A DNA stretch of 64,000 bases from Poseidonia sp. (GTDB taxonomy: Archaea > Thermoplasmatota > Poseidoniia > Poseidoniales > Poseidoniaceae): the NCBI GenBank assembly GCA_965661285.1, contig CBFIDD010000001.1, positions 276,753 to 340,752 on the forward strand, in the 5' to 3' direction. The translations under genes were made by a program, and so were the position numbers. Positions 1-64,000 of the stretch are shown piece after piece. The notes under the pieces were generated by a model. The model saw only the letters and a list, made by a program, of their open reading frames with translations, searched no databases and was not told the origin of the DNA. Each line of letters begins with the position of its first letter. Within the stretch, counting starts at the first letter, position 1.

Positions 1-1
1 A

Positions 2-1264
2 TACACGGCGAAAGGGGAAGCCTGGACCGCCGTTGTACGGGTCTCGGACGGCGAGGCTTGGTCTCCGACTACCAGCAGTGAGGCGCGCGTGGTCGCCAAT
101 GCTGCGCCAACCGTGCTGAACGCTCATCTCATTTCGCCCTCGTTCAGTGCGCTTCACCCGTTGACCGTGAAGTTGACGACCGATGATGTGGATGGCGATG
201 ATGTCGACGTGGCCGCTGTCCGCTGGCACCTGAACGGTGTCGAACAAAGCGATGGCATCGACAGTCTCGTCTTGAACGCCACCCATCTTCGGCGAAGCGA
301 TGCGTGGCATGCGGTCATCACCGTTGATGACGGCATCGACCAGTCCACCTTCACCACCGATGCTGTCGTTGTTCTCAACGCCGCACCGCAGGTTGACATC
401 GAGTGGCCTGCAGACGCCAATTCCCTGGTTGATTTGGCTCCCACCATCCAGGTTCTCGACCTCGATGGTGACGCCACTTCGATGACCACGACATGGTACA
501 AGAACGGGTTCCGAGATGCCGGACAGACCAACGCCTCCTCGGTGGAAGCAGCAAAACTCGCACCCAACCAAGACTGGCGGCTGGTCGTCGAGGTGTCGGA
601 CGGGGAACTCACGACGGTGAGCGAGGCGAGCATCGTCCTCATGAACCTCGAACCGGTTGCGGACATCGGCGTAGCTTCCTCCCATGTGTGGTACAACGAA
701 ACCACCGTGCTGTCCGCTGAAGCCTCGAGCGACAGCGACGGAACGCTTGTTGAATACGCATGGTCGTGGAACGGCGGCGTTGCACGAGGCGCGACCGTCG
801 CCTTGGTCCTCACCGAAGACACCGAAGTTCGATTGGTGGTCAGCGACGACTCGGGTGCCAGCGATGAAACCACCCTGCTTGTTGAGGTCGAGGCCGGACC
901 GACGGTACAGAACCTTCGCCTGGTCAACGACGGGGCCGGGAACATCGACCTCGCGTGGGCGTGGCCCGGCGACGAGGTGACGTTCAACATCCTGCGCAAC
1001 GGCGAGCCGATCGCCACCACGAGCAGCCCCGCCTATCGAGACCAACCCCCCATGAGCGGGGTCAACACCTACGCCGTTCAGCCCGTCAACGACGAGCGCG
1101 TGTTCCTCAACGGCATGGACACGATTTCGACCTCGGTGGAGCCCGTTGTTGTTGAGGCTCCCGGTCCGGCAACAGGCCTCGGGCTCAGCCTTGGTGGCCT
1201 GATGTTGCTGGCGCTCGTGGCCGCACCGTTGCTCGGAAAACGGGAAGGAGGTGCGTTGGAATGA
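2..1264 (+). CDS. Secreted/surface protein with Ig-like/PKD domains and C-terminal membrane anchor (5'-partial)
   Basis: Frame open from nt 2 (YTAKGEAWTAVVRVSDGE...), so the gene begins before the window; PKD-like segment LSAEASSDSDGTLVEYAWSW...LVVSDDSGASD; repeated 'W.L.V.VSDG' units; C-terminal TM helix; ATGA overlap with next gene. Confidence 0.75.
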   Translation, partial: YTAKGEAWTAVVRVSDGEAWSPTTSSEARVVANAAPTVLNAHLISPSFSALHPLTVKLTTDDVDGDDVDVAAVRWHLNGVEQSDGIDSLVLNATHLRRSDAWHAVITVDDGIDQSTFTTDAVVVLNAAPQVDIEWPADANSLVDLAPTIQVLDLDGDATSMTTTWYKNGFRDAGQTNASSVEAAKLAPNQDWRLVVEVSDGELTTVSEASIVLMNLEPVADIGVASSHVWYNETTVLSAEASSDSDGTLVEYAWSWNGGVARGATVALVLTEDTEVRLVVSDDSGASDETTLLVEVEAGPTVQNLRLVNDGAGNIDLAWAWPGDEVTFNILRNGEPIATTSSPAYRDQPPMSGVNTYAVQPVNDERVFLNGMDTISTSVEPVVVEAPGPATGLGLSLGGLMLLALVAAPLLGKREGGALE

Positions 1265-2232
1265 GACGCTTGTCGGTGCTGGCTTTGGTGCTGGCCTTGT
1301 TGATGGCGCCCACCTTCGGGTCAGCCAACCCCAACGGTGTCGGGTCGGGCACCTTTGATGCCCAATGCGGCGGAGCATGCCACGGCGACGCCGATATGAA
1401 TCGCTCCTCCTCCGCTTCGGTGTCGGTTCACGCACCCAGCATCGCCTACGAGGGATTGCTCACCAGCGTCTCCGTCACCGTCTCCAACATCGAGACCACC
1501 CAAACCGGCTTGCTCGGTTTCTTCCTTCTCTCCGACCTCAGCGGTGCCGAAGATACGCCAGCGGATGCAGGGTGGACCATCGTTTCCAACAGCGAAGGCG
1601 GAAGCGAGAACTACGTCGAAGCCACGATTGCTCCCGGACAGACCGAGCACACCGTTCACTGGACGCTGCGCGCCCCGCAGGTCGGCACAGCCACGCTCTA
1701 CGCCGCCATCCATCACGGCACTGAGGACGGCAGCGAAGCCCCGTTCTTCGGAGCCTCAACACAACCGGCGACCGTTGAGGTTCGCGAGGTCCCCGAAAAC
1801 CTCCCCCGTCTTGCTGCAGACTTCGAGCCGCCGGTGCGAAGAGATGTGGGCAAGTCCACCATGCTACGCCTACCAACCGAGGACGTCTCCGCCGTTTCGG
1901 TTGAATGGCGGATTGCCGGTGGAGAGGTTAGGGCCGCTTCGGTTTCATCGGTTGATGAGGCCGTCTGGGCGCTTGAACTTCCAGCCAGTCTTCAACCGGT
2001 TCAACTGGAATGGCGAGCGGTCCTGAAAGGGGAAGGCCCCGCACAGACGACCCCGTGGTTCCAACTCCAAAGCGATGAGCCTGCCTGGACGGTGGATGAA
2101 ACCGCAGCCTATGTCCAATCCTTTGCCATGCTTCTGGTGTTCATGGTCGCCTTCCTGTCCCTCCAGCGGCAGCCCATCGATGGGCCAAAGGCGTTCGATG
2201 ACGCCTTCCTTGACGACGAGGTGATGGACTGA
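1261..2232 (+). CDS. Secreted, membrane-anchored protein with N-terminal CxxxCH motif and reeler-like (choice-of-anchor V-like) domain
   Basis: Signal peptide; AQCGGACHG; 'HWTLRAP..GTATLYAA' resembles reeler-like domains; C-terminal TM. Confidence 0.6.
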   Translation: MRRLSVLALVLALLMAPTFGSANPNGVGSGTFDAQCGGACHGDADMNRSSSASVSVHAPSIAYEGLLTSVSVTVSNIETTQTGLLGFFLLSDLSGAEDTPADAGWTIVSNSEGGSENYVEATIAPGQTEHTVHWTLRAPQVGTATLYAAIHHGTEDGSEAPFFGASTQPATVEVREVPENLPRLAADFEPPVRRDVGKSTMLRLPTEDVSAVSVEWRIAGGEVRAASVSSVDEAVWALELPASLQPVQLEWRAVLKGEGPAQTTPWFQLQSDEPAWTVDETAAYVQSFAMLLVFMVAFLSLQRQPIDGPKAFDDAFLDDEVMD

Positions 2233-2792
2233 TGGTGTCGGCAGCGACCCTTCACGTGGTCACGACCGAACTGGCCGTTGGCTCCTACGCTCTGGCCGGC
2301 CTTGGCTTTCTTCTCGCTGGCCTCGCCAGTCATGGATGGCTTGGCATGAAACGACATCTGCAACTCGCAGACCATGTCGCTCACTTCGCCTTGGCGTTCG
2401 GACTGCTTGCACTCCCCTTCGCCATCATTACCGGCATTCAGTCCAGTCCGGGCGAGGGCATCGACCACCCCTTGCTCATCAACAAGATGCTCCTCGGCTC
2501 GTCCGCCTTTGGGCTTGCCCTCGGTGTGCTCTTCGCTCGTCGGGCCCACGGCGCTGGCATCTGGCATCGTGCTGCTGGACGACGATGGCAGACGCTCGGT
2601 GGATTGGCTGCGGTGGGTATGGTGCTCTTGACCGCTTCACTGGGTGGCACTTTCACTCGGGGTGAATCGCTGTTGTCGTGGCTGCCGATGTCCTTTGACA
2701 GCGTTCCCTTGATGCCGATGTGGTTCTCGGGATTGCTGGTCATCACGGCCCTGGTGAACCTCGGCCTGATGCGCAGAGCGAACTCAGCGTGA
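2232..2792 (+). CDS. Integral membrane protein (DUF2231-like, tentative)
   Basis: About 5 hydrophobic helices; TGATG coupling to upstream gene. Confidence 0.6.
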   Translation: MVSAATLHVVTTELAVGSYALAGLGFLLAGLASHGWLGMKRHLQLADHVAHFALAFGLLALPFAIITGIQSSPGEGIDHPLLINKMLLGSSAFGLALGVLFARRAHGAGIWHRAAGRRWQTLGGLAAVGMVLLTASLGGTFTRGESLLSWLPMSFDSVPLMPMWFSGLLVITALVNLGLMRRANSA

Positions 2793-4646
2793 TCACAGGC
2801 CCGCCATATCGCCGGTTTGAATGGTCCACTGGCTGGCATACACACCGCCCGACGCCACCAAATCATCGTGCAAGCCTCGCTCGACGATGGCGCCGTCAAC
2901 CATGGAGAGAATTTCGTTGGCGTTGCGAATGGTGCTCAAGCGGTGAGCAACGGCGATGGTGGCTCGTTCCTTGCCAGAAGAGAGAAGATTCTCCTGAATG
3001 CGACGTTCGGTTTCGGCGTCCAAGGCGCTGCTGGCCTCGTCGAGGATGAGCAGACTTGGAGCCTTCAAAATGGCACGAGCAAGCGAAACACGTGCACGCT
3101 GCCCTCCACTAAGCATGGCGCCACGGTCACCGACCATGGTGTTGACACCGTCTTCCAATTCTTGGACGAAATCCCATGCGCCGGCCATTTTGAGCGCTTC
3201 AACGAGTTGGTCCTCGCTGGCCTCTTGGTTGTAGACGACGTTGTCCTTGACGCTGCCGTAGAACAAGAAGGGGTCCTGACTCACGAAACCGATGGCTTCG
3301 CGCAGCGAGTACAGCGTGAAGTCGGTAATGGGGCGGCCGTTGACCAGCACGTCGCCACTGTCAGGCGTGTAGTATCGCATCAAGAGTTTGAGAATCGTCG
3401 TTTTACCCGCACCGGTGTGGCCCATAACGCCGAGGAACTCACCCTCGCTGAGCTTGAAGGAAATGCCGTTCAGGACCTTGATGGTGGTGTTGGGGTAGGT
3501 GAAGTACACATCGCTGAATTCAACGGTTTTGATGCCGCCTTCCAGCTCGATGGCGTTCTCGTCGTCAACGATGGTCGGCTCGAGGTCGATGGCAGCAAAC
3601 ACCCGACGAGCAGCAGCCTCGCCGCGTTGAAGTTGGTTGACGAGGATGCCGAAGATGAACATCGGCATGGTCATGCGCGTGCTGATGAGCAGGAAGGTGA
3701 CCAGTTGACCGGTGGTGATGTCCCCTTCACTCGCAAGGTAGCCACCGCCTGTCACGAGCAAACCGAAGGCCACACCTGCCGTGGCGTAAATCATCGGAAT
3801 GAAGCGATTGCGGTCTTTGCTCGCGCCCATGGCTTGGTCCCGGTAGGAGCCCGACTCGGAGGCGACGCGGTCAGCCTCCCACGATTCAGCGTTGTAGGCC
3901 TGGACTACGGCGATACCTGAAATGAGGTTTTCAAGAACGGCGTGGATGTCCCCGGTCGATTCCCGTTGCTTCCGGTACTTTCGCTGTACACGGGTCGAAA
4001 ACCAATAAACAGCGGGCACGATGAACAAGATGGGCGTGAACAACACGGCCGCCAACCTCCACGACATCAGCACGAGGATGAGAAAGGCGGTGGCAAAGGT
4101 GATGATGATTCGGATGATCGAGGTGGATGAATCCGATACCACGTCTTCGAGTTGGTTGACGTCGCTTGAGAGCACAGACATGATTTGCCCTGTTTGCCTC
4201 AAATCGTAATAGGAGGCTTCCATGGCGATCAGCGACCGCGTGGCGTCCATCCGAAGATCGTGTTGGATGTTGTAGCCAAGGGTCTGCCAGGCGTACTCCG
4301 AGATGCCTTGGAACACAGCCAAACAGAGGAACCCGAGGAAGATAAGCACCCCATAACCGATGGCGGGATTGCTGTGGAGCGTGGTCACGGCGTCCTGAAC
4401 GATTTGAGGTCCAGAGAGCATATCGGTGGTGAAATAATCCACCGCCAGTCCGATGGCGACGAAGGGCATGAGGTCAAAGAAACGAGCAGCAGCGTTGGCG
4501 AAAATGCCCGTAAGGGCCCGTTTTGGGTATTTCTTGGCGTAGGGAACAACACGCCAAATCTGTCTTCCAAGAACGTCAGCGCCCTTGTTGATGTCTTCGG
4601 GAGACATCTTGTCGCTGTTGGCTTTTGCAGCGTGGGCCCTCGTCAT
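2793..4646 (-). CDS. ABC transporter, fused permease/ATP-binding (MsbA/MdlB-like exporter)
   Basis: Walker A GHTGAGKT, signature LSGGQ, Walker B ILDEASSALD, H-loop AHRLST; N-terminal TM domain; start set at MTRAHA. Confidence 0.95.
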   Translation of the reverse strand: MTRAHAAKANSDKMSPEDINKGADVLGRQIWRVVPYAKKYPKRALTGIFANAAARFFDLMPFVAIGLAVDYFTTDMLSGPQIVQDAVTTLHSNPAIGYGVLIFLGFLCLAVFQGISEYAWQTLGYNIQHDLRMDATRSLIAMEASYYDLRQTGQIMSVLSSDVNQLEDVVSDSSTSIIRIIITFATAFLILVLMSWRLAAVLFTPILFIVPAVYWFSTRVQRKYRKQRESTGDIHAVLENLISGIAVVQAYNAESWEADRVASESGSYRDQAMGASKDRNRFIPMIYATAGVAFGLLVTGGGYLASEGDITTGQLVTFLLISTRMTMPMFIFGILVNQLQRGEAAARRVFAAIDLEPTIVDDENAIELEGGIKTVEFSDVYFTYPNTTIKVLNGISFKLSEGEFLGVMGHTGAGKTTILKLLMRYYTPDSGDVLVNGRPITDFTLYSLREAIGFVSQDPFLFYGSVKDNVVYNQEASEDQLVEALKMAGAWDFVQELEDGVNTMVGDRGAMLSGGQRARVSLARAILKAPSLLILDEASSALDAETERRIQENLLSSGKERATIAVAHRLSTIRNANEILSMVDGAIVERGLHDDLVASGGVYASQWTIQTGDMAGL

Positions 4647-4750
4647 GTCTGCGTGGCAATGACCGAGACTCTTGAACCCTCGCGAGACGAGCAAGGTTGG
4701 GCTGACCGTTCAACCAATCTTTGATGAGGTTCTCCGGTTTGGTTCGTCTC

Positions 4751-7700
4751 ATGCAGACGCAACGCCGCAGAACCTCACTCGTTTTCTTTGCGCTTCTTTT
4801 GGTTCAGGTGTTGTCGCCGTTGGCGTTTGTCCAAGCGGACCAATCGACCTACCAACCCGATACCGATGCGGCGTTGGAGTGGCTCGAGCAGGTCGGTGTT
4901 TCTCCCACCACCACCGCTGAACACGGGTGGATGAATGCAGATGAAGCGGCCGGTTCCAGCGCCCTGCTCTATCGAGACGTGCAACTGGTGGCCACCGAAG
5001 AATGGCGTGAGCGCACCGGGGAAACGCAGGTGGACGGCTACCACATTTTGGGCCATACCTACCCCGTGCCCAGCGAGTGGTTCAACGAGCTCGCTGATGC
5101 GGGCATCGATTGTTTCTCCTTCCTTCCTCCGGCGAGTTTCCACTGCCACGTCAACGGCCAGACGCCGGCTCAACTGGAACAACTCGATGTGCTCGGATTG
5201 GCGGCCATGGACGCCAGCGACAAAGTCCAAACCGACCTGCTTCGCGGCCTCCTCGGTCTTGACATGGTGGCCTACAACCCCTTCGTGAACGACGAAGGAG
5301 CCATCGTGAACGTCGTCTTGTCGGGTGAAACCCTCCCGGAAGGCTTGACGCAACGCAGCGATATCGTCCTCGACACGCACAGCGGCCGATTCGCCACGAT
5401 GGCCATTGACACCGATGGTTTGGCGTGGTTGGTTCAACAAGATGCGGTCGAGTGGGTTGAGCCCCGTCCGTTCTATGAGATCATGAACTCAAAGGGCATC
5501 GAAGTGATGAACGTCGACGACATGTGGAGTTCCACCAACATGGCCAACATCGACAGTTCGTGGGCCGGGCTGGACGGCAGTGGCATCATTGTGACCGTCG
5601 CCGACACCGGATTGGACAACGGCGTGAACAACAGTAACATGCACCCGGATTTCAGCGACCACATCACGGGCATTCTCTCGTTCCCCCCGCCCGCATCGGT
5701 GTGCACGGCCTTCAGCCTGAGTCCTTGCGGCGACGATGCTGAAGACCACGACGGACACGGAACCCACGTGGCGGGCTCGGTCCTTGGTGACGGCACCCAC
5801 AGCAACGGCGACATCATCGGTGCGGCGCCCGAAGCCCACCTGTTGTTCCATGCCATTGCCACCACCCACAACAGCGAGGAGAAACTTCTCGGCATTCCAA
5901 ACGATCTTGACGACATGTTCGCACTCGCCTGGGAGAACGACAGCCGGATTCACACCAACTCGTGGGGGTCAGCGGTTGCAGGACAATACACCTCCTCATC
6001 CATGCAAGCGGACGCCAGCGCCCGAACGCACGACGAGATGGTGATTCTCTTTGCTGCAGCCAATGAAGGTGCGGACGCCGACCGCAACGGTGAGATCGAC
6101 CTCGATTCCATGGGTTCACCGGCGACAGCCAAAAACGTCCTCACCGTGGGTGCGAGTGAAAACGACCGCGGGAACATGACCTGGGTTTGGGGCAGCACCG
6201 ATTACGGCTCACCCATCTCCAACGACCGTCTAGCGGATAATCCGGAAGGCATGGCGGCGTTTTCCTCCCGAGGACCCACCGACGACGGCCGCCTAAAGCC
6301 CGATTTCTCAGCACCGGGCACCATGATTCTCTCTGCAAAGAGTCGAAGCACAACCGATACGGGTTGGTTGGCGCACAACGCCAGCTACACCTACATGGGC
6401 GGGACGAGCATGGCCACGCCGCTCACGGCCGGTGCATCGGCGCTGTTGCTTGAGCACCTGATGGAAAACCTCGGGGAAAGCAACCCAACCTCTGCGCTGG
6501 TGAAGGCCATCTTTACCGCCAGCGCTCACGACATGACCGGACAATATTCCTCCTCCACCAACGGAGCGGGCGAAGCGGCACCCAACGACCACGAAGGCTG
6601 GGGTCGAATCAACATGTCCCAAGCCATCAACACGTCCTATCTGTACAACCACTCGGTGACCACCGACGCCGACTCAGGGTGGTCGTTCAACGTCCCAGCA
6701 AGTGCGGATGACATCAACATCGCCCTGGCATGGACCGACCCGGCCTCAACGCCGGCGGCCTCCACCAACTTGGTCAACGACCTTGATTTGGCCCTCAAGA
6801 GCCCATCAGGCACCTGGACGAATTTGAGCAACAACCTCGACAATTTGCGAGGACTGACGCTCGCCTCACCGGCCCAAGGCACATGGGAGGTCCACGTGGT
6901 GGGCACCAGCGTGCCAACCGGCCCGCAATTCTTCGCTTTGGCCATGACGGGAGACTACACCCTCACGAATCTGACGCAGGACGCCGACATGGACGGTTAC
7001 GAAGACGATGATGATGACTGCAACAACACGGCGGGCACCTCAACCGCTGATCGAACCGGGTGCCCCGACACCGACGGGGACGGCTATTCCAACCCGGACA
7101 GCAACTGGACCGTCAACCAAGGTGCGGATGCCTTCCCAAGCGAACCGACGCAGTGGGCCGACAGCGATTACGACGGCTACGGCGACAACGCCGTTGGCGA
7201 TGAGCCGGACGCTTGCACCTCCACGGCTGGAAACTCCACCGGCGACCGGTTCGGCTGTACCGATACCGATGGCGATGGGTATTCCGATCCCGATAGCGGT
7301 TGGACCGTCGCCAACGGAGCAGACGCGTGCACGAGCGTCGCCGGCCCCTCAAGCCAAGACCGCAACGGCTGCGCTGACCAAGACGGTGATGGCTACTCCG
7401 ACCCTGACGGTTCGTGGGGTACAACCAACGGTGCGGATGCTTTCCCCACCGATGCCACCCAATGGGCGGACGCCGACGGCGATGGCTACGGCGATAACCC
7501 GCCGCCGGCGACATCAGGTGATGCCTGCCCGAGCACCAACGGCGGGTCCGATCAAGACCGCTACGGATGCACGGACACGGACGGCGACGGCTACTCCGAC
7601 CCCGACAGCGGTTGGACCGTCGCCAACGGGGCCGACGCTTTTGCCTCCGATGCGACCCAGTGGGTCGACACCGACGGTGACGGTTATGGCGACAACGCCA

Positions 7701-10342
7701 GCGGAAACAGTCCTGACGCCTGCCCGACACAGGCCGGCACCTCCACACAAGCGGGCCGCTTAGGATGCGCCGACACCGATAGCGACGGGTACGCCGATGT
7801 TGACGATGCCTTCCCCAACGAAGGAACGCAATGGGCCGACAGCGACGGCGATGGTTACGGCGACGAGGCCTCTGGATTCCAAGGCGATGCGTGCCCCTCG
7901 ACCGTTGGTACGTCCTCCCGAGACCGGTTCGGGTGCACCGATTCGGACAACGACGGCTCTTCAGACGGCGACGCGACGTGGACGGTGGCCAACGGTGCCG
8001 ATGCGTACCCCAGCGACAGCACCCAATGGGCGGACACCGACGGCGATGGCTACGGCGATAACCCATCGGGCACCAACGGCGATGCATGCCCCTCACAAGC
8101 AGGAAACTCCACGTCCGACCGACTCGGATGTCCCGACACCGACGGCGATGGTTATTCCGACCCCGATGGGGCATGGGGCGTGAACGAAGGCGCCGATGCT
8201 TATCCCAACGACCCGAACCGTTGGGGCGACATCGATGGCGACGGCTACGATGACGGCTTGGACGATGACTGTCCAGCCCTCTACGGCACATCCATGCACG
8301 ACCGAAACGGCTGTCCCGACCAAGACGGTGATGGCTATTCCGACCCTGACAGCGTCTGGACAACAGCCGAGGGAGCTGATGCATTCATGACCGATGCCAC
8401 GCAATGGAACGACACCGACGGCGATGGCTACGGCGATAACCCCGGTGGAACCCTTCCCGATGCGTGCCCTGCAGTGTTTGGTTCTTCGTGGCAAAACAAC
8501 ACCTACGGCTGCCCAGACGGCGACCTCGACGGTTGGGCCGATAGCGAAGATACCCATCCCGACGACAACACGCAATGGGCCGATAGCGATGGGGATGGCT
8601 ACGGCGACAATCCTGGCGGCACCCTACCCGATGCCTGCGTCAACCAGTGGGGCAATTCCACGCTCGGAAACCGCATGGGTTGCCCCGATAACGACGGCGA
8701 CGGGTGGGAAAACAACATCGATGCCTTGCCCGAACTACCAACCCAGTGGCTGGACCAGGACGGAGACGGCTACGGCGACAATGCGACGGGCCTGCAACCC
8801 GATGCGTGCCCCGGTGAAGCAGGAACGTCTTCCATCGGTTTACTGGGTTGTGTCGACGATGACGGAGACGGCCATGCCAACCTCACCGACGATTTCCCGA
8901 ACGACCCAACACGATGGATCGACACGGACAACGACGGATTTGACGACGCTGAGGACAACTGTCCGCTCCTTTTCGGAAATTCCACCACCGACCGCACCGG
9001 CTGTGTTGACAGCGACGGTGACGGGGTCTCGGACCCCACGCTCCCCGTCGGAAACACCAGCGGATGGAACACCACAGACGGTGCCGATGCCTTCCCGGCT
9101 GACCCCACGCAAAGCGCCGACGCCGATGGCGATGGCTTCGGAGACGACCCTGCCGGTTATCAGGCGGACGTGTGCCCTTCCGAAGCCGGCTTTTCAAACG
9201 TGGACCGGTTTGGCTGCGTGGATGAGGACGGCGACGGCATCTCAGATGCCAACGATGCCTTCCTCGCCGATGCCACGCAGTGGAGCGACGGTGACGGCGA
9301 TGGCTACGGCGACAACCCCAACGGAAGCCAACCCGATGGTTGTCCTGCGGTCTCCGGGACGTCCACCCTCGGCACTTTCGGTTGCCCTGACGGAGATGGC
9401 GATGGGGCCGGCGATGCTGAGGACTTGTGGCCAAGCGATGCAAGCCAGTGGTTTGACAGCGACGGCGACGGTTACGGCGATGAAACGAGCGGTACGGACG
9501 GAGATGCTTGCCCCAACCAAATGGGGACCTCGGCCGCTGGTGGCACCTTTGGATGTCCGGACCAAGACGGCGATGGCTGGGCCGACAGCGATGATGCCTT
9601 CCCAGAGCAACGCAGCCAATATACTGACAGCGATGGCGATGGATGGGGCGACAACGCCTCCCTTGGCGCACACAAGCCCGACCACTGGCCCAACGACGCC
9701 TCTCGGAGTTCGGCTGAAGCGTCCATGACCTGTACGCCCCTCACCATCGATGTGGACCTCGCCGCTAGCGGCTGGTTCACCTTTACGTGCACCATCACCA
9801 CCTCCATGAGTTCGGCCTTTGCTGCGAATGTGAATTGGCAAGCGACCGCGAGCATCGCCGGAGAAACCTCTGGCCACCTGCTGACCTTTACTTCAGCGAC
9901 AGGCAACACGCAGACGGTCACCTTCTCTGGAAATGCCAAAGATGTCGGGAATCATCAGTTGTTGCTCTCAGCGACCGAGCCCGGTGCAGAATACCCGATG
10001 GACACCGTCACCGTGGTCATCAAAGCCAGCGATTCCAATGCGCCCGTCGAGGTGGCCGATGAAACCGAAAGTTCCCTTATCACCGTCATGACCGAGAACA
10101 CGATGGTTCAGGCCGCCCTTGCCGGCCTGGTGCTCTTTGTCCTGATGGGGACCTTGATGATTCGAGGGCAGAACAGGAAGGCTCGGGAAGACGACCGCCG
10201 CATGATGCGCGCTGCAGAACTGCGCCAGTCCCGCGGACTGGCGGACCTGCCCGCTCGCAACCTGGTGCAAAACCAATCGCAGCCACGCGTCCCACGAGAG
10301 CGTACGGACTCCGTGTTCAGTGATTTCAGGAGAAAACGGTGA
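4751..10342 (+). CDS. Large secreted S8 (subtilisin, KP-43-like) serine peptidase with TSP3-like Ca-binding repeats and C-terminal TM anchor
   Basis: Signal peptide; catalytic triad ADTGL / GHGTHVAG / GTSMATP; Asp/Cys-rich repeat block; TM near the C-terminus. Confidence 0.93.
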   Translation: MQTQRRRTSLVFFALLLVQVLSPLAFVQADQSTYQPDTDAALEWLEQVGVSPTTTAEHGWMNADEAAGSSALLYRDVQLVATEEWRERTGETQVDGYHILGHTYPVPSEWFNELADAGIDCFSFLPPASFHCHVNGQTPAQLEQLDVLGLAAMDASDKVQTDLLRGLLGLDMVAYNPFVNDEGAIVNVVLSGETLPEGLTQRSDIVLDTHSGRFATMAIDTDGLAWLVQQDAVEWVEPRPFYEIMNSKGIEVMNVDDMWSSTNMANIDSSWAGLDGSGIIVTVADTGLDNGVNNSNMHPDFSDHITGILSFPPPASVCTAFSLSPCGDDAEDHDGHGTHVAGSVLGDGTHSNGDIIGAAPEAHLLFHAIATTHNSEEKLLGIPNDLDDMFALAWENDSRIHTNSWGSAVAGQYTSSSMQADASARTHDEMVILFAAANEGADADRNGEIDLDSMGSPATAKNVLTVGASENDRGNMTWVWGSTDYGSPISNDRLADNPEGMAAFSSRGPTDDGRLKPDFSAPGTMILSAKSRSTTDTGWLAHNASYTYMGGTSMATPLTAGASALLLEHLMENLGESNPTSALVKAIFTASAHDMTGQYSSSTNGAGEAAPNDHEGWGRINMSQAINTSYLYNHSVTTDADSGWSFNVPASADDINIALAWTDPASTPAASTNLVNDLDLALKSPSGTWTNLSNNLDNLRGLTLASPAQGTWEVHVVGTSVPTGPQFFALAMTGDYTLTNLTQDADMDGYEDDDDDCNNTAGTSTADRTGCPDTDGDGYSNPDSNWTVNQGADAFPSEPTQWADSDYDGYGDNAVGDEPDACTSTAGNSTGDRFGCTDTDGDGYSDPDSGWTVANGADACTSVAGPSSQDRNGCADQDGDGYSDPDGSWGTTNGADAFPTDATQWADADGDGYGDNPPPATSGDACPSTNGGSDQDRYGCTDTDGDGYSDPDSGWTVANGADAFASDATQWVDTDGDGYGDNASGNSPDACPTQAGTSTQAGRLGCADTDSDGYADVDDAFPNEGTQWADSDGDGYGDEASGFQGDACPSTVGTSSRDRFGCTDSDNDGSSDGDATWTVANGADAYPSDSTQWADTDGDGYGDNPSGTNGDACPSQAGNSTSDRLGCPDTDGDGYSDPDGAWGVNEGADAYPNDPNRWGDIDGDGYDDGLDDDCPALYGTSMHDRNGCPDQDGDGYSDPDSVWTTAEGADAFMTDATQWNDTDGDGYGDNPGGTLPDACPAVFGSSWQNNTYGCPDGDLDGWADSEDTHPDDNTQWADSDGDGYGDNPGGTLPDACVNQWGNSTLGNRMGCPDNDGDGWENNIDALPELPTQWLDQDGDGYGDNATGLQPDACPGEAGTSSIGLLGCVDDDGDGHANLTDDFPNDPTRWIDTDNDGFDDAEDNCPLLFGNSTTDRTGCVDSDGDGVSDPTLPVGNTSGWNTTDGADAFPADPTQSADADGDGFGDDPAGYQADVCPSEAGFSNVDRFGCVDEDGDGISDANDAFLADATQWSDGDGDGYGDNPNGSQPDGCPAVSGTSTLGTFGCPDGDGDGAGDAEDLWPSDASQWFDSDGDGYGDETSGTDGDACPNQMGTSAAGGTFGCPDQDGDGWADSDDAFPEQRSQYTDSDGDGWGDNASLGAHKPDHWPNDASRSSAEASMTCTPLTIDVDLAASGWFTFTCTITTSMSSAFAANVNWQATASIAGETSGHLLTFTSATGNTQTVTFSGNAKDVGNHQLLLSATEPGAEYPMDTVTVVIKASDSNAPVEVADETESSLITVMTENTMVQAALAGLVLFVLMGTLMIRGQNRKAREDDRRMMRAAELRQSRGLADLPARNLVQNQSQPRVPRERTDSVFSDFRRKR
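6980..9700 (+). repeat. Intragenic tandem repeats encoding thrombospondin type-3-like units (GC.D.DGDG.SD...DAFP.D.TQW.D.DGDGYGDN...DACP)
   Basis: About 14 units counted by the T/S-Q-W-x-D motif; degenerate at the DNA level. Confidence 0.9.
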
Positions 10343-10402
10343 GCAAACCATCCGAACCGATTGCCTCAAAGAGGAGAGGCTTGTCGCCGTGATTACCACA
10401 CT

Positions 10403-10474
10403 GCGGATATGGTGAAGTGGTTATCATCTGAGGTTTCCAACCTTATGTCGTGGGTTCGACTCCCGCTATCCGCA
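10403..10474 (+). tRNA. tRNA-Gly (TCC)
   Basis: Acceptor GCGGATA/TATCCGC, anticodon arm TGAGG-TT TCC AA-CCTTA, T-loop GGTTCGACTCC; no intron; complete CCA not encoded. Confidence 0.95.
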
Positions 10475-10574
10475 CCTCCCAATCGGTCAAGAGAGCGCCC
10501 GTTTTCGCGGGTCAACCGGGCAAGCATGAAAGGCTCAACAGCACAACGAGCATCCAACACCTCGGTGATGATGC

Positions 10575-11228
10575 ATGGATTTCCTCTCGCTTTGTTTGCT
10601 CACGCTTTGGCTCTACCTTCCCGGCTTTTTGGCCAACACCTTCGCCATGATGTGGGGGAAATGGTTGCCCAAAACCGGCTACGGCCCCTGGCCCATCGAC
10701 GGGGGGCGCGTGCTTGCTGACGGCAACCGGATGTTGGGGGACGGAAAGACATGGAACGGGCTGATCGGCGGCTCCCTCACATCAGGCCTGTTGTGCATGC
10801 TTCTGGCTTCCTTGGTCAGCACGGGGGACATGGCAACCGCCTTCGATGATGGGGCAACGGTCTTTGCCCACCCCCTGACGGGTTCCGAGGGGGCGTGGTT
10901 TTCCATCGGGGGCGCCAACACCACGGCTTTTGTTCTGGGAAGCTTCCTCGGATTTGCATGTCTGGTCGGCGACAGCACGGGCTCCTTTTTCAAGCGCCGA
11001 CGAGGGCTGAAGCGAGAGGGTGACATCTCCTCCAAAGCACCGCTTTTGGACACCCTGCCCTTCGCCATCATGGTCTTCCTATGGGGCCAATTATTCCTCG
11101 GCTCATCCATTCTGGCAGCCGAGGAATTGCGCCTTCCTATGTTGGCACTGGTGGCCATCACGCCGGTGCTGCACCGTTCGTTCAACCTCATCGGGTACAA
11201 AATTGGGTGGAAAGATGTCCCCTACTGA
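10575..11228 (+). CDS. carS: CDP-archaeol synthase (CDP-2,3-bis-O-geranylgeranyl-sn-glycerol synthase)
   Basis: P..AN, PIDGG, LGDGKTW, GD..GSFFKRR.G, LD.L.F and K.VPY motifs of the DUF46/CarS family. Confidence 0.9.
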   Translation: MDFLSLCLLTLWLYLPGFLANTFAMMWGKWLPKTGYGPWPIDGGRVLADGNRMLGDGKTWNGLIGGSLTSGLLCMLLASLVSTGDMATAFDDGATVFAHPLTGSEGAWFSIGGANTTAFVLGSFLGFACLVGDSTGSFFKRRRGLKREGDISSKAPLLDTLPFAIMVFLWGQLFLGSSILAAEELRLPMLALVAITPVLHRSFNLIGYKIGWKDVPY

Positions 11229-11277
11229 ACCTGGACTTAGGACCGAAGCGAACCGCTATGAAGACGGGCCTAACCCG

Positions 11278-12702
11278 ATGGTCATGAGCATGCGAGGCCA
11301 AGCGGTTTCTCGGGCGTTTTTGCTTGGCTTGTTGATGGTGGTTGCGCCGCTCTCAGGGTGCATCGGAGAAGGCGAAACCGCCTCGACCGTTGACCTTGAT
11401 GCAGCCCTCACCATCGACGGTTCGTCTCCGCAAGACGCCCAAGTTCGAGCAGGCGAATGGCACGATGTGCTTCTCCTGGGCGAGGATCTGCGCCTCTCGG
11501 CCCCCGCCCACGATGTGCTCTTGTTTGTTGATGGCGTCATCGACATCGACAGTTCTGTCCCTGTAGATGGTGACCGTGTGCTCGTCCAGATGTTGACCAC
11601 GCCCTACACCGAATTTGTTGAACTGGTCGTGTGGCACAAGGATGGAACAAAATCGGTGTTCAACCGCACGGTGAGCAACGGCACCCCCATTCTTGCGGGT
11701 GAGGCGTGGTACGAAAAGATGGATTACATCACCTGCGACACACCTTCGGACGATTGCGGTGCGTACAACGGACGATGGATGGGAAGTCCAAACCCCCAAT
11801 TCGAACGTGCTGCATCGTATTTCCAAGGCCACTTTGAGGGGCTTGGCTATGAGACTCACCTGATGCGTGTGGTCGACCACCTCAACCCGAGTCAGCCTGA
11901 ATCGCTCAATGTCATTGCGTGGAAGCGTGGCACCTCGGACGATTGCGTGCAGGGCATGGGCTCGCACATGGACATCGCTCCCCCCGGAGGCCCTCCCGGC
12001 GGTGGAACCGCCGAAGGTGCTTACGACAACACCGCCGGCACGGTGGTCATGATGCTCTACGCACAGGCACTGGTTGACATTGAAGTGGAGTGCGACACCT
12101 TCCTCGGCTTGTGGTCCTCCGAAGAAGAAGGACTACGAGGCTCCAACGCGTTTGCCAACAACGATTGTGAGGCGTGTTTGCCTCAGGACAAAGAACTCCG
12201 ATTTTACATCAACATGGACATGATGGGCATCTCATGGCCCGCCCACAAAGAAAACGGCGACCCCTTCCCCTATCACGCATGGTCCGGCCCCGACATCGAC
12301 CCAGAAGTGCAGGATGTTGAAATTACCAGCATCGTTGACCACGTGCATCGAAACGTGCTCAACGCACCCATGGACCTGCGCATCGACGGGACCTACGGAG
12401 CGGGTTGCGACAACCACTGGGAGGAACACAGCGACTTGGTCATGGACGTGCATGAGGACAGTTTCGGTCGGTCCGACCACGTCACCTTCCGTAACCTTGG
12501 CGCACAGACCATTTTCCACCTGGGAGCCTACGACGACGATTACTCGGCCTACCACTCGCCTCAAGACACGTTGGAAAACATGGTCGCAGTGGTCGGTGGG
12601 CAAGAAAACCTCGAGGAAAGTTTGGAATTTGTCATGTGGGCGGCGTTCCTTGAGTTCATTTTCGCCGACCAAACTCCCGAAATTCGAAACGTCAACGCCT
12701 GA
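11278..12702 (+). CDS. M28 family Zn-peptidase, probable lipoprotein
   Basis: Lipobox-like LSGC; SHMD, GAYDNTAG, EEEGLRGS, NMDM, SDH, YHS..D motifs; start moved from 11020 to avoid overlapping carS. Confidence 0.88.
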   Translation: MVMSMRGQAVSRAFLLGLLMVVAPLSGCIGEGETASTVDLDAALTIDGSSPQDAQVRAGEWHDVLLLGEDLRLSAPAHDVLLFVDGVIDIDSSVPVDGDRVLVQMLTTPYTEFVELVVWHKDGTKSVFNRTVSNGTPILAGEAWYEKMDYITCDTPSDDCGAYNGRWMGSPNPQFERAASYFQGHFEGLGYETHLMRVVDHLNPSQPESLNVIAWKRGTSDDCVQGMGSHMDIAPPGGPPGGGTAEGAYDNTAGTVVMMLYAQALVDIEVECDTFLGLWSSEEEGLRGSNAFANNDCEACLPQDKELRFYINMDMMGISWPAHKENGDPFPYHAWSGPDIDPEVQDVEITSIVDHVHRNVLNAPMDLRIDGTYGAGCDNHWEEHSDLVMDVHEDSFGRSDHVTFRNLGAQTIFHLGAYDDDYSAYHSPQDTLENMVAVVGGQENLEESLEFVMWAAFLEFIFADQTPEIRNVNA

Positions 12703-12746
12703 GGGTTTGAACGAAACTTCTTGTAGAACATAACACAAGTTGCCGT

Positions 12747-14402
12747 GTGGATGTCTACGGGGCGTCGAGTTCTGATGAGACGGTTTCACCGTCATGGCTT
12801 AAGCACCCCGCTTTGGCCATTGGTGTCGGGTTTCTCCTGGCCTTTGGCGAGATGATCGTCCGTTTGCTCAGTGGTAAGAATACAGTGGACGCCATTTGGC
12901 CCCACGCTGTTCGTTCGCTGGAATGGACCATGACACTGCGCAACGCTCCAACACTGACGCTGACCTTCATGTTCATCGTGGCTGGGGCAGCCTACGCCTT
13001 ACGAAAAGCCATCACACGGCATGAGCGCCAACCGGGTTGGACGCTGTTCCCTCTCGCTTGTGTGGGTTTCCTGCTCGGGCTCATCTCGCTTCACGTTCTG
13101 ATGGATGTCTTCTACCTTCGAGGTGCGTTTCTTCTTCTCCCGACGCTCATGGGGTGGACGTTGGCCTGCTTGCTCGTGGGGCTTTGGGGACCTCCGGTCT
13201 TGCGCCGTTCGGGCGAATCTAAGGTGGCCCCCGCTCGGGTGGTCCACATGCTCGGCGTGTTTTTCGCAGCCTGGCTCGTTATGCCGGGTGTCCCGGCCGT
13301 CGTCGGCTTTGCACCCGCACCCCCGGCAACTCCCTCGATGGGCTACGGCTCCTTCCCCGGACCCTTCACGGTGGAACAATACCGCTCGCCCTACACGCTT
13401 CCTGACGAGGTGCTTGCGGTTCAGGGCGATTTGGAGGACGATGTGGAATTTAGCGTGTACATCACCCTGCCCAACCTTCCCGAAGACATCACCTTCAGCA
13501 GCATGCCGTTGGCGGTTCTCCTCCACGGATTTGGCTATCCTGATGTTGACGCCTACCAGGATTGGATCAATCACCTTGCTGGAAAAGGGATGGCGGTCGC
13601 CTTCATTCAATACCCCTCCGACCTTCGTCCAGAAGGGCATGAAACGCACGAAGCCACCTACGACCAAGGCATGACGGATTACCTGCAACACGTCCAACGA
13701 GACCTTGCGATTCGAGCTGCCCTTGACCATCTGGATGCGATTCTGCTTCAACCAGAGCGAGAACCCCAGCTGGAAGAACACCTCGGTCAGCGCCATGTTG
13801 ACCCGTCGGTGCTGTGGGCAGGCGGCCACAGCCTGGGTGCTGCTTACACATTCATCACGCTCGACGATGTGCTGAAACATGGATGGGGCAGTCGCGCTCT
13901 CGTGGTTGCCCTCGAATCGCCTGCACATCGCCCCATGCAGCCTCATCTCCACCCTGACCTCTCCCAACTTCCCAACGAGACACTGGTCCAAATCGGAATT
14001 CCGGAAGACGACATGACCGTGGGTGTCTGCCCCGGAGCGTTCCACCAACAACTCTTTTCTTCGCTCCCCGAAGAGCGCAACCAACTTCTCGAAATTCAAT
14101 CCGACCTCTACGGGTTCCCACGACTGGTCGCTAGCCACTACCTCCAAACCGACCCGGCCCACGACACCCTCTCCGATTGGAGTTTTTACCGACGCGTCGA
14201 CGCCCAAGCGGATTACCTGGTCGCCATGGGGCGAGAAGACACCTTTACGGCCGATTGGGCCTATCAGTATCTGACGGACGAAACCATGCTGACCGACATG
14301 GGAGCGTGGTCCGACGGCACGCCCGTGTTGCCGCTGATTTGGCACACCAACGCCATTGAGGAAGTCTCTGCGTTCCAGGACTGCCTTGCGAACACAACTT
14401 GA
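12747..14402 (+). CDS. Membrane-anchored alpha/beta hydrolase (esterase/lipase-like)
   Basis: N-terminal TM helices; HGFG oxyanion loop; GHSLG nucleophile elbow. Confidence 0.8.
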   Translation: MDVYGASSSDETVSPSWLKHPALAIGVGFLLAFGEMIVRLLSGKNTVDAIWPHAVRSLEWTMTLRNAPTLTLTFMFIVAGAAYALRKAITRHERQPGWTLFPLACVGFLLGLISLHVLMDVFYLRGAFLLLPTLMGWTLACLLVGLWGPPVLRRSGESKVAPARVVHMLGVFFAAWLVMPGVPAVVGFAPAPPATPSMGYGSFPGPFTVEQYRSPYTLPDEVLAVQGDLEDDVEFSVYITLPNLPEDITFSSMPLAVLLHGFGYPDVDAYQDWINHLAGKGMAVAFIQYPSDLRPEGHETHEATYDQGMTDYLQHVQRDLAIRAALDHLDAILLQPEREPQLEEHLGQRHVDPSVLWAGGHSLGAAYTFITLDDVLKHGWGSRALVVALESPAHRPMQPHLHPDLSQLPNETLVQIGIPEDDMTVGVCPGAFHQQLFSSLPEERNQLLEIQSDLYGFPRLVASHYLQTDPAHDTLSDWSFYRRVDAQADYLVAMGREDTFTADWAYQYLTDETMLTDMGAWSDGTPVLPLIWHTNAIEEVSAFQDCLANTT

Positions 14403-14427
14403 AAAGGAATACAAGAGATTTGTAACC

Positions 14428-14853
14428 ATGGCGGAAGCCCATGTTACCAACGATGTCAAATCGTTGTGGAAGTGGATAGGGGGATCGGCTTTCCTCGCCT
14501 CCATGTGTTGCTTCCCAAGCGTCGTTCTCGTCCTCTTTGGGCTTGCCAGCGTTTCAAGCGCAGCAGCCCTGTCAAACGATTTGTATTGGGGGACCAACGG
14601 TATGTGGTGGTTCCGACCGCTTTTGACGGCGCTCAGCGCAGGTCTTGTCGCCCTCGGCCTGTTCATTTATTTCCGAAACCAAGGCATCTGCTCACTTGAC
14701 GAGGCAAAACGCCAGCGAAAGCGGATTGTCAACACGTCGTTGGTCGTGTTCCTGTTGTCAACCATCACGTACATCGTGTTCAATTTCGTCGTGTTGACCG
14801 AACTCGGTGTGGCCCTTGACCTGCCGTGGGAGAGCAGCCGATTGTGGAATTGA
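14428..14853 (+). CDS. MerT/MerF-like small heavy-metal transporter
   Basis: ASMCCFP Cys pair in TM1, 'FRP' before TM2, loop Cys (GICSL), 3 TM. Confidence 0.6.
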   Translation: MAEAHVTNDVKSLWKWIGGSAFLASMCCFPSVVLVLFGLASVSSAAALSNDLYWGTNGMWWFRPLLTALSAGLVALGLFIYFRNQGICSLDEAKRQRKRIVNTSLVVFLLSTITYIVFNFVVLTELGVALDLPWESSRLWN

Positions 14854-14854
14854 T

Positions 14855-15625
14855 TCAGGCACCGCTTCGTTGGGTTTTACACCCAACACCCCAATCCGGC
14901 TCGGCCTCCATCGCCCTGCGTGTTTGTTCGAGAAGCACGTCCTCGGGCGTCGGTGAGGTAGGGGTTGCGGACGTGTACGCCAGCGATAAATGATAACCGC
15001 TTTCCGTCCAATATTGCAATTGGATTTTTGATTTTTCAATTGAAATTTGGTCGGTTTCATTCTCAATTGGAATTTCAATTTCCCGGGGGTTGAGGTGCAT
15101 CCCTTGGCCCAGACATTTTTGCACCGCTTCCTTCCCCGTCCACAAACGGAAAACATGCTCCGGTGCTTTGCGAAGGCGCTCGAGTTCGCTGCCTTTGGCC
15201 ATCATATCGAAGGCGTTCTCTGCGAGGGTTCGGTCAACGGGTTCTGCATCAAGTCCCACCCGAAGAGCAGGGGGTGCGAGGGCGACAAACGCCATGCCGT
15301 CACTGTGAGAAATCGAAACATTCGGTAGCGGCGTTCGTCTCCAAACACCTTGAATGAAATGGATGGAAGGTGCCCTGAACTCGTCCCTTCGTACTTCCAG
15401 CACCGAGAGGTCGCCCACGCCCCACCATTCGAGCGCCTCTCCCAAGAGGCGGCGGCCCGTCAAGTGTTCACAACGACGCTTTCCGGTGACGAACGTCTGA
15501 ACCTCGCTCGCCTGTGCAAGAGGAACCTCCGCAAGGTTCCAGTCCCGCACGGGCATGACAAACACCTCCACCTTTCCATCGGGAGGCGTGAGCCGTTGAA
15601 TCCCCACGCCAGACCCCTCGCTCAT
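14855..15625 (-). CDS. 4'-phosphopantetheinyl transferase (Sfp-type)
   Basis: SISHS, VGLDAE and WTGKEAVQK motifs; ATGA overlap with the megasynthase stop codon. Confidence 0.92.
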   Translation of the reverse strand: MSEGSGVGIQRLTPPDGKVEVFVMPVRDWNLAEVPLAQASEVQTFVTGKRRCEHLTGRRLLGEALEWWGVGDLSVLEVRRDEFRAPSIHFIQGVWRRTPLPNVSISHSDGMAFVALAPPALRVGLDAEPVDRTLAENAFDMMAKGSELERLRKAPEHVFRLWTGKEAVQKCLGQGMHLNPREIEIPIENETDQISIEKSKIQLQYWTESGYHLSLAYTSATPTSPTPEDVLLEQTRRAMEAEPDWGVGCKTQRSGA

Positions 15626-18600
15626 CGCTCCAGTGAAAACCGTTGGTTGTCATCAACCGTAGCCATGGCTTTGAGTTGCAACCCTTTGAGGGCCAACACA
15701 GGAGCATCGTCCTCACCGACGATAACAACGTCGTGAACGGTGATGCCATCACCCGGGGCGCCAACTTGGAGGCTTCGCAACCGAAGCGTTTCATCAGCAT
15801 CGGGAACCCTCAGCATGGTCGACCAGGCGATACCCACGGGAAGGCTGCTGTAGCCAAGCAGTTCCATGGCCACGAGGCCTGCGTTCTGGAAGCCAGCTTC
15901 GATCAGCATCGGGAGCGCTTCGAGCAACACCTGCTCACCGTCAGATTCCAAGGCAAACTGGTCTGTTTCGGGGAGTTGATGTCGCATCAACGCCAGCCCG
16001 TCAATACCTTGTCGGCCTTCATCACCAACGCCTCGAAGCACACCTCCGTGAGATTGGAAGCGTGGGCCGTGGAAGTACCGGTCGTAGATGAAGGAGGCGG
16101 GATGGAGCACATCGCCCGATGGAGGTGTGCCCGTTTCGGGTAATTCATCGACTTCACCTTGCAAGAACGGCCGCAGGTCTTCGTGCTTCTCGATAAGACG
16201 AACAAGCGCCGAGTGGTGTTCTCGCTCGCCGAACACTTCGCCCTTTGAGTTGGCCAAATCTGACACCAAACGACAACGCACCCATGTAAGGTCGCCTTCG
16301 GAGCGTTCGATATTGACCTCAACACGAACCGTCATCGGGCCTTTCAGAAGTTTGACGGGCAGCCCAAAGCTGACCTCTTCAAAACCAGCTAAACATGTGG
16401 TGGGGAGGAGAAGCAGCGAGGATTGGGCAAACATTTCGAGGGCCATCACGCCAGGGTGGTAAGGGACGCCCTCAATGGCATGGTCGGTCAAGAAAGGATG
16501 GTCCTCCTCCGAAAGGGTGGTCTGGGTGACCATGTGCTGGTGTTCTTCCAAGGCCACGACCTTGTCGACGAACGGGAACCGTGTGGGGTCAGCGATGGTG
16601 GCGGCCATGCTCGGAGGCAACTTCAGCGGTGCTTCTCGGAACGAATCAAAGCGGTCCATCACGCCCAGCGTACCGCACCCAAGCACCCTGCGTTTTCCAC
16701 CCTGAAGGGCTTCGGCAACGAAGAGGGCCACGCCGTCCTCAACGGCGAGCGTCTCAATACCTGCAGCAGCGAAGACCGCTTCAATGGAGCCTCGGGTGGC
16801 CATGCCAACATCGCGCCAACCCGTCCAACCGATGGCCACCGCCCTGCAGGCCGTGGTCGCCGTCAGGCGTGCCATTTCAGCATCCAGGACCGAGTTGGCG
16901 GCAGCGTAGTCTGTTTGTCCGCCGTTTCCAAACCGACCGGCCACGCTGGTGAAACAGCAAGCGAAGTCGGGAACGTCCCGTCCCGAAGCCTGAACGGCCG
17001 ACATCAAAGCCCGCCAACCGTCAATCTTCACCCGAACAACCCGATCGAACACCTCGTAGGCTTTGTCGGCAACGAGCTTTGAGTCTTCCAAACCTGCGCC
17101 GTGAACGATTCCGGTGATGGGGCGTCCAAGCGACGCCCCAAGTTGTGCAAGGCCTTCGTGGTCCATCACGTCGATGGAGTGGTAGGTAGCCTGATTGCCG
17201 GTTTGAACGATGGCGTCCAGCGTGAGATAGACATCGCGACTGCGAGTAAAGCGTTGCCACGCAGTATTCCATTCCACCATGGTGACCTTTCCGGTTTCAC
17301 TGGCCTCGATGAGGCGCTCACGCAGGGCGTTCTTCTCCTCAGCGAGTTGGTCTTCGGTCCAGCCAATCCAATCGGCGGTCGATTCGATAAGGGTTGAGCG
17401 ACCAAGCAACTCGAAGTGCGCTCCGGCCTTTGGACTCGCTTGAGCGACGCCGATGATGGACGCAGCCGTCACACCAGAGCCACCGCCGGACACCAACCAC
17501 GTATCTTCGGCTGTCAACGGTTGGACCTCCTCCACAACGTCCTCTGCGAAAGCGACCAGCGACCAGCGGCGTCCGTCTCGGTCAAGACCAATCTCGACTT
17601 CTCCCGCAAGACCGAGCAGGTCCTTTTCGATGCGCTGTGCAGCATCGTCGGCCTCCAAAACAAAGTCAGGATGAAGGTCCAGCGCACGACAACGAAGGTC
17701 GGGACGCTCGAAGGCATACGACTTCGTGATGCCGCTGGCGGCACATTGGATCGCATTGAAGCGGTCGCCCTTGTTTCCGTGCCGTCCGTCGAGAGAAGAA
17801 ACAGAGGCGATAAAGCCGGAGGAATCAGTTGGGATGCTCTGGCCCAATTCCTTGAGAAGGCCAAACCAGCCCTGGGCTGCGAGCGCGATTTGAGAGGATG
17901 GATAGGTGTCTTCGGACCACTGCTCTGATGCGAGTTTCATCGGCGCCATGTGAACCAGGCCTGCAAGGCGAACGCCGGCGAGTTGGGTTGCAATCCAAGC
18001 CAAATGCTCGGGTTGTTCGGGGTCGGCTCGGAACACGGTGCGACCGGCTTCTTCCTGACGAGATGCATCGCGAATGCGGCTCTCAAAGCCAATGCGAACA
18101 GCGCTCAAACCTCGCGCCTCCATGCGCTGACAAAAGGCTTCAGCGATGCCCCAGCCGTCGTCAGACACGACCACCGTGCCTTCGGGATGCAGCGGAGCGG
18201 CCACACCCGGACATCCTTCTATTTCCACTTGCCATCGGCGAGGACCCTCTGCGTGGGTCGAGGACGAGACGGGGGCAGAGATTTCGGCCACCTCATCAGC
18301 AACCTCAACCTCAGGTGCCTTTGGCGTCGGGCTTCCGCCCTGCATCTTCACGATGTAGGCGGTGAAGTGGTTCAGCGTCGGATGGTCTGCGAGCACAAAG
18401 TCTTCGTCAACGGGCAGCGAGAAGCGGTCCCTGATTTCGGCCATGATCTCGGCTTGTTTGACCGTATCAATGCCCAGTTCACCCTCGAGATCCTGGTCCA
18501 ATTCGATGAAATCCGCTGGGTAGCCTGTGTGGTCGACGACGACCGAAACGAGCACACCTTCGATTTCGGGGTGCGATTGGTTGGCCGCTGTGGAAGGCGA

Positions 18601-21600
18601 TGGTGCGGTGGGCGCAGGCGTCGGGGCGGGCGTTGCGGGGGCTGGTGCTGGAGGAGTGGCTCTAGTCGCTGTTTGAGCGGCAGCACCGCCCTGCATGCGC
18701 TGGATGTAGCCAATCATGTGATTCAGTGTCGGGTGGTCGGCCAGGACGAAGTCCTCGTCAACGGGCAGACTGAATTTGTCGCGAATATCAGCCATGATTT
18801 CGGCTTGCTTGACGGTATCAATACCCAATTCGCCCTCGAGGTCCTGGTCGAGTTCAATGAAATCAGCGGGGTAGCCCGTGTGATCAACGACCACGGCGAC
18901 GACCGTGGCGGTCATCTCGGCATCGTCAAGCGGAGCGGCAGGAGCAGAAGCTGCGGGGGCTGATGCTGGAGCTTGAGCCGAAACGGGTTCGGGGACGGCC
19001 AGTGCAGCGACTTCTGCGGGGGTTGATGGTGCGGGCTCGCCACTCGTCATGCGTTGAATGTAGCCGATCATATGGTTGAGGGTGGGGTAGTCGGCGAGCA
19101 CGAAATCCTCGTCGATGGGGAGTCCAAACCTGTCGCGTATGTCAGCCATAATTTCGGCTTGCTTCACCGTATCAATGCCCAATTCGCCCTCAAGGTCTTG
19201 GTCGAGTTCAACAAAGTCAGCCGGATATCCGGTGTGGTTGACCACCACGTCGATCACGGTGGCGACCATGTTCTCGTCGTTCACGACAGTTGGGGCAGCA
19301 GCGGGTACAGCGGGTGCAGCGGGTGCTGCAGGAGCGAGCGAGGATTCCACCGGCGCGGCCGTTGGTGCTGGTTCCGGCTTCGGGGAAGGCTGCATTGGTT
19401 GAGGGGTGGACACTGAGGGCTTGCCCTCCCACGGTGCTGTGTACGGCCATGGCTCGCCTTGGATGCCACCGTGGAGGTTGTTCTCTCCGTCGACATATGC
19501 CACGAGTTTGTTCTGGAGAACCCGCATGACCACATCGTCCGTGCCCGCAAGTCCTCTGGCCCAAGCGAGTAAGCGAGCACCGTCGATACGCTCGCCTTCC
19601 ACTGGCCATCTTCGCATCAACGACAAAGCGATTTGTGAACCAAAGCCAGCTGCAAAGCGCAAACCGTATTCCAATTCGGGATAGTCGCCTCCGGTGGAAA
19701 GGTTGAGGTCGCCCAATTCAGGGTCCTTTTCCTTGTGGTTGGCGATGGGGGGAATGCGTCGTGTCTTCAGGCCGTAGAACATGCTGGCATCTTCGATACC
19801 AACCGCCATCGGATGGCCGGTGAAGCCTTTCGTATTGGCAATCACCAATTTGTTGGTCGATTCACCAAAGGTGTCGCGCAGCGCCTTGACCTCGGATTGG
19901 GCCGAACCGCCACGGGCCGGCGTGTAGGTTTCGTGGGAGAAGAAGACCGTGTTCGGGGCCATGGCGTGTCGGTCAAGCCCCCAGCGTCGCTCCATATCGG
20001 TGATGAAGCTGTTGACCACCTGGCCCACGTGCTCCACATCCAAGCGCGTGCCGTGGTAGGCAGAATTGGCGGTGGTGGAACCGAGGAACTCAGCGATGGG
20101 TTGCACGCCACGCTGTTGGGCCTCTGAGTTGCGCTCCACGACAAAGGCGGCTGCACCCATGCCCAAAATGAGCCCGTTTCGACGGCGATCAAAGGGCAGG
20201 GCGGTTTCTTCGACGACGTTGTTGGTCGCTGCGGCACCCGAGGCGGCAAAGCCGCCAGCGATCCACTCCCAAAGGTCGTCGCCCGTCACATCGTCACCGC
20301 TGATGATGACCACGCGGTCAACCCGGCCGGCGTCAAGCCAGTCCTCTGCAACACCAAAAGCAGCGGTTGCTGAGGCACATGCGAGGTTGATGGTGGTGTT
20401 TGGTCCTCGAATACCGGTGTATTGTGCGAACTGAGAATGGCCCATGTTCAGCGTTTGGAACAGGTAGCGTCGGTCGAACCGACCCTCACCGTCATCGCCG
20501 TTGGTCTTGGCGTGTTTGGACGCCATCTGAAGGCCGGGGAAACAGGATGAGAAGACGATGCCCGTGCGCTCTCGTTGGATTTGAGGCACCTGCCAGTTGC
20601 GAATCAGGCGGAGTCCACCCTTTCCGATTTGTTCAACCGGCGTCAGCGGAATACCTGCGTCTCGCAGCGCCAGCAAACCAGCAGCCACCGCCAGTTGGGT
20701 ACTGATATCCCACGCCACGATGGCTTTCGGGTCAATACCAAATTCTTCGGCGAGGTCAAAGGCACCCTTCAGCCCTGCAAGCTGAGGGATGTCACCAAAC
20801 ACGGTGGCTTGGTCCATGTTGACCGAGCCATCTCTGCCCTTGATGAGGCGAACGATGTTTTTGTCCAAGAGACGCTGCTTGTATTCGTCCGAAACTTCGC
20901 TGATGCAGGTCTCGCCTCGAACCAGTTTCTCAAAGGCGTCTTCCGAGAAGACCCGGTCCATACCGGGCAAACCGAGCGAAACACCGGTGACCACGTACGG
21001 GTCAGCATCCCGCCTCGTGCCCTGTTGAAGCATCGAGACGGTGGAGACCGGCGCCACCTTGAGATTGGAGGGGGCTGAAACCGAGGTCATCGGCGACCAG
21101 GAGGAGGGCGGTGTGCGAACCCAGCGAGCGAGGTCTCCAGCCGTTTGGGCGGCGGTCCCATCAAACTCAGGGTCGATTTCTGCCTCCGAAGCGATGGTGG
21201 CCACGACCCGTTGGACTTCGTCGGCGGTGAGGCCCAAACCCGCTGTGAGCGATACCTGGCCGTGACAAAAGGAGGCAGGATAGCCGCTGTGAGCCGCGAT
21301 TCGGTCGCCGACATAGGCCCTGATGGCGCGGTCGAGTGCAAACTGTGAATCCATCGGGCCGGTATGGACGGTCGCTGCTGGTGCGACTGGGGTCGGGCTT
21401 GCCCCACTTCCAGGCAACGGTCGTGCCCGGGTGCGCAGGGATTCCTGTGCGGCACTGGAGGATGAGGAGGAGAGAGGAGCAGCCTGGCGGGCTTCAAGCG
21501 GTCCCGCCTTGAAAGCGTCCTGGAGCGCATCCGAATCAAGCGAAGGCCAAGATGGAGGGCGACCGGCGAGCGCCAAGGCACCAAGAGCCGTCATGAAACT

Positions 21601-24453
21601 CGCAATACCGCCCTGTTTTGGATGGTTGGTCATGATGGGCACGTGAGGCTGACCCTCGAGGATTTGCATAGCAAACATGGTCAACGCACGCTTTGGACCG
21701 ACCTCAACAAACAAGCGTCCGCCGGCAGCGTACATGGTTTCGATCTGCTTGGTCCATTCTACCGAGGAAGCCATTTGCGGAGCGAGTTTCTCCAAAATGG
21801 CCGTCTTGGCGTCGTCGCCTTTGTCGGGATAGAACGTGCCGTCGACATTGGCGGTGATGGGGACCTCAGGCCAGCGGATTTCCAAGCCCTCCAAGAACCG
21901 GCGAAGCGGTTCGTTTGCTGGGGCTACGATTCGAGAGTGGAAGGCGTGTGAGGTCGCCAAGGCAACGCAGGAGAACCCTTGCGCCTCAAACATCTCCATG
22001 GCGGCCTTGACGGGTTCGGTTTCTCCGGCAATGACCGTCATCTTGGGCGAGTTTTTGTTGGCCGCGATCACATACCCCTCGGTCGCTTCAAGCACCGCCT
22101 CGACCGCCTCATAGGGCGCGGTTACGCTGGCCATCAAGCCCTTGTCGTCGATTTCAACGGCGCCCATTTCCGTTCCGCGCGCTGCGGCGGCGCGCAGTGC
22201 TCCGTCCATATCCAAAATACCAGAGGACATGAGGGCGGCGTATTCACCCAACGAGTGGCCTGCGACCATGTCAGGTGAGTGCCCGTAGGTTTGGAGAGTC
22301 CGCTCAATCGCCAAGTCGGCGGTGAGCATCGCAGGTTGCGTGTATTCGGTCTGCTTGAGTTTGTGCTCTGCTTCTTTCAATTCATCCTTAGAGAGCGCCG
22401 AGCGCAAGACAAATCCTGAGAGGGTCTCGCCTCCCAGCACCTCAACCATCGTTTCATCGGCCTGTTCCCAAACGGCTGCGGGGGCCGTGAAGCGTTGCAC
22501 CAAATCGGCGGTCATCCCGACGTATTGACTCCCCTGCCCGGGGTACATGTGAACGGTTTTTGCCTCGGCCGGCATGGCAGGCTGGTCGGTCAGCAACACA
22601 CCTTGTGCCTGCAAGAAGCCCCACTTCTCGGCGTCCATCATGGCCTGGCTCGCCAGGGTTTGTCGCTTCGCAAATTCGGCCCAAGACGTCGCCACGAGTG
22701 CCATGCGAACCGCTTGATTGGAATCAAAGGCCGAACTCGCGGTTTGCAGCGCCTCAGAGAGTCGGCGACCCTTCGGGTCGTCATCGAACAAGGGGGCGTC
22801 AAACGAGACCTGAGTCAGCTGTGCATGAAGCGCCTCAAGGGAGTCATCGGAGAGCAGCAACACGCCGCCTTCAACGGCTTTGAGCGCCTCGTGCGACATG
22901 GTTGCAGGAATGGACGGGTCAAAAATCGAGGGAGCACTGACCTCCGCTTGCCCGCTGTAGGCCGTCCAACGGGCGTCCCAATCCGAAGCCAACGGCACGT
23001 GATAGTCGGGCTCATAGCCCTCGAGAGCGATGTGGAAGTTCGTGCCACCAAAGCCGAACGCCGAAACACCTGCACGTCGAGGATGGCCTTCGGGCCGTGG
23101 CCATTCAAGCGGTGCCGTGGGAACAAAGAAGGGAATGTTGGACCAGTCCACCGTTGGATTGGGCGTCTCGAAATTCGCACTCGGAGGGATGGTTCGGTGG
23201 TGCAAAGCCATGACCGATTTCATAATGCCCGCAATGCCAGCAGCTGCCTTGAGGTGCCCAATTTGGGATTTGATGGAGCCAACGGCGACGTTGCCGCTCC
23301 CCTCAACGCCCGTCCACAACCTGGAGAGCGTGGAAAGTTCGGTTGCATCACCAACCTTGGTCGACGTCCCGTGAGCTTCCACCAGTTCAACCGTCGATGC
23401 AGGGTAGCCTGCTTGGCTGTACGCTCGGGCAATGGCCTGAATTTGACCTCGCTGGCTCGGGGCCGTGATGCCTTTTCCTCGGCCATCAGAAGAGCCCCCA
23501 ACCCCGCGTATCACGCTGTAGATTTCATCATCATCCCGAATGGCATCGCTCAGCCGCTTCAGCACCAGAACACCTGCACCCTCACCCATGACGAAGCCGT
23601 TGGCTCGGGCGTCAAAAGGCGACGAGTGGGAGGGCGAAAGGGCGCCGATAGCCGAGAACTTCGCAAAGGTTGCAGGGTCCATGGTTCGGTCGGTTGCCCC
23701 TGCGAGCATGACGTCCACCTGGCGTGTTTGAAGCAGGCGACACGCATCGAGAACTGCAGCCATCGAGGAGGCGCATGCGGCGTCCATGGCGTGATTGGGC
23801 CCTTGCAAATCCAGCAGATTCGCGACACGTCCCGAAACCACGTTGGCCAGTTCACCGGGCATGGTGTCTTCATCCACCCGAGGCGTGCCCTCAAGAATCG
23901 CTTCGGCAAACTCGTCTGCTTTTCCTTCGGGCAGACCGTGTTGCTTCGCCACGTTCGTTGTGTGGTTGGACCACACGCGAATGTTCGACAAGTTGCGGTT
24001 TTCTCCACCAAGCGCATTGGCGAAGACGACCCCGGTTTTTGTTCGGTCAATGTCGCGTGAGTCCCCATCATAACCAGCGTGCTCGATGGCGTCTGCGGAA
24101 ACGGAAACGGCCCACAACTGACACGGATCGATTTGCGGCAATGTTCCGGGTGGTTGACGCCACCTGCGCCAGTCAAACTCAGCATCGGAGACCAATGCGC
24201 CAATCTTGGCGTAGGTGTACCCTTCGGTGTGTTGCCCGGGGCCGCCCTCTTTCCAGAAATGGTTGATTGGACCGGGCCAACGCCCCTCTGGAAGCGGTCG
24301 GATGCTCACTTTGGCGTCGAGAATGTTTTGCCAAAACGCATTGATATCCGGCGCATCTGGCATGAGGGCGCCAAGACCGATGACGGCAATCGGCTCGAAG
24401 GGCCCCTGCTCGATCCCCTCGCATGGTTTGCCGTCTGCTGTCGTCAACGTCAT
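15622..24453 (-). CDS. Iterative type I polyketide/fatty-acid megasynthase: KS1-AT-pseudoACP-KS2-ACP-ACP-ACP-KR-DH
   Basis: KS1 DAACASS/EAHGTST/KSQIGHL; AT PGQGSQ, GHSLG, HAFH; KS2 NLACASA/SHETYT/GHP; 3x ELGIDTVKQAEI; KR GGGSGVT, HGAG, YAAAN; DH HAIEGVPYHP; SD GAGGTG before the ATG. Confidence 0.95.
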   Translation of the reverse strand: MTLTTADGKPCEGIEQGPFEPIAVIGLGALMPDAPDINAFWQNILDAKVSIRPLPEGRWPGPINHFWKEGGPGQHTEGYTYAKIGALVSDAEFDWRRWRQPPGTLPQIDPCQLWAVSVSADAIEHAGYDGDSRDIDRTKTGVVFANALGGENRNLSNIRVWSNHTTNVAKQHGLPEGKADEFAEAILEGTPRVDEDTMPGELANVVSGRVANLLDLQGPNHAMDAACASSMAAVLDACRLLQTRQVDVMLAGATDRTMDPATFAKFSAIGALSPSHSSPFDARANGFVMGEGAGVLVLKRLSDAIRDDDEIYSVIRGVGGSSDGRGKGITAPSQRGQIQAIARAYSQAGYPASTVELVEAHGTSTKVGDATELSTLSRLWTGVEGSGNVAVGSIKSQIGHLKAAAGIAGIMKSVMALHHRTIPPSANFETPNPTVDWSNIPFFVPTAPLEWPRPEGHPRRAGVSAFGFGGTNFHIALEGYEPDYHVPLASDWDARWTAYSGQAEVSAPSIFDPSIPATMSHEALKAVEGGVLLLSDDSLEALHAQLTQVSFDAPLFDDDPKGRRLSEALQTASSAFDSNQAVRMALVATSWAEFAKRQTLASQAMMDAEKWGFLQAQGVLLTDQPAMPAEAKTVHMYPGQGSQYVGMTADLVQRFTAPAAVWEQADETMVEVLGGETLSGFVLRSALSKDELKEAEHKLKQTEYTQPAMLTADLAIERTLQTYGHSPDMVAGHSLGEYAALMSSGILDMDGALRAAAARGTEMGAVEIDDKGLMASVTAPYEAVEAVLEATEGYVIAANKNSPKMTVIAGETEPVKAAMEMFEAQGFSCVALATSHAFHSRIVAPANEPLRRFLEGLEIRWPEVPITANVDGTFYPDKGDDAKTAILEKLAPQMASSVEWTKQIETMYAAGGRLFVEVGPKRALTMFAMQILEGQPHVPIMTNHPKQGGIASFMTALGALALAGRPPSWPSLDSDALQDAFKAGPLEARQAAPLSSSSSSAAQESLRTRARPLPGSGASPTPVAPAATVHTGPMDSQFALDRAIRAYVGDRIAAHSGYPASFCHGQVSLTAGLGLTADEVQRVVATIASEAEIDPEFDGTAAQTAGDLARWVRTPPSSWSPMTSVSAPSNLKVAPVSTVSMLQQGTRRDADPYVVTGVSLGLPGMDRVFSEDAFEKLVRGETCISEVSDEYKQRLLDKNIVRLIKGRDGSVNMDQATVFGDIPQLAGLKGAFDLAEEFGIDPKAIVAWDISTQLAVAAGLLALRDAGIPLTPVEQIGKGGLRLIRNWQVPQIQRERTGIVFSSCFPGLQMASKHAKTNGDDGEGRFDRRYLFQTLNMGHSQFAQYTGIRGPNTTINLACASATAAFGVAEDWLDAGRVDRVVIISGDDVTGDDLWEWIAGGFAASGAAATNNVVEETALPFDRRRNGLILGMGAAAFVVERNSEAQQRGVQPIAEFLGSTTANSAYHGTRLDVEHVGQVVNSFITDMERRWGLDRHAMAPNTVFFSHETYTPARGGSAQSEVKALRDTFGESTNKLVIANTKGFTGHPMAVGIEDASMFYGLKTRRIPPIANHKEKDPELGDLNLSTGGDYPELEYGLRFAAGFGSQIALSLMRRWPVEGERIDGARLLAWARGLAGTDDVVMRVLQNKLVAYVDGENNLHGGIQGEPWPYTAPWEGKPSVSTPQPMQPSPKPEPAPTAAPVESSLAPAAPAAPAVPAAAPTVVNDENMVATVIDVVVNHTGYPADFVELDQDLEGELGIDTVKQAEIMADIRDRFGLPIDEDFVLADYPTLNHMIGYIQRMTSGEPAPSTPAEVAALAVPEPVSAQAPASAPAASAPAAPLDDAEMTATVVAVVVDHTGYPADFIELDQDLEGELGIDTVKQAEIMADIRDKFSLPVDEDFVLADHPTLNHMIGYIQRMQGGAAAQTATRATPPAPAPATPAPTPAPTAPSPSTAANQSHPEIEGVLVSVVVDHTGYPADFIELDQDLEGELGIDTVKQAEIMAEIRDRFSLPVDEDFVLADHPTLNHFTAYIVKMQGGSPTPKAPEVEVADEVAEISAPVSSSTHAEGPRRWQVEIEGCPGVAAPLHPEGTVVVSDDGWGIAEAFCQRMEARGLSAVRIGFESRIRDASRQEEAGRTVFRADPEQPEHLAWIATQLAGVRLAGLVHMAPMKLASEQWSEDTYPSSQIALAAQGWFGLLKELGQSIPTDSSGFIASVSSLDGRHGNKGDRFNAIQCAASGITKSYAFERPDLRCRALDLHPDFVLEADDAAQRIEKDLLGLAGEVEIGLDRDGRRWSLVAFAEDVVEEVQPLTAEDTWLVSGGGSGVTAASIIGVAQASPKAGAHFELLGRSTLIESTADWIGWTEDQLAEEKNALRERLIEASETGKVTMVEWNTAWQRFTRSRDVYLTLDAIVQTGNQATYHSIDVMDHEGLAQLGASLGRPITGIVHGAGLEDSKLVADKAYEVFDRVVRVKIDGWRALMSAVQASGRDVPDFACCFTSVAGRFGNGGQTDYAAANSVLDAEMARLTATTACRAVAIGWTGWRDVGMATRGSIEAVFAAAGIETLAVEDGVALFVAEALQGGKRRVLGCGTLGVMDRFDSFREAPLKLPPSMAATIADPTRFPFVDKVVALEEHQHMVTQTTLSEEDHPFLTDHAIEGVPYHPGVMALEMFAQSSLLLLPTTCLAGFEEVSFGLPVKLLKGPMTVRVEVNIERSEGDLTWVRCRLVSDLANSKGEVFGEREHHSALVRLIEKHEDLRPFLQGEVDELPETGTPPSGDVLHPASFIYDRYFHGPRFQSHGGVLRGVGDEGRQGIDGLALMRHQLPETDQFALESDGEQVLLEALPMLIEAGFQNAGLVAMELLGYSSLPVGIAWSTMLRVPDADETLRLRSLQVGAPGDGITVHDVVIVGEDDAPVLALKGLQLKAMATVDDNQRFSLER
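18342..19275 (-). repeat. Three tandem near-identical ACP domains separated by Ala/Pro-rich linkers
   Basis: HTGYPADF.ELDQDLEGELGIDTVKQAEIMA.IRD.F.LP.DEDFVLAD.PTLNH three times (~19275-19048, ~18915-18693, ~18560-18342). Confidence 0.93.
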
Positions 24454-24462
24454 GTGAACACC

Positions 24463-25254
24463 TCAATTCATGATGCTTTCCGGCACCATCGTGATGGAAT
24501 AGCCCGCATCAACGTAAACGCATTGACCTGTGACGCCCGCTGAGAGTGGACTGGCAAGCCACAAGGTTGCACCGGCCACATCGGCCTGACTGACGTTTCT
24601 TCGGAGCGGTGCGTTCGCTTCAACGTGATCTAAAATTCGGTCAAATCCAGGTATGCCGCTGGCAGCGATGGTCCGTATGGGCCCGGAGGAAATGGCATTG
24701 ACACGATGACCCTCTGGCCCGAGATGGCAGGCGAGTTCACGTGTCCAGCACTCCAAAGCCGCTTTTGCCATGGACATGATGCCGTAACTGGGAACGAATC
24801 GATTGGAAGCCGCATACGTCAGTGTGATGGTTGAGGAACCGGGATTGAGGTAGGGGAGGGCGTGCTTGAGGCAGCGCTGAAGCGAATTCGCCGAGATGGT
24901 CATGGCGGTGTTGATGTCGTCGTCTTCAACAAAAAGAATGGGCCGGTCAAAACACGAGCGAGGCGCAAACCCGATGGCGTGGACCAAGATGTCCGCCTTC
25001 TTACCGGGGTGGTCTGCGGCAAAGGCGGTGAAAAATTCCTGCGTGGTGCTGTCCGAAGCGACGTCGAGCGGATAGAAACCACCGATGGCGGGAAGTTCGT
25101 CCTTGAGTTTGAACACACGACTCATGAATCGCTTCTGGTACCCCAGATAGAGCGTGACCCCAGCCGCTGCCAATTGCTTGCAAATCGCCCATGCAATGGA
25201 GTCTTCGCTTGCCACTCCAAACACAAAGGCCGTTTTTCCTTCCAGTCCAAGCAT
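24463..25254 (-). CDS. fabI: Enoyl-ACP reductase (FabI family)
   Basis: GVASEDSIAWAI, HAIGFAP, YGIMSMAK (YxxMxxxK), VNAISSGPIRT, VDAG; ends 9 nt before the megasynthase start. Confidence 0.93.
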   Translation of the reverse strand: MLGLEGKTAFVFGVASEDSIAWAICKQLAAAGVTLYLGYQKRFMSRVFKLKDELPAIGGFYPLDVASDSTTQEFFTAFAADHPGKKADILVHAIGFAPRSCFDRPILFVEDDDINTAMTISANSLQRCLKHALPYLNPGSSTITLTYAASNRFVPSYGIMSMAKAALECWTRELACHLGPEGHRVNAISSGPIRTIAASGIPGFDRILDHVEANAPLRRNVSQADVAGATLWLASPLSAGVTGQCVYVDAGYSITMVPESIMN

Positions 25255-25371
25255 GAAAATCCTCCTCGGGGATTAGGTGTAGTGCGCTACACCAAGCCTT
25301 TGAGTGTTACCTCTCAAATCGTGCCACATCGGCCGAGTTCAAGACCGTAGAAGGAGCGCCAAAACGCAAGG

Positions 25372-26469
25372 TCAAAGGTCGGCGAAAACGTCGTCAAATT
25401 CGTCTTCTTCGTCCTCAGGGAACAAATCGTCCAGATCGGAGAGGTCCAAATCATCCAAGTCGTCATCCTCTGGCTCGTCCTCCACATCAACGGGAGGCAC
25501 ATACATCGGTTGAGCGTTGGCTCGTCGACGAATAGTTCGAGCCAAAGCCACAACAAAGATCAGGCCGAAAAGAACGGCAGCCCCGATGCTCCCGTACATC
25601 ACGAGGGTGTCTTTGTCAACCTCTTCCAAGCCGCCGCCAAGTCCGCCAGCCGTGTTGCTGACCTCGAGTTGAATGGAGATGCTGGTCTCGCTCACGGGGG
25701 CTTCGCCATCGTTCTCACTTTCGGCTTGGAAAATAACCTGGAGCCGTTCCTCAGCGGCCACTTCCGAGGGCGCCCTGATGGTCAATTCGCGCACCGTTGA
25801 AACGCCGCCTTCGGTGACGTCTTCAGCCACGAACGTGCCGCTAGGGAAGGTGAAACCAGCCTGCTCAAGTTCGGCGGCATTGGTGATGGAAACACGAATC
25901 TTATCGTCGTCGTTACCGTTGTTTTGGAATTGGAACGTGATGGCGACTTCATCGCCCTGAGCCATGGTTCGTGTGCTCTTGTCAGAAATGTCAAGGTCCA
26001 CCATACCAAAGGTCGCTACGTTGAGGTCGCCGTTCACCGTTGCGTTTGACGAGAGCCCTTCCGGCCAGTCAAGCATCCCGACATTGGTGACCGTAGCGGT
26101 CAAGGTGAATTCGTAGGAGACCTCGGCTGAAAGGCGGGTTTGACCGTTGAAGGTGACTTTGAAATCTTCTTCTTCATCAGGACCGAGGTCAAAGGAATCC
26201 TCCTCCAACATCATGTCGACTTCAAGACCGTCCCACTCCTTTTCGACAGCGATGGTTTCTTGGAACGAGGAGGGGTTCCTGACGGTGCAGGTGATCTCCA
26301 CCACGGGTTCACTGAGCGGATGAACATCGAGTTCGGGCTGTTTTTCGTCGCAGTCGATCTCAACGCCGGGCGCCGTGGGAGCTTGAGCTTGGACAGAGCC
26401 TGCGAGACTGCACAGCAAGAGCGCCACCACAACCCATCCAAAGCGGCGTGAAGCTAGCATGGCCCTCAT
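25372..26469 (-). CDS. Secreted Ig-like protein with C-terminal TM and acidic tail (choice-of-anchor T-like, tentative)
   Basis: Signal peptide, beta-rich domains with N.GN..D motif, TM, Asp/Glu-rich tail; start moved to MRAMLASRR. Confidence 0.7.
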   Translation of the reverse strand: MRAMLASRRFGWVVVALLLCSLAGSVQAQAPTAPGVEIDCDEKQPELDVHPLSEPVVEITCTVRNPSSFQETIAVEKEWDGLEVDMMLEEDSFDLGPDEEEDFKVTFNGQTRLSAEVSYEFTLTATVTNVGMLDWPEGLSSNATVNGDLNVATFGMVDLDISDKSTRTMAQGDEVAITFQFQNNGNDDDKIRVSITNAAELEQAGFTFPSGTFVAEDVTEGGVSTVRELTIRAPSEVAAEERLQVIFQAESENDGEAPVSETSISIQLEVSNTAGGLGGGLEEVDKDTLVMYGSIGAAVLFGLIFVVALARTIRRRANAQPMYVPPVDVEDEPEDDDLDDLDLSDLDDLFPEDEEDEFDDVFADL

Positions 26470-26539
26470 GGTCCCCTGTGGTTTCTCTTTCATCAATGTG
26501 ATGGGGTGTTGTCGGCAAAAATATGCGTTCATAAACACC

Positions 26540-27409
26540 TCATTCTTCTCCGTAGACAACGGCCGGCAGGACGCTGTGCGTGTTCCACATGACGTCTTCG
26601 TCAACGCCTGCAGCCAGCAATTGTTGGGTCCGTTTCGGCACGGTTTTGGGGCCCAGCACGGCACCGGGACGACGAGGGTCATCCATGTAATCGGTTTCGA
26701 GGAAAAACCCGTTTTTCGCCATGCGATGGGTTTCAACCAACCGTTCCAAAGCGCCTTTTCCGCACAACACGCTGGGCGTGAGGCCGTGGGTGTGTTCAGC
26801 ACGAACATCGGGGGGAGAATAATGGCGCACCAGTTTTCTCAAATCCATCCCTTGACGAAGCGCTCGACGAGACAAATCGCCGTAGGTGTCCTCTCGCTCG
26901 CCTTCCACGTGAAGTTGAAGTGGCAATCCCTCTTGAGCAGCAAGGTGCATCGTTTCATCGAGAAGTTGGTTTGAAAGGTCCCAAATTTCGTCCGAAACAG
27001 GCCAATGAGGTCGCCCCACCTCGCCGATGGCGTGAGCCTGCCCCTCGTGGACAAACCCAAGGGCGGCTTCAATGGAATGGCGGTAATTCTCAATCGCACG
27101 CTCCTTTCCAGCATCCCCTTCGTTGGAGACCCAGCGCTCGAATTGATGGGCGAAGGCCGCAGGATGCGGGCCGAGAACGACACGTACGCCAAGGCCAACG
27201 TCCTCTCGTACCGACGCCGCCATCCGAATCGTGTCGGCGTAGGCGTTGCGATGGCCTTCAAAGGTCTCGGGAGGTGCGGAAAAATCAGGGCAGTGAACGA
27301 GCACGAGGTCGGTTCCGCCCACGCGCTGAAAAGAGCGTGCTGCATCAAGGAACAATCCCTTTCGGTTGAGGTGAAAGTGGTTGTCCAAAATCGGACCGTC
27401 ATAGACCAT
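26540..27409 (-). CDS. TatD-family metal-dependent hydrolase/nuclease (archaeal type)
   Basis: DNHFH, AIGEVGRPH, LQLH, LETDYMDDP.RPG motifs. Confidence 0.88.
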   Translation of the reverse strand: MVYDGPILDNHFHLNRKGLFLDAARSFQRVGGTDLVLVHCPDFSAPPETFEGHRNAYADTIRMAASVREDVGLGVRVVLGPHPAAFAHQFERWVSNEGDAGKERAIENYRHSIEAALGFVHEGQAHAIGEVGRPHWPVSDEIWDLSNQLLDETMHLAAQEGLPLQLHVEGEREDTYGDLSRRALRQGMDLRKLVRHYSPPDVRAEHTHGLTPSVLCGKGALERLVETHRMAKNGFFLETDYMDDPRRPGAVLGPKTVPKRTQQLLAAGVDEDVMWNTHSVLPAVVYGEE

Positions 27410-27418
27410 GGAGTTCCC

Positions 27419-27961
27419 TCAAATTCGGTCGACGAAATAGCCGTTATCGCTGAACACGCCGTTCCAGTAGACCGCCGCCATGGCCACCATGTTCGGATGA
27501 CGGGCATCCGCCACGATGCACTTGCCGTTGGGCCAAATCTGAACGGTCAAGCTGTGTCGGGTGTCGGTCAACGTGGTGCAGCCGAGGCGAGCGTCAAACT
27601 CGGCGGCCCCTGAGGGCAGGCTGGCTGGAATGGCCTCCAAATTGAGGGCTCGGTCGAACTGAAACGACACGACGACGGGGCCCATCTCCGCAACAAGACC
27701 GCTGTCGTCCATGCCCATGCGGAGCAGGAGTTCCTTGGCAGCAGCACGAGCGGCTTCTACACGGTGCGTACCGTGGACAACAATCCTGCCTTCCTCATCG
27801 ATCACGAGGGTGGCGCGAGGGCGTTCCATGGCTTTGATGACCACGCCGCTGTTGCGCTGGCCGCCGACTTCAGCGATGACGGTGTCGTGGTTGAGGGGAA
27901 CAGGGCAGACAAAGCGAACGAGTTGGTTCTCCACGCGAACGTCGATGGAACCTGTGGCCAT
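27419..27961 (-). CDS. Divergent TATA-binding-protein-fold protein
   Basis: 180 aa with two TBP-like repeats (VENQLVRF...LN...PRATLVIDEEGRIVVHG...AARAAA; VVVSFQFDRALNLE...AEF...TVQIWPNGKCIV); recognised by eye. Confidence 0.65.
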   Translation of the reverse strand: MATGSIDVRVENQLVRFVCPVPLNHDTVIAEVGGQRNSGVVIKAMERPRATLVIDEEGRIVVHGTHRVEAARAAAKELLLRMGMDDSGLVAEMGPVVVSFQFDRALNLEAIPASLPSGAAEFDARLGCTTLTDTRHSLTVQIWPNGKCIVADARHPNMVAMAAVYWNGVFSDNGYFVDRI

Positions 27962-27962
27962 A

Positions 27963-28766
27963 TCATTCCTCCTCCGTGTCGGTGGTGTGGGTCAATGTTG
28001 ATGAAATCTCCTCAGGTGATGGGCGTTGATTCAACGCCTCCATCATCGCCGCGCAATGGGGCAAATGCGCCACCAAGAGAAGGGTCGCATCCTTCCCCAC
28101 CACGCCACGCAACGTCGCCAGCGCCCCCCGAATGCGAGCGGCATATCGTGCATTTCGGCGCTGCGCCAGTTCGGGCGTGCTGAGCCATTCAGAGAGTTCC
28201 CACCAAGCAGATGCCAAGACGCTTGCCGTGGAGTAGTCCACAGACTGCCCCTTGGGCGGGGGCTGGGCATTGAAGAGATGATGCTTCACGCTCTTCTTCC
28301 ATCGTTTGGTGACGCGGACCATTCCCAGCAATTTCTTCCAGTGCGAAACCGCCCGTGCCTCCTGGGTCAGGTAGTCGCCCCAATCCTCGTCGTCGGCCAA
28401 GGGTTCGATGAAAAACACCGGACGGTTGTGCCGGTCTGCATTGCGTTGCAGTCGGCGTGGTTCGGGGTCAGGAAAACGCCCACCCTGCAGGTGCTCCAGG
28501 GTAGAAATTCCCTCCACGTACTTACCGAACGCCCCGCCCGAGAGCATGGCGTGGGTGAGGTTCACGCCTTGGGATTCCACTTCGTCCGCTTCTTCCTGAA
28601 TCCAAAGGTCAACCACATCGGGCGATTCGAGCAGAGCCAATCCGTGCCATGCCGTACGAGGCCGCATGGCGTTGGGATAGACCACGGTGGGCATCGTTCC
28701 GTGGATGATCACGGTGCCTCCGTCCGGGTCTTCCCAGACCGAATCGGTCCAATCCTCGGCCGCCAT
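27963..28766 (-). CDS. Hypothetical protein
   Basis: Fits the operon with 1-9 nt spacing to neighbours; no motif recognised. Confidence 0.7.
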   Translation of the reverse strand: MAAEDWTDSVWEDPDGGTVIIHGTMPTVVYPNAMRPRTAWHGLALLESPDVVDLWIQEEADEVESQGVNLTHAMLSGGAFGKYVEGISTLEHLQGGRFPDPEPRRLQRNADRHNRPVFFIEPLADDEDWGDYLTQEARAVSHWKKLLGMVRVTKRWKKSVKHHLFNAQPPPKGQSVDYSTASVLASAWWELSEWLSTPELAQRRNARYAARIRGALATLRGVVGKDATLLLVAHLPHCAAMMEALNQRPSPEEISSTLTHTTDTEEE

Positions 28767-28775
28767 GAAGGTGCC

Positions 28776-31700
28776 TCACTGGTTGTTGACCCAGTCTTGC
28801 AGCGACTCAACGGTCCACCCTTGGTCAAAGTAACCCTGGATTTCCTCCTGCGTCCACTGCGGGAAGGTTTGCATGGCGCGGGCCATTTCCGGATGAACAT
28901 CAGCAGGAATCTCTGCGAGGACCTTGCTCTCCGTGTATCCGACATCGTCGTCATCTTCGTATTCATACTCGTCATCGAGCATGGACGCACCGCCACCACG
29001 GCGGGCAAGCACGAGAACAAGCGTGCCGAGGACACCGATAACGACCACGAGAAGCACCACGATGAGCAACATGTTGCCCGAGTCTTCCTCGGCCTGAACC
29101 TTAACGTTGAACACGTCCGCCCATTGGGGTTGCGAACCATCGTAGATGTTCTCGCTGGTACCGTTGAGGCTGATGGTGTAGTACATGCCCGTGGTCTGGG
29201 TGGCGAATGGTGCGAGGGTCACTTCGACCCAATCACTCACTTCCTGGATGCCCAGTTCGGGCGTTGCGACCGTGTCTTCCACAACAGGCGTTCCACCGTC
29301 GGTGACCGACTTGATGACCAACTCGGCAACGCCGGCCATCGAACCGGTGTTCTTGACCTTGATTCGCAGTTTCATGCTCTCGCCAACTCGCGGGTCTTCG
29401 CTGAGAAGAACGTCTTGAATCTCAAATGTCGCCTTTTCTTCGATGAAGGTGTACTGTGACTCATGCTGGGCTTGTGCCGTCGAGATGATAGGAAGGATGG
29501 ACCCGCCCTCTTGAGGTCCTCCACCGAATCGAACGGTCGAACCGGCAGAGTCAGCGCCGGACACCCAGAACACGAGCGTGGGCTGCTGCGTTTCGTCCAC
29601 TTCGGCATCGAACACACGTGGTTCACTGTCGGAGAGCGGCCAAAGGTCCAAGCAGGTGGCCGTTGCGAGATAGCCGCCGTCCAAGGTGCTGAGCGAGAGG
29701 GTTTCGGAAGAGGGTTCGAATCCGAAATACTCGGCGTATTCGGACCATGGCGTGTAGTCGATGGTGTTGCTGTAGAACATCCAGTTGACCTGGAGGTCGC
29801 CGGGGAAGATGGCTTCCTGCTCTTTGATTTGCAATTGAATGTCCACGCAGTGGTAGTTGGCGGTTGACAACGTGTTGGCGATGATGCGGCCATCTGCACC
29901 TGCTGGCAGGGCTCCCTTCTCAGCAAGCCATGTGTTGGACAACACTTCCGGAGGCGTTCGGTCGACCTTCAACGTGAACTCGCCGCATCCATAGGAGGTC
30001 GAGGTAGCACAAAGCGAAGATGTGACATCCACTGCACCGTTTGGCAGACTGTAATCTTCTTCAGCATCACATGAATCAGCTTCATCGCTTGGCGGACACA
30101 ACCTGTAGGTGTACTGATATTCATTGGTGAACACAGGGGCCGTTATGTTGATGTCGAAAACACCGCCTGAGAAGGTGTGGTAAATGGTCTCACCGGGATA
30201 CTGGATGTAGCCCTTGCTGCTGTCATCCAAGGCGTCAAGGCGAATGATTTCCATGGTCATTTCAATTTCTGGGTTGATGTAGACGCTGTTGTAGATTCCA
30301 TCTCGGAATGCATACTGACCAGTGAATCGAATTGTATCTCCTGCGTAGACGAATCCTTGCCGGACATCGCTGGTGAACGGTTCACTCGCGTCTTCAAACA
30401 TCGGCGTAACCATGAGGTTGTTGACCTCGTCCGTTCTGAAATCAAGTTGCATGATATCGGCATAACGCCAAATTTGGATGTAGCGTCCCGGCACACCAGA
30501 AAGCATCGTGTAGAGCGGGTTGTCAAGGTCCTGCATCTGCAATTTGGGTTCGATGTCCTTGCCGTCCATACCGACAATCCCCCAATCGATGCGAATAGGG
30601 ATGTTGAGGATGAAGTCCGACTCAAACGGGTCGATGAGGGCCGTGCCGTCCATGGTGAGCATGGTTGGACCCACATCACCGTCGTAAACAATGTCCATGT
30701 GTGGGCTGTCTGTCCAGGCCGTCTGATTTCGTGGTGAGTACCAAATCGTCATGTCGTCTGCTGTTTTATCGAGGTTAAGCTGGAAGAAATCTACGTCTCG
30801 CCAACCGTTGTCATCGCTGGCCTCCAAAATCAGGTGGTAGACGTTTCCGGCATACATGGTCTGGTTCCACGTTCCGTCCCATCGCAATTCGTTGGCGTTC
30901 AGGAACGGATTGCCTTTCGAATCCTCGATGAAGAAGTTGCGAATCACCGGATTCTTTGACGACATGGATACATACGAGACTCGGTCGTTGTCAAATCCGG
31001 GTCCACCACCGTCGATGGTGTTCCCTGCGAGATCGTAGCCTTCAATCCAAATTGAGACCTTGCCTTCGAGTCCTTCGTTTGCAATGTCGTTGTATTGACC
31101 GGTGTAGTTGGCCGTTGGTACCTCGCCATCGCCGTTCAACGTGATGATGGTGTATTCATTCGCATCGGGGAGACCGTCGCCGTTAGCGTCGTGGTCGTTT
31201 TCAACCCAAAGGTGCATGTCCAAGGTTGCGGGTGGGTTTGGTATGTCCTGACTGGACATTCGAATTTGTTGCGCACTGTTTGGCACGACCCATGTATCAT
31301 CGAGAAGAGTTCTCCAGTTTGAATCAACATTGGGGTCCGTCCCCGCACTCAACACCTGGAGGTCAAGGAGGTTGGGCTCGTAGGTATCGATCATGACGTC
31401 AAAGGGGATGGCACACGTCTCGTCAGGGTTGTAAATTGAGGGCGGGCAGAGCAAATCACCGTCTTCATAACCTCGAAGGGCAAATCGGTAGGTCTCGCTA
31501 CCAGCTGCGGTACCAAGGTCGACATTCCAGTTGAAATTGCCACCAATCACACCCGAGCGATTCGCCACCTCTTCCCATTCCACTGTGATGTTGCCGTCGG
31601 TGGTGTTGACATGCTTCAGCTCGAGAACGAGGAAGTAGGAGGTAGGGTCGGGAGAAACGGTGAGGTCTTCAAGCCGAATTTCACCGACGAGGTTGATTTG

Positions 31701-34700
31701 TCTTCCAGATTGGGCACCTGTCAGGGCTTGAGGCTGACCAATGCCGTTTTGCAGTTCAAAACTGGTGATACCCGCATCGTTCTCGACAGCGTTGCCCACC
31801 AAGGGGTCCAACAGGGCCGCATCGGGCAGGCCGTTAACACCGTTGGTTGCGGTGAGGCCGGCGTAGAGGCGAACGGCAGAGGTATCGTCCCAAGAGGGGT
31901 TGACCCTGAAGTGCCAGGTGATTTCCTTCCCGTTGGTGATGTCAACCGCAGAGGATGTCGCTTCAAGTTGTACGTGGTCGAGATCATCCATTTCAGAGAA
32001 TCGGGTGAAATCGTTCCATTCAAATCCGAGGGAATTTGCTCCGTATTCAAACATCAACGAGGCCCCGGAAAGCGCAGCACCCGTCAGTGGATCAACGGTG
32101 TGGGTGGTCACGATCTCGTAGATTTCTCCGTTTGGATAAAGGCCGTTCGGATTATCGGTGATCGTCAGTGAATTGTCATATCCCGTGCTTGAGGAAATGC
32201 TCAGGTCGCTGAGAGCGATGCCACCACCGGAACTTGTGGACACAGCGATGGGTACCTCGGCTGTTGCTCCACCGGTCCACAACGCAACGCCCTGATTGAG
32301 TTCGATGTCAAAACCATCGGCCTCGTTGAGCACCGTTTCGTAATCGTAAACAATATCCAGGTCAACAAGGTTGAGCGAAGTACCCGATGACGCGTTGGGT
32401 GAATCGACCATAAAGCGGAACATCACCCAGTTGCGGCCAAATTCATCTTGATGGTTACCGGCCACCGAGGGGTTGTTGAGCAACGAATTGATCGCACCTA
32501 TGAAGTCCATTTGAGGGCTCAGAATTTCCTGTGTGATGGTGGTGCTGTTTGGCATATCACCCAACACAACGGACTGAGAGCCGGTCATCAATTTCAGTTC
32601 AAAACCTTCTTCCGCATCAGAATTGGAATTGATGGAAACCTGGTCCATTCCAAAATCAGCAGCCGTTACCTCTGCTCCCTCCGGCAAGAGGAAGAAACCG
32701 CCCGTGGCTTGACCGTTGACGCCGAGGGTAAGGGTCGCCTCATCGGCGGCGAGGTTTACACCGTCAACCGTCCCCGCCACGAAGGTGGTTTGTCGGCCGA
32801 ACATGTCAAACGCAGGCTCGGCCAAACCAAACTCAACATCCCCGTCGTTTGCAACATCGATCATCAAATCCTTAGCGTGGTGGGCAAATTCCAAATCAAA
32901 CCAGATTCCTGCGACATCGCAAGGATTCTGGTAGGACGTAAGGGAGTAAAATCCGAGGATGGGGTCGTCAAGGACCTTCTTGACGCCGTCTTGAACCGTG
33001 ATGGGGCTGGATGAGCCGGTTGGCACGATTTCAATATCGGGCGATTCACTGCACGAATCTTCGATCATCGGCGTAATGGAGGTGATCGGATGACTGAACT
33101 TGCTACGCTCCAACGTGGAAGCGTAGGCCTGTTGCTCAACCAGCGGAACGTAAAACATGGGCTCGCCTCCACCCATGGTCTGCCAAACGCCGTTGGAGAT
33201 CTGTGGGGAACCCGGCATGGTCGCGTTGAACCCGGTCCCCACCCGGGTTCCGATACTGTAGCCGTGGAACACTGGAGAAGTCAAACGCTCGGGGCCGGAA
33301 TCGAAATTGAATCTGAATTTGACATTGGGGTAGTCCGATGAATCGATCTCCCAAAGTTCGATGATGTCGCCCGAAAGCCCGGACATGACCGTTCCGTCTT
33401 TGCCCACAACGAGGTTGTCATTCGCATCGAGAACATCCACGGTCAGCGTTGCGGAAGCCGTTGTTTCTGCTTCCATGGTCAGCACACCATACCCGTTGGG
33501 GTGGTTCAGGCCACCGGCGGCCGATGGCAGCATACCGCGGACCGTCATGCTTCCGTTTTGGGGAAGAAGTTCTCCCAATCTGAAGTTGTCGACATACCAG
33601 CCGGACATGTTGTCATCAACGTTCAGTGCCGTGGAGGCTGTGTGGTCCATCACAAACCGGATTTGGACGTAGTCCCCGATGTATTGGTCCAAGTTGACCG
33701 CAATGTTGGCCCAGCCGGACGGGTTCTGTGCGGTCGTGGAGGAACCGGCGATTCCCCAACCCCACTGACTGCTGCTCAACTGCAGCCCATCGCATTGACG
33801 ATTGATACGATTGTCTTGGTTCCAAGTGGAGCCTGTGCCCTGGGCGTAATTTTTCCCGAAGACAAGCCCCGTACTGTTTTGTTGGTCAATGGGCAGATAG
33901 TTGAATCCACTGGTGTCGGGTGGGAAGGATCCCGGGACAGGGGAGGAACGGATTTGGAGATAGCCGCAATCCCTGAAAATGAGCGAGTTTTGAGCAGAGC
34001 CCGTTGAGGTCTCCAGATTCCACCACGAGTCGAAATACGCCGTGCTGCTCTTGAGGAGCGGATCGACATGGAGTTCGGCTGTCGTCATTCCAAGCGTATA
34101 AGGGTCATAGGTCGGGGGCGTGTTTCCATCGGGGTTGTCGTCCGTGTAGTTGGTGTCGGCGATGTTGGTGCCCCAACATTCCATGCCCGAAGCACAGCCA
34201 CCCGGCACATCGTTTGGCCCAAGGAAGCCGTGCTCCCAGCCAGGACCGGTGGAGGGCATCTCTGCGGAGTCGGTTGAATCCGAGAATCCTCCATTGGTCC
34301 CCTCAAAGTCTGTTAGGAAACCTTCCGAAACCAACGATACAGGTGTCGCTTGGCTACCGTCATCGTAAGTGAAGAGTGCCTCGTCCGAGAATTCTGTCAA
34401 TTTGCTGTTGTAGTCGGGGTTCCACACGCGATAATTCCCGGACCCATCGAGGTCGGTTTGGGTATCAATTCGGGTTTGGTGGCCATGTTCGACGGCGTTG
34501 GTTTTGATTTTCACACTCGCAGAGGTGACCGTCTCGCCGTCCGGGAGGGCGACCGTACCGTCGACGATGTTTTCGAGCAAGGCGCCTTCGCGGATTTCAA
34601 CATCGGCCTCGGATGACCCGTCGGCAAAGGTGGTGACATTGGCCGAAGCCATCGGAGCAAGAAGCATCAGCAGCATGAGGAAAATTGGCGTAGCTTTACG

Positions 34701-34718
34701 GTGTGATTTGTTTGACAT
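28776..34718 (-). CDS. Very large (~1980 aa) secreted surface protein with C-terminal TM and short cytoplasmic domain
   Basis: Signal peptide after MSNKSHRK; acidic, beta-rich body; 'YVQIRF...SGWYVDNF' jelly-roll-like motif; CARDB-like VKNTGS; TM; tail QWTQEEIQGYFDQGWTVESL. Confidence 0.85.
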   Translation of the reverse strand: MSNKSHRKATPIFLMLLMLLAPMASANVTTFADGSSEADVEIREGALLENIVDGTVALPDGETVTSASVKIKTNAVEHGHQTRIDTQTDLDGSGNYRVWNPDYNSKLTEFSDEALFTYDDGSQATPVSLVSEGFLTDFEGTNGGFSDSTDSAEMPSTGPGWEHGFLGPNDVPGGCASGMECWGTNIADTNYTDDNPDGNTPPTYDPYTLGMTTAELHVDPLLKSSTAYFDSWWNLETSTGSAQNSLIFRDCGYLQIRSSPVPGSFPPDTSGFNYLPIDQQNSTGLVFGKNYAQGTGSTWNQDNRINRQCDGLQLSSSQWGWGIAGSSTTAQNPSGWANIAVNLDQYIGDYVQIRFVMDHTASTALNVDDNMSGWYVDNFRLGELLPQNGSMTVRGMLPSAAGGLNHPNGYGVLTMEAETTASATLTVDVLDANDNLVVGKDGTVMSGLSGDIIELWEIDSSDYPNVKFRFNFDSGPERLTSPVFHGYSIGTRVGTGFNATMPGSPQISNGVWQTMGGGEPMFYVPLVEQQAYASTLERSKFSHPITSITPMIEDSCSESPDIEIVPTGSSSPITVQDGVKKVLDDPILGFYSLTSYQNPCDVAGIWFDLEFAHHAKDLMIDVANDGDVEFGLAEPAFDMFGRQTTFVAGTVDGVNLAADEATLTLGVNGQATGGFFLLPEGAEVTAADFGMDQVSINSNSDAEEGFELKLMTGSQSVVLGDMPNSTTITQEILSPQMDFIGAINSLLNNPSVAGNHQDEFGRNWVMFRFMVDSPNASSGTSLNLVDLDIVYDYETVLNEADGFDIELNQGVALWTGGATAEVPIAVSTSSGGGIALSDLSISSSTGYDNSLTITDNPNGLYPNGEIYEIVTTHTVDPLTGAALSGASLMFEYGANSLGFEWNDFTRFSEMDDLDHVQLEATSSAVDITNGKEITWHFRVNPSWDDTSAVRLYAGLTATNGVNGLPDAALLDPLVGNAVENDAGITSFELQNGIGQPQALTGAQSGRQINLVGEIRLEDLTVSPDPTSYFLVLELKHVNTTDGNITVEWEEVANRSGVIGGNFNWNVDLGTAAGSETYRFALRGYEDGDLLCPPSIYNPDETCAIPFDVMIDTYEPNLLDLQVLSAGTDPNVDSNWRTLLDDTWVVPNSAQQIRMSSQDIPNPPATLDMHLWVENDHDANGDGLPDANEYTIITLNGDGEVPTANYTGQYNDIANEGLEGKVSIWIEGYDLAGNTIDGGGPGFDNDRVSYVSMSSKNPVIRNFFIEDSKGNPFLNANELRWDGTWNQTMYAGNVYHLILEASDDNGWRDVDFFQLNLDKTADDMTIWYSPRNQTAWTDSPHMDIVYDGDVGPTMLTMDGTALIDPFESDFILNIPIRIDWGIVGMDGKDIEPKLQMQDLDNPLYTMLSGVPGRYIQIWRYADIMQLDFRTDEVNNLMVTPMFEDASEPFTSDVRQGFVYAGDTIRFTGQYAFRDGIYNSVYINPEIEMTMEIIRLDALDDSSKGYIQYPGETIYHTFSGGVFDINITAPVFTNEYQYTYRLCPPSDEADSCDAEEDYSLPNGAVDVTSSLCATSTSYGCGEFTLKVDRTPPEVLSNTWLAEKGALPAGADGRIIANTLSTANYHCVDIQLQIKEQEAIFPGDLQVNWMFYSNTIDYTPWSEYAEYFGFEPSSETLSLSTLDGGYLATATCLDLWPLSDSEPRVFDAEVDETQQPTLVFWVSGADSAGSTVRFGGGPQEGGSILPIISTAQAQHESQYTFIEEKATFEIQDVLLSEDPRVGESMKLRIKVKNTGSMAGVAELVIKSVTDGGTPVVEDTVATPELGIQEVSDWVEVTLAPFATQTTGMYYTISLNGTSENIYDGSQPQWADVFNVKVQAEEDSGNMLLIVVLLVVVIGVLGTLVLVLARRGGGASMLDDEYEYEDDDDVGYTESKVLAEIPADVHPEMARAMQTFPQWTQEEIQGYFDQGWTVESLQDWVNNQ

Positions 34719-34849
34719 GGTGTCACCTGCACCTGTGCGAAGGTTTGCCCCCATAAAATCTCGTCGCTTTCCCGATACCGTACCGTATTCCTCTTCCTTT
34801 GCTTACTGTTGTGAACATGAGTTATGAGGGTGGACCTTGTGGAACGAGC

Positions 34850-35320
34850 ATGGAGCCGTATTCCACCGAACCCGTGACCCTTATCGAGGAGGTGTTTCCA
34901 CAAGACACGAACGCCTACAACACCCTGTTCGGCGGCCGCCTTCTGTCCCTGATGGACAAGGCTGGCGGCATCGCATGCGCCAAATTCGCCCATCGCGAAT
35001 TTGTCACGATTTCCATCGACACGCTGACCTTCATCGCCCCTGCACGGCAGGGCGATCTTCTCGAGGTTTCAGGGCAAGTGGTGTTCACCAGCAGCCATAC
35101 GGCGTGCACCAAAGTCACGGCCTACACCATGAGCAAGGCAACGTGGGAAAAGAGCATCATTTGCGAAGGATACTTCTTTTTCGTGGCCATTGACTCCATG
35201 ATGCGCCCCATCCCTGTTCCCCAGTTCACGCCACAATCCGAAGAAGAAAAAGCGGAATGGACCAAGGCGAAAGCCATTCGGGACAACATGTTGGCGCAAA
35301 AGGCCAAGCGGGACGCTTGA
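34850..35320 (+). CDS. Acyl-CoA thioesterase (hotdog fold, YciA-like)
   Basis: P.DTN..NTLFGG.LL..MD.AG, F.APA..GD, FVAID motifs. Confidence 0.9.
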   Translation: MEPYSTEPVTLIEEVFPQDTNAYNTLFGGRLLSLMDKAGGIACAKFAHREFVTISIDTLTFIAPARQGDLLEVSGQVVFTSSHTACTKVTAYTMSKATWEKSIICEGYFFFVAIDSMMRPIPVPQFTPQSEEEKAEWTKAKAIRDNMLAQKAKRDA

Positions 35321-35360
35321 CCACCCATTGCTTCTTCAAGCGCAGCCAACTCGCCGGAGC

Positions 35361-36386
35361 ATGGTCGTGTTGAACGTCGCCGTCATCGCCTCAGATGAAC
35401 TTGCTCGAAGCATCGCTAAACCCGCCGACCAGCGAGACGTCCACACCTATGTCCACAAAGAAAACGGCCCGGATGGGGCACGTATTCTCTCGCTCATACG
35501 ACCGGCAAAGTTCCCCGAACGCCTGCCGCCGTTTCTCAATGCCCTCTCAACCTCCCATGCGGGAATTCTTGAAATCAGCGCTGTTGATGCCACCCTCGGT
35601 GAGGCACTGGTGGCCTTCGCAAGCGCTGGAATTCATCACGGTCTTGCGGTCATCAACCCCGGTGAGGGCGGCTGGGTTGACGAAGACCAAGTGAAGATGC
35701 TGTTCAAACAGGCCGGCTTGGCGTCGTGGACCTTTGAGGCCAACGATGGCATCCACCTCCGGGAACGCATGTACGATCTGATGGACGACATCAAAAACGT
35801 GCTCGAAGCCAACGCTAACGCTCCGTTGGTGCTTCCCGTCGATCAGTACTTCAACGTGAAAGGCATTGGATTGGTCGCCATCGGCTATGTCCAATCCGGA
35901 CGCGTCAACGTGCACGACGAGGTGTTGCTCCTCCCCGCAAACGGAACGGGCAGCGCCAAATCCCTCCAGGTCATGGACGACGATGTCGAGGTCGCCACCG
36001 CCGGCGACCGTGTTGGTCTTGCACTACGAAACGCCAAGGAGGAGCATCTAACGGGCAACACCATCATCGTTCATCCCCCCGTGGAGGACAAGCGAGCCGA
36101 TGTGTTCACGCCGATGGCCCTTGACCAACATCAGCGGTCCACCGTTGAGCTGACCACATCACCTTTCCAAAAGCGTGTCCTGGCCGAGGGTGATGTCATC
36201 CACGCCAGCGTCGACCTCCAATTTGTTGTTGGACGGATTCAACGGGTTGAAGGAAACACACTGACCGTAGCGTGGGACCACCCCCTCTTCATCAGAAAAG
36301 ACGACCCGCCGGCCGTGCTCATCGCCCAGTTGGATTCCAAACCACGCATCATGGGTTCGGCCGTGGTCACCGCCGACAACCCCTGA
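35361..36386 (+). CDS. SelB-like/EF-Tu domain II protein with degenerate G-domain
   Basis: VDQYFNVKGIG.V..G.V..G, AGDRVGLAL; no P-loop in the N-terminal part. Confidence 0.8.
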   Translation: MVVLNVAVIASDELARSIAKPADQRDVHTYVHKENGPDGARILSLIRPAKFPERLPPFLNALSTSHAGILEISAVDATLGEALVAFASAGIHHGLAVINPGEGGWVDEDQVKMLFKQAGLASWTFEANDGIHLRERMYDLMDDIKNVLEANANAPLVLPVDQYFNVKGIGLVAIGYVQSGRVNVHDEVLLLPANGTGSAKSLQVMDDDVEVATAGDRVGLALRNAKEEHLTGNTIIVHPPVEDKRADVFTPMALDQHQRSTVELTTSPFQKRVLAEGDVIHASVDLQFVVGRIQRVEGNTLTVAWDHPLFIRKDDPPAVLIAQLDSKPRIMGSAVVTADNP

Positions 36387-36476
36387 CGGCGCGGAAAACA
36401 ATCCGCTGTTTTGGACGGGGCCCCTCGTCGCTCGTGCGGTGGGTTGATAACCCCACACATCTCGCTCGGAGCCGGG

Positions 36477-37949
36477 ATGCGCGAGATTGGGCAGGGGACT
36501 GTACCAACCGGCGAGATGGAAAAGGAAACCTTCCTTTCTCTTCGGTTGGCAGAGCCTTCAGAACGGGTCAATATCACCCTGGATGAGCGCATGCTGAGCA
36601 TTGAAGGGAAGCGGAGTGCCACGGTCGACCTGCGCCTCAGTGCCATCACCACCATGCGACATCACTCGTCAAATTTGGTGCCAACGTGGCTCATATTATT
36701 GGGCATGGCCTTTGTGTGGATAGGCTATCGTGTCTTGGTGCCAACGATCTACAGAATGATCTTCATCGGTATGGGCGCTGGATTCATCTCAGCACGCCTG
36801 TTGACAAAAAAACCTACGCTGACCATTCAAACCTCATCGGGCGACACCCACGTGCTCTACGGAAACGAACGGGAGTTGAATCGGTTGAGTTTCATGTTCA
36901 ATCATTTAGCCAACAACAAGAGCATGGCCGAGGTGCGAGCAAAACTTGCCGCCATTGAAGCTGAACTCGGCGGAGGATGGCGCGAGACAACCGTGCCCCC
37001 TGCCCCGGTGTTGCCGGGCTTGCTCGACGTGCCTCAAACCGTTGACCGGTTCTTGGCGGAAGGCGAGCCGAACGCTGTTCTTTCTGCAGAACCCGAACCC
37101 GAATGGGTGCCAACCCACGAACCTGCACCTCAGGCCAGCCCGCAAGTGGTTGGTTTCATCCCCAGTTTCCAGCCCGTCGTCTCTGCCCCGCAGTCTTCCC
37201 AATACCCACCCGACCACCGCCCATCACCCATCAACCGGCCTGTCCTTATCCCAGAACAGACCCCGCCCATGTACCAAATGACGGATCAGGAGGGCCGCCC
37301 GTTCTTACCCTCATTTTTCAGCCAAGATGCCGCCCACGTCCCGGGTTTGAATACCAGCGAATCACAAGAAGAGGAGGAGGAAGCCGAAGATTCGCTCGGC
37401 CTCGATGCTGAGTTGCTCGATGCCTTCGAGGCGAGCATTGTTCCTGAACCGGAGCCTGCCGAAGACCGGTCGGCACCGGCTCCCCGACGTGAATCATCTT
37501 TCAAGCCCAAAGACCGGCGAAAGGTTGAGCAAACGTCGTTCCGGCCACGCCGAACACAGCAACTTCGTCCGCGCGAGAGCCGAGGAAACGGTCTTTGGAG
37601 CCGTATTCGTGAAACATCGAACGACCTCATCAGGCGAGGCAGCGACGGTTCACGAAGCCGAGCCGTAGCAACGACGGAAACCTCTGGTGGCCTTCGAGCC
37701 CAGGCCGCTGCTTCAGCGGCGGAACTCAATGCCGCCCGCCTCCACGATTCACTCTCCGAGGAACGAGGCGGGGTCTTGGCAGCGGCGGAGGCAGAACGCC
37801 TCAATCAGCACGCTCAACGCCTTCTCACCACGGCGAATGAACTGGCGCAATCCGGAGAAGATGAGTTGGACGCCATCTCGTTTAGTGACCTTCGCTCAAC
37901 CACGGAAGACGACGAGAACGTGCATGTTCCGCGGCTGGACGATGACTGA
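36477..37949 (+). CDS. Hypothetical membrane protein with long Pro/Glu-rich disordered tail
   Basis: 2 TM helices then a low-complexity region; start uncertain (36477 or 36516). Confidence 0.7.
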   Translation: MREIGQGTVPTGEMEKETFLSLRLAEPSERVNITLDERMLSIEGKRSATVDLRLSAITTMRHHSSNLVPTWLILLGMAFVWIGYRVLVPTIYRMIFIGMGAGFISARLLTKKPTLTIQTSSGDTHVLYGNERELNRLSFMFNHLANNKSMAEVRAKLAAIEAELGGGWRETTVPPAPVLPGLLDVPQTVDRFLAEGEPNAVLSAEPEPEWVPTHEPAPQASPQVVGFIPSFQPVVSAPQSSQYPPDHRPSPINRPVLIPEQTPPMYQMTDQEGRPFLPSFFSQDAAHVPGLNTSESQEEEEEAEDSLGLDAELLDAFEASIVPEPEPAEDRSAPAPRRESSFKPKDRRKVEQTSFRPRRTQQLRPRESRGNGLWSRIRETSNDLIRRGSDGSRSRAVATTETSGGLRAQAAASAAELNAARLHDSLSEERGGVLAAAEAERLNQHAQRLLTTANELAQSGEDELDAISFSDLRSTTEDDENVHVPRLDDD

Positions 37950-38873
37950 TCAGTGCCCGAGCATGGAGCGATAGGCTTCAAGTCGATGGTCAAAAGCAGG
38001 GCCGCTGAGTTCCCGAAGCGCGGTTGTCCCGAACGCCTCAAGCGTGAAACTGGCCATCACGGTGGCCATCATCAAACCCTCACGCAGTTCATCCAGCGTC
38101 AACGCATCCGAACCGGAAGCGAAGTGAGCCGCCAAAGCGCCGGCGAACGTATCGCCACAACCGGTTGGGTCGACCACGTCTGCTGTGGGGAAAGCTGGAA
38201 GGGCGAGCACCGCGCCCTCGTGGAGGGCGAGCACGCCGTGTTCACCCCGCTTGACGATGAGGGTTGGTGTGTTCGTTTCTTTTGCAAGGACGTGCATGGC
38301 ACGCACGAGGTTTTCATCCTCTGTCAGCATTCGTGCTTCCCCGTCGTTGATGATGATGAGGTCAACGGACTGCATAACCTCGAGCAGCGCCGGCTTGGCG
38401 ATGGTGATCCACAGGTTCATCGAATCAAGCATGGTCAGCCTTTGCGCCGTTGTTTGCTCGAGAACGCTGTGCTGAAGAGCCGGATGGAGGTTGGCGCAGA
38501 ACACAACGCTGGGTTGCTCCCATCGCTTGGGAACGGCGGGTTGGAAATGTTCGAACACGTTGAGGTAGGTTGCACGGGTTTCTGCCTCGGCCATCGACCC
38601 CTGATAAGCACCTTCCCAACGGAATGTCTCGCCTTCCGCCGTTTCTACGCCCTCAAGGTCAAGACCGGCATCAGAAAGGAGTTGGCGATCCTTTTCGGCA
38701 AAATCCTCGCCGACCACACCCACAAGACCCGTGTCCATGCCCTTGCGATGGCGTTGAACGAAACGGCACGACAAACCGCCGTAGGTAGCAGAACCACCCA
38801 GGGCACGGTCGACCGAGCCTGCAGGGGACTGGACTGAATCGTAGGCGATGCTTCCAACAATGAGGACCGTCAT
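37950..38873 (-). CDS. PfkB/ribokinase family kinase
   Basis: GSIAYD, GGSA, VKRGEHG, DPTGCGDTFAG. Confidence 0.92.
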   Translation of the reverse strand: MTVLIVGSIAYDSVQSPAGSVDRALGGSATYGGLSCRFVQRHRKGMDTGLVGVVGEDFAEKDRQLLSDAGLDLEGVETAEGETFRWEGAYQGSMAEAETRATYLNVFEHFQPAVPKRWEQPSVVFCANLHPALQHSVLEQTTAQRLTMLDSMNLWITIAKPALLEVMQSVDLIIINDGEARMLTEDENLVRAMHVLAKETNTPTLIVKRGEHGVLALHEGAVLALPAFPTADVVDPTGCGDTFAGALAAHFASGSDALTLDELREGLMMATVMASFTLEAFGTTALRELSGPAFDHRLEAYRSMLGH

Positions 38874-38884
38874 GAAGGCTCACC

Positions 38885-40225
38885 TCAACCAAGCAACGCC
38901 TGGTGCATGTCAATGTACTGAATCGTGATGTCGCCGTTGTTGAAGTCTTCCTCGTCCATGATGCGACGATGAAGCGGAATCAAATGCTCCACACCCGTGA
39001 TCATTGTTTCATCCAGCGCCGTCTTCATGCGGCGAATCGCATCTTCACGGTCCCGGCCCCACACCAAGAGTTTCGCCAGCAAGGAGTCGAAGCATCCCGG
39101 CATTTCGTAGCCGGGGTGGGCGTGGGTGTCGCAACGAATACCGAATCCGCTTGGGAAGTGGCATTCCCACAAGCGGCCGGGGCTTGGAACAAATTCGCGC
39201 GGGTCTTCGGCGTTCAAACGGCACTGGATGGCGTGGCCTCGCCACGCGATGTCCTCTTGCTTGAGCGGCAGCGCTTCACCTTGAGCGACGCGAATACCGA
39301 GTTCGACGAGGTTGTGGCCGGTGATGAGTTCGGTGACCGTGTGCTCCACCTGGACACGGGGATTCACTTCAAGGAAGTAGAAATCGCCGTTGGCGTCGCG
39401 CAGGAATTCAAAGGTTGCGAGACCCTTGTAGCCCACCGATTCTGCACCCTTGCACACAAGTTCTCCGATTTCAGCACGCTTTTCATCGGTCAACCAAGGG
39501 CCCTCTTCGACCAGTTTTTGGTGGCGGCGCTGAATGGAGCAGAAGCGTTCACCAAAATGGATGGCATTCTTGCCGTCAGCCAAGACTTGGAATTCAACGT
39601 GTTGCGCACCCTGAATGTACTTCTCAACGAACACTCGTTCATCACCGAAGGCCGACTTGGCTCGGGACTGACAGAGTTTGAGGGCACTCTCGAACTCGTC
39701 GGCCTGCTGCACGATTTGCATCCCGATACCACCGCCACCCGCAGCCGCTTTGATGATAACAGGGTAGCCGATTTCATCGGCGAGCGCACTGGCGACATCG
39801 GCACTGGCAATGGGTTCAGACGAACCCTTTGCGGTTGGGAGGCCAGCCGCCTCCATCGCCGCTCGGGCTTCGATTTTATCACCGAGCAAGGTGATGACAC
39901 CGGAGGCAGGGCCGATGAAGGTGATGCCTTCTTCCTCGAGGCGAGCGACAAAGGCGGCGTTCTCGGCCAAAAAGCCGTAGCCGGGATGAACAGCATCGCA
40001 CTCGAGCTCTTTCGCTGCTTGCACCACGGCTTCGATATCAAGATAGGAGTCCAAGGGGTTCGTCCGGTAGTTGGGATAGGCGATATCGGCCATTTGAACT
40101 GGCAGGGAGAGACGGTCTTCCCGTCCGTGGATGATGGCGGCTTCGATACCCATATCACGGAGGGTTCGCAAGATGCGAAGAGCGATTTCTCCACGGTTGG
40201 CGATGAGGACGCGCTTGAATCCCAT
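38885..40225 (-). CDS. accC: Biotin carboxylase subunit (acetyl-/propionyl-CoA carboxylase type)
   Basis: LIANRGEIA, HPGYGFLAEN, GGGGIG, CSIQRRHQK, FLEVNPRVQVEH, DSLLAKL. Confidence 0.93.
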   Translation of the reverse strand: MGFKRVLIANRGEIALRILRTLRDMGIEAAIIHGREDRLSLPVQMADIAYPNYRTNPLDSYLDIEAVVQAAKELECDAVHPGYGFLAENAAFVARLEEEGITFIGPASGVITLLGDKIEARAAMEAAGLPTAKGSSEPIASADVASALADEIGYPVIIKAAAGGGGIGMQIVQQADEFESALKLCQSRAKSAFGDERVFVEKYIQGAQHVEFQVLADGKNAIHFGERFCSIQRRHQKLVEEGPWLTDEKRAEIGELVCKGAESVGYKGLATFEFLRDANGDFYFLEVNPRVQVEHTVTELITGHNLVELGIRVAQGEALPLKQEDIAWRGHAIQCRLNAEDPREFVPSPGRLWECHFPSGFGIRCDTHAHPGYEMPGCFDSLLAKLLVWGRDREDAIRRMKTALDETMITGVEHLIPLHRRIMDEEDFNNGDITIQYIDMHQALLG

Positions 40226-40311
40226 GGACACCCGTCGGCCGACGCAATCTATGAGCAAAGCGGTCCGACGGTGAGAATTTTACCCGACGCCGAGCGGAGA
40301 CCCCCCGCCCT

Positions 40312-41319
40312 TCACTGGACGGTTGAGGCCTCATCCTGAGGGTACACGTCCCACGGCTTCGTGCCCCGCTTGCGAAACATGGACTTGCGCATGGAGCGGA
40401 GAATATCCCTCGCGAAACGCAACGACCGTCGAAGAGATTGGAACGGATGAAGCACATACCACAGCGGATTCCGCCATCCCTTGAACGGATGACGTAATTG
40501 CCGAAGGATGCCATCGGGTACGGGTTCGTTTACCCCATAGGACTGTGGCCGTCGGTCCTTGGGCATGAAATAGGTCCCGAACAATTGGTCCCAAAGCGGC
40601 AGGAACGTGGAGTAGTTCGTCCAAATCGCATCCCGCTCATTGGTGTGATGCCAGTGGTGAAATTCCGGCGTGATGATGAGGCGGTGCAGCCACTTGAGTC
40701 GCCAGCGCACATTGGCGTGAAGAAACAATCCGAGAATGATTTGAGCTGCAGCAAGTGCCCCCGTCAATTCGAAGGAAAAGCCCGCGGTGACAAGAAACAC
40801 GAACGCAGGAGCCAAGATGGTCCCATCGAGCGGATGAGCACGGAATCCGCTGGCCCAATCCAGATGCTCGGTGGAGTGATGAATGGCATGAAACTTCCAC
40901 AACACCGGTATCTCGTGATAGAAGCGGTGCGTCCAGTACACCAGCGCATCGAACAGCAGGAAGCCAACCACGGGCATGTAGGCCTCGGGAATTTTGGCCA
41001 CATACGGCGCAAGCAGGAGACCCGGAATCCATGCGAGACTGAGCAGCCCAATGACGATGGCCACAACGCCCGTCAGGAGGCCCATCAGCGGTGATGCGAG
41101 CGCATAGCCCACATCCGTGTCCAAATGAGGTCGTCTGACCTTTTGTCCTCGGTGACGGGGGAAGAGTTTCTCAAACGGTACGACGAGGACGAACAGCAAC
41201 GCTACAATCACAATGCCTTCGGTGGAGATCATCAAGGCGACGGCGATCAGCCCCAAGGTCATCAGGCGCAGGAGCATGGAGACCAATCGAGCCTTGAAGC
41301 CGATGCGCTCTTCCTCCAT
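40312..41319 (-). CDS. Sterol desaturase/fatty-acid hydroxylase family di-iron membrane enzyme
   Basis: His boxes YWTHRFYH, FHAIHHS, HAN, FHHWHH; N(Y/F) and WD.LFGT motifs. Confidence 0.9.
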   Translation of the reverse strand: MEEERIGFKARLVSMLLRLMTLGLIAVALMISTEGIVIVALLFVLVVPFEKLFPRHRGQKVRRPHLDTDVGYALASPLMGLLTGVVAIVIGLLSLAWIPGLLLAPYVAKIPEAYMPVVGFLLFDALVYWTHRFYHEIPVLWKFHAIHHSTEHLDWASGFRAHPLDGTILAPAFVFLVTAGFSFELTGALAAAQIILGLFLHANVRWRLKWLHRLIITPEFHHWHHTNERDAIWTNYSTFLPLWDQLFGTYFMPKDRRPQSYGVNEPVPDGILRQLRHPFKGWRNPLWYVLHPFQSLRRSLRFARDILRSMRKSMFRKRGTKPWDVYPQDEASTVQ

Positions 41320-41397
41320 GCCAGCGACATGGCCCTTCGGGTTTTGAGGGCTTGGTGCACATGTGCACGAGAAAACGCGCTTGGTGAGCGCTCCTGA

Positions 41398-42648
41398 TCA
41401 GTAAACGTCTCGCAAGTAACGCTTTTCTTCTCGCATCATGGTTTTCTCGATGAAGTGCGTGGCGTCGTCCTCGGACATGCCGCCGTGCTCCATGGCGATT
41501 TCGATGAGGGCACGGTGAACATCCTTGGCCATGTACTGCTTGTCGCCGCAGATGTAGAAGTAGGCGCCTCGCTCGAACCACTCCCAAACTTCAGCGCCGT
41601 GTTCCTTCAATCGGTGCTGAACGTAGATTTTCTCCGCTTGGTCGCGAGACCATGCCGTCGTAAAGCGCCAAAGGTGTCCCTCGTCAATCCAGGATTCAAT
41701 CTCGTCCTTGTAGTAGAATTCGGTTTTGGCGGACTGGTCGCCAAAGAACAACCAGTTCTTTCCGGAGCCTCCGTCGTGGACACGCTGCTCCATGAACGCA
41801 CGGAAGGGTGCGATGCCCGTACCCGGACCGACCATGATGATGTCCGTGTCCTTGTCTTCGGGGAGGATGAAGGACTTGGTAGGCGACATGAACACGCCGA
41901 TGGGAGCGCCAGACGTGTTGATCTCATCGGCCATGAACTGCGTGCAGAGGCCACCACGGGCTCGGCCGTTGTACTCGAAGCGGACGATGCCCACGGTCAG
42001 CTCAACAAAGCCAGGGTGGGCGTCGTGGGATGAAGCGATGGAATAGAGCCGAGGCTTGAGGCGGTCGGCCAGTTCAAGGAATTCCTCTGGTGAGTACTTG
42101 ACCTCGAATTCACGCATGATGTCGACGTAATCGCGAGTCCACAGGTAGTCCTCGATCGCCTTGGTGTCGGCGGTGATGGCCTCGACCTGTGCAGCAGGGT
42201 CGTCCGATGGCACGGACGGGCGGAGTGCAGGAGGCGTCTGCTGGTTGTCGGTGGCGGACCACGAGGCGTCGTTTCGGGTGCGAGACACGATGCTCATGCT
42301 GATCTTCATGCCGCTCGAGACGACTTTTTCTGCGAGGGATTGGACGAATTTTTTGTTGGCCATGTGGACCTCAAAATCCTTCTTGAGGGCATCATAGAGC
42401 GTTCGCTCGCCGTTGTGGGTGGTGACGGTGGCGTCCCGGTCCCAACCTTGGACATCGAGGAGTTCCTCAACGATGTGCGGTGGGTTCTCTGCGATGACGC
42501 CAAGGGCGTCGCCGACCTTGTAGTCCAGGCCCGAATCTCCGATAGCGAAGACGATGTGTCGCGTCTCCTTGCGAGAGCCTTCTCCGTTGAGGATGTAGTT
42601 CTCGGTTATGTGAGTCATGTAGGGATTTTTTGCAGACCAGTTTGTCAT
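41398..42648 (-). CDS. NADPH-dependent FAD oxidoreductase (CysJ/P450-reductase FAD-NADP module, no flavodoxin domain)
   Basis: RLYSIASS, GLCT, GPGTGIAPFR, SRD...KIYVQ, YICGD..MAKDV, RY.RDVY. Confidence 0.9.
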   Translation of the reverse strand: MTNWSAKNPYMTHITENYILNGEGSRKETRHIVFAIGDSGLDYKVGDALGVIAENPPHIVEELLDVQGWDRDATVTTHNGERTLYDALKKDFEVHMANKKFVQSLAEKVVSSGMKISMSIVSRTRNDASWSATDNQQTPPALRPSVPSDDPAAQVEAITADTKAIEDYLWTRDYVDIMREFEVKYSPEEFLELADRLKPRLYSIASSHDAHPGFVELTVGIVRFEYNGRARGGLCTQFMADEINTSGAPIGVFMSPTKSFILPEDKDTDIIMVGPGTGIAPFRAFMEQRVHDGGSGKNWLFFGDQSAKTEFYYKDEIESWIDEGHLWRFTTAWSRDQAEKIYVQHRLKEHGAEVWEWFERGAYFYICGDKQYMAKDVHRALIEIAMEHGGMSEDDATHFIEKTMMREEKRYLRDVY

Positions 42649-42779
42649 CTCGTCACCTCATTCCACGGGGGATGATTTTCGCACTCAAGGTCGCTATATC
42701 ATCGTTGGTATCGTTTCACATCCTCGCTACCAAAGCCCCGAACCGATGAGAAGAAGAAGCACCGTGCAGTCCGGGCGAC

Positions 42780-43562
42780 ATGGTGCACCGTATCGAAATG
42801 TTGGGGACGGGCAACGCCTTCCTCCCACATGGCCGGCACCATTCCTTCGCGCTCTTCGACGGGCGCCACATCATCGACGCTCCCCCCACAGCCCTTGCCG
42901 GTCTTCGGCGGGCCGGTCACGATGTCGCTGGTATCGAAACGGTGTTCGTGACCCATGTTCACGGCGACCATGTGTTTGGATTTCCCTTTCTCTTATTGGA
43001 ACGCAAGTACATCTCTGACAGGGAGGGACAGCAACCCCTCACCGTGGTTGGAACACCGTTTGTGAAGAAACGGTTGACCCACCTCTGTGAATTGGCCTTT
43101 CCCGGTTCACTCGACAGCATGCTCGACCACGTCACTTGGGTAATGGACGACACGGGTGAACTGAACGACGGCTGGCGGTGGGAGCGGTTTGAAGTTCACC
43201 ATGAAGACGCTGTCGAACCGCACGGCTATCGGTTTGAGCACACCGACGGCACGTCCTTTGTTCACAGCGGCGATTCTGGGCCGTGTGATGCCCTCTACGA
43301 GGCGATTGAACGGTCTCACCTGGCGGTGTTGGAAATGGGTTTCCCCGACTGGGTGCCCTCAACTCACCACCACAAGCCCATGGACATCATGGCCCTGGCC
43401 GAACGCTGCGCAACACCACTGGCCATCACGCACACCTACGTCGACGACGAAAGCCCCTTTCCGCGTCTGCTTGAAGACACAGAACCAACATTCCCCGAAC
43501 ACGTGGTCCAACTTCACGATGGAGATCTCATCAAATGGAACGGAACGTCGTGGATGTTCTGA
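42780..43562 (+). CDS. Metallo-beta-lactamase fold hydrolase (RNase Z-like)
   Basis: LGTG, THVHGDH, SGDS motifs. Confidence 0.85.
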   Translation: MVHRIEMLGTGNAFLPHGRHHSFALFDGRHIIDAPPTALAGLRRAGHDVAGIETVFVTHVHGDHVFGFPFLLLERKYISDREGQQPLTVVGTPFVKKRLTHLCELAFPGSLDSMLDHVTWVMDDTGELNDGWRWERFEVHHEDAVEPHGYRFEHTDGTSFVHSGDSGPCDALYEAIERSHLAVLEMGFPDWVPSTHHHKPMDIMALAERCATPLAITHTYVDDESPFPRLLEDTEPTFPEHVVQLHDGDLIKWNGTSWMF

Positions 43563-43777
43563 TGTTCTCCTCGGAAGATTCGCTCATCCGAAGATGTTCA
43601 TTTTTGATTTTCGAGCCACGCTTTATATTGGGAACTTCGGCGTCCGCTTCTTGTGAAATCCCTGCCTTCCATTTCTCCTCGTGAACAGGCATATAAGGGG
43701 GACTCGGACTCACCGCCATTATGGCGATTGGTTGGCAAATCAACCGCTCGACATGGGTATAAATACGGGGGTGATTT

Positions 43778-45022
43778 TTGGTGAAAAACAACATCTTTGA
43801 CAAGTTTGTTTCACAAAAAACCCTCTTCAAAAACAAGGAACATCTGCGCCACAATTTCATGCCGCAACACCTCCCGCACAGAGAGGGAGAGATTGAGAAA
43901 ATCTCCTACAACCTTTGGGAGGCACTCAAAGGGCACATTCCCAGCAACATGACGCTCTACGGCGTCACAGGTGCAGGAAAAACGGCCGTCACGGACTATG
44001 TCTGTCATCACCTCCGGGCCAAGGGCGAGACCATGGGACGACAGGTTGAATCCATCATGGTGAATTGTCGGCAGATCGACACGCAATACCGAGTGCTCAG
44101 TCACATCGGTAATTCACTGCTTGAGGACTTTGAGCAGGACGAAATTCCATTCACCGGATGGCCCACGGACAGGGTGTTCAACGAACTTATTCGACGCATG
44201 GACCGGAGGGGTGGCGTGTTTGTCATCGTCCTTGACGAGATCGACCACCTGGTCCGAAAGGCGGGGGATGATTTGCTCTACAACTTGACGAACATGAACT
44301 CCTCGCTCAAATCCGCACGCGCTTGCGTCATCGGCATCTCAAACGACCTGAAGTTCACCGATTTCCTCGACCCGAGGGTTCGTTCACGATTGGGCCAGCT
44401 GGATGTCCTTTTCCGACCGTACGATGCGGAGCAACTCCAAGACATTCTTCGTCAGCGGGCTCGGGAAGGCTTGGATGCTGAAGCCATCGGCCCGGGCGTC
44501 ATTGAACTCTGTGCTGCCCTCGCCGCTCAAGAGCACGGTGATGCGCGCTGCGCTCTTGACTTGCTTCGAATCTCTGCGGAAAAGGCAGAACAATCCGGAG
44601 ATGATACGGTCAACCAAAACCATGTCCGCATCGCTCAGAGCCAGATTGAATCCGACCAGATGACGCCCGTCATCGCAAGTCTGCCCAGCCAACAAAAACT
44701 GGTGTTGGCCGCCATCCTTCTCAACGAACAGAACGGCCTACGAAACGTTCAGACCGGCCAAGTCTACGACATTTACCGGCAAGCCTGCCAGCACATCCGC
44801 CAAAATCCATTGACGCAGCGCAGAATCTCGGGGCTGATCTCCAACCTCGATATGCTCGGTTTGATCACGGCTCGCACGGTCAGCAAAGGCCGATACGGTC
44901 GGTCAAAAGAAATCAATTCCTGCATCCCGGGCAACGTTGACGTCAGGACCATCATGTCCACTTCAGAGGAAGAGATGGACGTGGTCTTCAAGGCGAATTA
45001 CCACCACCAAACCTCGCTTTGA
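43778..45022 (+). CDS. cdc6: Orc1/Cdc6 replication initiator
   Basis: LPHRE, Walker A GVTGAGKT, VNC, Walker B LDEID, LDPRVRSRL, F.PY, GDAR.ALDLLR, C-terminal wHTH S.GRYGR; start 43778 or 43781. Confidence 0.95.
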   Translation: MVKNNIFDKFVSQKTLFKNKEHLRHNFMPQHLPHREGEIEKISYNLWEALKGHIPSNMTLYGVTGAGKTAVTDYVCHHLRAKGETMGRQVESIMVNCRQIDTQYRVLSHIGNSLLEDFEQDEIPFTGWPTDRVFNELIRRMDRRGGVFVIVLDEIDHLVRKAGDDLLYNLTNMNSSLKSARACVIGISNDLKFTDFLDPRVRSRLGQLDVLFRPYDAEQLQDILRQRAREGLDAEAIGPGVIELCAALAAQEHGDARCALDLLRISAEKAEQSGDDTVNQNHVRIAQSQIESDQMTPVIASLPSQQKLVLAAILLNEQNGLRNVQTGQVYDIYRQACQHIRQNPLTQRRISGLISNLDMLGLITARTVSKGRYGRSKEINSCIPGNVDVRTIMSTSEEEMDVVFKANYHHQTSL

Positions 45023-45090
45023 TGAGGCCTTCACCTCTACGGGTTGGTCCGTTCGGTGTGCTTAAATGCAGTACGCCAGTCGGCGAGTGC

Positions 45091-45639
45091 ATGAGCGAGA
45101 ACGATACCGGCGACGTCTTGGACGGCAAAGTGCCCGTTTATGCTTCTGCACTGGTCTTCCTCGGTGTCTGGGGACTGGTCCTTGCCGCCCTCAACATGTT
45201 CAGCATGGCCCACCCAACCCACCACGTTTCGTGGGGCGGACTGCTCACCTTTGAAGCGACCAACGCCGCCTTCGGGGATGCCAAAGACGGGTTCCATTTT
45301 GAAATTCTTGGCGACACCATCTTCATCGCCGGTTGTATCGGCCTTATCGCCCTCGGTAGCCGAATCGTCAACGAGCGTCACTCCGTCGGCGACTGGGCTA
45401 AGGGCCTGGTCATCAACGATACGTGGCCTGCCCTCAACGACTCAAGCCTCGGCGGCGGCCAGCGAACCATGGCTGCTTGGTGCTTGTTGCTCGGCTTGGT
45501 GTTCTATCTCTACTTCGGTATCGCTCACAGCGGATGGATCGATGTCGGCGTTTACTCGGTCACCATCGCCCTCATGGCTTCCGGCTTTGCACTCAACCAC
45601 GCCAGCCGCGTCCCTCCCGGCGATGACAAGATCGATTGA
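45091..45639 (+). CDS. Hypothetical 4-TM membrane protein
   Basis: Hydrophobic helices; start set at MSENDT. Confidence 0.7.
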   Translation: MSENDTGDVLDGKVPVYASALVFLGVWGLVLAALNMFSMAHPTHHVSWGGLLTFEATNAAFGDAKDGFHFEILGDTIFIAGCIGLIALGSRIVNERHSVGDWAKGLVINDTWPALNDSSLGGGQRTMAAWCLLLGLVFYLYFGIAHSGWIDVGVYSVTIALMASGFALNHASRVPPGDDKID

Positions 45640-45650
45640 AACAGGTCGCT

Positions 45651-46760
45651 TCACCGTTTGTGACCGTTGCGCCCCAAAACGGCGTCAACACAACCCATGA
45701 ACAAACCCTGCCATAGTGCAAAACTCCAACGCAAGGTCAGTCTGCGAACGCCCAGCATGGCGATGAACTTGTTGTGCTTCGTCGTGCGCATCACCTCTCG
45801 GTTCACCACACCCAAACGTCCACGCCACAGGAAAATTTCGTGAACGATGAGCAAAAGAAACGAAACGAACAGAACGTTCCCCTCCCACACATCGAGGGCA
45901 CTGCGGCTCAAGGAGAGTTCTCCTGAAAAAAGACCCCAAACAAAAGGCACACCTGAGATAACAATGCCAAGCCACATTGGAAAGAGCCAAAGCACCATCA
46001 TTGAACTTCCGAGGAAATCAAAACCGGGCCCTTGACGACGGCGTTTTGGATGATGACGAACGATTCTCATGTGTGCTCGGGCATCTCGCCGACGTTTGGC
46101 CAAAAAATGGGCTGCACCGGTTTCGGGAACATGCTTGACCAGCGCATCACGCGCGTACACGATGGTTCCGCCCGCTTCGATAAGACGGAGGCTGACCTCC
46201 ATGTCCTCTGCGTGATACCAACGCGGGTCGAAACCACCAACCTCCAGCAAGGCCTCCCGCAAGAACATAGAACACGGGCCGTTGGCAAGACTTGTTCGCC
46301 GTGGACGGGCGCGGTACTTTGCGGCGATTTCAACCGACCGGAGGCGGCTCACCAAATCGTCGGCTTGTTCAAACACGGTTCTGCCCGTGACGGCGACAAC
46401 CCGTTCCTGCTCGGACACCGGTTGAATGTTGGCGACCATTTTTGCAATCCAATCCTGCTCCGGACGAACGTCAATGTCCGTGATGGCCACCCACGCACCG
46501 GTGGCGTGCTCCACTGCCCACTGCCGGCCCGCTGACAACCCGAGGGGAGGTTGGTGATGCACGGTCAGAGGCGTACCACGCTCACCGTTCGGGTCGTGGT
46601 ACGGAGAAAGAATCGCTTCCGCCCCGTCGGTCGAACCGTCGTTGACCACCAAAATCTCAAGGTTGGCATAGGTTTGCTTGAGCAAGGCATCCAAACACCC
46701 CTCAATCCAATGGGCACCGTTTCGAACGCACACCGAAACCGAGACCTTCGGTTCACTCAC
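45651..46760 (-). CDS. GT2 family glycosyltransferase
   Basis: VVNDGSTD, TDID (DxD), GGFD...AED, C-terminal TMs. Confidence 0.9.
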   Translation of the reverse strand: MSEPKVSVSVCVRNGAHWIEGCLDALLKQTYANLEILVVNDGSTDGAEAILSPYHDPNGERGTPLTVHHQPPLGLSAGRQWAVEHATGAWVAITDIDVRPEQDWIAKMVANIQPVSEQERVVAVTGRTVFEQADDLVSRLRSVEIAAKYRARPRRTSLANGPCSMFLREALLEVGGFDPRWYHAEDMEVSLRLIEAGGTIVYARDALVKHVPETGAAHFLAKRRRDARAHMRIVRHHPKRRRQGPGFDFLGSSMMVLWLFPMWLGIVISGVPFVWGLFSGELSLSRSALDVWEGNVLFVSFLLLIVHEIFLWRGRLGVVNREVMRTTKHNKFIAMLGVRRLTLRWSFALWQGLFMGCVDAVLGRNGHKR

Positions 46761-47780
46761 TCAAACCACCTCAAACAATTCCAGAAGGCGGCGACATCTC
46801 GCCTTGGTCTCAAGACTGCTCGGTTGAGCGACCACGCCCACACCGGGCTGGCCGTAGAGAACGACAGCATGCAGAGGCACATGAAGATGAATGAACAAGG
46901 GCGCCAAATCCTCCTCCCCTTCGACCACCACCACCGAGGGTTGCTCAAGATGGGCGGCGTGGGCGATGACCGCTTTGAGTTCAGGCGTGAGAACACCGGC
47001 TGGATTGGTGGCCTCCAGGACATGGTCAAACGAAGAAAGGTCCACTCGGTCCTCTTCGGCCAAAGCGGTTCGCTTGGTTTGACCGTCGATGAAGCCCATG
47101 TCGGGAACGATGTCGAGGGCGAGAAGGGTGGCGACGGTCACGTCTCCCACAGCGATGAGAATGGTTTGGGAGGTGTCAATGTCTTCCAAGGCCGCGATCA
47201 TGGCCACTTCAGGCGTTGATTCTGGCCCTTTGTACAGTGTCCCCATCGGGGTTTTCAATTCTGGCTCGGCACGCGGGTGCATCCGCAACACCTGCCCCTC
47301 CCACTCCGGAGAAAACCACGGATGGCCGTCCATGTCAACCATACCGTTGCGAATGCGTGATGAACTGATGATCTCGCCGTTGATGTCGGTGAGATGAGCG
47401 ACATCGATGATGTGAAGCGGGTGGAGCCCGTTGTCCACTCGTCGCTCGTTGATACGCTCGCATTCCGCTTTTGTTTCGGGTGTCGCAACGATGGCGTCAG
47501 CGGTTGGGTGGGTGGGTGCTGGGCCGTGCTGGTCGTCCAATTCATGCACCGATACTCGGGTTGGCGCATGGGTGGCCACCCAGTTGAGGAGTTCATCTCG
47601 GCGCGTTTCAAAGGACTGCATGTTGACGGATTTTCTATCCGCCATGGCATCACTGGTAACATGGATCTCCACGTGGGCAGCGGCCTTGGAGGCTGCAGCG
47701 AGAAGCAAACGGTGGCCAGCATGAAGGCGGTCAAAGGTACCCCCGACCAAGCAGCGTTGGAAACGGGGCGTTGCTGCCAT
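46761..47780 (-). CDS. coaD: Bifunctional phosphopantetheine adenylyltransferase / GTP-dependent dephospho-CoA kinase (DUF359)
   Basis: GGTFDRLHAGH and ISSSRIR (archaeal PPAT), then VGDVT, D.QTKR, NPAG, GEEDL, YGQPG.G (DUF359). Confidence 0.9.
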   Translation of the reverse strand: MAATPRFQRCLVGGTFDRLHAGHRLLLAAASKAAAHVEIHVTSDAMADRKSVNMQSFETRRDELLNWVATHAPTRVSVHELDDQHGPAPTHPTADAIVATPETKAECERINERRVDNGLHPLHIIDVAHLTDINGEIISSSRIRNGMVDMDGHPWFSPEWEGQVLRMHPRAEPELKTPMGTLYKGPESTPEVAMIAALEDIDTSQTILIAVGDVTVATLLALDIVPDMGFIDGQTKRTALAEEDRVDLSSFDHVLEATNPAGVLTPELKAVIAHAAHLEQPSVVVVEGEEDLAPLFIHLHVPLHAVVLYGQPGVGVVAQPSSLETKARCRRLLELFEVV

Positions 47781-47829
47781 GGCTGTTGGTTTGGTTTTCG
47801 GCCTTTGAGTTCATCGCCGAAAGAAGAGG

Positions 47830-48112
47830 AAAAAAAGCGGTTCAGAGAACTGTGCCCCGACACCTAACGGCCTTGTTCACTGTTTCCTCCGAGGCCTGAC
47901 CCTCGGTGTCGGGGCGTACTGTCCGGTAAGGTGGTTGTCTTGCGTTCATTCTTGCGTCGCACAAGGACCCATAACCCACCGATGGTTTACCGCATTTGCA
48001 CCGGAAGTCACTCCCCGAAGGGTCGTCCCAGTCTTCGATTGCGGCCGTACACGTGGTGTCAGACGTCATTGCTCGTTTCACAGTCGCTCAGCCTGATGTT
48101 GCAGGTACGGTA
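47830..48112 (-). ncRNA. Candidate structured non-coding RNA / leader, unclassified
   Basis: Several nested helices, a cUUCGg tetraloop, an 11-bp GC stem followed by a T7 tract; no convincing ORF. Confidence 0.4.
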
Positions 48113-48141
48113 GTCCATCCTCGGACCGACTCCATATCAAT

Positions 48142-50646
48142 TCATCGGCCAGCAGTGGGCGTGTGCGCTGCAAAGCTTCTCGCGAACAAAAGTTCCCCAA
48201 CCTTCGGGTCACCCACGGTGAGGACTTCGCTGTCAAAACGCGGCCAGTCATCCACCGGACGTACCAGCCAACCCGCAAAAGGATGGATGCTGAGCAACGG
48301 AACGGGCAGACCCTGCTCATACGCATACACCATCTCGTAAAGGTCCCGAAGATGCTGACGATCGCTGTCCTTTGAGAGGAGATGTGTACCAAGAAGCTGT
48401 TCGGTGCTCAATCGAAAGCCGGGATGCAGCACATCAAGACCGGGGAAACGGGTGGGTTCACCGTCCGGCCTTGCAAGTTGAGCGACCCACGAGCACGAGA
48501 AGGAATCAAGCCAAGACCGCCCCGAGTGACTTCCCAATTGTGTCGTCAGCCACTGACCGGCGAACACGGCCCACCAAGCATGGGGCAGGTGGTCCATCAT
48601 CGTGCGTTGAACCTCGGGAATCCACGGCTCTTTTCGTTGCGCGATACCAAGGCCGACGGCCCAAACATGGAGAACGGTGGAACTGGGCTGCTGAAGGGCG
48701 AGTTTGGAAAAGCGAGCGAGCACGTCTTGCCGCCGCTTTTCGGTGCCCCGCTGCTTGGAAAACACGGCTTCCAGAACCTCCTCTGCGCACATTGGCGCCT
48801 TGAACCAGACTTCGGTGGCTTCCTCAAACGCAGCATGCTGTTCGGATTGATCGGACTGGAGACAGCAAAGAAGACACGTTGCGTAGGCTTGCGATAGCGA
48901 CGCCTCCGACTTCAGCCCATGGCGCCAGCGAAGAACGACGCTCGGGTCAATGTGGGACGTCGCTTGAACCCTGCGCAAGACCAATCCCCGCCAGGAGGCA
49001 CTCCCATTCACCATCGCCACGGGAAGGTCGTCCAAATCGAGCGCGTCAACGGGCAATAGATCTGTCCAGCCTGGGGAAAGGCGAGTGTGCAGACGCTTCC
49101 AACGGGACGGACGATGTTCAGTAGGCGAGGCAATCCATGCAGCGAGCGGATGTTCATGTTCCCACGTGTTGGCCTGCTCTTCATCGCCTGCAGGGTAGAG
49201 GCGCAACGCTTCGGCAAGAATGCGTCCTTCCTCCATCTCAAGCACCTCACCGGTGAATGCTGGTTCCTGCTGCGAGCGGTGGGCGAGCAATTCAATCGCA
49301 TTGGCCGGAAACGACGAGGGCAGAGCGGTGGTTGCGTTCATCGGGGTCCCTTTTGCGTTCAGTTCAATGGAAAGGGTCAAACTCCGCCCGAGGCGAACAA
49401 CAGCGACGCCCATATCTGAGCCGTCGAGAAGAAGAGAACGCCCTTCTACATCTGAGGGGGGCTGGCCACGGCGCGTGAGAACGCTCCGACAACGTGGGTG
49501 TTCAAGCATTCGTCCAAAGAGGGACGTATCCCGTTCTTCGAAGGGCCAATCAACAACAAACGGGATGGAAGCGTGGCGAGTGACGAAGTGAAGCAGAGCG
49601 GATGCACCTCGCGGCGTCATTCCGTAAATGTCAAGGTATCCTGATTTCAGTGGGGCACTGGTCCACGAAACCCGACCAAAATCCATCAGCGCCTCCCGCT
49701 CGAGGAGCGACGGAGAGGAGGACGTGCCCTCCTCCAAGAGCCCCACGAGGCCTTGGAAGAGTTCAGCGATGCGGTCATCGTTCATTCTTGGATGTTTGAG
49801 CGCCAACCATTCGCTGAGTACATCGTAAGGAAGGGTCCGATGTTTCAATGCATGCCGGTCCCCGATCTCAAGCGCATCCTGCGCCATTGCTTTGAGAAAC
49901 AATGAACGATTGATGGAGGAATGAAGGTGGCTGCACAGACCGGGCTCGGGAGCGTAGGTGTACGACGTACCTCTCACGGTTCCAACCGCAACATCCCCTC
50001 TTTCCAACCGATGCGGCGATTGCATTGAGGTGTCTTCAAGCGAGAAACGTTGTCCTTCAACCAATCGTGATTCGCCCCGTACCTCGAAGACCTCACCCCA
50101 AACAAGCCCCACACATTGGGTGGATGGCTCAAAATCAGCGAGTGTGCTTCCCCCCAAAATCGGTGGATCTGCAGGACGACCATCGCTGAGGTGGTGCCAC
50201 CGAATGTTGTTCCTTGGTGCATACACCCAAACCCCCCCTTGATTTCCGGTGGAGGGGAGGTCGCGCTGCGATGGCGAATCCGGAAGAAAGACCAGCGAGG
50301 TATCGGGCACTTCCGTGTAAGCAATGAGGACATTCGCATCGTCAGCGTGGAGCACCAACGGCTGCATGGTTTGACCAAGCGTCTGGGCATATTCCCTCAT
50401 TTTGCTCACCGCATCTTCTGTGAGCCGATCAACCCCCTGTTGGCTGAGAAAAAGAAGGGCGTTTCGTAGCCCGCTTGATTCGTCCCGGGACACGAAGCCA
50501 GCCTCTCGCAGTTGTCGGCATGCAAGTGAAGCGTGCGGCATTCGCATCTCGAAATGACGCGCGATTTCTGAAACAGTGGAAGGTCCGTGTCGAAGCCACA
50601 TCAAGAGCCGCCGATGAACCGTTGATCGTATTGGCCGCGAGGACAT
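48142..50646 (-). CDS. Large protein with N-terminal ArsR/MarR-like winged HTH
   Basis: LLMWL..GPSTVSEIA..F.M.MPHAS.ACRQLREAG.V; remainder unrecognised. Confidence 0.75.
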   Translation of the reverse strand: MSSRPIRSTVHRRLLMWLRHGPSTVSEIARHFEMRMPHASLACRQLREAGFVSRDESSGLRNALLFLSQQGVDRLTEDAVSKMREYAQTLGQTMQPLVLHADDANVLIAYTEVPDTSLVFLPDSPSQRDLPSTGNQGGVWVYAPRNNIRWHHLSDGRPADPPILGGSTLADFEPSTQCVGLVWGEVFEVRGESRLVEGQRFSLEDTSMQSPHRLERGDVAVGTVRGTSYTYAPEPGLCSHLHSSINRSLFLKAMAQDALEIGDRHALKHRTLPYDVLSEWLALKHPRMNDDRIAELFQGLVGLLEEGTSSSPSLLEREALMDFGRVSWTSAPLKSGYLDIYGMTPRGASALLHFVTRHASIPFVVDWPFEERDTSLFGRMLEHPRCRSVLTRRGQPPSDVEGRSLLLDGSDMGVAVVRLGRSLTLSIELNAKGTPMNATTALPSSFPANAIELLAHRSQQEPAFTGEVLEMEEGRILAEALRLYPAGDEEQANTWEHEHPLAAWIASPTEHRPSRWKRLHTRLSPGWTDLLPVDALDLDDLPVAMVNGSASWRGLVLRRVQATSHIDPSVVLRWRHGLKSEASLSQAYATCLLCCLQSDQSEQHAAFEEATEVWFKAPMCAEEVLEAVFSKQRGTEKRRQDVLARFSKLALQQPSSTVLHVWAVGLGIAQRKEPWIPEVQRTMMDHLPHAWWAVFAGQWLTTQLGSHSGRSWLDSFSCSWVAQLARPDGEPTRFPGLDVLHPGFRLSTEQLLGTHLLSKDSDRQHLRDLYEMVYAYEQGLPVPLLSIHPFAGWLVRPVDDWPRFDSEVLTVGDPKVGELLFARSFAAHTPTAGR

Positions 50647-50728
50647 CAGAAGTCACCTTTCGCCCTGCGAGGTATTTGTGTTGAATGTTTTACCAAATAA
50701 AAAACTTACTTAGTTAATTTTAGTTATA

Positions 50729-50743
50729 CATTTCCACTGGAAC
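50729..50743 (-). promoter_or_regulatory. ORB (origin recognition box) core GTTCCAGTGGAAATG in an AT-rich intergenic region
   Basis: Minus strand reads GTTCCAGTGGAAATG, the euryarchaeal ORB core; flanked by AT-rich DNA; no G-string. Confidence 0.55.
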
Positions 50744-50919
50744 TGTGAAAAATAACTTACATCTCATGCCGGTGGTGTTGCAATTACACCGATATATTAT
50801 CACCAAACGTAACCAAATCGTTGATTGAGGGAGCAACGGTTATATGAGCGGCCTCGCTCCTGTAAAATAGCGGCACATTTGAGTGATTACCGCCCTAAAA
50901 ATGACAGGAGGGAACAACC

Positions 50920-51243
50920 ATGAAAACAACACGTATCCGTGAAAAAATCAAGAAATTCTTAGGCGACAGACCACGAAACACTGCAGAGATCCTCGAGCAC
51001 ATCAACAGCACGATGCGACACGGCACCACCAGCCAACAACTCGGCAACGTGCTCTCGAAAGACAAGGACATCGTCAAGGTCGGCTACATCAAGCGCTCCG
51101 GTATTCTTTCTGGCGGCTACGACATCTGCGAGTGGGCCACACGCACCTGGGTCTCCGAGAACTGCCCCGAGTGGGTTGAAGGCACCCCCATCATCGTTGA
51201 CAGTGAAGGCAACTTCATGACCAACAGCGACGAGAAACTTTGA
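50920..51243 (+). CDS. Small winged-helix DNA-binding protein (DUF3860-like)
   Basis: NTAEILEHIN...HGTTSQQLGNVLSKD; GGAGG SD; TTATAT box at 50840. Confidence 0.75.
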   Translation: MKTTRIREKIKKFLGDRPRNTAEILEHINSTMRHGTTSQQLGNVLSKDKDIVKVGYIKRSGILSGGYDICEWATRTWVSENCPEWVEGTPIIVDSEGNFMTNSDEKL

Positions 51244-51247
51244 GGAT

Positions 51248-52036
51248 TTACTCATCCTCGCTGTACTCGATGCCAAGGTTGGACATCACAGCATCCATCT
51301 TTGCCTGTAATCGCCTGAGCTCCGTGTTCACGCCAACCTCTGAGTCGGCCTCCAAAGCCACCACGGTGTTGGTAAAAATGGCGACAAACATGTTCAGGAA
51401 GGTAAACGTGGTCATGAAAATAAACACCACGAAGTAGACGGCGACCCACCAGCCCTCTTGCTGAATCAAATCCCTCACGATTCCGTTTGACCATGACTCA
51501 AGTGTCATCACTTGGAAGAGGGAGAACAACGAGCGTCCGAGGCTTCCGAAATACTCGGGTGAAACAGATTGGAACAGAACGGTGGAAAGAACTGCGAAAA
51601 CATACGTGACCACGAACAGGAGTGTGGCCACAGCAGATAGCCCTCGTATTGAGAAGATGAGAGATTCAGCAACGAGCTTGAGTTCTGGAATTCGTGAAAC
51701 CAATCGGAATGCTCGCAGCACGCGGAACACACGGAACACAGCGAAGAAATCTCGAGCAGGGATCAGCGCAATCCCGACAACGACAAAATCGAAAACGCAC
51801 CAAGGGTCTCGAAAGAAGTCCTTTCCCATCGCATAAATCCTCAAGCAAATCTCCAGCACGAAGACGGCGAGAAACATGCCGTCAATGGTCTCGAGAAAAC
51901 CATCACCTCGTGGACCCCAATCGTAGGTCTCGAATCCAATGGCGATGGAACTCGCGAGAATGGCGATGAAGACGATGTTGTTGAAGCGGTCGGAATCAAC
52001 GAGGGTTCGAATGCGTTGGCGTGTCGCCTCCGACAT
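51248..52036 (-). CDS. Prokaryotic voltage-gated sodium channel (BacNav-like)
   Basis: 6-TM layout; W..FDF; S4 FRVFRVLRAFRLVSR; filter FQVMTLESWS; C-terminal coiled coil. Confidence 0.88.
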   Translation of the reverse strand: MSEATRQRIRTLVDSDRFNNIVFIAILASSIAIGFETYDWGPRGDGFLETIDGMFLAVFVLEICLRIYAMGKDFFRDPWCVFDFVVVGIALIPARDFFAVFRVFRVLRAFRLVSRIPELKLVAESLIFSIRGLSAVATLLFVVTYVFAVLSTVLFQSVSPEYFGSLGRSLFSLFQVMTLESWSNGIVRDLIQQEGWWVAVYFVVFIFMTTFTFLNMFVAIFTNTVVALEADSEVGVNTELRRLQAKMDAVMSNLGIEYSEDE

Positions 52037-52090
52037 GTTGAGGCAAGTATGGAAAAAGGCGTATAATATCTACCCCTGCTCAATCGCGGT

Positions 52091-53038
52091 TCAGTTTCCT
52101 TCGTAGATGGCCATGGCCTCATCAACCGATGCACCTTCACAAATGATGGCGTGGCAGGCGGCGGTCATGCGCACCGCTTCTTCGGTTTCCTTTTGGTGAA
52201 TGTTGCGGCCAGTGGCTGCACCACGGCAGCCAGCGACGTTCATCTGGTCGTGAAGGCGCTGCAGGAAATCACGCGGGGGAAGCGTACCGCCTCCCGAGCA
52301 GATGATGCCCGTTCGTCCAGCGGCCTCAACGGCAATTTTCAGAGACTCGGGCTGCGTCATGCCTTCGAAGGCCTTGGGATAGTTGACCTTGGCGAAATCC
52401 GCTCCGATGCAACTGGCAACGCCCGCGGCGCCCGAGATGAGTTGCGGATCCTTTTCGTCCGCCACGGCTTGTCCACGAGGATACATCCAGACCACTGAGA
52501 TCATGCCGAGTTCGTGAGCCTGGCGAATGAAATGAGCGGCTTCGGTCAGCATCTCATGCTCGTATTCGCTCCCGATGTAAACGGTGTAGCCGATACCGAC
52601 CACGTTGATGCCGTTGTGAACCAGCGACATCACGTCGTCCATGTCCCACAGCGCCTGGCTGATGGGGTCACGTTGAGCGGTCTTGACCAGGTTCGATTTG
52701 GAGTTCAACTTCACGAGGTAAGGCACGTCGGGGTGGTCACGGGCGTACTGGGCGATAAGACCGCACTGGCCTGCAAGAACACCGATGGTGCCTTCCGCAT
52801 GGGCTCGTGCCCCAATTTCGAACAGATGGCCTGGGTCGTTTGAAGACAACGGGATGTACTTACCGCCATCGTAGAAATCGTCGTTCAGGTGCTCAATCTT
52901 CTGGTCGCAGGCAAAGAGGTTCATCGAACCGGTGCCGGCCGTAGCAGCCCCCATGTTGTCAAGGTAGGTCTCGATGAGTTCATCTGGAACATCGGCTGGA
53001 ACGTTGATGTCGTTCATGGAAATCACGTCGTTTGTCAC
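52091..53038 (-). CDS. Class I fructose-bisphosphate aldolase (DhnA/FbaB family)
   Basis: ACDQKIEH, W.YPRG, GADFAKVNYP (Schiff-base Lys), GRNIHQ; GTGA overlap with upstream gene. Confidence 0.85.
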   Translation of the reverse strand: MTNDVISMNDINVPADVPDELIETYLDNMGAATAGTGSMNLFACDQKIEHLNDDFYDGGKYIPLSSNDPGHLFEIGARAHAEGTIGVLAGQCGLIAQYARDHPDVPYLVKLNSKSNLVKTAQRDPISQALWDMDDVMSLVHNGINVVGIGYTVYIGSEYEHEMLTEAAHFIRQAHELGMISVVWMYPRGQAVADEKDPQLISGAAGVASCIGADFAKVNYPKAFEGMTQPESLKIAVEAAGRTGIICSGGGTLPPRDFLQRLHDQMNVAGCRGAATGRNIHQKETEEAVRMTAACHAIICEGASVDEAMAIYEGN

Positions 53039-53901
53039 TCGCCAGTAAAGTTGGCTACACGCTTCTCAACATAAGCGGCGATGCCTTCCTTGGCGTCGCT
53101 GCTGTTGAAGAGGGCTGCTTGGAGTTCACGCTCGAGCGCCAAGTGGTATTCGAATGGAATCTCTGGACCGGTTTGGCAGGAGCGCTTGATGTTGCCGACA
53201 GCCTTGACCGCCTTGTTTGGCAGGGTGAATTGACTGCACCAATCGAGGATGTCTCGGCGGAAGTCATCGGGGTCGCCTTCCCAAATGTGGTTGATGAGGT
53301 TGCAAGCGTGGGCGTCCTCGAAGGACATCAGTTCGCCCGTGACCATCATTTCGAGGGCCTTGGCCTTGCCGATGAGGCGGGTCAAACGAGCGGTGCCGCC
53401 GGTACCGGCGAGCACACCGAGGTTGATTTCAGGGAGACCAACCTTCCCGGAGTTCTTGCGAGCGATGCGGATGTCGGCCGCCATGGCGATCTCAAGTCCA
53501 CCGCCGACGGCGTGGCCGTTGATGGCACAAACAACGAGTTTGGCCGTTTGCTCAAGGCGTGAAAGGGTCTCGTTGGCGTGAAGACAGAAATTGTACTTGA
53601 AGCCGGGGCTGACGCTGTTGAGCATCTGAATGGAAGCGCCGGCCGAAAAGAAGGAGGCACCGTTCCCGGTCAAGACGATGCAGGTGACACTGTCGTCGAA
53701 TCGAGCACGGACGATGGCTTCGTCAATGTCTCGCATCATGCCGTGCGTGTAGGTGTTGGGGGAGCGGTCGTTGGGGCCTTCGAGCGGTGCACCAGCCGAA
53801 TCTGAGGTCAGTTCAATGACGGCAATGCCGTTCTCGGTGACGCCGTAGTTGACAAGTCGGTTGGGCATGGGTTCAAGTTTCAATCCGTAGAGGTCGCTCA
53901 T
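53035..53901 (-). CDS. Crotonase-family enzyme resembling the N-terminal half of BoxC (epoxybenzoyl-CoA dihydrolase-like)
   Basis: NTY...RARFD, FFSAGASIQML...KYNFCLHANET, GGGLE, GLPEINLGVLAGTGG. Confidence 0.75.
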   Translation of the reverse strand: MSDLYGLKLEPMPNRLVNYGVTENGIAVIELTSDSAGAPLEGPNDRSPNTYTHGMMRDIDEAIVRARFDDSVTCIVLTGNGASFFSAGASIQMLNSVSPGFKYNFCLHANETLSRLEQTAKLVVCAINGHAVGGGLEIAMAADIRIARKNSGKVGLPEINLGVLAGTGGTARLTRLIGKAKALEMMVTGELMSFEDAHACNLINHIWEGDPDDFRRDILDWCSQFTLPNKAVKAVGNIKRSCQTGPEIPFEYHLALERELQAALFNSSDAKEGIAAYVEKRVANFTGE

Positions 53902-53924
53902 GCCTTGACCCACTGGGATTGGCA

Positions 53925-55193
53925 TTATGAAGAAATCGCTGAGATTTCTTGCGCTTCACCTTCGGCGTTGCTCGTAAAGGAGGTGTGACCGCCCCCCCGA
54001 CGAACCGCCTCCCACCGAGCCTTGACCTCGAGGGCTGCCTCGCTCTGCTCCCACGTGTCGCGAGGTTTGGCTTTCCTGAACGGCAGACGCCATGGGCGTG
54101 TCCGACCAACCACCCGCTTGAGCATGAACGGTGAAGTCACTCGGAACACGAAGCGCTTGAACAGACTGGGACGAAACAAGTTCCCTATCCATCGCAGTCC
54201 GTCACCGCAACGCTCCTGATCTCGCATCCACTGCACGCACATGCGTTTGAAGGTACGGTCTCCGACCCGGTTCATCAGCCAGCGATTGGCAACACTCGTC
54301 CGGACGTAGGGCAGGAGTTGGCGACGAACTTCCTTTTCGTAGGCCTTGCCTCCGAGCATTTCCTCGGCAGCCAAGACGCCGGACCACACGGCCATCCGCA
54401 TGCCAAAACCCCACATGAAGTCCTGAAGACCACCGGATTCTCCGACGAAATGCTGGCCTGTTTCAGGGACGGTGTAATGCCCGTTGAGGGTGAAATCGCC
54501 TTTCCCACCCACGCGCTTCACGGGCTGCATGTCCATCTCGGGGTAAAGGCGCTGATAGCACGCGATGGTCTCGTTGAGGAAGCGTTCGCTTTTCTTCTGC
54601 TTACGCCACAAGCAGGTGCAAATCAGACCCACGCCGTCGATGACGATGAGGTAGGAATACGCCCCGGGGGCAAGTTTGTCGTTCAGCTGGAACGCAATAT
54701 GGTTCGGGTGTGAGGTGTGAAAGATTTCGCCCAGTGCGATGGCCGAGGTGTCTTTGGGCCCGCAGGCCACGATGTCAGCGTCCTTCTCATCAATGCGAGA
54801 TTTGTAGTGCAAGGTTGCACCGGCCTCAATCGCCATGCGCTTGAAAGCCTGGTCAATCGTATGGTCGGAAGTCCCTCGCTCAACGATGCGGTAGGCGACA
54901 CCGTCGGTCTTGGCCTGGGTCACGACGTCGTCGGGGTGAACCAAATCCACGACCGAAAACGAGGTTGATTTGAACGCCGTTGAATCGAAGCCCCAGCTTT
55001 CGAGTTGGTCGAAGAAATCAGCATCCATGCTCCAATTTTCCAAGGCTTGGAAATCACCGTCGAATCGGGCTCCTGAATCGTGGCGGATGTCGTGAACGTG
55101 AACTTCGCGCCCTGCACGAGCCAGCAACGTGGCGGCCGCAAGTCCCGACAAGCCCGCACCCATGATGGTGATGGGAGCGGAGGCGTCGGCCAT
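53925..55193 (-). CDS. FAD-dependent oxidoreductase (geranylgeranyl-reductase-like)
   Basis: GAGLSG Rossmann motif, APGAYSY, VGESGG.QD...GFGM. Confidence 0.8.
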   Translation of the reverse strand: MADASAPITIMGAGLSGLAAATLLARAGREVHVHDIRHDSGARFDGDFQALENWSMDADFFDQLESWGFDSTAFKSTSFSVVDLVHPDDVVTQAKTDGVAYRIVERGTSDHTIDQAFKRMAIEAGATLHYKSRIDEKDADIVACGPKDTSAIALGEIFHTSHPNHIAFQLNDKLAPGAYSYLIVIDGVGLICTCLWRKQKKSERFLNETIACYQRLYPEMDMQPVKRVGGKGDFTLNGHYTVPETGQHFVGESGGLQDFMWGFGMRMAVWSGVLAAEEMLGGKAYEKEVRRQLLPYVRTSVANRWLMNRVGDRTFKRMCVQWMRDQERCGDGLRWIGNLFRPSLFKRFVFRVTSPFMLKRVVGRTRPWRLPFRKAKPRDTWEQSEAALEVKARWEAVRRGGGHTSFTSNAEGEAQEISAISS

Positions 55194-55244
55194 GGCTTGC
55201 CATGGAGGCGTGAGGTTTGAATGATGCCCTCCACTGGCGTTTGT

Positions 55245-55670
55245 ATGGCAGAACGTGTGGTGGTCGAGGAAGCCCCTGACGTCCTGCATCCGGAGGCGCT
55301 TCGCCAGCGCCTCAACACCGACGACTGCGGAGCCGTGGTGTCCTTTGTTGGTCTCACGAGAGAAACCGAAGGCGAAGCCGATGTGTTGCGTTTAGAATTC
55401 GATGCTTGGCAGGACAAGTTGACGCCCGTGCTCGAGCGATTGGCCAACGAAGCCATCGAACGGCATGGCGTTCTCTCCGTCGCCATGGCACATCGGACCG
55501 GTTCAGTCGGACCGCAGGAGCCCATCGTGGCCATCCACGTCGGCAGTCCGCATCGCAAAGAAGCCTTTCAGGCGTGCGAATGGCTCATTGATGAATTGAA
55601 AAAGCAAGCACCCATATGGAAGAAAGAGGTCACCACCGACGGGGAGACCTGGAAGGAGGGATTGGGTTGA
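55245..55670 (+). CDS. moaE: Molybdopterin synthase catalytic subunit
   Basis: GAVVSFVG.TR, HRTG, SPHRKEAF, K..APIWKKE. Confidence 0.92.
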   Translation: MAERVVVEEAPDVLHPEALRQRLNTDDCGAVVSFVGLTRETEGEADVLRLEFDAWQDKLTPVLERLANEAIERHGVLSVAMAHRTGSVGPQEPIVAIHVGSPHRKEAFQACEWLIDELKKQAPIWKKEVTTDGETWKEGLG

Positions 55671-56119
55671 GTGAGAAATCCATCGAGGGCATTGTCAACA
55701 TCGGCAGCAAACCCGTGGTGGAACGACGGGCAACGGCCAAAGGAAGGGTAATCCTGAACCAGACCACCAAAGCAGCGATTCTGTCTGGTGGGATCAAGAA
55801 AGGCGACGTTTTGGAAGCCTCAACGATTGCGGCCATCCAAGCCGTCAAGGACACCCCACGAATCATTCCCCACTGCCACCCCATACCGCTTGAGGGGACA
55901 TCGGTCGATTGGTCGTGGGAAGGTTCCAGTTTGTGGTGCACGGTCACCGTCAGTGCCCACTACAAAACGGGCATCGAAATGGAAGCCTTAACCGGTGTTG
56001 CCGCCGGTCTGCTCTGTGCCTTTGACATGGTGAAATCCCTCGAAAAGGACGATGATGGCCAATACCCAGTTGCCCGTATCACGGACCTTGAAGTCGTTGA
56101 GAAATTCAAGCGAGCCTGA
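55667..56119 (+). CDS. moaC: Cyclic pyranopterin monophosphate synthase
   Basis: KGDVL, IPHCHPI, TGIEMEALTG, DMVKS; TTG start overlapping the moaE stop. Confidence 0.92.
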   Translation: MSEKSIEGIVNIGSKPVVERRATAKGRVILNQTTKAAILSGGIKKGDVLEASTIAAIQAVKDTPRIIPHCHPIPLEGTSVDWSWEGSSLWCTVTVSAHYKTGIEMEALTGVAAGLLCAFDMVKSLEKDDDGQYPVARITDLEVVEKFKRA

Positions 56120-56160
56120 GTGGAGCAAACTCTATTGGTCGAGATGAACGACCACCATTC

Positions 56161-56784
56161 ATGCTCACCAGCAATTTGCGGCATCCACTGACCCTCCACC
56201 TCAACCTTCGGCGTCTTGATGCAGAATATAGCCATCGTCTGGCAGGAATCGCCTTCTTTGCAGGGTTGACGGCGTTGATGGCACAAGTGTCGTTCATCAC
56301 ACCTTGGACGCCCGTACCGTTTACCCTTCAAACGCTGGGAATCTTGGCCACCGGCGTGTACCTGCGTCGCAACGACGCCATCACCTCGACCGCACTCTAC
56401 GTCGGACTCGGGGCCTTGGGTGCGCCATTCTATGCCGGTGGAGAAAGCGGCATCGTTTCAGCAGGAGCTCTTATCCCCTCAGCGGGTTATTTGCTCGCCT
56501 TCCCTATCGCTTCCGGCCTTGTTGCAGAGGGGCTTGACAGGTCGTTTAGAAAAGGCGTTCCAGATCTCCCAGCACAACTTCTCTGCTGGTCCGTGGCCAT
56601 GCTCCCCGTCTATGCCGCTGGGACATGGTGGCTCGCTCAATCGTACGATGTGAGTTTGGCACAAGCCTACGAATGGGGTACAGCTCCATTCTTGCTGTGG
56701 GACTTTGCGAAAATTTTGGTGCTTGTCGCCATAACCGGCTGGGTCTTTTCCTATCAGAACCCTGCGGACGAAAACCAAGGATAA
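56161..56784 (+). CDS. bioY: Biotin transporter S-component
   Basis: PVPFTLQT, Y..LG..G.P...GG, P..GYL..F, D..K. Confidence 0.9.
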   Translation: MLTSNLRHPLTLHLNLRRLDAEYSHRLAGIAFFAGLTALMAQVSFITPWTPVPFTLQTLGILATGVYLRRNDAITSTALYVGLGALGAPFYAGGESGIVSAGALIPSAGYLLAFPIASGLVAEGLDRSFRKGVPDLPAQLLCWSVAMLPVYAAGTWWLAQSYDVSLAQAYEWGTAPFLLWDFAKILVLVAITGWVFSYQNPADENQG

Positions 56785-56825
56785 GGACCGTTGACTTCAT
56801 TCCCCTCCCGCGCCCAAAGCACATC

Positions 56826-57779
56826 ATGGGCATCACCACCGACCTCTCGCACCATTTCCTCGAGGCCGTTGACCAAGCCGCCATTGCAAGTGCTGCTTGG
56901 CGTGGAAAAGGCGACAAAAACGCAGCCGACGATGCAGCCGTTGAGGCCATGCGCCGAACCTTCGACAACGTACCGTTTGATGGCCGGGTCGCCATCGGTG
57001 AAGGCGAGCGAGACGAAGCCCCCATGCTCTTCATCGGTGAAGAACTTGGCTCGATGGTCGGTGTGGCTGGCGCACCTCAAATTGACATCGCTGTCGACCC
57101 CTTGGAATGCACCAACAACTGTGCCGACAATCAACCCAATTCCATCGCTGTTCTGGCGGCCGCGCCCCGCGGCACGCTGCTGCACGCACCCGATTGTTAC
57201 ATGGACAAGTTGGCTGCTGGTCCTGCCCTCGCCGACCACGTCGCCTTGGAGGGTGGCGTGACCTACAACATCGAACAGGCCATGCACGTCCTGGATTGTG
57301 AGGCGGGTGATGTCCGTATCGTTGCTCTTGACCGAGAACGACACAACGACCTGTTCAAGGAGATCAAAGCGACAGGTGCACAACTTGACCTGTTGGGAGA
57401 CGGCGATGTATCCGGCGCCATTTGGGCGGCCAAAGAGGACGGACCCTATGACATGCTCATGGGTATCGGCGCTGCACCGGAAGGCGTGATTTCCGCCACC
57501 GCCATTCTCGGCCTTGGTGGTCTGTTTGAAGGGCGCTTGGTGTTCCGCTCAGATGAGGAAGAGGCACGTGCGGAAACCATGGTCAACGACGACCTGACCC
57601 GTCTGTGGAAAGCAAGCGACCTCTGCAAGAGTGAAGATGCGGTGTTTGCTGCAGCCGGTGTTTGCGATGGGTATCTTCCCGGTGTGAAAATCGACGCTGA
57701 AACGACGACGACATTCAACGAGTTGATCGACGTGTCAACCAAGACCGTCGTTCGCTCGGACGTGCAGCGCCAGATCTGA
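56826..57779 (+). CDS. glpX: Class II fructose-1,6-bisphosphatase
   Basis: G.GDKNAAD.AAV.AMR, IGEGERDEAPML.IGE, DIAVDPLE.T, YMDK, GDV, G.G.APEGV. Confidence 0.92.
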   Translation: MGITTDLSHHFLEAVDQAAIASAAWRGKGDKNAADDAAVEAMRRTFDNVPFDGRVAIGEGERDEAPMLFIGEELGSMVGVAGAPQIDIAVDPLECTNNCADNQPNSIAVLAAAPRGTLLHAPDCYMDKLAAGPALADHVALEGGVTYNIEQAMHVLDCEAGDVRIVALDRERHNDLFKEIKATGAQLDLLGDGDVSGAIWAAKEDGPYDMLMGIGAAPEGVISATAILGLGGLFEGRLVFRSDEEEARAETMVNDDLTRLWKASDLCKSEDAVFAAAGVCDGYLPGVKIDAETTTTFNELIDVSTKTVVRSDVQRQI

Positions 57780-57796
57780 GACGACGAGGAACGACC

Positions 57797-58420
57797 ATGG
57801 CTCAACAACTCCGGATTGATGTGCGCCTGCCTCAAGGTCACTGGGCTGGAGACGTAACACGCGACCATCCATCAGCCACGCTGAGAATTGAACAACACAT
57901 GCCCCTCAGCAAAGGACGGGGCACGGCGAGGTGCTGGAGCAACGAGGAAATCCACACCACGGTGCGCGCCCACGGGGGCATCGACAAGTGCACGGAGCCG
58001 GAGGACGGTCGCTTTTCGGTTGACATTTCAGCCGGCGGCGGTGCCTTTCTTCGTCCGCTCGTCGACCTTGGTGTCGTGCCTCGCACACCGTTTGAAGTGC
58101 GAGACGGCTGGGTTGAATGGACCGTGGAGGGAACGCGGGAAACGATGCGGGCACTCGTCAACCGGTTCCGCAGCGATGAAATCCCACACCGCTTGTTGTC
58201 AACCCGAAGCACCGGCAATCGCCTGCTCACGCCACGCCAACGAGAGGTGTTTGAAATCGCTTCACGGGAAGGATACTGGGATGTGCCGCGGCGCATCAAC
58301 CTGACCGAGCTAGCAGGGTTGCTCAACGTGGCGAAATCGACCCTTTCGAACCAACTTCAACGGATTGAGTCTGCGGTCTTTCACGCCTTCACCGACGAAA
58401 TCCGCCGCCAAAGTGGCTAA
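57797..58420 (+). CDS. Bat/HTH_10-type archaeal transcriptional regulator
   Basis: LTPRQREV..IA...GYWDVPRRINLTELA..L.VAKSTLS..L.R.E. Confidence 0.88.
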   Translation: MAQQLRIDVRLPQGHWAGDVTRDHPSATLRIEQHMPLSKGRGTARCWSNEEIHTTVRAHGGIDKCTEPEDGRFSVDISAGGGAFLRPLVDLGVVPRTPFEVRDGWVEWTVEGTRETMRALVNRFRSDEIPHRLLSTRSTGNRLLTPRQREVFEIASREGYWDVPRRINLTELAGLLNVAKSTLSNQLQRIESAVFHAFTDEIRRQSG

Positions 58421-58454
58421 CATGTTCGCACGAACATGTTCGTAAAGGGTATAA
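58419..58454 (+). promoter_or_regulatory. Perfect inverted repeat AACATGTTCG-CA-CGAACATGTT followed by a BRE/TATA-like element (AAAGGGTATAAG) upstream of boxB
   Basis: 10-2-10 inverted repeat at 58419-58440; TATA-like element about 25-30 nt before the ATG at 58479. Confidence 0.65.
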
Positions 58455-58478
58455 GAGGGTCGGGGTTCACCTTGCATC

Positions 58479-59639
58479 ATGGACAACCTACCGAAGACCT
58501 GGGACGACTGGATTGAGAACTTCAAAGCCTGGCAAGACAACGTCGGCTATGACCGTGAGTGGATGGGGAATTTTGACCTCTCCATCCAGTTCGACTGGGA
58601 ACGTGCCGGTGATGTTATCGAATACGGCGACTACGCCGGACGTGCAAAGTGGGAACGCTCCCTCCAGGTGCCCCATCAAAGCATGCGAGACGCACTTGTC
58701 AGCATGATCACCGTCCAAGGCGACACAGAATTTGCATCGGTTGAGCAGCAGCGACATCTCTTGGCTACCGCACCCACCGACTACGACCGCTACGCAGCGG
58801 CCCGCATCATGGCCGAAGAGCAGCGCCACGGCTGGCAAATGGCCTACCTCCTCATGACCTACTTCGGACAGCAAGGACGACGAGAGGCCCAAAAGCTCCT
58901 CGAACGTAACGCTCAGGACGGCGACCGATTGCTCGGCGCCTTCAACCGCCCCATGCCCCACTGGCTGGACTTCTTCTGCTACACCATGTTCGTCGACCGA
59001 GACGGCAAATTCCAACTGGGCATGCTCTCCACCTCGGCCTTCAAGCCGCTCGCTGCCAGCATGGGCCCCATGCTGAAGGAAGAGTCCTTCCACCTGGGTA
59101 CCGGCTCCAACGGATTGCGACGCATCATCAAGGCGGGTGTCATTCCGCTCGACATGCTCCAACGCTACATCAACAAGTGGGTGTCCACCGCCCACGACCT
59201 GTTCGGTGTCGACGAGTCCTCATCCGCCCACTGGGCCTATGTTTGGGGTATCAAAGGACGCTGGGACGAGCGCAAGAAACTCGAAGCCGATGTTGAAGTC
59301 TCTAAGGAAACGCTCAACGAAGAAGCCCGCCAACACTACCACGAAGAGATCGTCGGCGAGGTGCGCAAACTCTGCGGCTACCTGCCGGAGGGTGCAGCCG
59401 AACTCTATGTGCCTCACGAAAACTTCAACCGAGAGATTGGAAACTTCAAGCGCCAACGCTTCACCGTGGAAGGTACACCGTTCAATGGCTCTGACGACGA
59501 ATGGGCAACTTACGTCGCAGAACACCTGCCAACCGCACAGGATGAAGAGGACCTCAAGGAACTGTTCAAGCAGCAATGGGTGGCTGAGAAGCCAATGACG
59601 GCTCGCCAAATCGCCTCCGGCATTGGCGCCAGTGCCTGA
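58479..59639 (+). CDS. boxB: Benzoyl-CoA 2,3-epoxidase BoxB-like di-iron oxygenase
   Basis: QGDTE.ASVEQQRHL, EEQRH, LLGAFN, DRDGKFQL, EESFH, with di-iron ExxH motifs as in BoxB; shorter than canonical BoxB. Confidence 0.8.
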   Translation: MDNLPKTWDDWIENFKAWQDNVGYDREWMGNFDLSIQFDWERAGDVIEYGDYAGRAKWERSLQVPHQSMRDALVSMITVQGDTEFASVEQQRHLLATAPTDYDRYAAARIMAEEQRHGWQMAYLLMTYFGQQGRREAQKLLERNAQDGDRLLGAFNRPMPHWLDFFCYTMFVDRDGKFQLGMLSTSAFKPLAASMGPMLKEESFHLGTGSNGLRRIIKAGVIPLDMLQRYINKWVSTAHDLFGVDESSSAHWAYVWGIKGRWDERKKLEADVEVSKETLNEEARQHYHEEIVGEVRKLCGYLPEGAAELYVPHENFNREIGNFKRQRFTVEGTPFNGSDDEWATYVAEHLPTAQDEEDLKELFKQQWVAEKPMTARQIASGIGASA

Positions 59640-59657
59640 AACCACGAGGTGGATTGA

Positions 59658-60194
59658 ATGATCCCCGTCGCCCTTTACGGCGTGGACGCTGAAATGTGTG
59701 AACGCTTCTTTGAGGATTTGCCCGGCCTGGTGACCGACGCCTACGAAGACCGCTCCTACATCGAGTCGCTTTATGCCGTCCAAGCCGAACAATCGATTGA
59801 ACACATCAGCGTCGCCGACAAGTGGTCCAACCGAACACCCTTCGCCTGGCCTGAAGACATCGTCAACGAGGTTGAGATGGTGCTTCGCACCACGAACTAC
59901 CCCGATGTCTCGTTGCTTGAGCATCTCATGACCTTGGACGACGTTGACGCCCAGCGCATCTCCGAATGGATGCATTTCTCCACGAACTTGTTTCCAATCT
60001 ATTCAGAAAAAGCGTGTGAAACTCTTCAAAAAATGGGCCTCGAAACGCCCTACAGACCCGATGATATTGCCAGCTACGGCCTCTACGTCAACAGGATTGA
60101 AGGTCTCAAGCTCCACGCCCCAGCCGCAGGCTTACCGGAAATCGGGCTGCCCCGAACCCGCATGCTGCAGTTGGGTTTGGAGCGATTTGAATGA
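59658..60194 (+). CDS. Hypothetical protein
   Basis: GAGGTGG SD; ATGA overlap with the next gene. Confidence 0.75.
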   Translation: MIPVALYGVDAEMCERFFEDLPGLVTDAYEDRSYIESLYAVQAEQSIEHISVADKWSNRTPFAWPEDIVNEVEMVLRTTNYPDVSLLEHLMTLDDVDAQRISEWMHFSTNLFPIYSEKACETLQKMGLETPYRPDDIASYGLYVNRIEGLKLHAPAAGLPEIGLPRTRMLQLGLERFE

Positions 60195-61114
60195 ACAACC
60201 TCGGCGTCCATCTCAAGTTGGTGCTCGTCGCTGCGATTTGGGGGTTTGGATGGCCCGCAGGACGTGTCGTGGCGTCGGAAGTTGAACCCATCACAGCAGC
60301 TTGGATTCGCTATGTGATGGTGGTCGTGCTCTTCCTGGTTTTTCTCAAAGCCACAAACCAGTGGACCCTTCCATCCAAAAACCAGTGGAAAAGCGTGGGC
60401 TGGATTGGATTTTTCTCGACCTTCATGTACCAGATTTTATTCATGAACGGCATGGGGTTCACGGCCGCTGGTGACGCCTCCTTGATGATCACGTTCAACC
60501 CGCTGTTCACGGCATTCTTGGCGGTGTTTTTCCTCGATGAACGCATGTCATGGCGCCTTTTGGCCGGGCTTGCCCTCGCCTTCGCCGGCGTTGCCGTCCT
60601 GTTTTTGGCCTCTCCAAACACGGACATCGCAACGATAGACCGCTGGATTGGAAACACCTTCATCGCCGGTTCAGCCTTGGCCTGGGCTGCTTCAACCATC
60701 GTCATGAAGCGGGTCATGACCGACGTACCCAACGATGCAAAGGGCCCCCTGAGCCCGCTGCATTTGACGGTGTGGTCGTCGGTTGTGGGGTTGGCCATTC
60801 TAACGCCGTGGGCCGGCATCGAATCCTACAACGCAGAGTGGGCTACACCGAGCACCAACGCCTGGATTGGCATCGTTTTTTTGGCGGTCTTCTCAACCGT
60901 CGTCTCCTACGTTTGGTTCGCCGATGGCATTCGCATCATCGGCGCCGGCCCTGCCGCCTTCTACGTCTACCTCGTGCCTCCGTTTGGGATTCTTGGCGGT
61001 TGGCTTCTCTTGGAAGAACAACTCGGCGCATCCCTTGTGATGTCCTTTGCGCTCATCGTTGCTGGCGTCGTGCTCGCCCAGTCAAAACAGAAAGGCAACG
61101 GACAAGCATCATGA
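60191..61114 (+). CDS. DMT/EamA family transporter
   Basis: About 10 TM; IWG..W, P.FT..LA..FL.E and YLVP.FG...G.LLL.E repeats. Confidence 0.9.
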   Translation: MNNLGVHLKLVLVAAIWGFGWPAGRVVASEVEPITAAWIRYVMVVVLFLVFLKATNQWTLPSKNQWKSVGWIGFFSTFMYQILFMNGMGFTAAGDASLMITFNPLFTAFLAVFFLDERMSWRLLAGLALAFAGVAVLFLASPNTDIATIDRWIGNTFIAGSALAWAASTIVMKRVMTDVPNDAKGPLSPLHLTVWSSVVGLAILTPWAGIESYNAEWATPSTNAWIGIVFLAVFSTVVSYVWFADGIRIIGAGPAAFYVYLVPPFGILGGWLLLEEQLGASLVMSFALIVAGVVLAQSKQKGNGQAS

Positions 61115-61136
61115 AGGGCGGCGTGATGCCCTCACC

Positions 61137-62021
61137 ATGACGATTGAACGTGTGGCGGTCATCGGTGCCGGTACCATGGGAGCGGGTATTGCTCAAGTTT
61201 GCGCCCAAGCCGGCTGGCAAACCAACCTGTACGATGCTTTTCCTGAGGGACTTGAGCGTGGCATGGAACGCATCGCTGCCTTTTGGGAGAAAGGCATCGC
61301 ACGAGGAAAAACCAGCCCCGAGCAACGGGATGCCTGGTCGGCAAACTTGACCCCCGTGAGCGACCTTGCGCTCGCCGTGTCGGAGGTCGACATGGTGATT
61401 GAAGCCGTTCCCGAGATTCCAGACCTCAAGCACAGCATCTTCGCCCAACTGGACGAACTCGCTCCCGCACACGCCATCCTTGGAACCAACACCTCTTCGC
61501 TGTCCATCGCCGATATTGCTGCGGCAACCCAACGACCAGAACAGGTGATTGGCATGCATTTCTTCAATCCTGTACCCATCATGAAACTCCTCGAACTCGT
61601 TCGCCACGACCGCACATCCGAAGCGACCATTGCTATGGCTCAAGCCGCTGGTGAAGCCATGGGAAAAACATGCATCCTCGTGAAGGACATCCCGGGTTTT
61701 GCTACAAGCCGCCTTGGCGTGGTGCTGGGCAACGAAGCCATCCGTATGCTCGCCGATGGTGTCGCCAGCGCCAAGGACATCGATACGGCCATGGTCCTTG
61801 GCTACAAACATCCAATGGGGCCGCTGGCGCTCACGGATTTGGTTGGCCTTGACGTACGGCGAGATATCCTGCTCAACCTGCAGCGTTCCTTCAACGACGA
61901 GGCCTATGCCCCTCACCCCTTGCTCGAACGCCTGGTTGAGGAAGGTCGCCTCGGAAAGAAAACCGGCAAGGGCATCTACGACTGGTCGACCGGACAGGCG
62001 GAAGAAACCGAGTTTGAATGA
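61137..62021 (+). CDS. 3-hydroxyacyl-CoA dehydrogenase (Hbd/PaaH family)
   Basis: GAGTMGAGIAQ, EAVPE, NTSSLSI, MHFFNP, HPMGPL.L.D.VGLD, G.LG.KTG.G.Y. Confidence 0.93.
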   Translation: MTIERVAVIGAGTMGAGIAQVCAQAGWQTNLYDAFPEGLERGMERIAAFWEKGIARGKTSPEQRDAWSANLTPVSDLALAVSEVDMVIEAVPEIPDLKHSIFAQLDELAPAHAILGTNTSSLSIADIAAATQRPEQVIGMHFFNPVPIMKLLELVRHDRTSEATIAMAQAAGEAMGKTCILVKDIPGFATSRLGVVLGNEAIRMLADGVASAKDIDTAMVLGYKHPMGPLALTDLVGLDVRRDILLNLQRSFNDEAYAPHPLLERLVEEGRLGKKTGKGIYDWSTGQAEETEFE

Positions 62022-62106
62022 GCAAAACCTCACCCACGGATTTATTGAGCAACGGGACATGGTTTGAGACATGGACGGGAACAACCTCACCCCTTGGGGC
62101 GCCATT

Positions 62107-62985
62107 ATGGGCGCCAACGATGATGATGCCAAGGGTACGCAGAACCCCGATGCAACCGAGCCCACACCGGCCGATATCGCCGGGCCGACCCCCGTCCTTC
62201 AACAGCAAATCACGCCTGACATGGTCGCTGCCGGTTATCAACCGGGCACGGTCCCGCGGAAGGTCGTCGTTGGCGACGAAGGGAAAGGACCCAAGATTCC
62301 CATGCTCATCGCAGCCGTTCTCGTGGTCATCGGGCTCATCGGGTTTGGCATCGGTGTTTCGGTAGGTGCTTCGATTGAAGACACGTTCAACAGCCTCTCA
62401 ACCGTCGACTACACGACAGCGATTGGTGACAGCGGCGAACTCGTCCACGACGATGAAGACGGGTTTGGAGAAGAGGGTTGGTACCTGCTGATCCCCGGCG
62501 ACCCAAAGGCCGATGAAAACAACAACAACATCGTGGACGCCTGCGAGGGAGTGGGTTTCTCTGTCGTTGACGAGGATGGGGACGACGCCAGTGAACGCAC
62601 GGCACGAATCTCCTGTTCATTGGACAGAGAAGCCTCGGACACCAACCTGTACGAGCAGTACTTTGACATCGAAGACCACATCATCGTCGCACGTATTTGT
62701 TACACGATTGAAGACGACGTTGGGGCATCGGAACACGATTGTGCGATAGGCGAGACGTTGGCGGTGTCCAATGACGCCGGCATCAACATGTCCGTGGTCG
62801 ACCTCGATGCGATGTACATCGAATCTGGATTTGCCGAAGAACTGCCCACCAAAGGAGGGATTTCGGTCGCCTCGTTCGGTGCCGGATGTTGCTCGGCATG
62901 CGGCGGCGTCATCGCGCTCATCGTCGGTTTGACCCGACTGGGTGGTAAGAAACCAGAGCAACAGGTCCAGTACCAGATGTTGTGA
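62107..62985 (+). CDS. Hypothetical 2-TM protein with acidic, Cys-containing extracellular loop
   Basis: Two hydrophobic helices; GCCSACGG before the second TM. Confidence 0.7.
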   Translation: MGANDDDAKGTQNPDATEPTPADIAGPTPVLQQQITPDMVAAGYQPGTVPRKVVVGDEGKGPKIPMLIAAVLVVIGLIGFGIGVSVGASIEDTFNSLSTVDYTTAIGDSGELVHDDEDGFGEEGWYLLIPGDPKADENNNNIVDACEGVGFSVVDEDGDDASERTARISCSLDREASDTNLYEQYFDIEDHIIVARICYTIEDDVGASEHDCAIGETLAVSNDAGINMSVVDLDAMYIESGFAEELPTKGGISVASFGAGCCSACGGVIALIVGLTRLGGKKPEQQVQYQML

Positions 62986-62986
62986 T

Positions 62987-63766
62987 TCATTCAAAGCTTG
63001 GCGAACGCTTCTCCAAAAAGGCGGCAACGCCTTCTTTGAACGCCTCGGTGGTGCCGGCTGCTTCGATGAGGGTGCGCTCGTGGTCAAGATGAGTTGAAAA
63101 TTCGTTGTCCGTCTGCACGTGCAAGAGGTGTTTGGTCGCCTCTTTGGTGTGCGCACCCCACGAAGACCACACCGTTGCAAGGCCCATCGCCGTGTCGAGA
63201 AGCGCTTCGGGCTCAACAAGAACATCAATCGCACCGTATTCGTGTGCTTCCCGACCCGACCAAATCTCGTTTTGCATGAAAAAACGGCGTGCACGTTGCT
63301 CGCCGACAAGCCGAGGAAGAAGCCACGTCGTTCCGCCGTCCGGCGACAAGCCCATGCCGGCGTAGGAGGCTGCCATCCGGGCATCGTCAGTGCCCACGCG
63401 GGCATCGCAAGCAAGCGCCAGACCGAGTCCACCACCGGCCGAGACGCCGTTGAGGGCGGCCACGACAATGGTGGAGGAGGTGCGTATCCGCTGAAGCAGG
63501 GGGTGAAGCACCCCGGTGAGGTTGCGGATCAATTCGGGAGCGCTGTTGGATTCAATCGAGTCTTGGAAGGCGTTGATATCAGCGCCTGCCGAAAAGAAAC
63601 GGCCGTCCCCGGTGAGCACGATGGCTTTGGTCCCCGCATCCTTCAGACCGTCGTCAACGGCGGCGGCAATCGTCGGCAAAAACGCCATCGAGAACGACTG
63701 CGTGGAGGCCTGACCGGCCATTTTAATCAAACGAATATGGTCGTGTTGCTCGATTTCAACGGCCAT
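62987..63766 (-). CDS. Enoyl-CoA hydratase/isomerase (PaaG-like)
   Basis: FFSAGADI, AGGG.GLALACD, GLSPDGG..W.LPRLVG, EGV.AFLEKR.P.F. Confidence 0.88.
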   Translation of the reverse strand: MAVEIEQHDHIRLIKMAGQASTQSFSMAFLPTIAAAVDDGLKDAGTKAIVLTGDGRFFSAGADINAFQDSIESNSAPELIRNLTGVLHPLLQRIRTSSTIVVAALNGVSAGGGLGLALACDARVGTDDARMAASYAGMGLSPDGGTTWLLPRLVGEQRARRFFMQNEIWSGREAHEYGAIDVLVEPEALLDTAMGLATVWSSWGAHTKEATKHLLHVQTDNEFSTHLDHERTLIEAAGTTEAFKEGVAAFLEKRSPSFE

Positions 63767-63775
63767 GTTTGCACC

Positions 63776-64000
63776 TCAGAGTTTCACGTTCACATTCTTC
63801 ACCTTGGTGTAGAAGCGCAGGGCATCCTGACTTTGCTCAACACCGATACCGGAGTGTTTCCAACCGGTGAACGCTGTTTGAGGGAAGGTGATGGGGTACT
63901 CGTTGATGGAGACCATGCCGCACTCCAAATCCCGTGCCATCTTATGGGCACGACTCAGGTTGTTGGTCCACACGCCGTTGAGCAAGCCAAAGGGCGTATC
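63776..64000 (-). CDS. Aldehyde dehydrogenase, C-terminal part (5'-partial)
   Basis: DTPFGL.NGVWT, G.V.IN, AFTGWKHSGIG.E, YT.VKNV. Confidence 0.85.
   Translation of the reverse strand, partial: DTPFGLLNGVWTNNLSRAHKMARDLECGMVSINEYPITFPQTAFTGWKHSGIGVEQSQDALRFYTKVKNVNVKL

What the first reader, a model, noticed from the sequence alone, without database searches (positions are those of the whole stretch)
14855..25254. Self-contained ACP-dependent type I FAS/PKS operon in an archaeal genome (fabI, megasynthase, PPTase)
Seen: three co-oriented genes, with 9 nt between fabI and the megasynthase (GAGGTG SD) and an ATGA overlap into the PPTase. The 2943-aa protein has KS, a malonyl-type AT (GHSLG, HAFH), a second KS, three ACPs, KR and a PKS-type DH, but no ER or TE. 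The adjacent FabI would supply enoyl reduction in trans and the PPTase would activate the carriers, so a full reductive elongation cycle is encoded. Established: archaea make isoprenoid ether lipids and generally lack ACP-dependent FAS; PUFA synthases use PfaD-type ERs and FabA-like DHs, neither of which is here. Inference: a distinct archaeal fatty-acyl/polyketide lipid synthase of unknown product, lying among archaeal core genes (carS, cdc6) with no mobility genes or obvious compositional break.
Basis: partly seen in the sequence, partly recalled or inferred. Interest (0 to 1): 0.95.

Follow-up and report, generated by a model that had tools for sequence, protein, structure and literature searches.

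The report
Archaeal fatty-acid megasynthase with threonine carriers
A conserved three-gene operon in an abundant marine archaeon encodes its only carrier-protein-based fatty-acid or polyketide synthase, from a family shared with bacteria, and its carrier domains carry threonine where all well-studied carriers have serine.

Summary
Three co-oriented minus-strand genes encode a FabI-like reductase, a 2943-aa megasynthase and a PPTase, with the stated 9-nt gap and ATGA overlap.

The operon is archaeal, not chimeric. Near-identical proteins are named Poseidonia sp. The gene order recurs in 16 of 16 related loci, and contigs from four independent studies bridge its edges.

It is not a distinct archaeal invention. 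It matches the 'Type R secondary lipid synthase' cluster of Shulse and Allen 2011 (KS-MAT-CLF-ACP(3-6)-KR plus a downstream PPTase; product unknown). Relatives occur in Chloroflexota, Myxococcota and 68 of 201 sampled Thermoplasmatota.

New here:
- FabI is present in exactly the 33 of 41 relatives that have the megasynthase.
- The second KS keeps Cys/His/His, so it is not a Cys-less CLF.
- These are the only KS, ACP and PPTase domains found in this genome.
- All three carriers read LGIDT, as do 396 of 412 carrier motifs in 149 family representatives. E. coli ACP S36T is reported unmodifiable.

Best reading: an iterative, fully reducing fatty-acyl synthase working on threonine-linked phosphopantetheine. 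The product and the release step are unknown.

The parts
24463..25254 (-). FabI-like enoyl-ACP reductase, 263 aa (P0002); proposed trans-acting ER
   Evidence: PF13561 at 233.6 bits, E 3e-69. Y157-x6-K164 motif. All NCBIfam FabI equivalog models score below their cut-offs; the best is 220.2 against 391. Adjacent to the megasynthase in 16 of 16 related loci. Present in exactly the 33 of 41 relatives that have the megasynthase.
15622..24453 (-). PfaA-like iterative megasynthase, 2943 aa (P0001): KS1-AT-(vestigial ACP)-KS2-ACPx3-KR-DH
   Evidence: Pfam and NCBIfam scans. TIGR02813 PfaA scores 868.6 bits, below its cut-off of 1010.1. Found at 69-89% identity in 24 of 24 same-genus genomes.
22921..24396 (-). 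KS1 (residues 20-511), PKS/PfaA-type ketosynthase with C-terminal extension
   Evidence: PF00109, PF02801 and PF16197. ACAS at 226, HGTST at 361 and GHLKAA at 399.
21655..22554 (-). Acyltransferase (residues 634-933), malonyl-type motifs
   Evidence: PF00698 at 128.7 bits. GHSLG at 732 and HAFH at 836. FabD TIGR00128 scores 193.8 bits, below its cut-off of 260.9. That HAFH indicates malonyl specificity is recalled, not tested.
21229..21327 (-). Possible vestige of a carrier domain (residues 1043-1075) without an attachment residue
   Evidence: Matches only the first half of a home-built family ACP HMM, at 2.6 bits and E 0.0075. The motif position reads GLTAD. This is a weak hint only.
19582..20994 (-). 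KS2 (residues about 1154-1624), FabF-like second ketosynthase with intact catalytic residues
   Evidence: phmmer against PDB FabF chains, best E 2.7e-26. Cys, both His and the Lys align with those of FabF. NCBIfam fabF scores 136.8 bits. A Cys motif sits at this position in 66 of 69 full-length family representatives.
19042..19278 (-). Carrier domain 1 (residues 1726-1804), LGIDT; Thr1762 codon ACG at 19168-19170
   Evidence: PF00550. The Thr aligns with the pantetheine Ser of the PigH and AcpM carriers. Codon read.
18685..18924 (-). Carrier domain 2 (residues 1844-1923), LGIDT; Thr1880 codon ACC at 18814-18816
18337..18579 (-). Carrier domain 3 (residues 1959-2039), LGIDT; Thr1997 codon ACG at 18463-18465
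16810..17226 (-). Ketoreductase catalytic part (residues 2410-2548)
   Evidence: PF08659 at 82.7 bits. YAAAN at 2516.
15625..16575 (-). PKS-type dehydratase (from residue 2627 to the C-terminus)
   Evidence: PF21089 over residues 2627-2717 at 37.7 bits. HAIEGVPYHP at 2658. That the domain extends to the C-terminus is inferred.
14855..15625 (-). Sfp-type 4'-phosphopantetheinyl transferase, 256 aa (P0003)
   Evidence: PF01648 at 41 bits against a cut-off of 25. It is the only ACPS match in the genome. ATGA overlap with the megasynthase. Lies downstream in 16 of 16 related loci. Fused to the C-terminus of the megasynthase in 5 of 9 family members scanned.

Best explanation
The operon encodes the only acyl-carrier-dependent chain-building system found in this Poseidonia (Marine Group IIa) genome. 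It is an iterative megasynthase of the 'Type R secondary lipid synthase' family, with a FabI-type enoyl reductase acting in trans and its own Sfp-type PPTase.

Proposed cycle (inferred from domain content):
1. The PPTase arms the three tandem carrier domains.
2. The AT loads malonyl units from malonyl-CoA.
3. KS1 and/or KS2 condense.
4. KR, DH and FabI reduce each beta-keto group completely.
5. The product is therefore a saturated or mostly saturated fatty acyl chain of unknown length.
6. There is no thioesterase domain, so the chain is probably passed on by an acyltransferase. A 541-aa PlsC-family paralog that tracks the synthase is the candidate.

The carrier attachment residue is Thr, not Ser. 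The cognate PPTase is therefore inferred to phosphopantetheinylate threonine.

Shown: the genes, domains, motifs, conservation, co-occurrence and family membership. Inferred: every catalytic step, the product and the Thr modification.
For: - Domain set KS-AT-KS-ACPx3-KR-DH, with no ER or TE family.
- KS2 keeps the Cys, His, His and Lys of FabF.
- In the 93%-complete genome these are the only PP-binding domains, the only full KS domains and the only ACPS. No FabA/FabZ and no NMO-type ER were found.
- The order FabI-megasynthase-PPTase holds in 16 of 16 loci from three families.
- FabI is 93-99% identical within the genus, against 76-88% for the megasynthase and 55-75% for the PPTase.
- FabI and the megasynthase occur in the same 33 of 41 relatives and are both missing from the same 8, which are 91-97% complete.
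- In a phylum draw, 45 of the 46 genomes with FabI are among the 68 with the megasynthase; 1 of the 133 without the megasynthase has FabI.
- Other family members carry an ER fused in cis (N-terminal NMO in 2 of 9 scanned) or a fused PPTase (5 of 9). These fusions point to both partnerships.
- Thr carriers: 15 of 17 Poseidoniales loci; 134 of 150 representatives have only Thr-type motifs; 396 of 412 motifs are Thr.
- Two sister lineages have Ser in every copy, nested among Thr-type sequences. This fits the idea that the hydroxyl is what matters.
- No other Ser is conserved across the three carrier cores.
- Acyl-CoA carboxylase parts are present: a biotin carboxylase in the window and three carboxyltransferases.
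- GpsA and three PlsC-family genes are present.
- The 541-aa PlsC paralog is in 28 of 33 megasynthase-positive and 0 of 8 megasynthase-negative relatives.
Against: - No product, expression or modification data exist. No RNA run was listed.
- E. coli ACP S36T is reported as unmodifiable and non-functional (passages of PMC3340395), so Thr carriers could in principle be inactive.
- All NCBIfam FabI equivalog models score below their cut-offs.
- FabI was not adjacent in 0 of 20 bacterial loci.
- 23 of 68 megasynthase-positive Thermoplasmatota lack a FabI match at E<=1e-40, so full reduction is not proven for the family.
- Two intact KS domains and a PfaA-like build also fit a specialised lipid.
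- PlsC, the 4HBT thioesterase and the biotin carboxylase occur with or without the synthase, so they say nothing about linkage.
- PlsX and PlsY were not found.
- The co-occurrence counts come from related genomes. The 8 losses lie in four genera and may be few events.
Confidence: 0.6

Rival explanations
1. It is a specialised ('secondary') lipid or polyketide synthase, not a general fatty-acid synthase. Reduction would be incomplete in some cycles, or the chain unusually long. Possible products are a hydroxylated, unsaturated or very-long-chain lipid, comparable to heterocyst glycolipid or PUFA-type products. FabI would act only on some intermediates.
For: - The best NCBIfam match is PfaA, the PUFA synthase subunit.
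- Shulse and Allen class the family among secondary lipid synthases of unknown product.
- There are two intact KS domains and tandem carriers.
- The operon was not found in 10 of 16 genomes of one Poseidoniales family (91-97% complete), so it is dispensable there.
- Bacterial hosts such as Chloroflexota have the megasynthase without an adjacent FabI (0 of 20 loci).
Against: - This genome has no FabA-type dehydratase/isomerase and no other KS or ACP.
- FabI shows the strongest conservation in the operon and exact co-occurrence with the megasynthase. That fits an obligatory step in every cycle.
Confidence: 0.27
2. The synthase exists mainly to supply octanoyl-carrier for protein lipoylation, as mitochondrial FAS does.
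For: The genome holds a LipB homolog above its curated cut-off (110 bits against 83.55). The only carrier domains found in the genome are those of the megasynthase.
Against: - The LipB homolog is found in 35 of 41 relatives, including all 8 without the megasynthase.
- 5 of 5 such genomes tested have no PP-binding domain at all. LipB therefore does not depend on this synthase.
- Three tandem carriers and a 2943-aa enzyme are more than a trace cofactor supply would seem to need (inference).
Confidence: 0.04
3. The Thr carriers cannot be modified, so the operon is a decaying or non-catalytic relic.
For: E. coli ACP S36T is described as unable to receive 4'-phosphopantetheine.
Against: - Open frames with no internal stops are reported for the full-length matches.
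- FabI is 93-99% identical across the genus.
- Thr is kept in 396 of 412 carrier motifs in a family with 13140 hits at E<=0.001.
- All catalytic motifs are intact.
- The PPTase is retained, and fused in some members.
Confidence: 0.04
4. The operon is bacterial DNA mis-assembled or mis-binned into an archaeal genome.
For: The closest described relatives are bacterial.
Against: - The window lies inside a 594,775-base contig.
- The operon sits next to TatD and TBP in 6 of 7 long-flank loci from other genomes.
- Contigs from four separate studies bridge the PPTase/flank, megasynthase/FabI and FabI/upstream junctions at even depth.
- GC content matches the surroundings.
- Poseidoniales sequences form one clade whose branching follows the families.
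Confidence: 0.01

Closest known systems
Type R secondary lipid synthase cluster (Shulse and Allen 2011, PMC3098273; passages read)
   Same: One pfaA homolog with the order KS-MAT-second KS-like domain-ACP(3-6)-KR, followed by a PPTase gene. Roseiflexus members align at 42-48% identity over KS1-AT and KS2 and fall in the same family tree. The product is unknown in both.
   Different: - The host is an archaeon; that paper does not mention archaea.
- A FabI gene sits directly upstream here, against 0 of 20 bacterial loci.
- The domain the paper calls CLF keeps its catalytic Cys here.
- The passages read do not mention a DH domain or the Thr carriers.
PUFA synthase subunit PfaA (NCBIfam TIGR02813)
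   Same: Best-scoring NCBIfam model. KS-AT, tandem carriers, then KR-DH in one polypeptide, with a dedicated PPTase.
   Different: - The score of 868.6 is below the cut-off of 1010.1.
- An extra KS lies between the AT and the carriers.
- No PfaC-type FabA dehydratase and no PfaD-type NMO reductase were found in the genome.
- FabI stands in their place.
- The carriers have Thr, not Ser.
Heterocyst glycolipid synthase-like PKS (antiSMASH class HglE-KS)
   Same: A PfaA-related KS-AT-carrier-KR build. A mining survey, since retracted, lists HglE-KS and T1PKS clusters in Poseidoniaceae.
   Different: The architecture of HglE itself is recalled, not tested. No glycolipid tailoring genes were seen among the ORFs scanned next to the operon.
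Enediyne PKSE-type iterative PKS (recalled, not tested)
   Same: Related to PUFA synthases. Has KR-DH followed by a C-terminal PPTase domain, as in 5 of 9 family members scanned here.
   Different: PKSE has one KS and one carrier and makes a polyene. Here the PPTase is a separate gene and a FabI reductase is attached.
Bacterial type II FAS enoyl reductase FabI
   Same: PF13561 fold and the Tyr-x6-Lys motif.
   Different: It scores below every NCBIfam FabI equivalog cut-off. It would serve a type I megasynthase rather than a free ACP. No other type II FAS component was found in the genome.

Membership tests
Type R secondary lipid synthase cluster (Shulse and Allen 2011) | pfaA homolog with domain order KS-MAT-(second KS-like, 'CLF')-ACP(3-6)-KR | tested here: met
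   KS 20-511, AT 634-933, KS2 about 1154-1624, three ACPs 1726-2039, KR 2410-2548. A DH follows the KR.
Type R secondary lipid synthase cluster (Shulse and Allen 2011) | PPTase gene directly downstream | tested here: met
   ORF 14855-15625 with PF01648 and an ATGA overlap.
Type R secondary lipid synthase cluster (Shulse and Allen 2011) | Homology to a named member (Roseiflexus) | tested here: met
   The Roseiflexus loci L037 and L040 match colinearly at 42-48% identity over KS1-AT and KS2. L037 is in the same family tree.
Type R secondary lipid synthase cluster (Shulse and Allen 2011) | Placement in the Type R clade of their proximal-KS tree | not tested
   Their data set and the other cluster types were not at hand.
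Chain length factor (Cys-less KS partner) | Loss of the active-site Cys | tested here: not met
   The KS2 Cys aligns with the FabF catalytic Cys; both His and the Lys are also kept.
PUFA synthase PfaA (TIGR02813) | Score at or above the curated cut-off | tested here: not met
   868.6 bits against 1010.1.
PUFA synthase (pfaABCD system) | FabA-like dehydratase/isomerase and PfaD-type NMO reductase partners | tested here: not met
   PF07977 and PF03060 were not found in the 93%-complete genome.
Acyl carrier domain (PF00550) | Match to the PP-binding profile | tested here: met
   Three stretches; 38.5-39.3 bits each in the genome scan.
Acyl carrier domain (PF00550) | Conserved Ser as the phosphopantetheine attachment site | tested here: not met
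   Thr stands at the aligned position in all three domains.
FabI enoyl-ACP reductase | PF13561 match above its cut-off and the Tyr-x6-Lys motif | tested here: met
   233.6 bits against 27. YGIMSMAK at residue 157. The meaning of the motif is recalled.
FabI enoyl-ACP reductase | NCBIfam FabI equivalog cut-off | tested here: not met
   The best model, NF005615, scores 220.2 against 391. All 13 FabI-named models listed are below their cut-offs.
Sfp-type PPTase | ACPS domain above its cut-off, in a protein of about 230-260 aa | tested here: met
   PF01648 at 41 bits against 25; protein length 256 aa. The N-terminal 4PPT_N match is weak (18.4 against 27).
Sfp-type PPTase | Transfers phosphopantetheine to these carriers | not testable with these tools
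   Needs mass spectrometry of co-expressed proteins.

The most novel reading that the evidence does not exclude
This widespread synthase family works on O-phosphopantetheinyl-threonine, a carrier linkage that I could not find described. In Poseidoniales and other Thermoplasmatota it is the sole de novo fatty-acid synthase and feeds PlsC-type acyltransferases. These abundant marine archaea would then really make ester-linked fatty-acyl (mixed) lipids alongside isoprenoid ethers.
Probability: 0.3. Interest if true: 0.9.

Novelty: new variant of a known kind. Interest (0 to 1): 0.72.

Why it matters
Marine Group II archaea are among the most abundant planktonic archaea, and their membrane lipids are still unknown. 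They lack the gene for the archaeal glycerol-1-phosphate backbone and have the bacterial-type one (passages of PMC6461757).

This operon is a concrete, clonable, three-gene candidate for de novo fatty-acid synthesis in them. It makes the 'mixed membrane' question directly testable.

Separately, the Thr-for-Ser carriers are conserved across hundreds of bacterial and archaeal representatives. They predict either a PPTase that modifies threonine or a new carrier chemistry. Either would revise a textbook rule of FAS/PKS enzymology.

The family's product is also unknown in Chloroflexota, Myxococcota and Acidobacteria, so a result here would carry over widely.

Tried and rejected
- Expression: no RNA holder was listed for the stretch, so nothing can be said about transcription.
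- Neighbouring lipid-related genes as partners: the 4HBT thioesterase (39 of 41 relatives), the biotin carboxylase (41 of 41) and the PlsC family as a whole (41 of 41) occur with or without the synthase. They give no linkage signal.
- PlsX and PlsY were not found.
- FabI fused to the megasynthase in one Thermoplasmatota family: a long stop-to-stop frame suggested it. The FabI match is in another frame and Pfam shows no such domain in that frame, so it is an adjacent gene, not a fusion.
- Donor lineage: the tree backbone is unresolved and unrooted (12 of 43 inner branches drawn open). No donor or direction of transfer is claimed. The nearest outgroup of the Poseidoniales clade, P0124, has no name.
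- Literature:
  - Searches for MGII with polyketide synthase, Poseidoniales with acyl carrier protein, archaea with PfaA, MGII with type I PKS and MGII with 'fatty acid synth' found no description of this operon.
  - A search for 'threonine instead of serine' with phosphopantetheine found nothing.
  - These searches cover only the held open-access library.
  - Villanueva et al. 2017 and Herlemann et al. 2009 are not held.
- Complex prediction and structure prediction were not used. An enzyme-carrier pair would pass or fail mostly by likeness to solved structures.

Full report
**1. The observation**

Three minus-strand ORFs lie exactly where the finding states: 24463-25254 (263 aa), 15622-24453 (2943 aa) and 14855-15625 (256 aa).
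- The first stop, TGA, is followed by 9 nt (GGTGTTCAC) and then the ATG of the large gene. GAGGTG spans the stop.
- The large gene ends and the third gene starts in an ATGA overlap.

Pfam on the large protein gives:
- KS, residues 20-511
- acyltransferase, 634-933
- a second, weaker KS
- three PP-binding stretches
- KR, 2410-2548
- PKS-type DH, 2627-2717
- no ER or thioesterase family at E<=0.01.

The motifs GHSLG (732), HAFH (836) and HxxxGxxxxP (2658) are present. The small proteins match PF13561 (enoyl-ACP reductase family, 233.6 bits) and PF01648 (PPTase, 41 bits).

The surroundings are archaeal: CarS, TBP and Cdc6. GC content is unremarkable: operon 0.592, window 0.578, genome contigs 0.552-0.580.

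**2. It is archaeal and not an assembly artefact**

- The window lies within a 594,775-base contig of a 1.98-Mb genome in 8 contigs, 93% complete.
- The 120 closest database proteins listed are 71-99% identical. Where they carry a name, it is Poseidonia sp., Poseidoniales, Poseidoniaceae or Euryarchaeota archaeon.
- The megasynthase is found in 33 of 41 related genomes: 24 of 24 in the genus, 2 of 2 in a second family, and 6 of 14 in a third.
- In 16 of 16 loci fetched from three families, the order FabI-megasynthase-PPTase is kept. In 6 of the 7 loci with long flanks, TatD and TBP lie upstream, as in the window.
- Logan contigs from four runs of four different studies cover the 20-kb stretch at even depth. 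Single contigs bridge the flank/PPTase/megasynthase junction (12929-15808), the megasynthase/FabI junction (23008-25258) and the FabI/upstream-gene junction (24530-25727).

**3. What family it belongs to**

A search of 1.84 billion representatives with residues 1000-2100 (KS2 plus the carriers) found 13140 proteins at E<=0.001 and 1121 at E<=1e-30.
- The top 150 are mostly 2000-4000-aa proteins with the KS2 match about 1200-2300 residues in.
- Of the 69 that are at least 2500 aa long and have an AT motif, 66 carry a Cys motif at the KS2 position, and most have 2-4 tandem carriers after it.
- Named relatives are Chloroflexota (Roseiflexus, Chloroploca, Oscillochloris, Viridilinea, Kouleothrix, Caldilineaceae, Anaerolineae, Promineifilaceae), Myxococcota/Polyangiaceae and Leptospiraceae.

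Shulse and Allen 2011 (PMC3098273; passages read) describe a 'Type R' secondary-lipid cluster in Koribacter, Solibacter, Elusimicrobium and Roseiflexus. [quoted passage not shown] Its product is unknown, and the word archaea does not occur in that paper.

The window's operon fits this description. It aligns colinearly with Roseiflexus loci at 42-48% identity over KS1-AT and KS2.

It is not a PfaA by NCBI's threshold (868.6 against 1010.1 bits). The genome shows no FabA-type dehydratase and no PfaD-type NMO reductase.

**4. Distribution in archaea**

In an even draw of 201 genomes from the window's own phylum (Thermoplasmatota, going by the names), each at least 80% complete, the KS2-carrier region has a match at E<=1e-50 in 68 genomes:
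- 26 of 26 in the window's family, counting the window's genome
- 6 of 16 in the third Poseidoniales family
- several other families with larger genomes: 15 of 15, 7 of 8, 4 of 4 and 3 of 3
- 0 of 3 in the same-class sister family.

I built a quick maximum-likelihood tree of 46 sequences over the KS1-AT-KS2 region (LG+G4, SH-aLRT support only).
- The seven Poseidoniales sequences form one clade with 100% support. Its branching follows the families, as expected for vertical inheritance within the order.
- The 13 named bacterial sequences also fall into one supported clade.
- Other Thermoplasmatota fall into at least three clades on an unresolved backbone.
- I claim no donor lineage.

**5. FabI as the missing reductase**

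- At E<=1e-20, FabI is found in exactly the 33 of 41 relatives that have the megasynthase. It is missing from the same 8 genomes, which are 91-97% complete.
- In the phylum draw, 46 of 201 genomes have a FabI match at E<=1e-40. Of these, 45 are among the 68 with the megasynthase. The exception is an 88%-complete genome of a family in which 7 of 8 have the megasynthase.
- FabI is adjacent in Poseidoniales (16 of 16 loci) and in one other family (2 of 2 loci). It lies elsewhere in the genome in two further families.
- It is the best-conserved gene of the operon: 93-99% identity within the genus, against 76-88% for the megasynthase and 55-75% for the PPTase.
- Of nine family members scanned, two carry an N-terminal NMO domain (the PfaD/FabK kind of reductase) and five carry a C-terminal PPTase domain. 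So the family acquires an ER and a PPTase in different ways.

Against this reading:
- No FabI lies within the flanks of 20 bacterial loci.
- 23 of 68 archaeal genomes with the megasynthase lack a FabI match.
- All NCBIfam FabI equivalog models score below their cut-offs (best 220.2 against 391). The Tyr-x6-Lys motif is nevertheless present.

These counts come from related genomes, so they overstate independence.

**6. The second KS is not a chain-length factor**

Aligned to solved FabF structures (best E 2.7e-26), KS2 keeps the catalytic Cys, both His and the Lys. Both KS domains therefore look competent. How they divide the work (priming against elongation, or short against long chains) is unknown.

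A 33-residue stretch between the AT and KS2 weakly resembles the first half of a carrier domain but has no attachment residue (2.6 bits). Some relatives have an intact carrier motif at that place.

**7. Threonine carriers**

- All three carrier domains read LGIDT(V). The codons are ACG, ACC and ACG.
- In alignments to solved carriers (PigH, AcpM), this Thr stands at the phosphopantetheine Ser.
- No other Ser is conserved across the three carrier cores.
- The same holds for 15 of 17 Poseidoniales loci. Two sister genomes have LGIDS in every copy.
- It also holds for all 12 loci from other Thermoplasmatota, one of which has one Ser copy beside three Thr copies.
- Across the family, 134 of the top 150 representatives have only Thr-type motifs, 3 only Ser-type, 5 both and 8 none. 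Among 412 motifs in 149 representatives, 396 are Thr and 16 Ser.

Given the strong conservation of the whole operon, the likeliest reading is that the dedicated PPTase accepts Thr. The wholesale Thr-to-Ser change in one lineage fits that reading. Nothing here shows it.

I found no description of natural Thr carriers. Those searches cover only the open-access library held here.

**8. Place in the cell**

In this genome the operon holds the only PP-binding domains, the only full KS domains (the two other matches cover only about 50 positions of the 252-position profile, in 405- and 431-aa frames) and the only PPTase.

Also present:
- three carboxyltransferases and a biotin carboxylase
- a GpsA-type glycerol-3-phosphate dehydrogenase
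- three PlsC-family genes.

PlsX and PlsY were not found.

PlsC as a family, the nearby 4HBT thioesterase and the biotin carboxylase occur whether or not the synthase is present.

One 541-aa PlsC-family paralog is found in 28 of 33 relatives with the synthase and 0 of 8 without it. It is a lead for the release step.

A LipB homolog is present, but it also occurs in all 8 synthase-less relatives. Five of five of those tested have no carrier domain at all. Lipoate supply is therefore not a good explanation for the operon.

**9. What was already in print**

- Rinke et al. 2019 report fatty-acid degradation and the G3P backbone in Poseidoniales. The terms polyketide, acyl and FabI do not occur in its main text; its supplements were not seen.
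- Besseling et al. 2020 and Villanueva et al. 2021 say, citing Villanueva et al. [quoted passage not shown] The cited paper is not held, so I cannot tell whether this gene was meant.
- A mining survey, since retracted, lists T1PKS and HglE-KS clusters in Poseidoniaceae.

**10. Verdict**

It is wrong to call it a distinct archaeal system, because it is an archaeal branch of the Type R family.

What is new here:
- the FabI partnership
- the breadth of the family in Thermoplasmatota
- the intact second KS
- the family-wide threonine carriers.

Product, chain release and carrier chemistry all need experiments.

Noticed in passing
G000:C2:383169-383633 (locus L115), outside the window: A LipB (octanoyl-ACP:protein octanoyltransferase) homolog scores above its curated cut-off. 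It also occurs in all 8 synthase-less relatives. Five of five of those tested have no carrier domain at all, so its acyl donor in those archaea is unexplained.
   Followed up: partly
G000:C1:554910-556532 (L019:433-2058, minus strand), outside the window: A 541-aa PlsC-family acyltransferase paralog is found at E<=1e-50 in 28 of 33 relatives with the megasynthase and 0 of 8 without it. It is a candidate for off-loading the acyl chain. The genomes are related, so the count overstates independence.
   Followed up: partly
window 40312-41319 (-) and 41398-42648 (-): A fatty-acid hydroxylase/desaturase-superfamily protein (PF04116) sits next to an FAD/NAD-binding reductase (PF00667, PF00175). It may be a lipid-modifying oxygenase pair; its relation to the synthase is unknown.
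   Followed up: no
window 38885-40258 (-): Biotin carboxylase gene. Matches in nine same-genus genomes carry 1-2 in-frame TGA and one carries a TAG. These probably lie in the 5' extension of the TTG-started frame, because the Pfam domain begins at residue 14.
   Followed up: no
window 25372-26808 (-): A 478-aa ORF directly upstream of fabI has no Pfam family above its cut-off. Only residues about 100-436 are conserved, and only within the window's family. It is missing between TatD and FabI in the other two Poseidoniales families, so it is not part of the core operon.
   Followed up: partly
window 4721-10342 (+) and 28776-34754 (-): Two giant ORFs: 1873 aa with a subtilase S8 domain, and 1992 aa with no Pfam match. 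The second is partly conserved upstream of the operon in relatives.
   Followed up: no
loci L109 and L111 (other Thermoplasmatota); proteins P0145, P0146, P0147, P0161: Family members vary in build: a PPTase fused at the C-terminus (5 of 9 scanned), an NMO-type reductase fused at the N-terminus (2 of 9), and extra carrier domains ahead of KS1 or between the AT and KS2.
   Followed up: partly

Follow-up and report, generated by a model that had tools for sequence, protein, structure and literature searches.

A 2943-residue protein encoded in a 64,000-nucleotide stretch of Poseidonia sp. DNA (the window) probably represents the Type R group of Pfa-like, iterative type I fatty-acyl synthases in a Marine Group II archaeon, and its second ketosynthase domain (KS2) is probably a real ketosynthase that shares the cycles with the first (KS1). 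Type R was catalogued in 2011 as a secondary-lipid synthase with the order KS-MAT-'CLF'-ACP(3–6)-KR, encoded by one pfaA homologue with a PPTase downstream, and the catalogue's entry for it lists the product as uncharacterised (PMC3098273). The members named there are Koribacter, Solibacter, Elusimicrobium, and Roseiflexus (Shulse and Allen, 2011, PLoS One 6:e20146). The two-KS layout is thus already catalogued, and PUFA synthases are known to split the work between two KS domains. The KS2 of Type R is not a true CLF, however; it is a full ketosynthase whose active site has been preserved.

The megasynthase gene (15622–24453, minus strand) is one open reading frame according to the ORF list and its translation, and its close homologues are named as Poseidoniales (Marine Group II archaea), a group that is common in the surface ocean and has not been cultured. 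It scores 868.6 bits against the PfaA model TIGR02813, below the cut-off of 1010.1, and Pfam and NCBIfam scans give the domain order KS1-AT-decayed ACP-KS2-ACPx3-KR-DH, all on the minus strand. KS1, a type I PKS/Pfa-type ketosynthase (22984–24408, residues ~16–490), matches PF00109 (4.6e-69) and PF02801 (1.6e-40). The acyltransferase (AT; 21619–22578) matches PF00698 (4.4e-37) and the fabD model TIGR00128 (4.4e-57), and carries GHSLG at residue 732 as well as HAFH, which we take to indicate malonyl specificity. The gap between AT and KS2 holds a decayed carrier-like segment (21124–21396) that draws no Pfam hit, although its GLGLTADEV aligns with the ACP motif, and KS2 itself (19579–21018, residues 1146–1625) is a divergent, complete KAS-fold ketosynthase by profile, alignment, model, and tree. 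Three tandem ACP domains follow (18334–19311; three PF00550 stretches, with LGIDTV in each), then a ketoreductase region (16774–18006; PF08659, 4.1e-23, residues 2410–2548) whose N-terminal boundary is estimated, and a PKS-type dehydratase (15625–16626; PF21089, 2.1e-9, residues 2627–2717), in which the HxxxGxxxxP motif reads HAIEGVPYHP in the translation. The Pfam scan found no thioesterase or other release domain in the gene.

Directly upstream and in the same direction lies a gene for a FabI-like enoyl-ACP reductase (24463–25254, minus strand; PF13561, 3e-69), which scores at most 220 bits on the FabI NCBIfam models, below the cut-off of each. Of 45 Poseidoniales loci, 40 have it beside the megasynthase, and the remaining five are cut inside the megasynthase gene. 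Directly downstream is an Sfp-type PPTase (14855–15625, minus strand; PF01648, 2.2e-10), present in all 33 of the 45 loci that reach past the megasynthase 3' end.

The preliminary description had proposed two intact KS domains in one gene, placing KS2 at 19610–21000, and the boundaries given above bear this out; the motifs it had read, DAAC/AHGT/GHL in KS1 and NLAC/SHETYT/GHP in KS2, were located as described. The catalytic set of KS1 comprises Cys227 (DAAC, 23773–23775), His361 (AHGT, 23371–23373), and Lys395 and His400, both within SIKSQIGHL. In KS2 the corresponding residues are Cys1359 in NLAC (20377–20379), His1507 in SHETYT (19933–19935), followed by Glu1508, and Lys1542 (19828–19830) and His1547 (19813–19815) in NTKGFTGHP, with Phe1604 in GFGS. 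A HMMER alignment places the KS2 residues on the catalytic Cys, His, Lys, and His of S. aureus FabF 2gqd, and both domains show the thiolase fold with these four residues in register. Judged by its sequence, KS2 looks catalytically intact and would be predicted to be active.

The two domains match each other at only 26–27 bits. Among solved structures, KS1 is closest to KS domains of type I PKSs (7zma, 418 bits); a further match at 254 bits is 6riw_A, a chain of 1014 residues deposited as 'ORF10', which we take to be the PfaC KS-CLF didomain structure. KS2 matches FabF far above chance, at 95 bits (E 3e-26), and, scanned alone, PF00109 (6e-16), PF08545 (1.3e-5), and PF02801 (0.0052, below the cut-off). 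Its AlphaFold2 model (pLDDT 91.5, pTM 0.92) adopts a complete KAS II fold; Foldseek ranks E. coli FabF first (6olt_A; TM by target 0.89, E 9e-32), and all matches above rank 43 are FabF/KAS II chains, including the human mitochondrial ketosynthase. The suggestion that KS2 is the more FabF-like of the two domains thus holds for its best matches, which are to FabF, but not for relative closeness, as KS2 reaches 137.7 bits with TIGR03150, the fabF model (curated cut-off 493.75), vs 336 bits for KS1. An Atlas search returned diatom and Zoopagomycota clusters at 0.93–0.95, which are to be read as leads only.

Conservation of KS2 was surveyed in 151 proteins, the query and the best 150 representatives of 50%-identity clusters, among which 125 have a full-length domain. 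In these the active-site Cys is kept in 124, the first His, the Lys, and the second His in all 125, and the gating-loop Phe in 124, and the same residues are invariant (59/59) in alignment A2, which includes the Roseiflexus, Korobacteraceae, and Bryobacteraceae loci. The preliminary description had named the loss of the KS2 Cys and His in homologues as an observation that would refute it; because Cys, His, Lys, and His are conserved, the homologues do not contradict it. Of 27 pairwise comparisons, 22 show KS2 as more conserved than every other domain of the protein, three give a tie, and two place it lower. Ratios of dN/dS of 0.006–0.031 for KS2, 0.023–0.028 for KS1, and ~0.10 for the decayed-ACP region were obtained from the four closest loci only (dS 0.9–3.2) and are rough because synonymous sites are saturated. 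A helical insert of ~40 residues, present in most bacterial KS2 copies, is missing from the archaeal KS2. Beside the first catalytic His, every one of the 125 KS2 domains reads His-Glu-Thr (HET), where FabF and KS1 read HGT. The glutamate of HET, together with a low-confidence loop that follows it (model residues 367–370), could mean altered chemistry and counts against an ordinary KS.

The KS phylogeny that the preliminary description had called for separates KS2 from KS1, with KS2 forming its own deep clade on the longest stem, apart from a PKS-type clade that holds KS1 and tandem KS-like partners. The tree includes seven motif-checked FabF rows, L088, L091, and L095 having been left out by the motif filter, and covers Type R alone among Pfa types A–T. 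The KS1 clade and the KS2 clade each take in the Roseiflexus (L067) and Korobacteraceae (L063) domains, and the two subtrees are congruent, so the pair was passed down as one unit. Dimerisation, also put forward as a check, was modelled for KS2, and the homodimer model scored 0.88 vs 0.00 for the best control, a pass that may only echo the FabF dimers already solved. At least 93% of contacts are shared between runs, with a partner pLDDT of at least 90. Applied to proteins of solved structure, the mark for a homodimer selected 20 of 30 pairs and 1 of 23 single chains.

At the phosphopantetheine-Ser position the three ACPs carry Thr1762, Thr1880, and Thr1997, which fall in the alignment on the DS serine of solved ACPs. 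Nearly all carrier domains of the synthase family have Thr in place of the phosphopantetheine Ser. For E. coli ACP, the account of attachment-site substitutions in PMC3340395 reports that Ser to Thr abolishes the modification; given this precedent and the Thr at the attachment site, carrier loading in the family is putative only. In the decayed segment no Ser or Thr is conserved at the attachment column, which across 44 Poseidoniales loci reads D in 22, E in 12, A in three, P in three, S in two, and T and N in one each; a proper ACP occupies this position in three bacterial loci.

The genome from which the window comes is 93% complete, and its only KAS-type KS matches are KS1 and KS2, plus one thiolase-like match of 20 bits. 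Its only PP-binding domains are the three in the megasynthase gene, which is also its only match to the PfaA model, and no FabH was found in it. In this genome, then, the sole KS and ACP domains sit in one gene; the usual view, to our knowledge, is that archaea have no ACP-dependent machinery for fatty acids. The genome also has three carboxyltransferases and three matches to PlsC-type acyltransferases. Among sampled genomes, the gene was found in 95 of 99 from its own family but in only 30 of 99 from a sister family, and the layout occurs in at least 582 genome loci. The PfaA cut-off is reached in none of 14 control genomes (11 with sub-threshold matches). A literature search, which left most subscription journals outside, returned no description of the gene in archaea under Poseidoniales or Marine Group II fatty-acid or polyketide synthesis.

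We hypothesize that elongation in a single iterative enzyme is divided between KS2 and KS1, the latter a PKS/Pfa-type domain fused to the AT, much as PUFA synthases divide it. KS2 would most likely homodimerise and catalyse decarboxylative Claisen condensation of chains carried by the neighbouring ACPs, and KR, DH, and the trans-acting FabI would reduce each round. With these three acting in every round, the product would probably be a largely saturated, straight acyl chain of malonyl units. Divided labour between KS1 and KS2 is plausible by analogy, because the two KS domains of PUFA synthases serve different chain lengths.

KS2 might instead be a FabH-like initiation ketosynthase that performs the first condensation with a short primer, perhaps taken from CoA, and leaves the later rounds to KS1. 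The lack of a FabH in the genome would fit such a role, as would an AT that looks malonyl-type, presumably, from its HAFH, and the ACP that directly precedes KS2 in some bacterial relatives. The Cys stretch of KS2 also matches the FabH model PF08545 (25.4 bits vs a cut-off of 24), a family found again on relatives and on the nearest Atlas clusters. The active site nevertheless has the His-His pair with Lys and a GFG(S) loop, like KAS I/II, rather than the His-Asn of FabH. Single-KS relatives prime themselves by decarboxylating malonyl-ACP, which would make a separate primer KS needless, and the top conservation of KS2 fits a workhorse better than a one-off step, although this last argument is weak. 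We consider a dedicated priming role unlikely. KS-fold domains are obligate dimers, and so KS2 could also be imagined as a CLF-like, non-condensing partner that forms a heterodimer with KS1 and sets chain length, or that only decarboxylates malonyl-ACP. This agrees with the CLF label given to the domain in the Type R entry of Shulse and Allen (2011) and with the precedent of KS-CLF pairs in PfaC. It is very unlikely, as the defining loss of Cys is not seen (Cys in 124 of 125), the AT separates KS2 from KS1, and KS2 does not fall in the PKS-type clade with KS1 and the tandem partners. A KS-like partner stands in tandem with KS1 in 14 of the 151 representatives, and 9 of 12 scored partners lack both His (C-F-K-Y or S-Y-K-Y); the intact KS2 is still there in relatives with such a degenerate partner and is therefore not the CLF equivalent. 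Moreover, 6riw, which we assume to be the PfaC KS-CLF structure, matches KS1 at 254 bits but does not appear in the top 60 of 78 KS2 matches, the relation between KS2 and PfaC being judged from PDB scores only.

The invariant HET (125/125), the deep clade with the longest stem, and the lack of a release domain in the gene could point to a terminal step, in which KS2 catalyses head-to-head condensation of the Pks13/OleA kind or transfer to an acceptor and a very long, branched, or otherwise unusual lipid results, as the preliminary description had proposed in its third suggestion. Nothing points specifically to such chemistry, however; KS2 has the catalytic set and gating loop of an ordinary elongating KS, and the conserved bacterial neighbours, acetyl-CoA carboxylase and an acyl-CoA-dehydrogenase-like gene, suit ordinary chain building, which leaves a terminal role highly improbable. 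A broader reading, which we regard as unlikely, makes KS2 a new 'HET' class of ketosynthase, invariably set between an AT and an array of ACPs, that, with the Thr carriers, forms the only ACP-dependent lipid machinery of MGIIa archaea, derived from bacteria, with a KS2 step beyond that of an ordinary KS (direct acyl-CoA priming or terminal coupling). If this were true, these archaea would make ester-type or otherwise unusual acyl lipids.

KS2 resembles the CLFs of type II PKSs and PfaC (KS-beta) in being the additional KS-fold domain of a Pfa-like synthase, and it has historically borne their name. Unlike a CLF, which is defined by loss of the Cys (to Gln or another residue) and is a tandem close paralogue of its KS, KS2 keeps the active-site Cys and both His, belongs to a different clade from KS1, and is separated from it by the AT and the decayed ACP. 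The 'CLF' of this family is thus a strongly constrained, apparently active second ketosynthase, and its carriers use Thr; both results yield clear hypotheses for expression of the synthase. With FabF/KAS II enzymes (6olt, 2gfv, 1kas), KS2 shares the fold, the Cys/His/Lys/His set, a GFG-type gating loop, and a dimer model with the canonical interface, but it has only ~23% identity, reads HET instead of HGT with a longer loop thereafter, is embedded in a megasynthase, forms a separate deep clade, and stays below the curated FabF cut-off.

PUFA synthases (PfaABCD and the thraustochytrid DHA synthase) share the iterative ACP array, the KS-AT...ACPn-KR-DH core, and two active KS domains that divide the cycles. 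The preliminary description had characterised the extra KS-like domain of these systems as a CLF without the Cys; such a CLF is present, but so are two genuine KS domains, which Ogata et al. (2025; PMC11962503) describe as being used for different chain length or structure. Two active KS domains in a Pfa-like iterative system are therefore a documented norm and not an anomaly. The same paper states that most highly reducing iterative PKSs manage with a single KS (PMC11962503), which counts against two being needed. The archaeal protein differs from PUFA synthases in its score below the PfaA cut-off (868.6 vs 1010.1), in having no PfaC-type KS-CLF didomain, no Pfam match to a FabA-type DH, and no PfaD-type ER, in its neighbours (FabI and PPTase, not pfaB/C/D), and in carrying the second KS in the same polypeptide and from a lineage other than the PKS-type clade. 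Type R is matched in layout: the order KS1-AT-KS2-ACPx3-KR(-DH) in one open reading frame and a PPTase directly downstream are both found here, and the Roseiflexus (L067), Korobacteraceae (L063), and Bryobacteraceae (L062) loci share KS2 and the domain order of the megasynthase. The differences are that the host is an archaeon (Poseidoniales), that the ER partner is FabI where many bacterial copies are flanked upstream by an acyl-CoA-dehydrogenase-like gene and downstream by acetyl-CoA carboxylase, and that the domain we describe as a complete ketosynthase appears in the Type R entry of PMC3098273 as a 'CLF', its cysteine passing there without comment.

The megasynthase is encoded by a single open frame of 2943 aa on the minus strand (15622–24453, from ORF translation). 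Pfam and NCBIfam models resolve its domain order as a first ketosynthase (KS1, residues ~16–490), a KS–AT linker, an acyltransferase (AT, residues 626–945) with a GHSLG motif, a gap region, a second ketosynthase (KS2, residues 1146–1625), three PP-binding domains, a KR, and a PKS-type DH. The ~200 residues leading from AT to KS2 match no Pfam or NCBIfam family. The same models identify a FabI-like enoyl reductase directly upstream (24463–25254, minus strand) and an Sfp-type PPTase directly downstream (14855–15625, minus strand). Public records list close homologues (83–100% identical across KS2) under the names Candidatus Poseidoniales or Poseidonia sp., and a nearby gene (27419–27961, minus strand) encodes a 180-aa protein containing a pair of TATA-binding-protein repeats (PF00352), as fits an archaeal host; the window therefore derives from a Marine Group II archaeon. 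An ORF of 1992 aa that lacks any Pfam match (28776–34754, minus strand), an S8 subtilase-domain protein of 1873 aa (4721–10342, plus strand), and a ‘choice-of-anchor T’ protein (25372–26808, minus strand) are probably large surface proteins encoded close to the synthase.

The preliminary description reported two apparently intact ketosynthase domains in one iterative module, and that observation is real and robust. Intact-looking catalytic residues are present in both KS1 (Cys227, His361, Lys395, and His400) and KS2 (Cys1359 in NLAC, His1507 in SHETYT, and Lys1542 and His1547 in NTKGFTGHP), and HMMER alignments place the four KS2 residues on the Cys, His, Lys, and His of solved FabF chains. 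At E ≤ 1e-3, a HMMER search covering all 1.84 billion cluster representatives detected a KS2-like domain in 8800 proteins, of which 546 passed E ≤ 1e-30. Residues were counted in the best 150 plus the query (151 proteins), 125 of which contain a full-length KS2. The Cys is present in 124/125 of these domains, the first His, the Lys, and the second His each in 125/125, and the Phe of the GFGS loop in 124/125. Glu1508 (19930–19932, minus strand), which adjoins the first catalytic His, gives HET in 125/125, whereas KS1 (70/71) and seven bacterial FabF proteins carry HGT. These residues likewise show no variation across a further 59 sequences, of which 51 come from translated genome loci of named organisms. 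Together the counts (124–125/125 and 59/59) indicate that the KS2 catalytic residues are conserved among homologues; their loss was one of the outcomes named beforehand as refuting the two-domain reading.

An AlphaFold2 model of KS2 built from 59 input sequences has a mean pLDDT of 91.5 and a pTM of 0.92, its sole low-confidence part being a four-residue loop after HETYTP. Foldseek ranks E. coli FabF first (6olt_A; E 9e-32, TM by target 0.89), and every match above rank 43 is a FabF/KAS II chain, including the human mitochondrial ketosynthase. Modeled as a pair, KS2 is predicted to form a canonical KS dimer (score 0.88 versus 0.00 for the best control), with at least 93% of contacts agreeing across runs and a partner pLDDT of at least 90; the dimer mark was attained by 20/30 proteins solved as pairs and 1/23 solved as single chains. 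This predicted dimer may just mirror solved FabF dimers.

Per-domain comparison of the window protein against 27 full-length genes (15 archaeal, 12 bacterial) showed KS2 to be strictly the most conserved domain in 22/27 cases, tied in three, and lower in two. Identity to the nearest locus is 99% for KS2 versus 94% for KS1, and to the bacterial genes 50–54% versus 43–51%. Across the four closest loci, dN/dS is 0.006–0.031 for KS2, 0.023–0.028 for KS1, and ~0.10 for the intervening AT–KS2 region, values that are only rough because synonymous sites are saturated.

Four results speak against reading KS2 as a chain length factor (CLF): its active-site Cys is retained (124/125), AT sits between KS1 and KS2, the KS1–KS2 cross-match is only 26–27 bits, and KS2, FabF, and PKS-type KS1 form three distinct tree groups. 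In that tree, with seven bacterial FabF proteins as outgroup, the KS2 clade holds 17/17 rows (SH-aLRT 100) on the longest stem. The best solved relatives of KS1 are type I PKS KS domains and 6riw_A (the ‘ORF10’ deposit, 1014 aa; 254 bits), which we take to be the PfaC KS–CLF didomain; 6riw is absent among the best 60 of 78 KS2 matches, which FabF leads at 95 bits. The earlier suggestion that KS2 is the more FabF-like domain holds for its best structure matches but not for profile scores, as the fabF model gives KS1 336 bits and KS2 137.7 bits, placing KS2 farther from FabF than KS1. KS2 constitutes a separate lineage.

A tandem PKS-type KS-like domain (KS') follows KS1 in 14/151 representatives. 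It lacks both His in 9 of the 12 scored, and an intact KS2 still follows AT, so that KS2 occurs alongside a genuinely degenerate partner. Nine larger relatives (P0222, P0227, P0241, P0242, P0253, P0258, P0259, P0264, and P0268) are arranged ER-KS-KS'-AT-KS2-ACPn-KR-DH(-PPTase), and their KS' retains Cys in eight (C-F-K-Y) and has Ser in P0241 (S-Y-K-Y). These nine thus hold three KS-fold domains per protein, and one cluster is named Desulfobacterales. The KS1 and KS2 subtrees contain identical clades (Poseidoniales; Chloroflexota; Acidobacteriota, Calditrichota, and Actinomycetota; Myxococcota); the pair has been inherited together.

The three ACP domains (18334–19311, minus strand) all carry LGIDTV, with Thr1762, Thr1880, and Thr1997 (codons 19168–19170, 18814–18816, and 18463–18465) aligned to the DS serine, the phosphopantetheine site of solved ACPs. 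Among the best 80 of 582 loci, Thr occupies this column in 120/121 archaeal ACPs (one gap) and in 112/112 bacterial ACPs downstream of KS2; among representatives, 310/324 ACP motifs have Thr and 14 have Ser, the latter in some or all ACPs of six proteins. Such carriers are unexpected, because the S36T variant of E. coli ACP is not modifiable and non-functional (PMC3340395). The family may use a Thr-linked cofactor and a matching PPTase. A decayed carrier-like segment (GLGLTADEV; 21124–21396, minus strand) lies between AT and KS2; its attachment column varies across Poseidoniales, and three bacterial loci (L048, L052, and L054) have a proper ACP in this position.

PUFA synthases are the documented iterative systems with two active KS domains, which differ in the chain lengths or structures they accept (Ogata et al., 2025, PMC11962503), and by analogy with them the elongation cycles are most likely divided between KS1 and KS2. 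A plausible alternative role for KS2 is priming, as the region around its cysteine matches the Pfam FabH model, barely over the cut-off. Within the archaeal genome (1.98 Mb, 93% complete) no further KAS-type KS, FabH, or PP-binding domain was found, so that the synthase must be self-priming. The genome has three carboxyltransferases and three PlsC-type acyltransferase matches, and the synthase could pass acyl chains to the latter. The bacterial neighborhoods point to ordinary de novo chain building: an acyl-CoA-dehydrogenase-like gene (~560–670 aa) accounts for 5/10 upstream ORFs scanned (L058, L061, L067, L070, and L079), and acetyl-CoA carboxylase genes lie downstream in 10/18 with downstream ORFs scanned, as a eukaryote-style single chain of ~1800 aa with an ACC_central domain (L063, L064, L065, and L079) or as separate carboxyltransferase and/or biotin-carboxylase pieces (L066, L067, L070, L071, L076, and L078). 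The bacteria bearing these loci have normal FabF genes too.

The KS1-AT-KS2-ACPn-KR-DH order is present in every locus whose length lets it be seen. Scanning species-representative genomes yielded 582 confirmed loci. Of the best 80, 45 are from Poseidoniales, the rest being Myxococcota, Acidobacteriota, Chloroflexota (including a Roseiflexus sp. and a Kouleothrix sp.), Actinomycetota, and Calditrichota; named cluster members also include Polyangiaceae, Bradymonadaceae/Lujinxingiaceae, Desulfobacterales, and an Asgard archaeon. With KS2 as query (E ≤ 1e-30), matches occur in 128/201 sampled Poseidoniales genomes: 95/99 in the window's family (Poseidoniaceae), 2/2 in a second, and 30/99 in a third, where presence follows whole genera and six genera have no match among 4–15 genomes each. 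Of the genomes at least 90% complete, 46/61 match. The gene is near-universal in one Poseidoniales family and dispensable in others. The six matchless genera tend toward smaller genomes (1.3–1.6 Mb). In a protein atlas, the language-model clusters nearest KS2 include some labeled mostly eukaryotic (diatoms, Zoopagomycota) that share its PF00109+PF08545 signature, a hint that eukaryotes may also have KS2-type domains.

The division of labor proposed in the preliminary description was reasonable, although its surprise was overstated, since the family had already been catalogued as Type R, a class of Pfa-like secondary-lipid synthases. Type R is defined by a single pfaA homologue, KS-MAT-CLF-ACP(3-6)-KR, with a PPTase downstream; its listed hosts are Koribacter, Solibacter, Elusimicrobium, and Roseiflexus, its product is listed as uncharacterized, and the passages describing the class pass without comment over the ‘CLF’ cysteine (Shulse and Allen, 2011, PMC3098273). 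The Roseiflexus locus L067, against which the assignment was checked alongside that definition, carries KS2 in an identical domain order. The window gene is an archaeal member of this catalogued, uncharacterized family. What is revised is the reading of the family's ‘CLF’, which is better regarded as an additional, apparently active ketosynthase, within a layout that is exactly that described for Type R.
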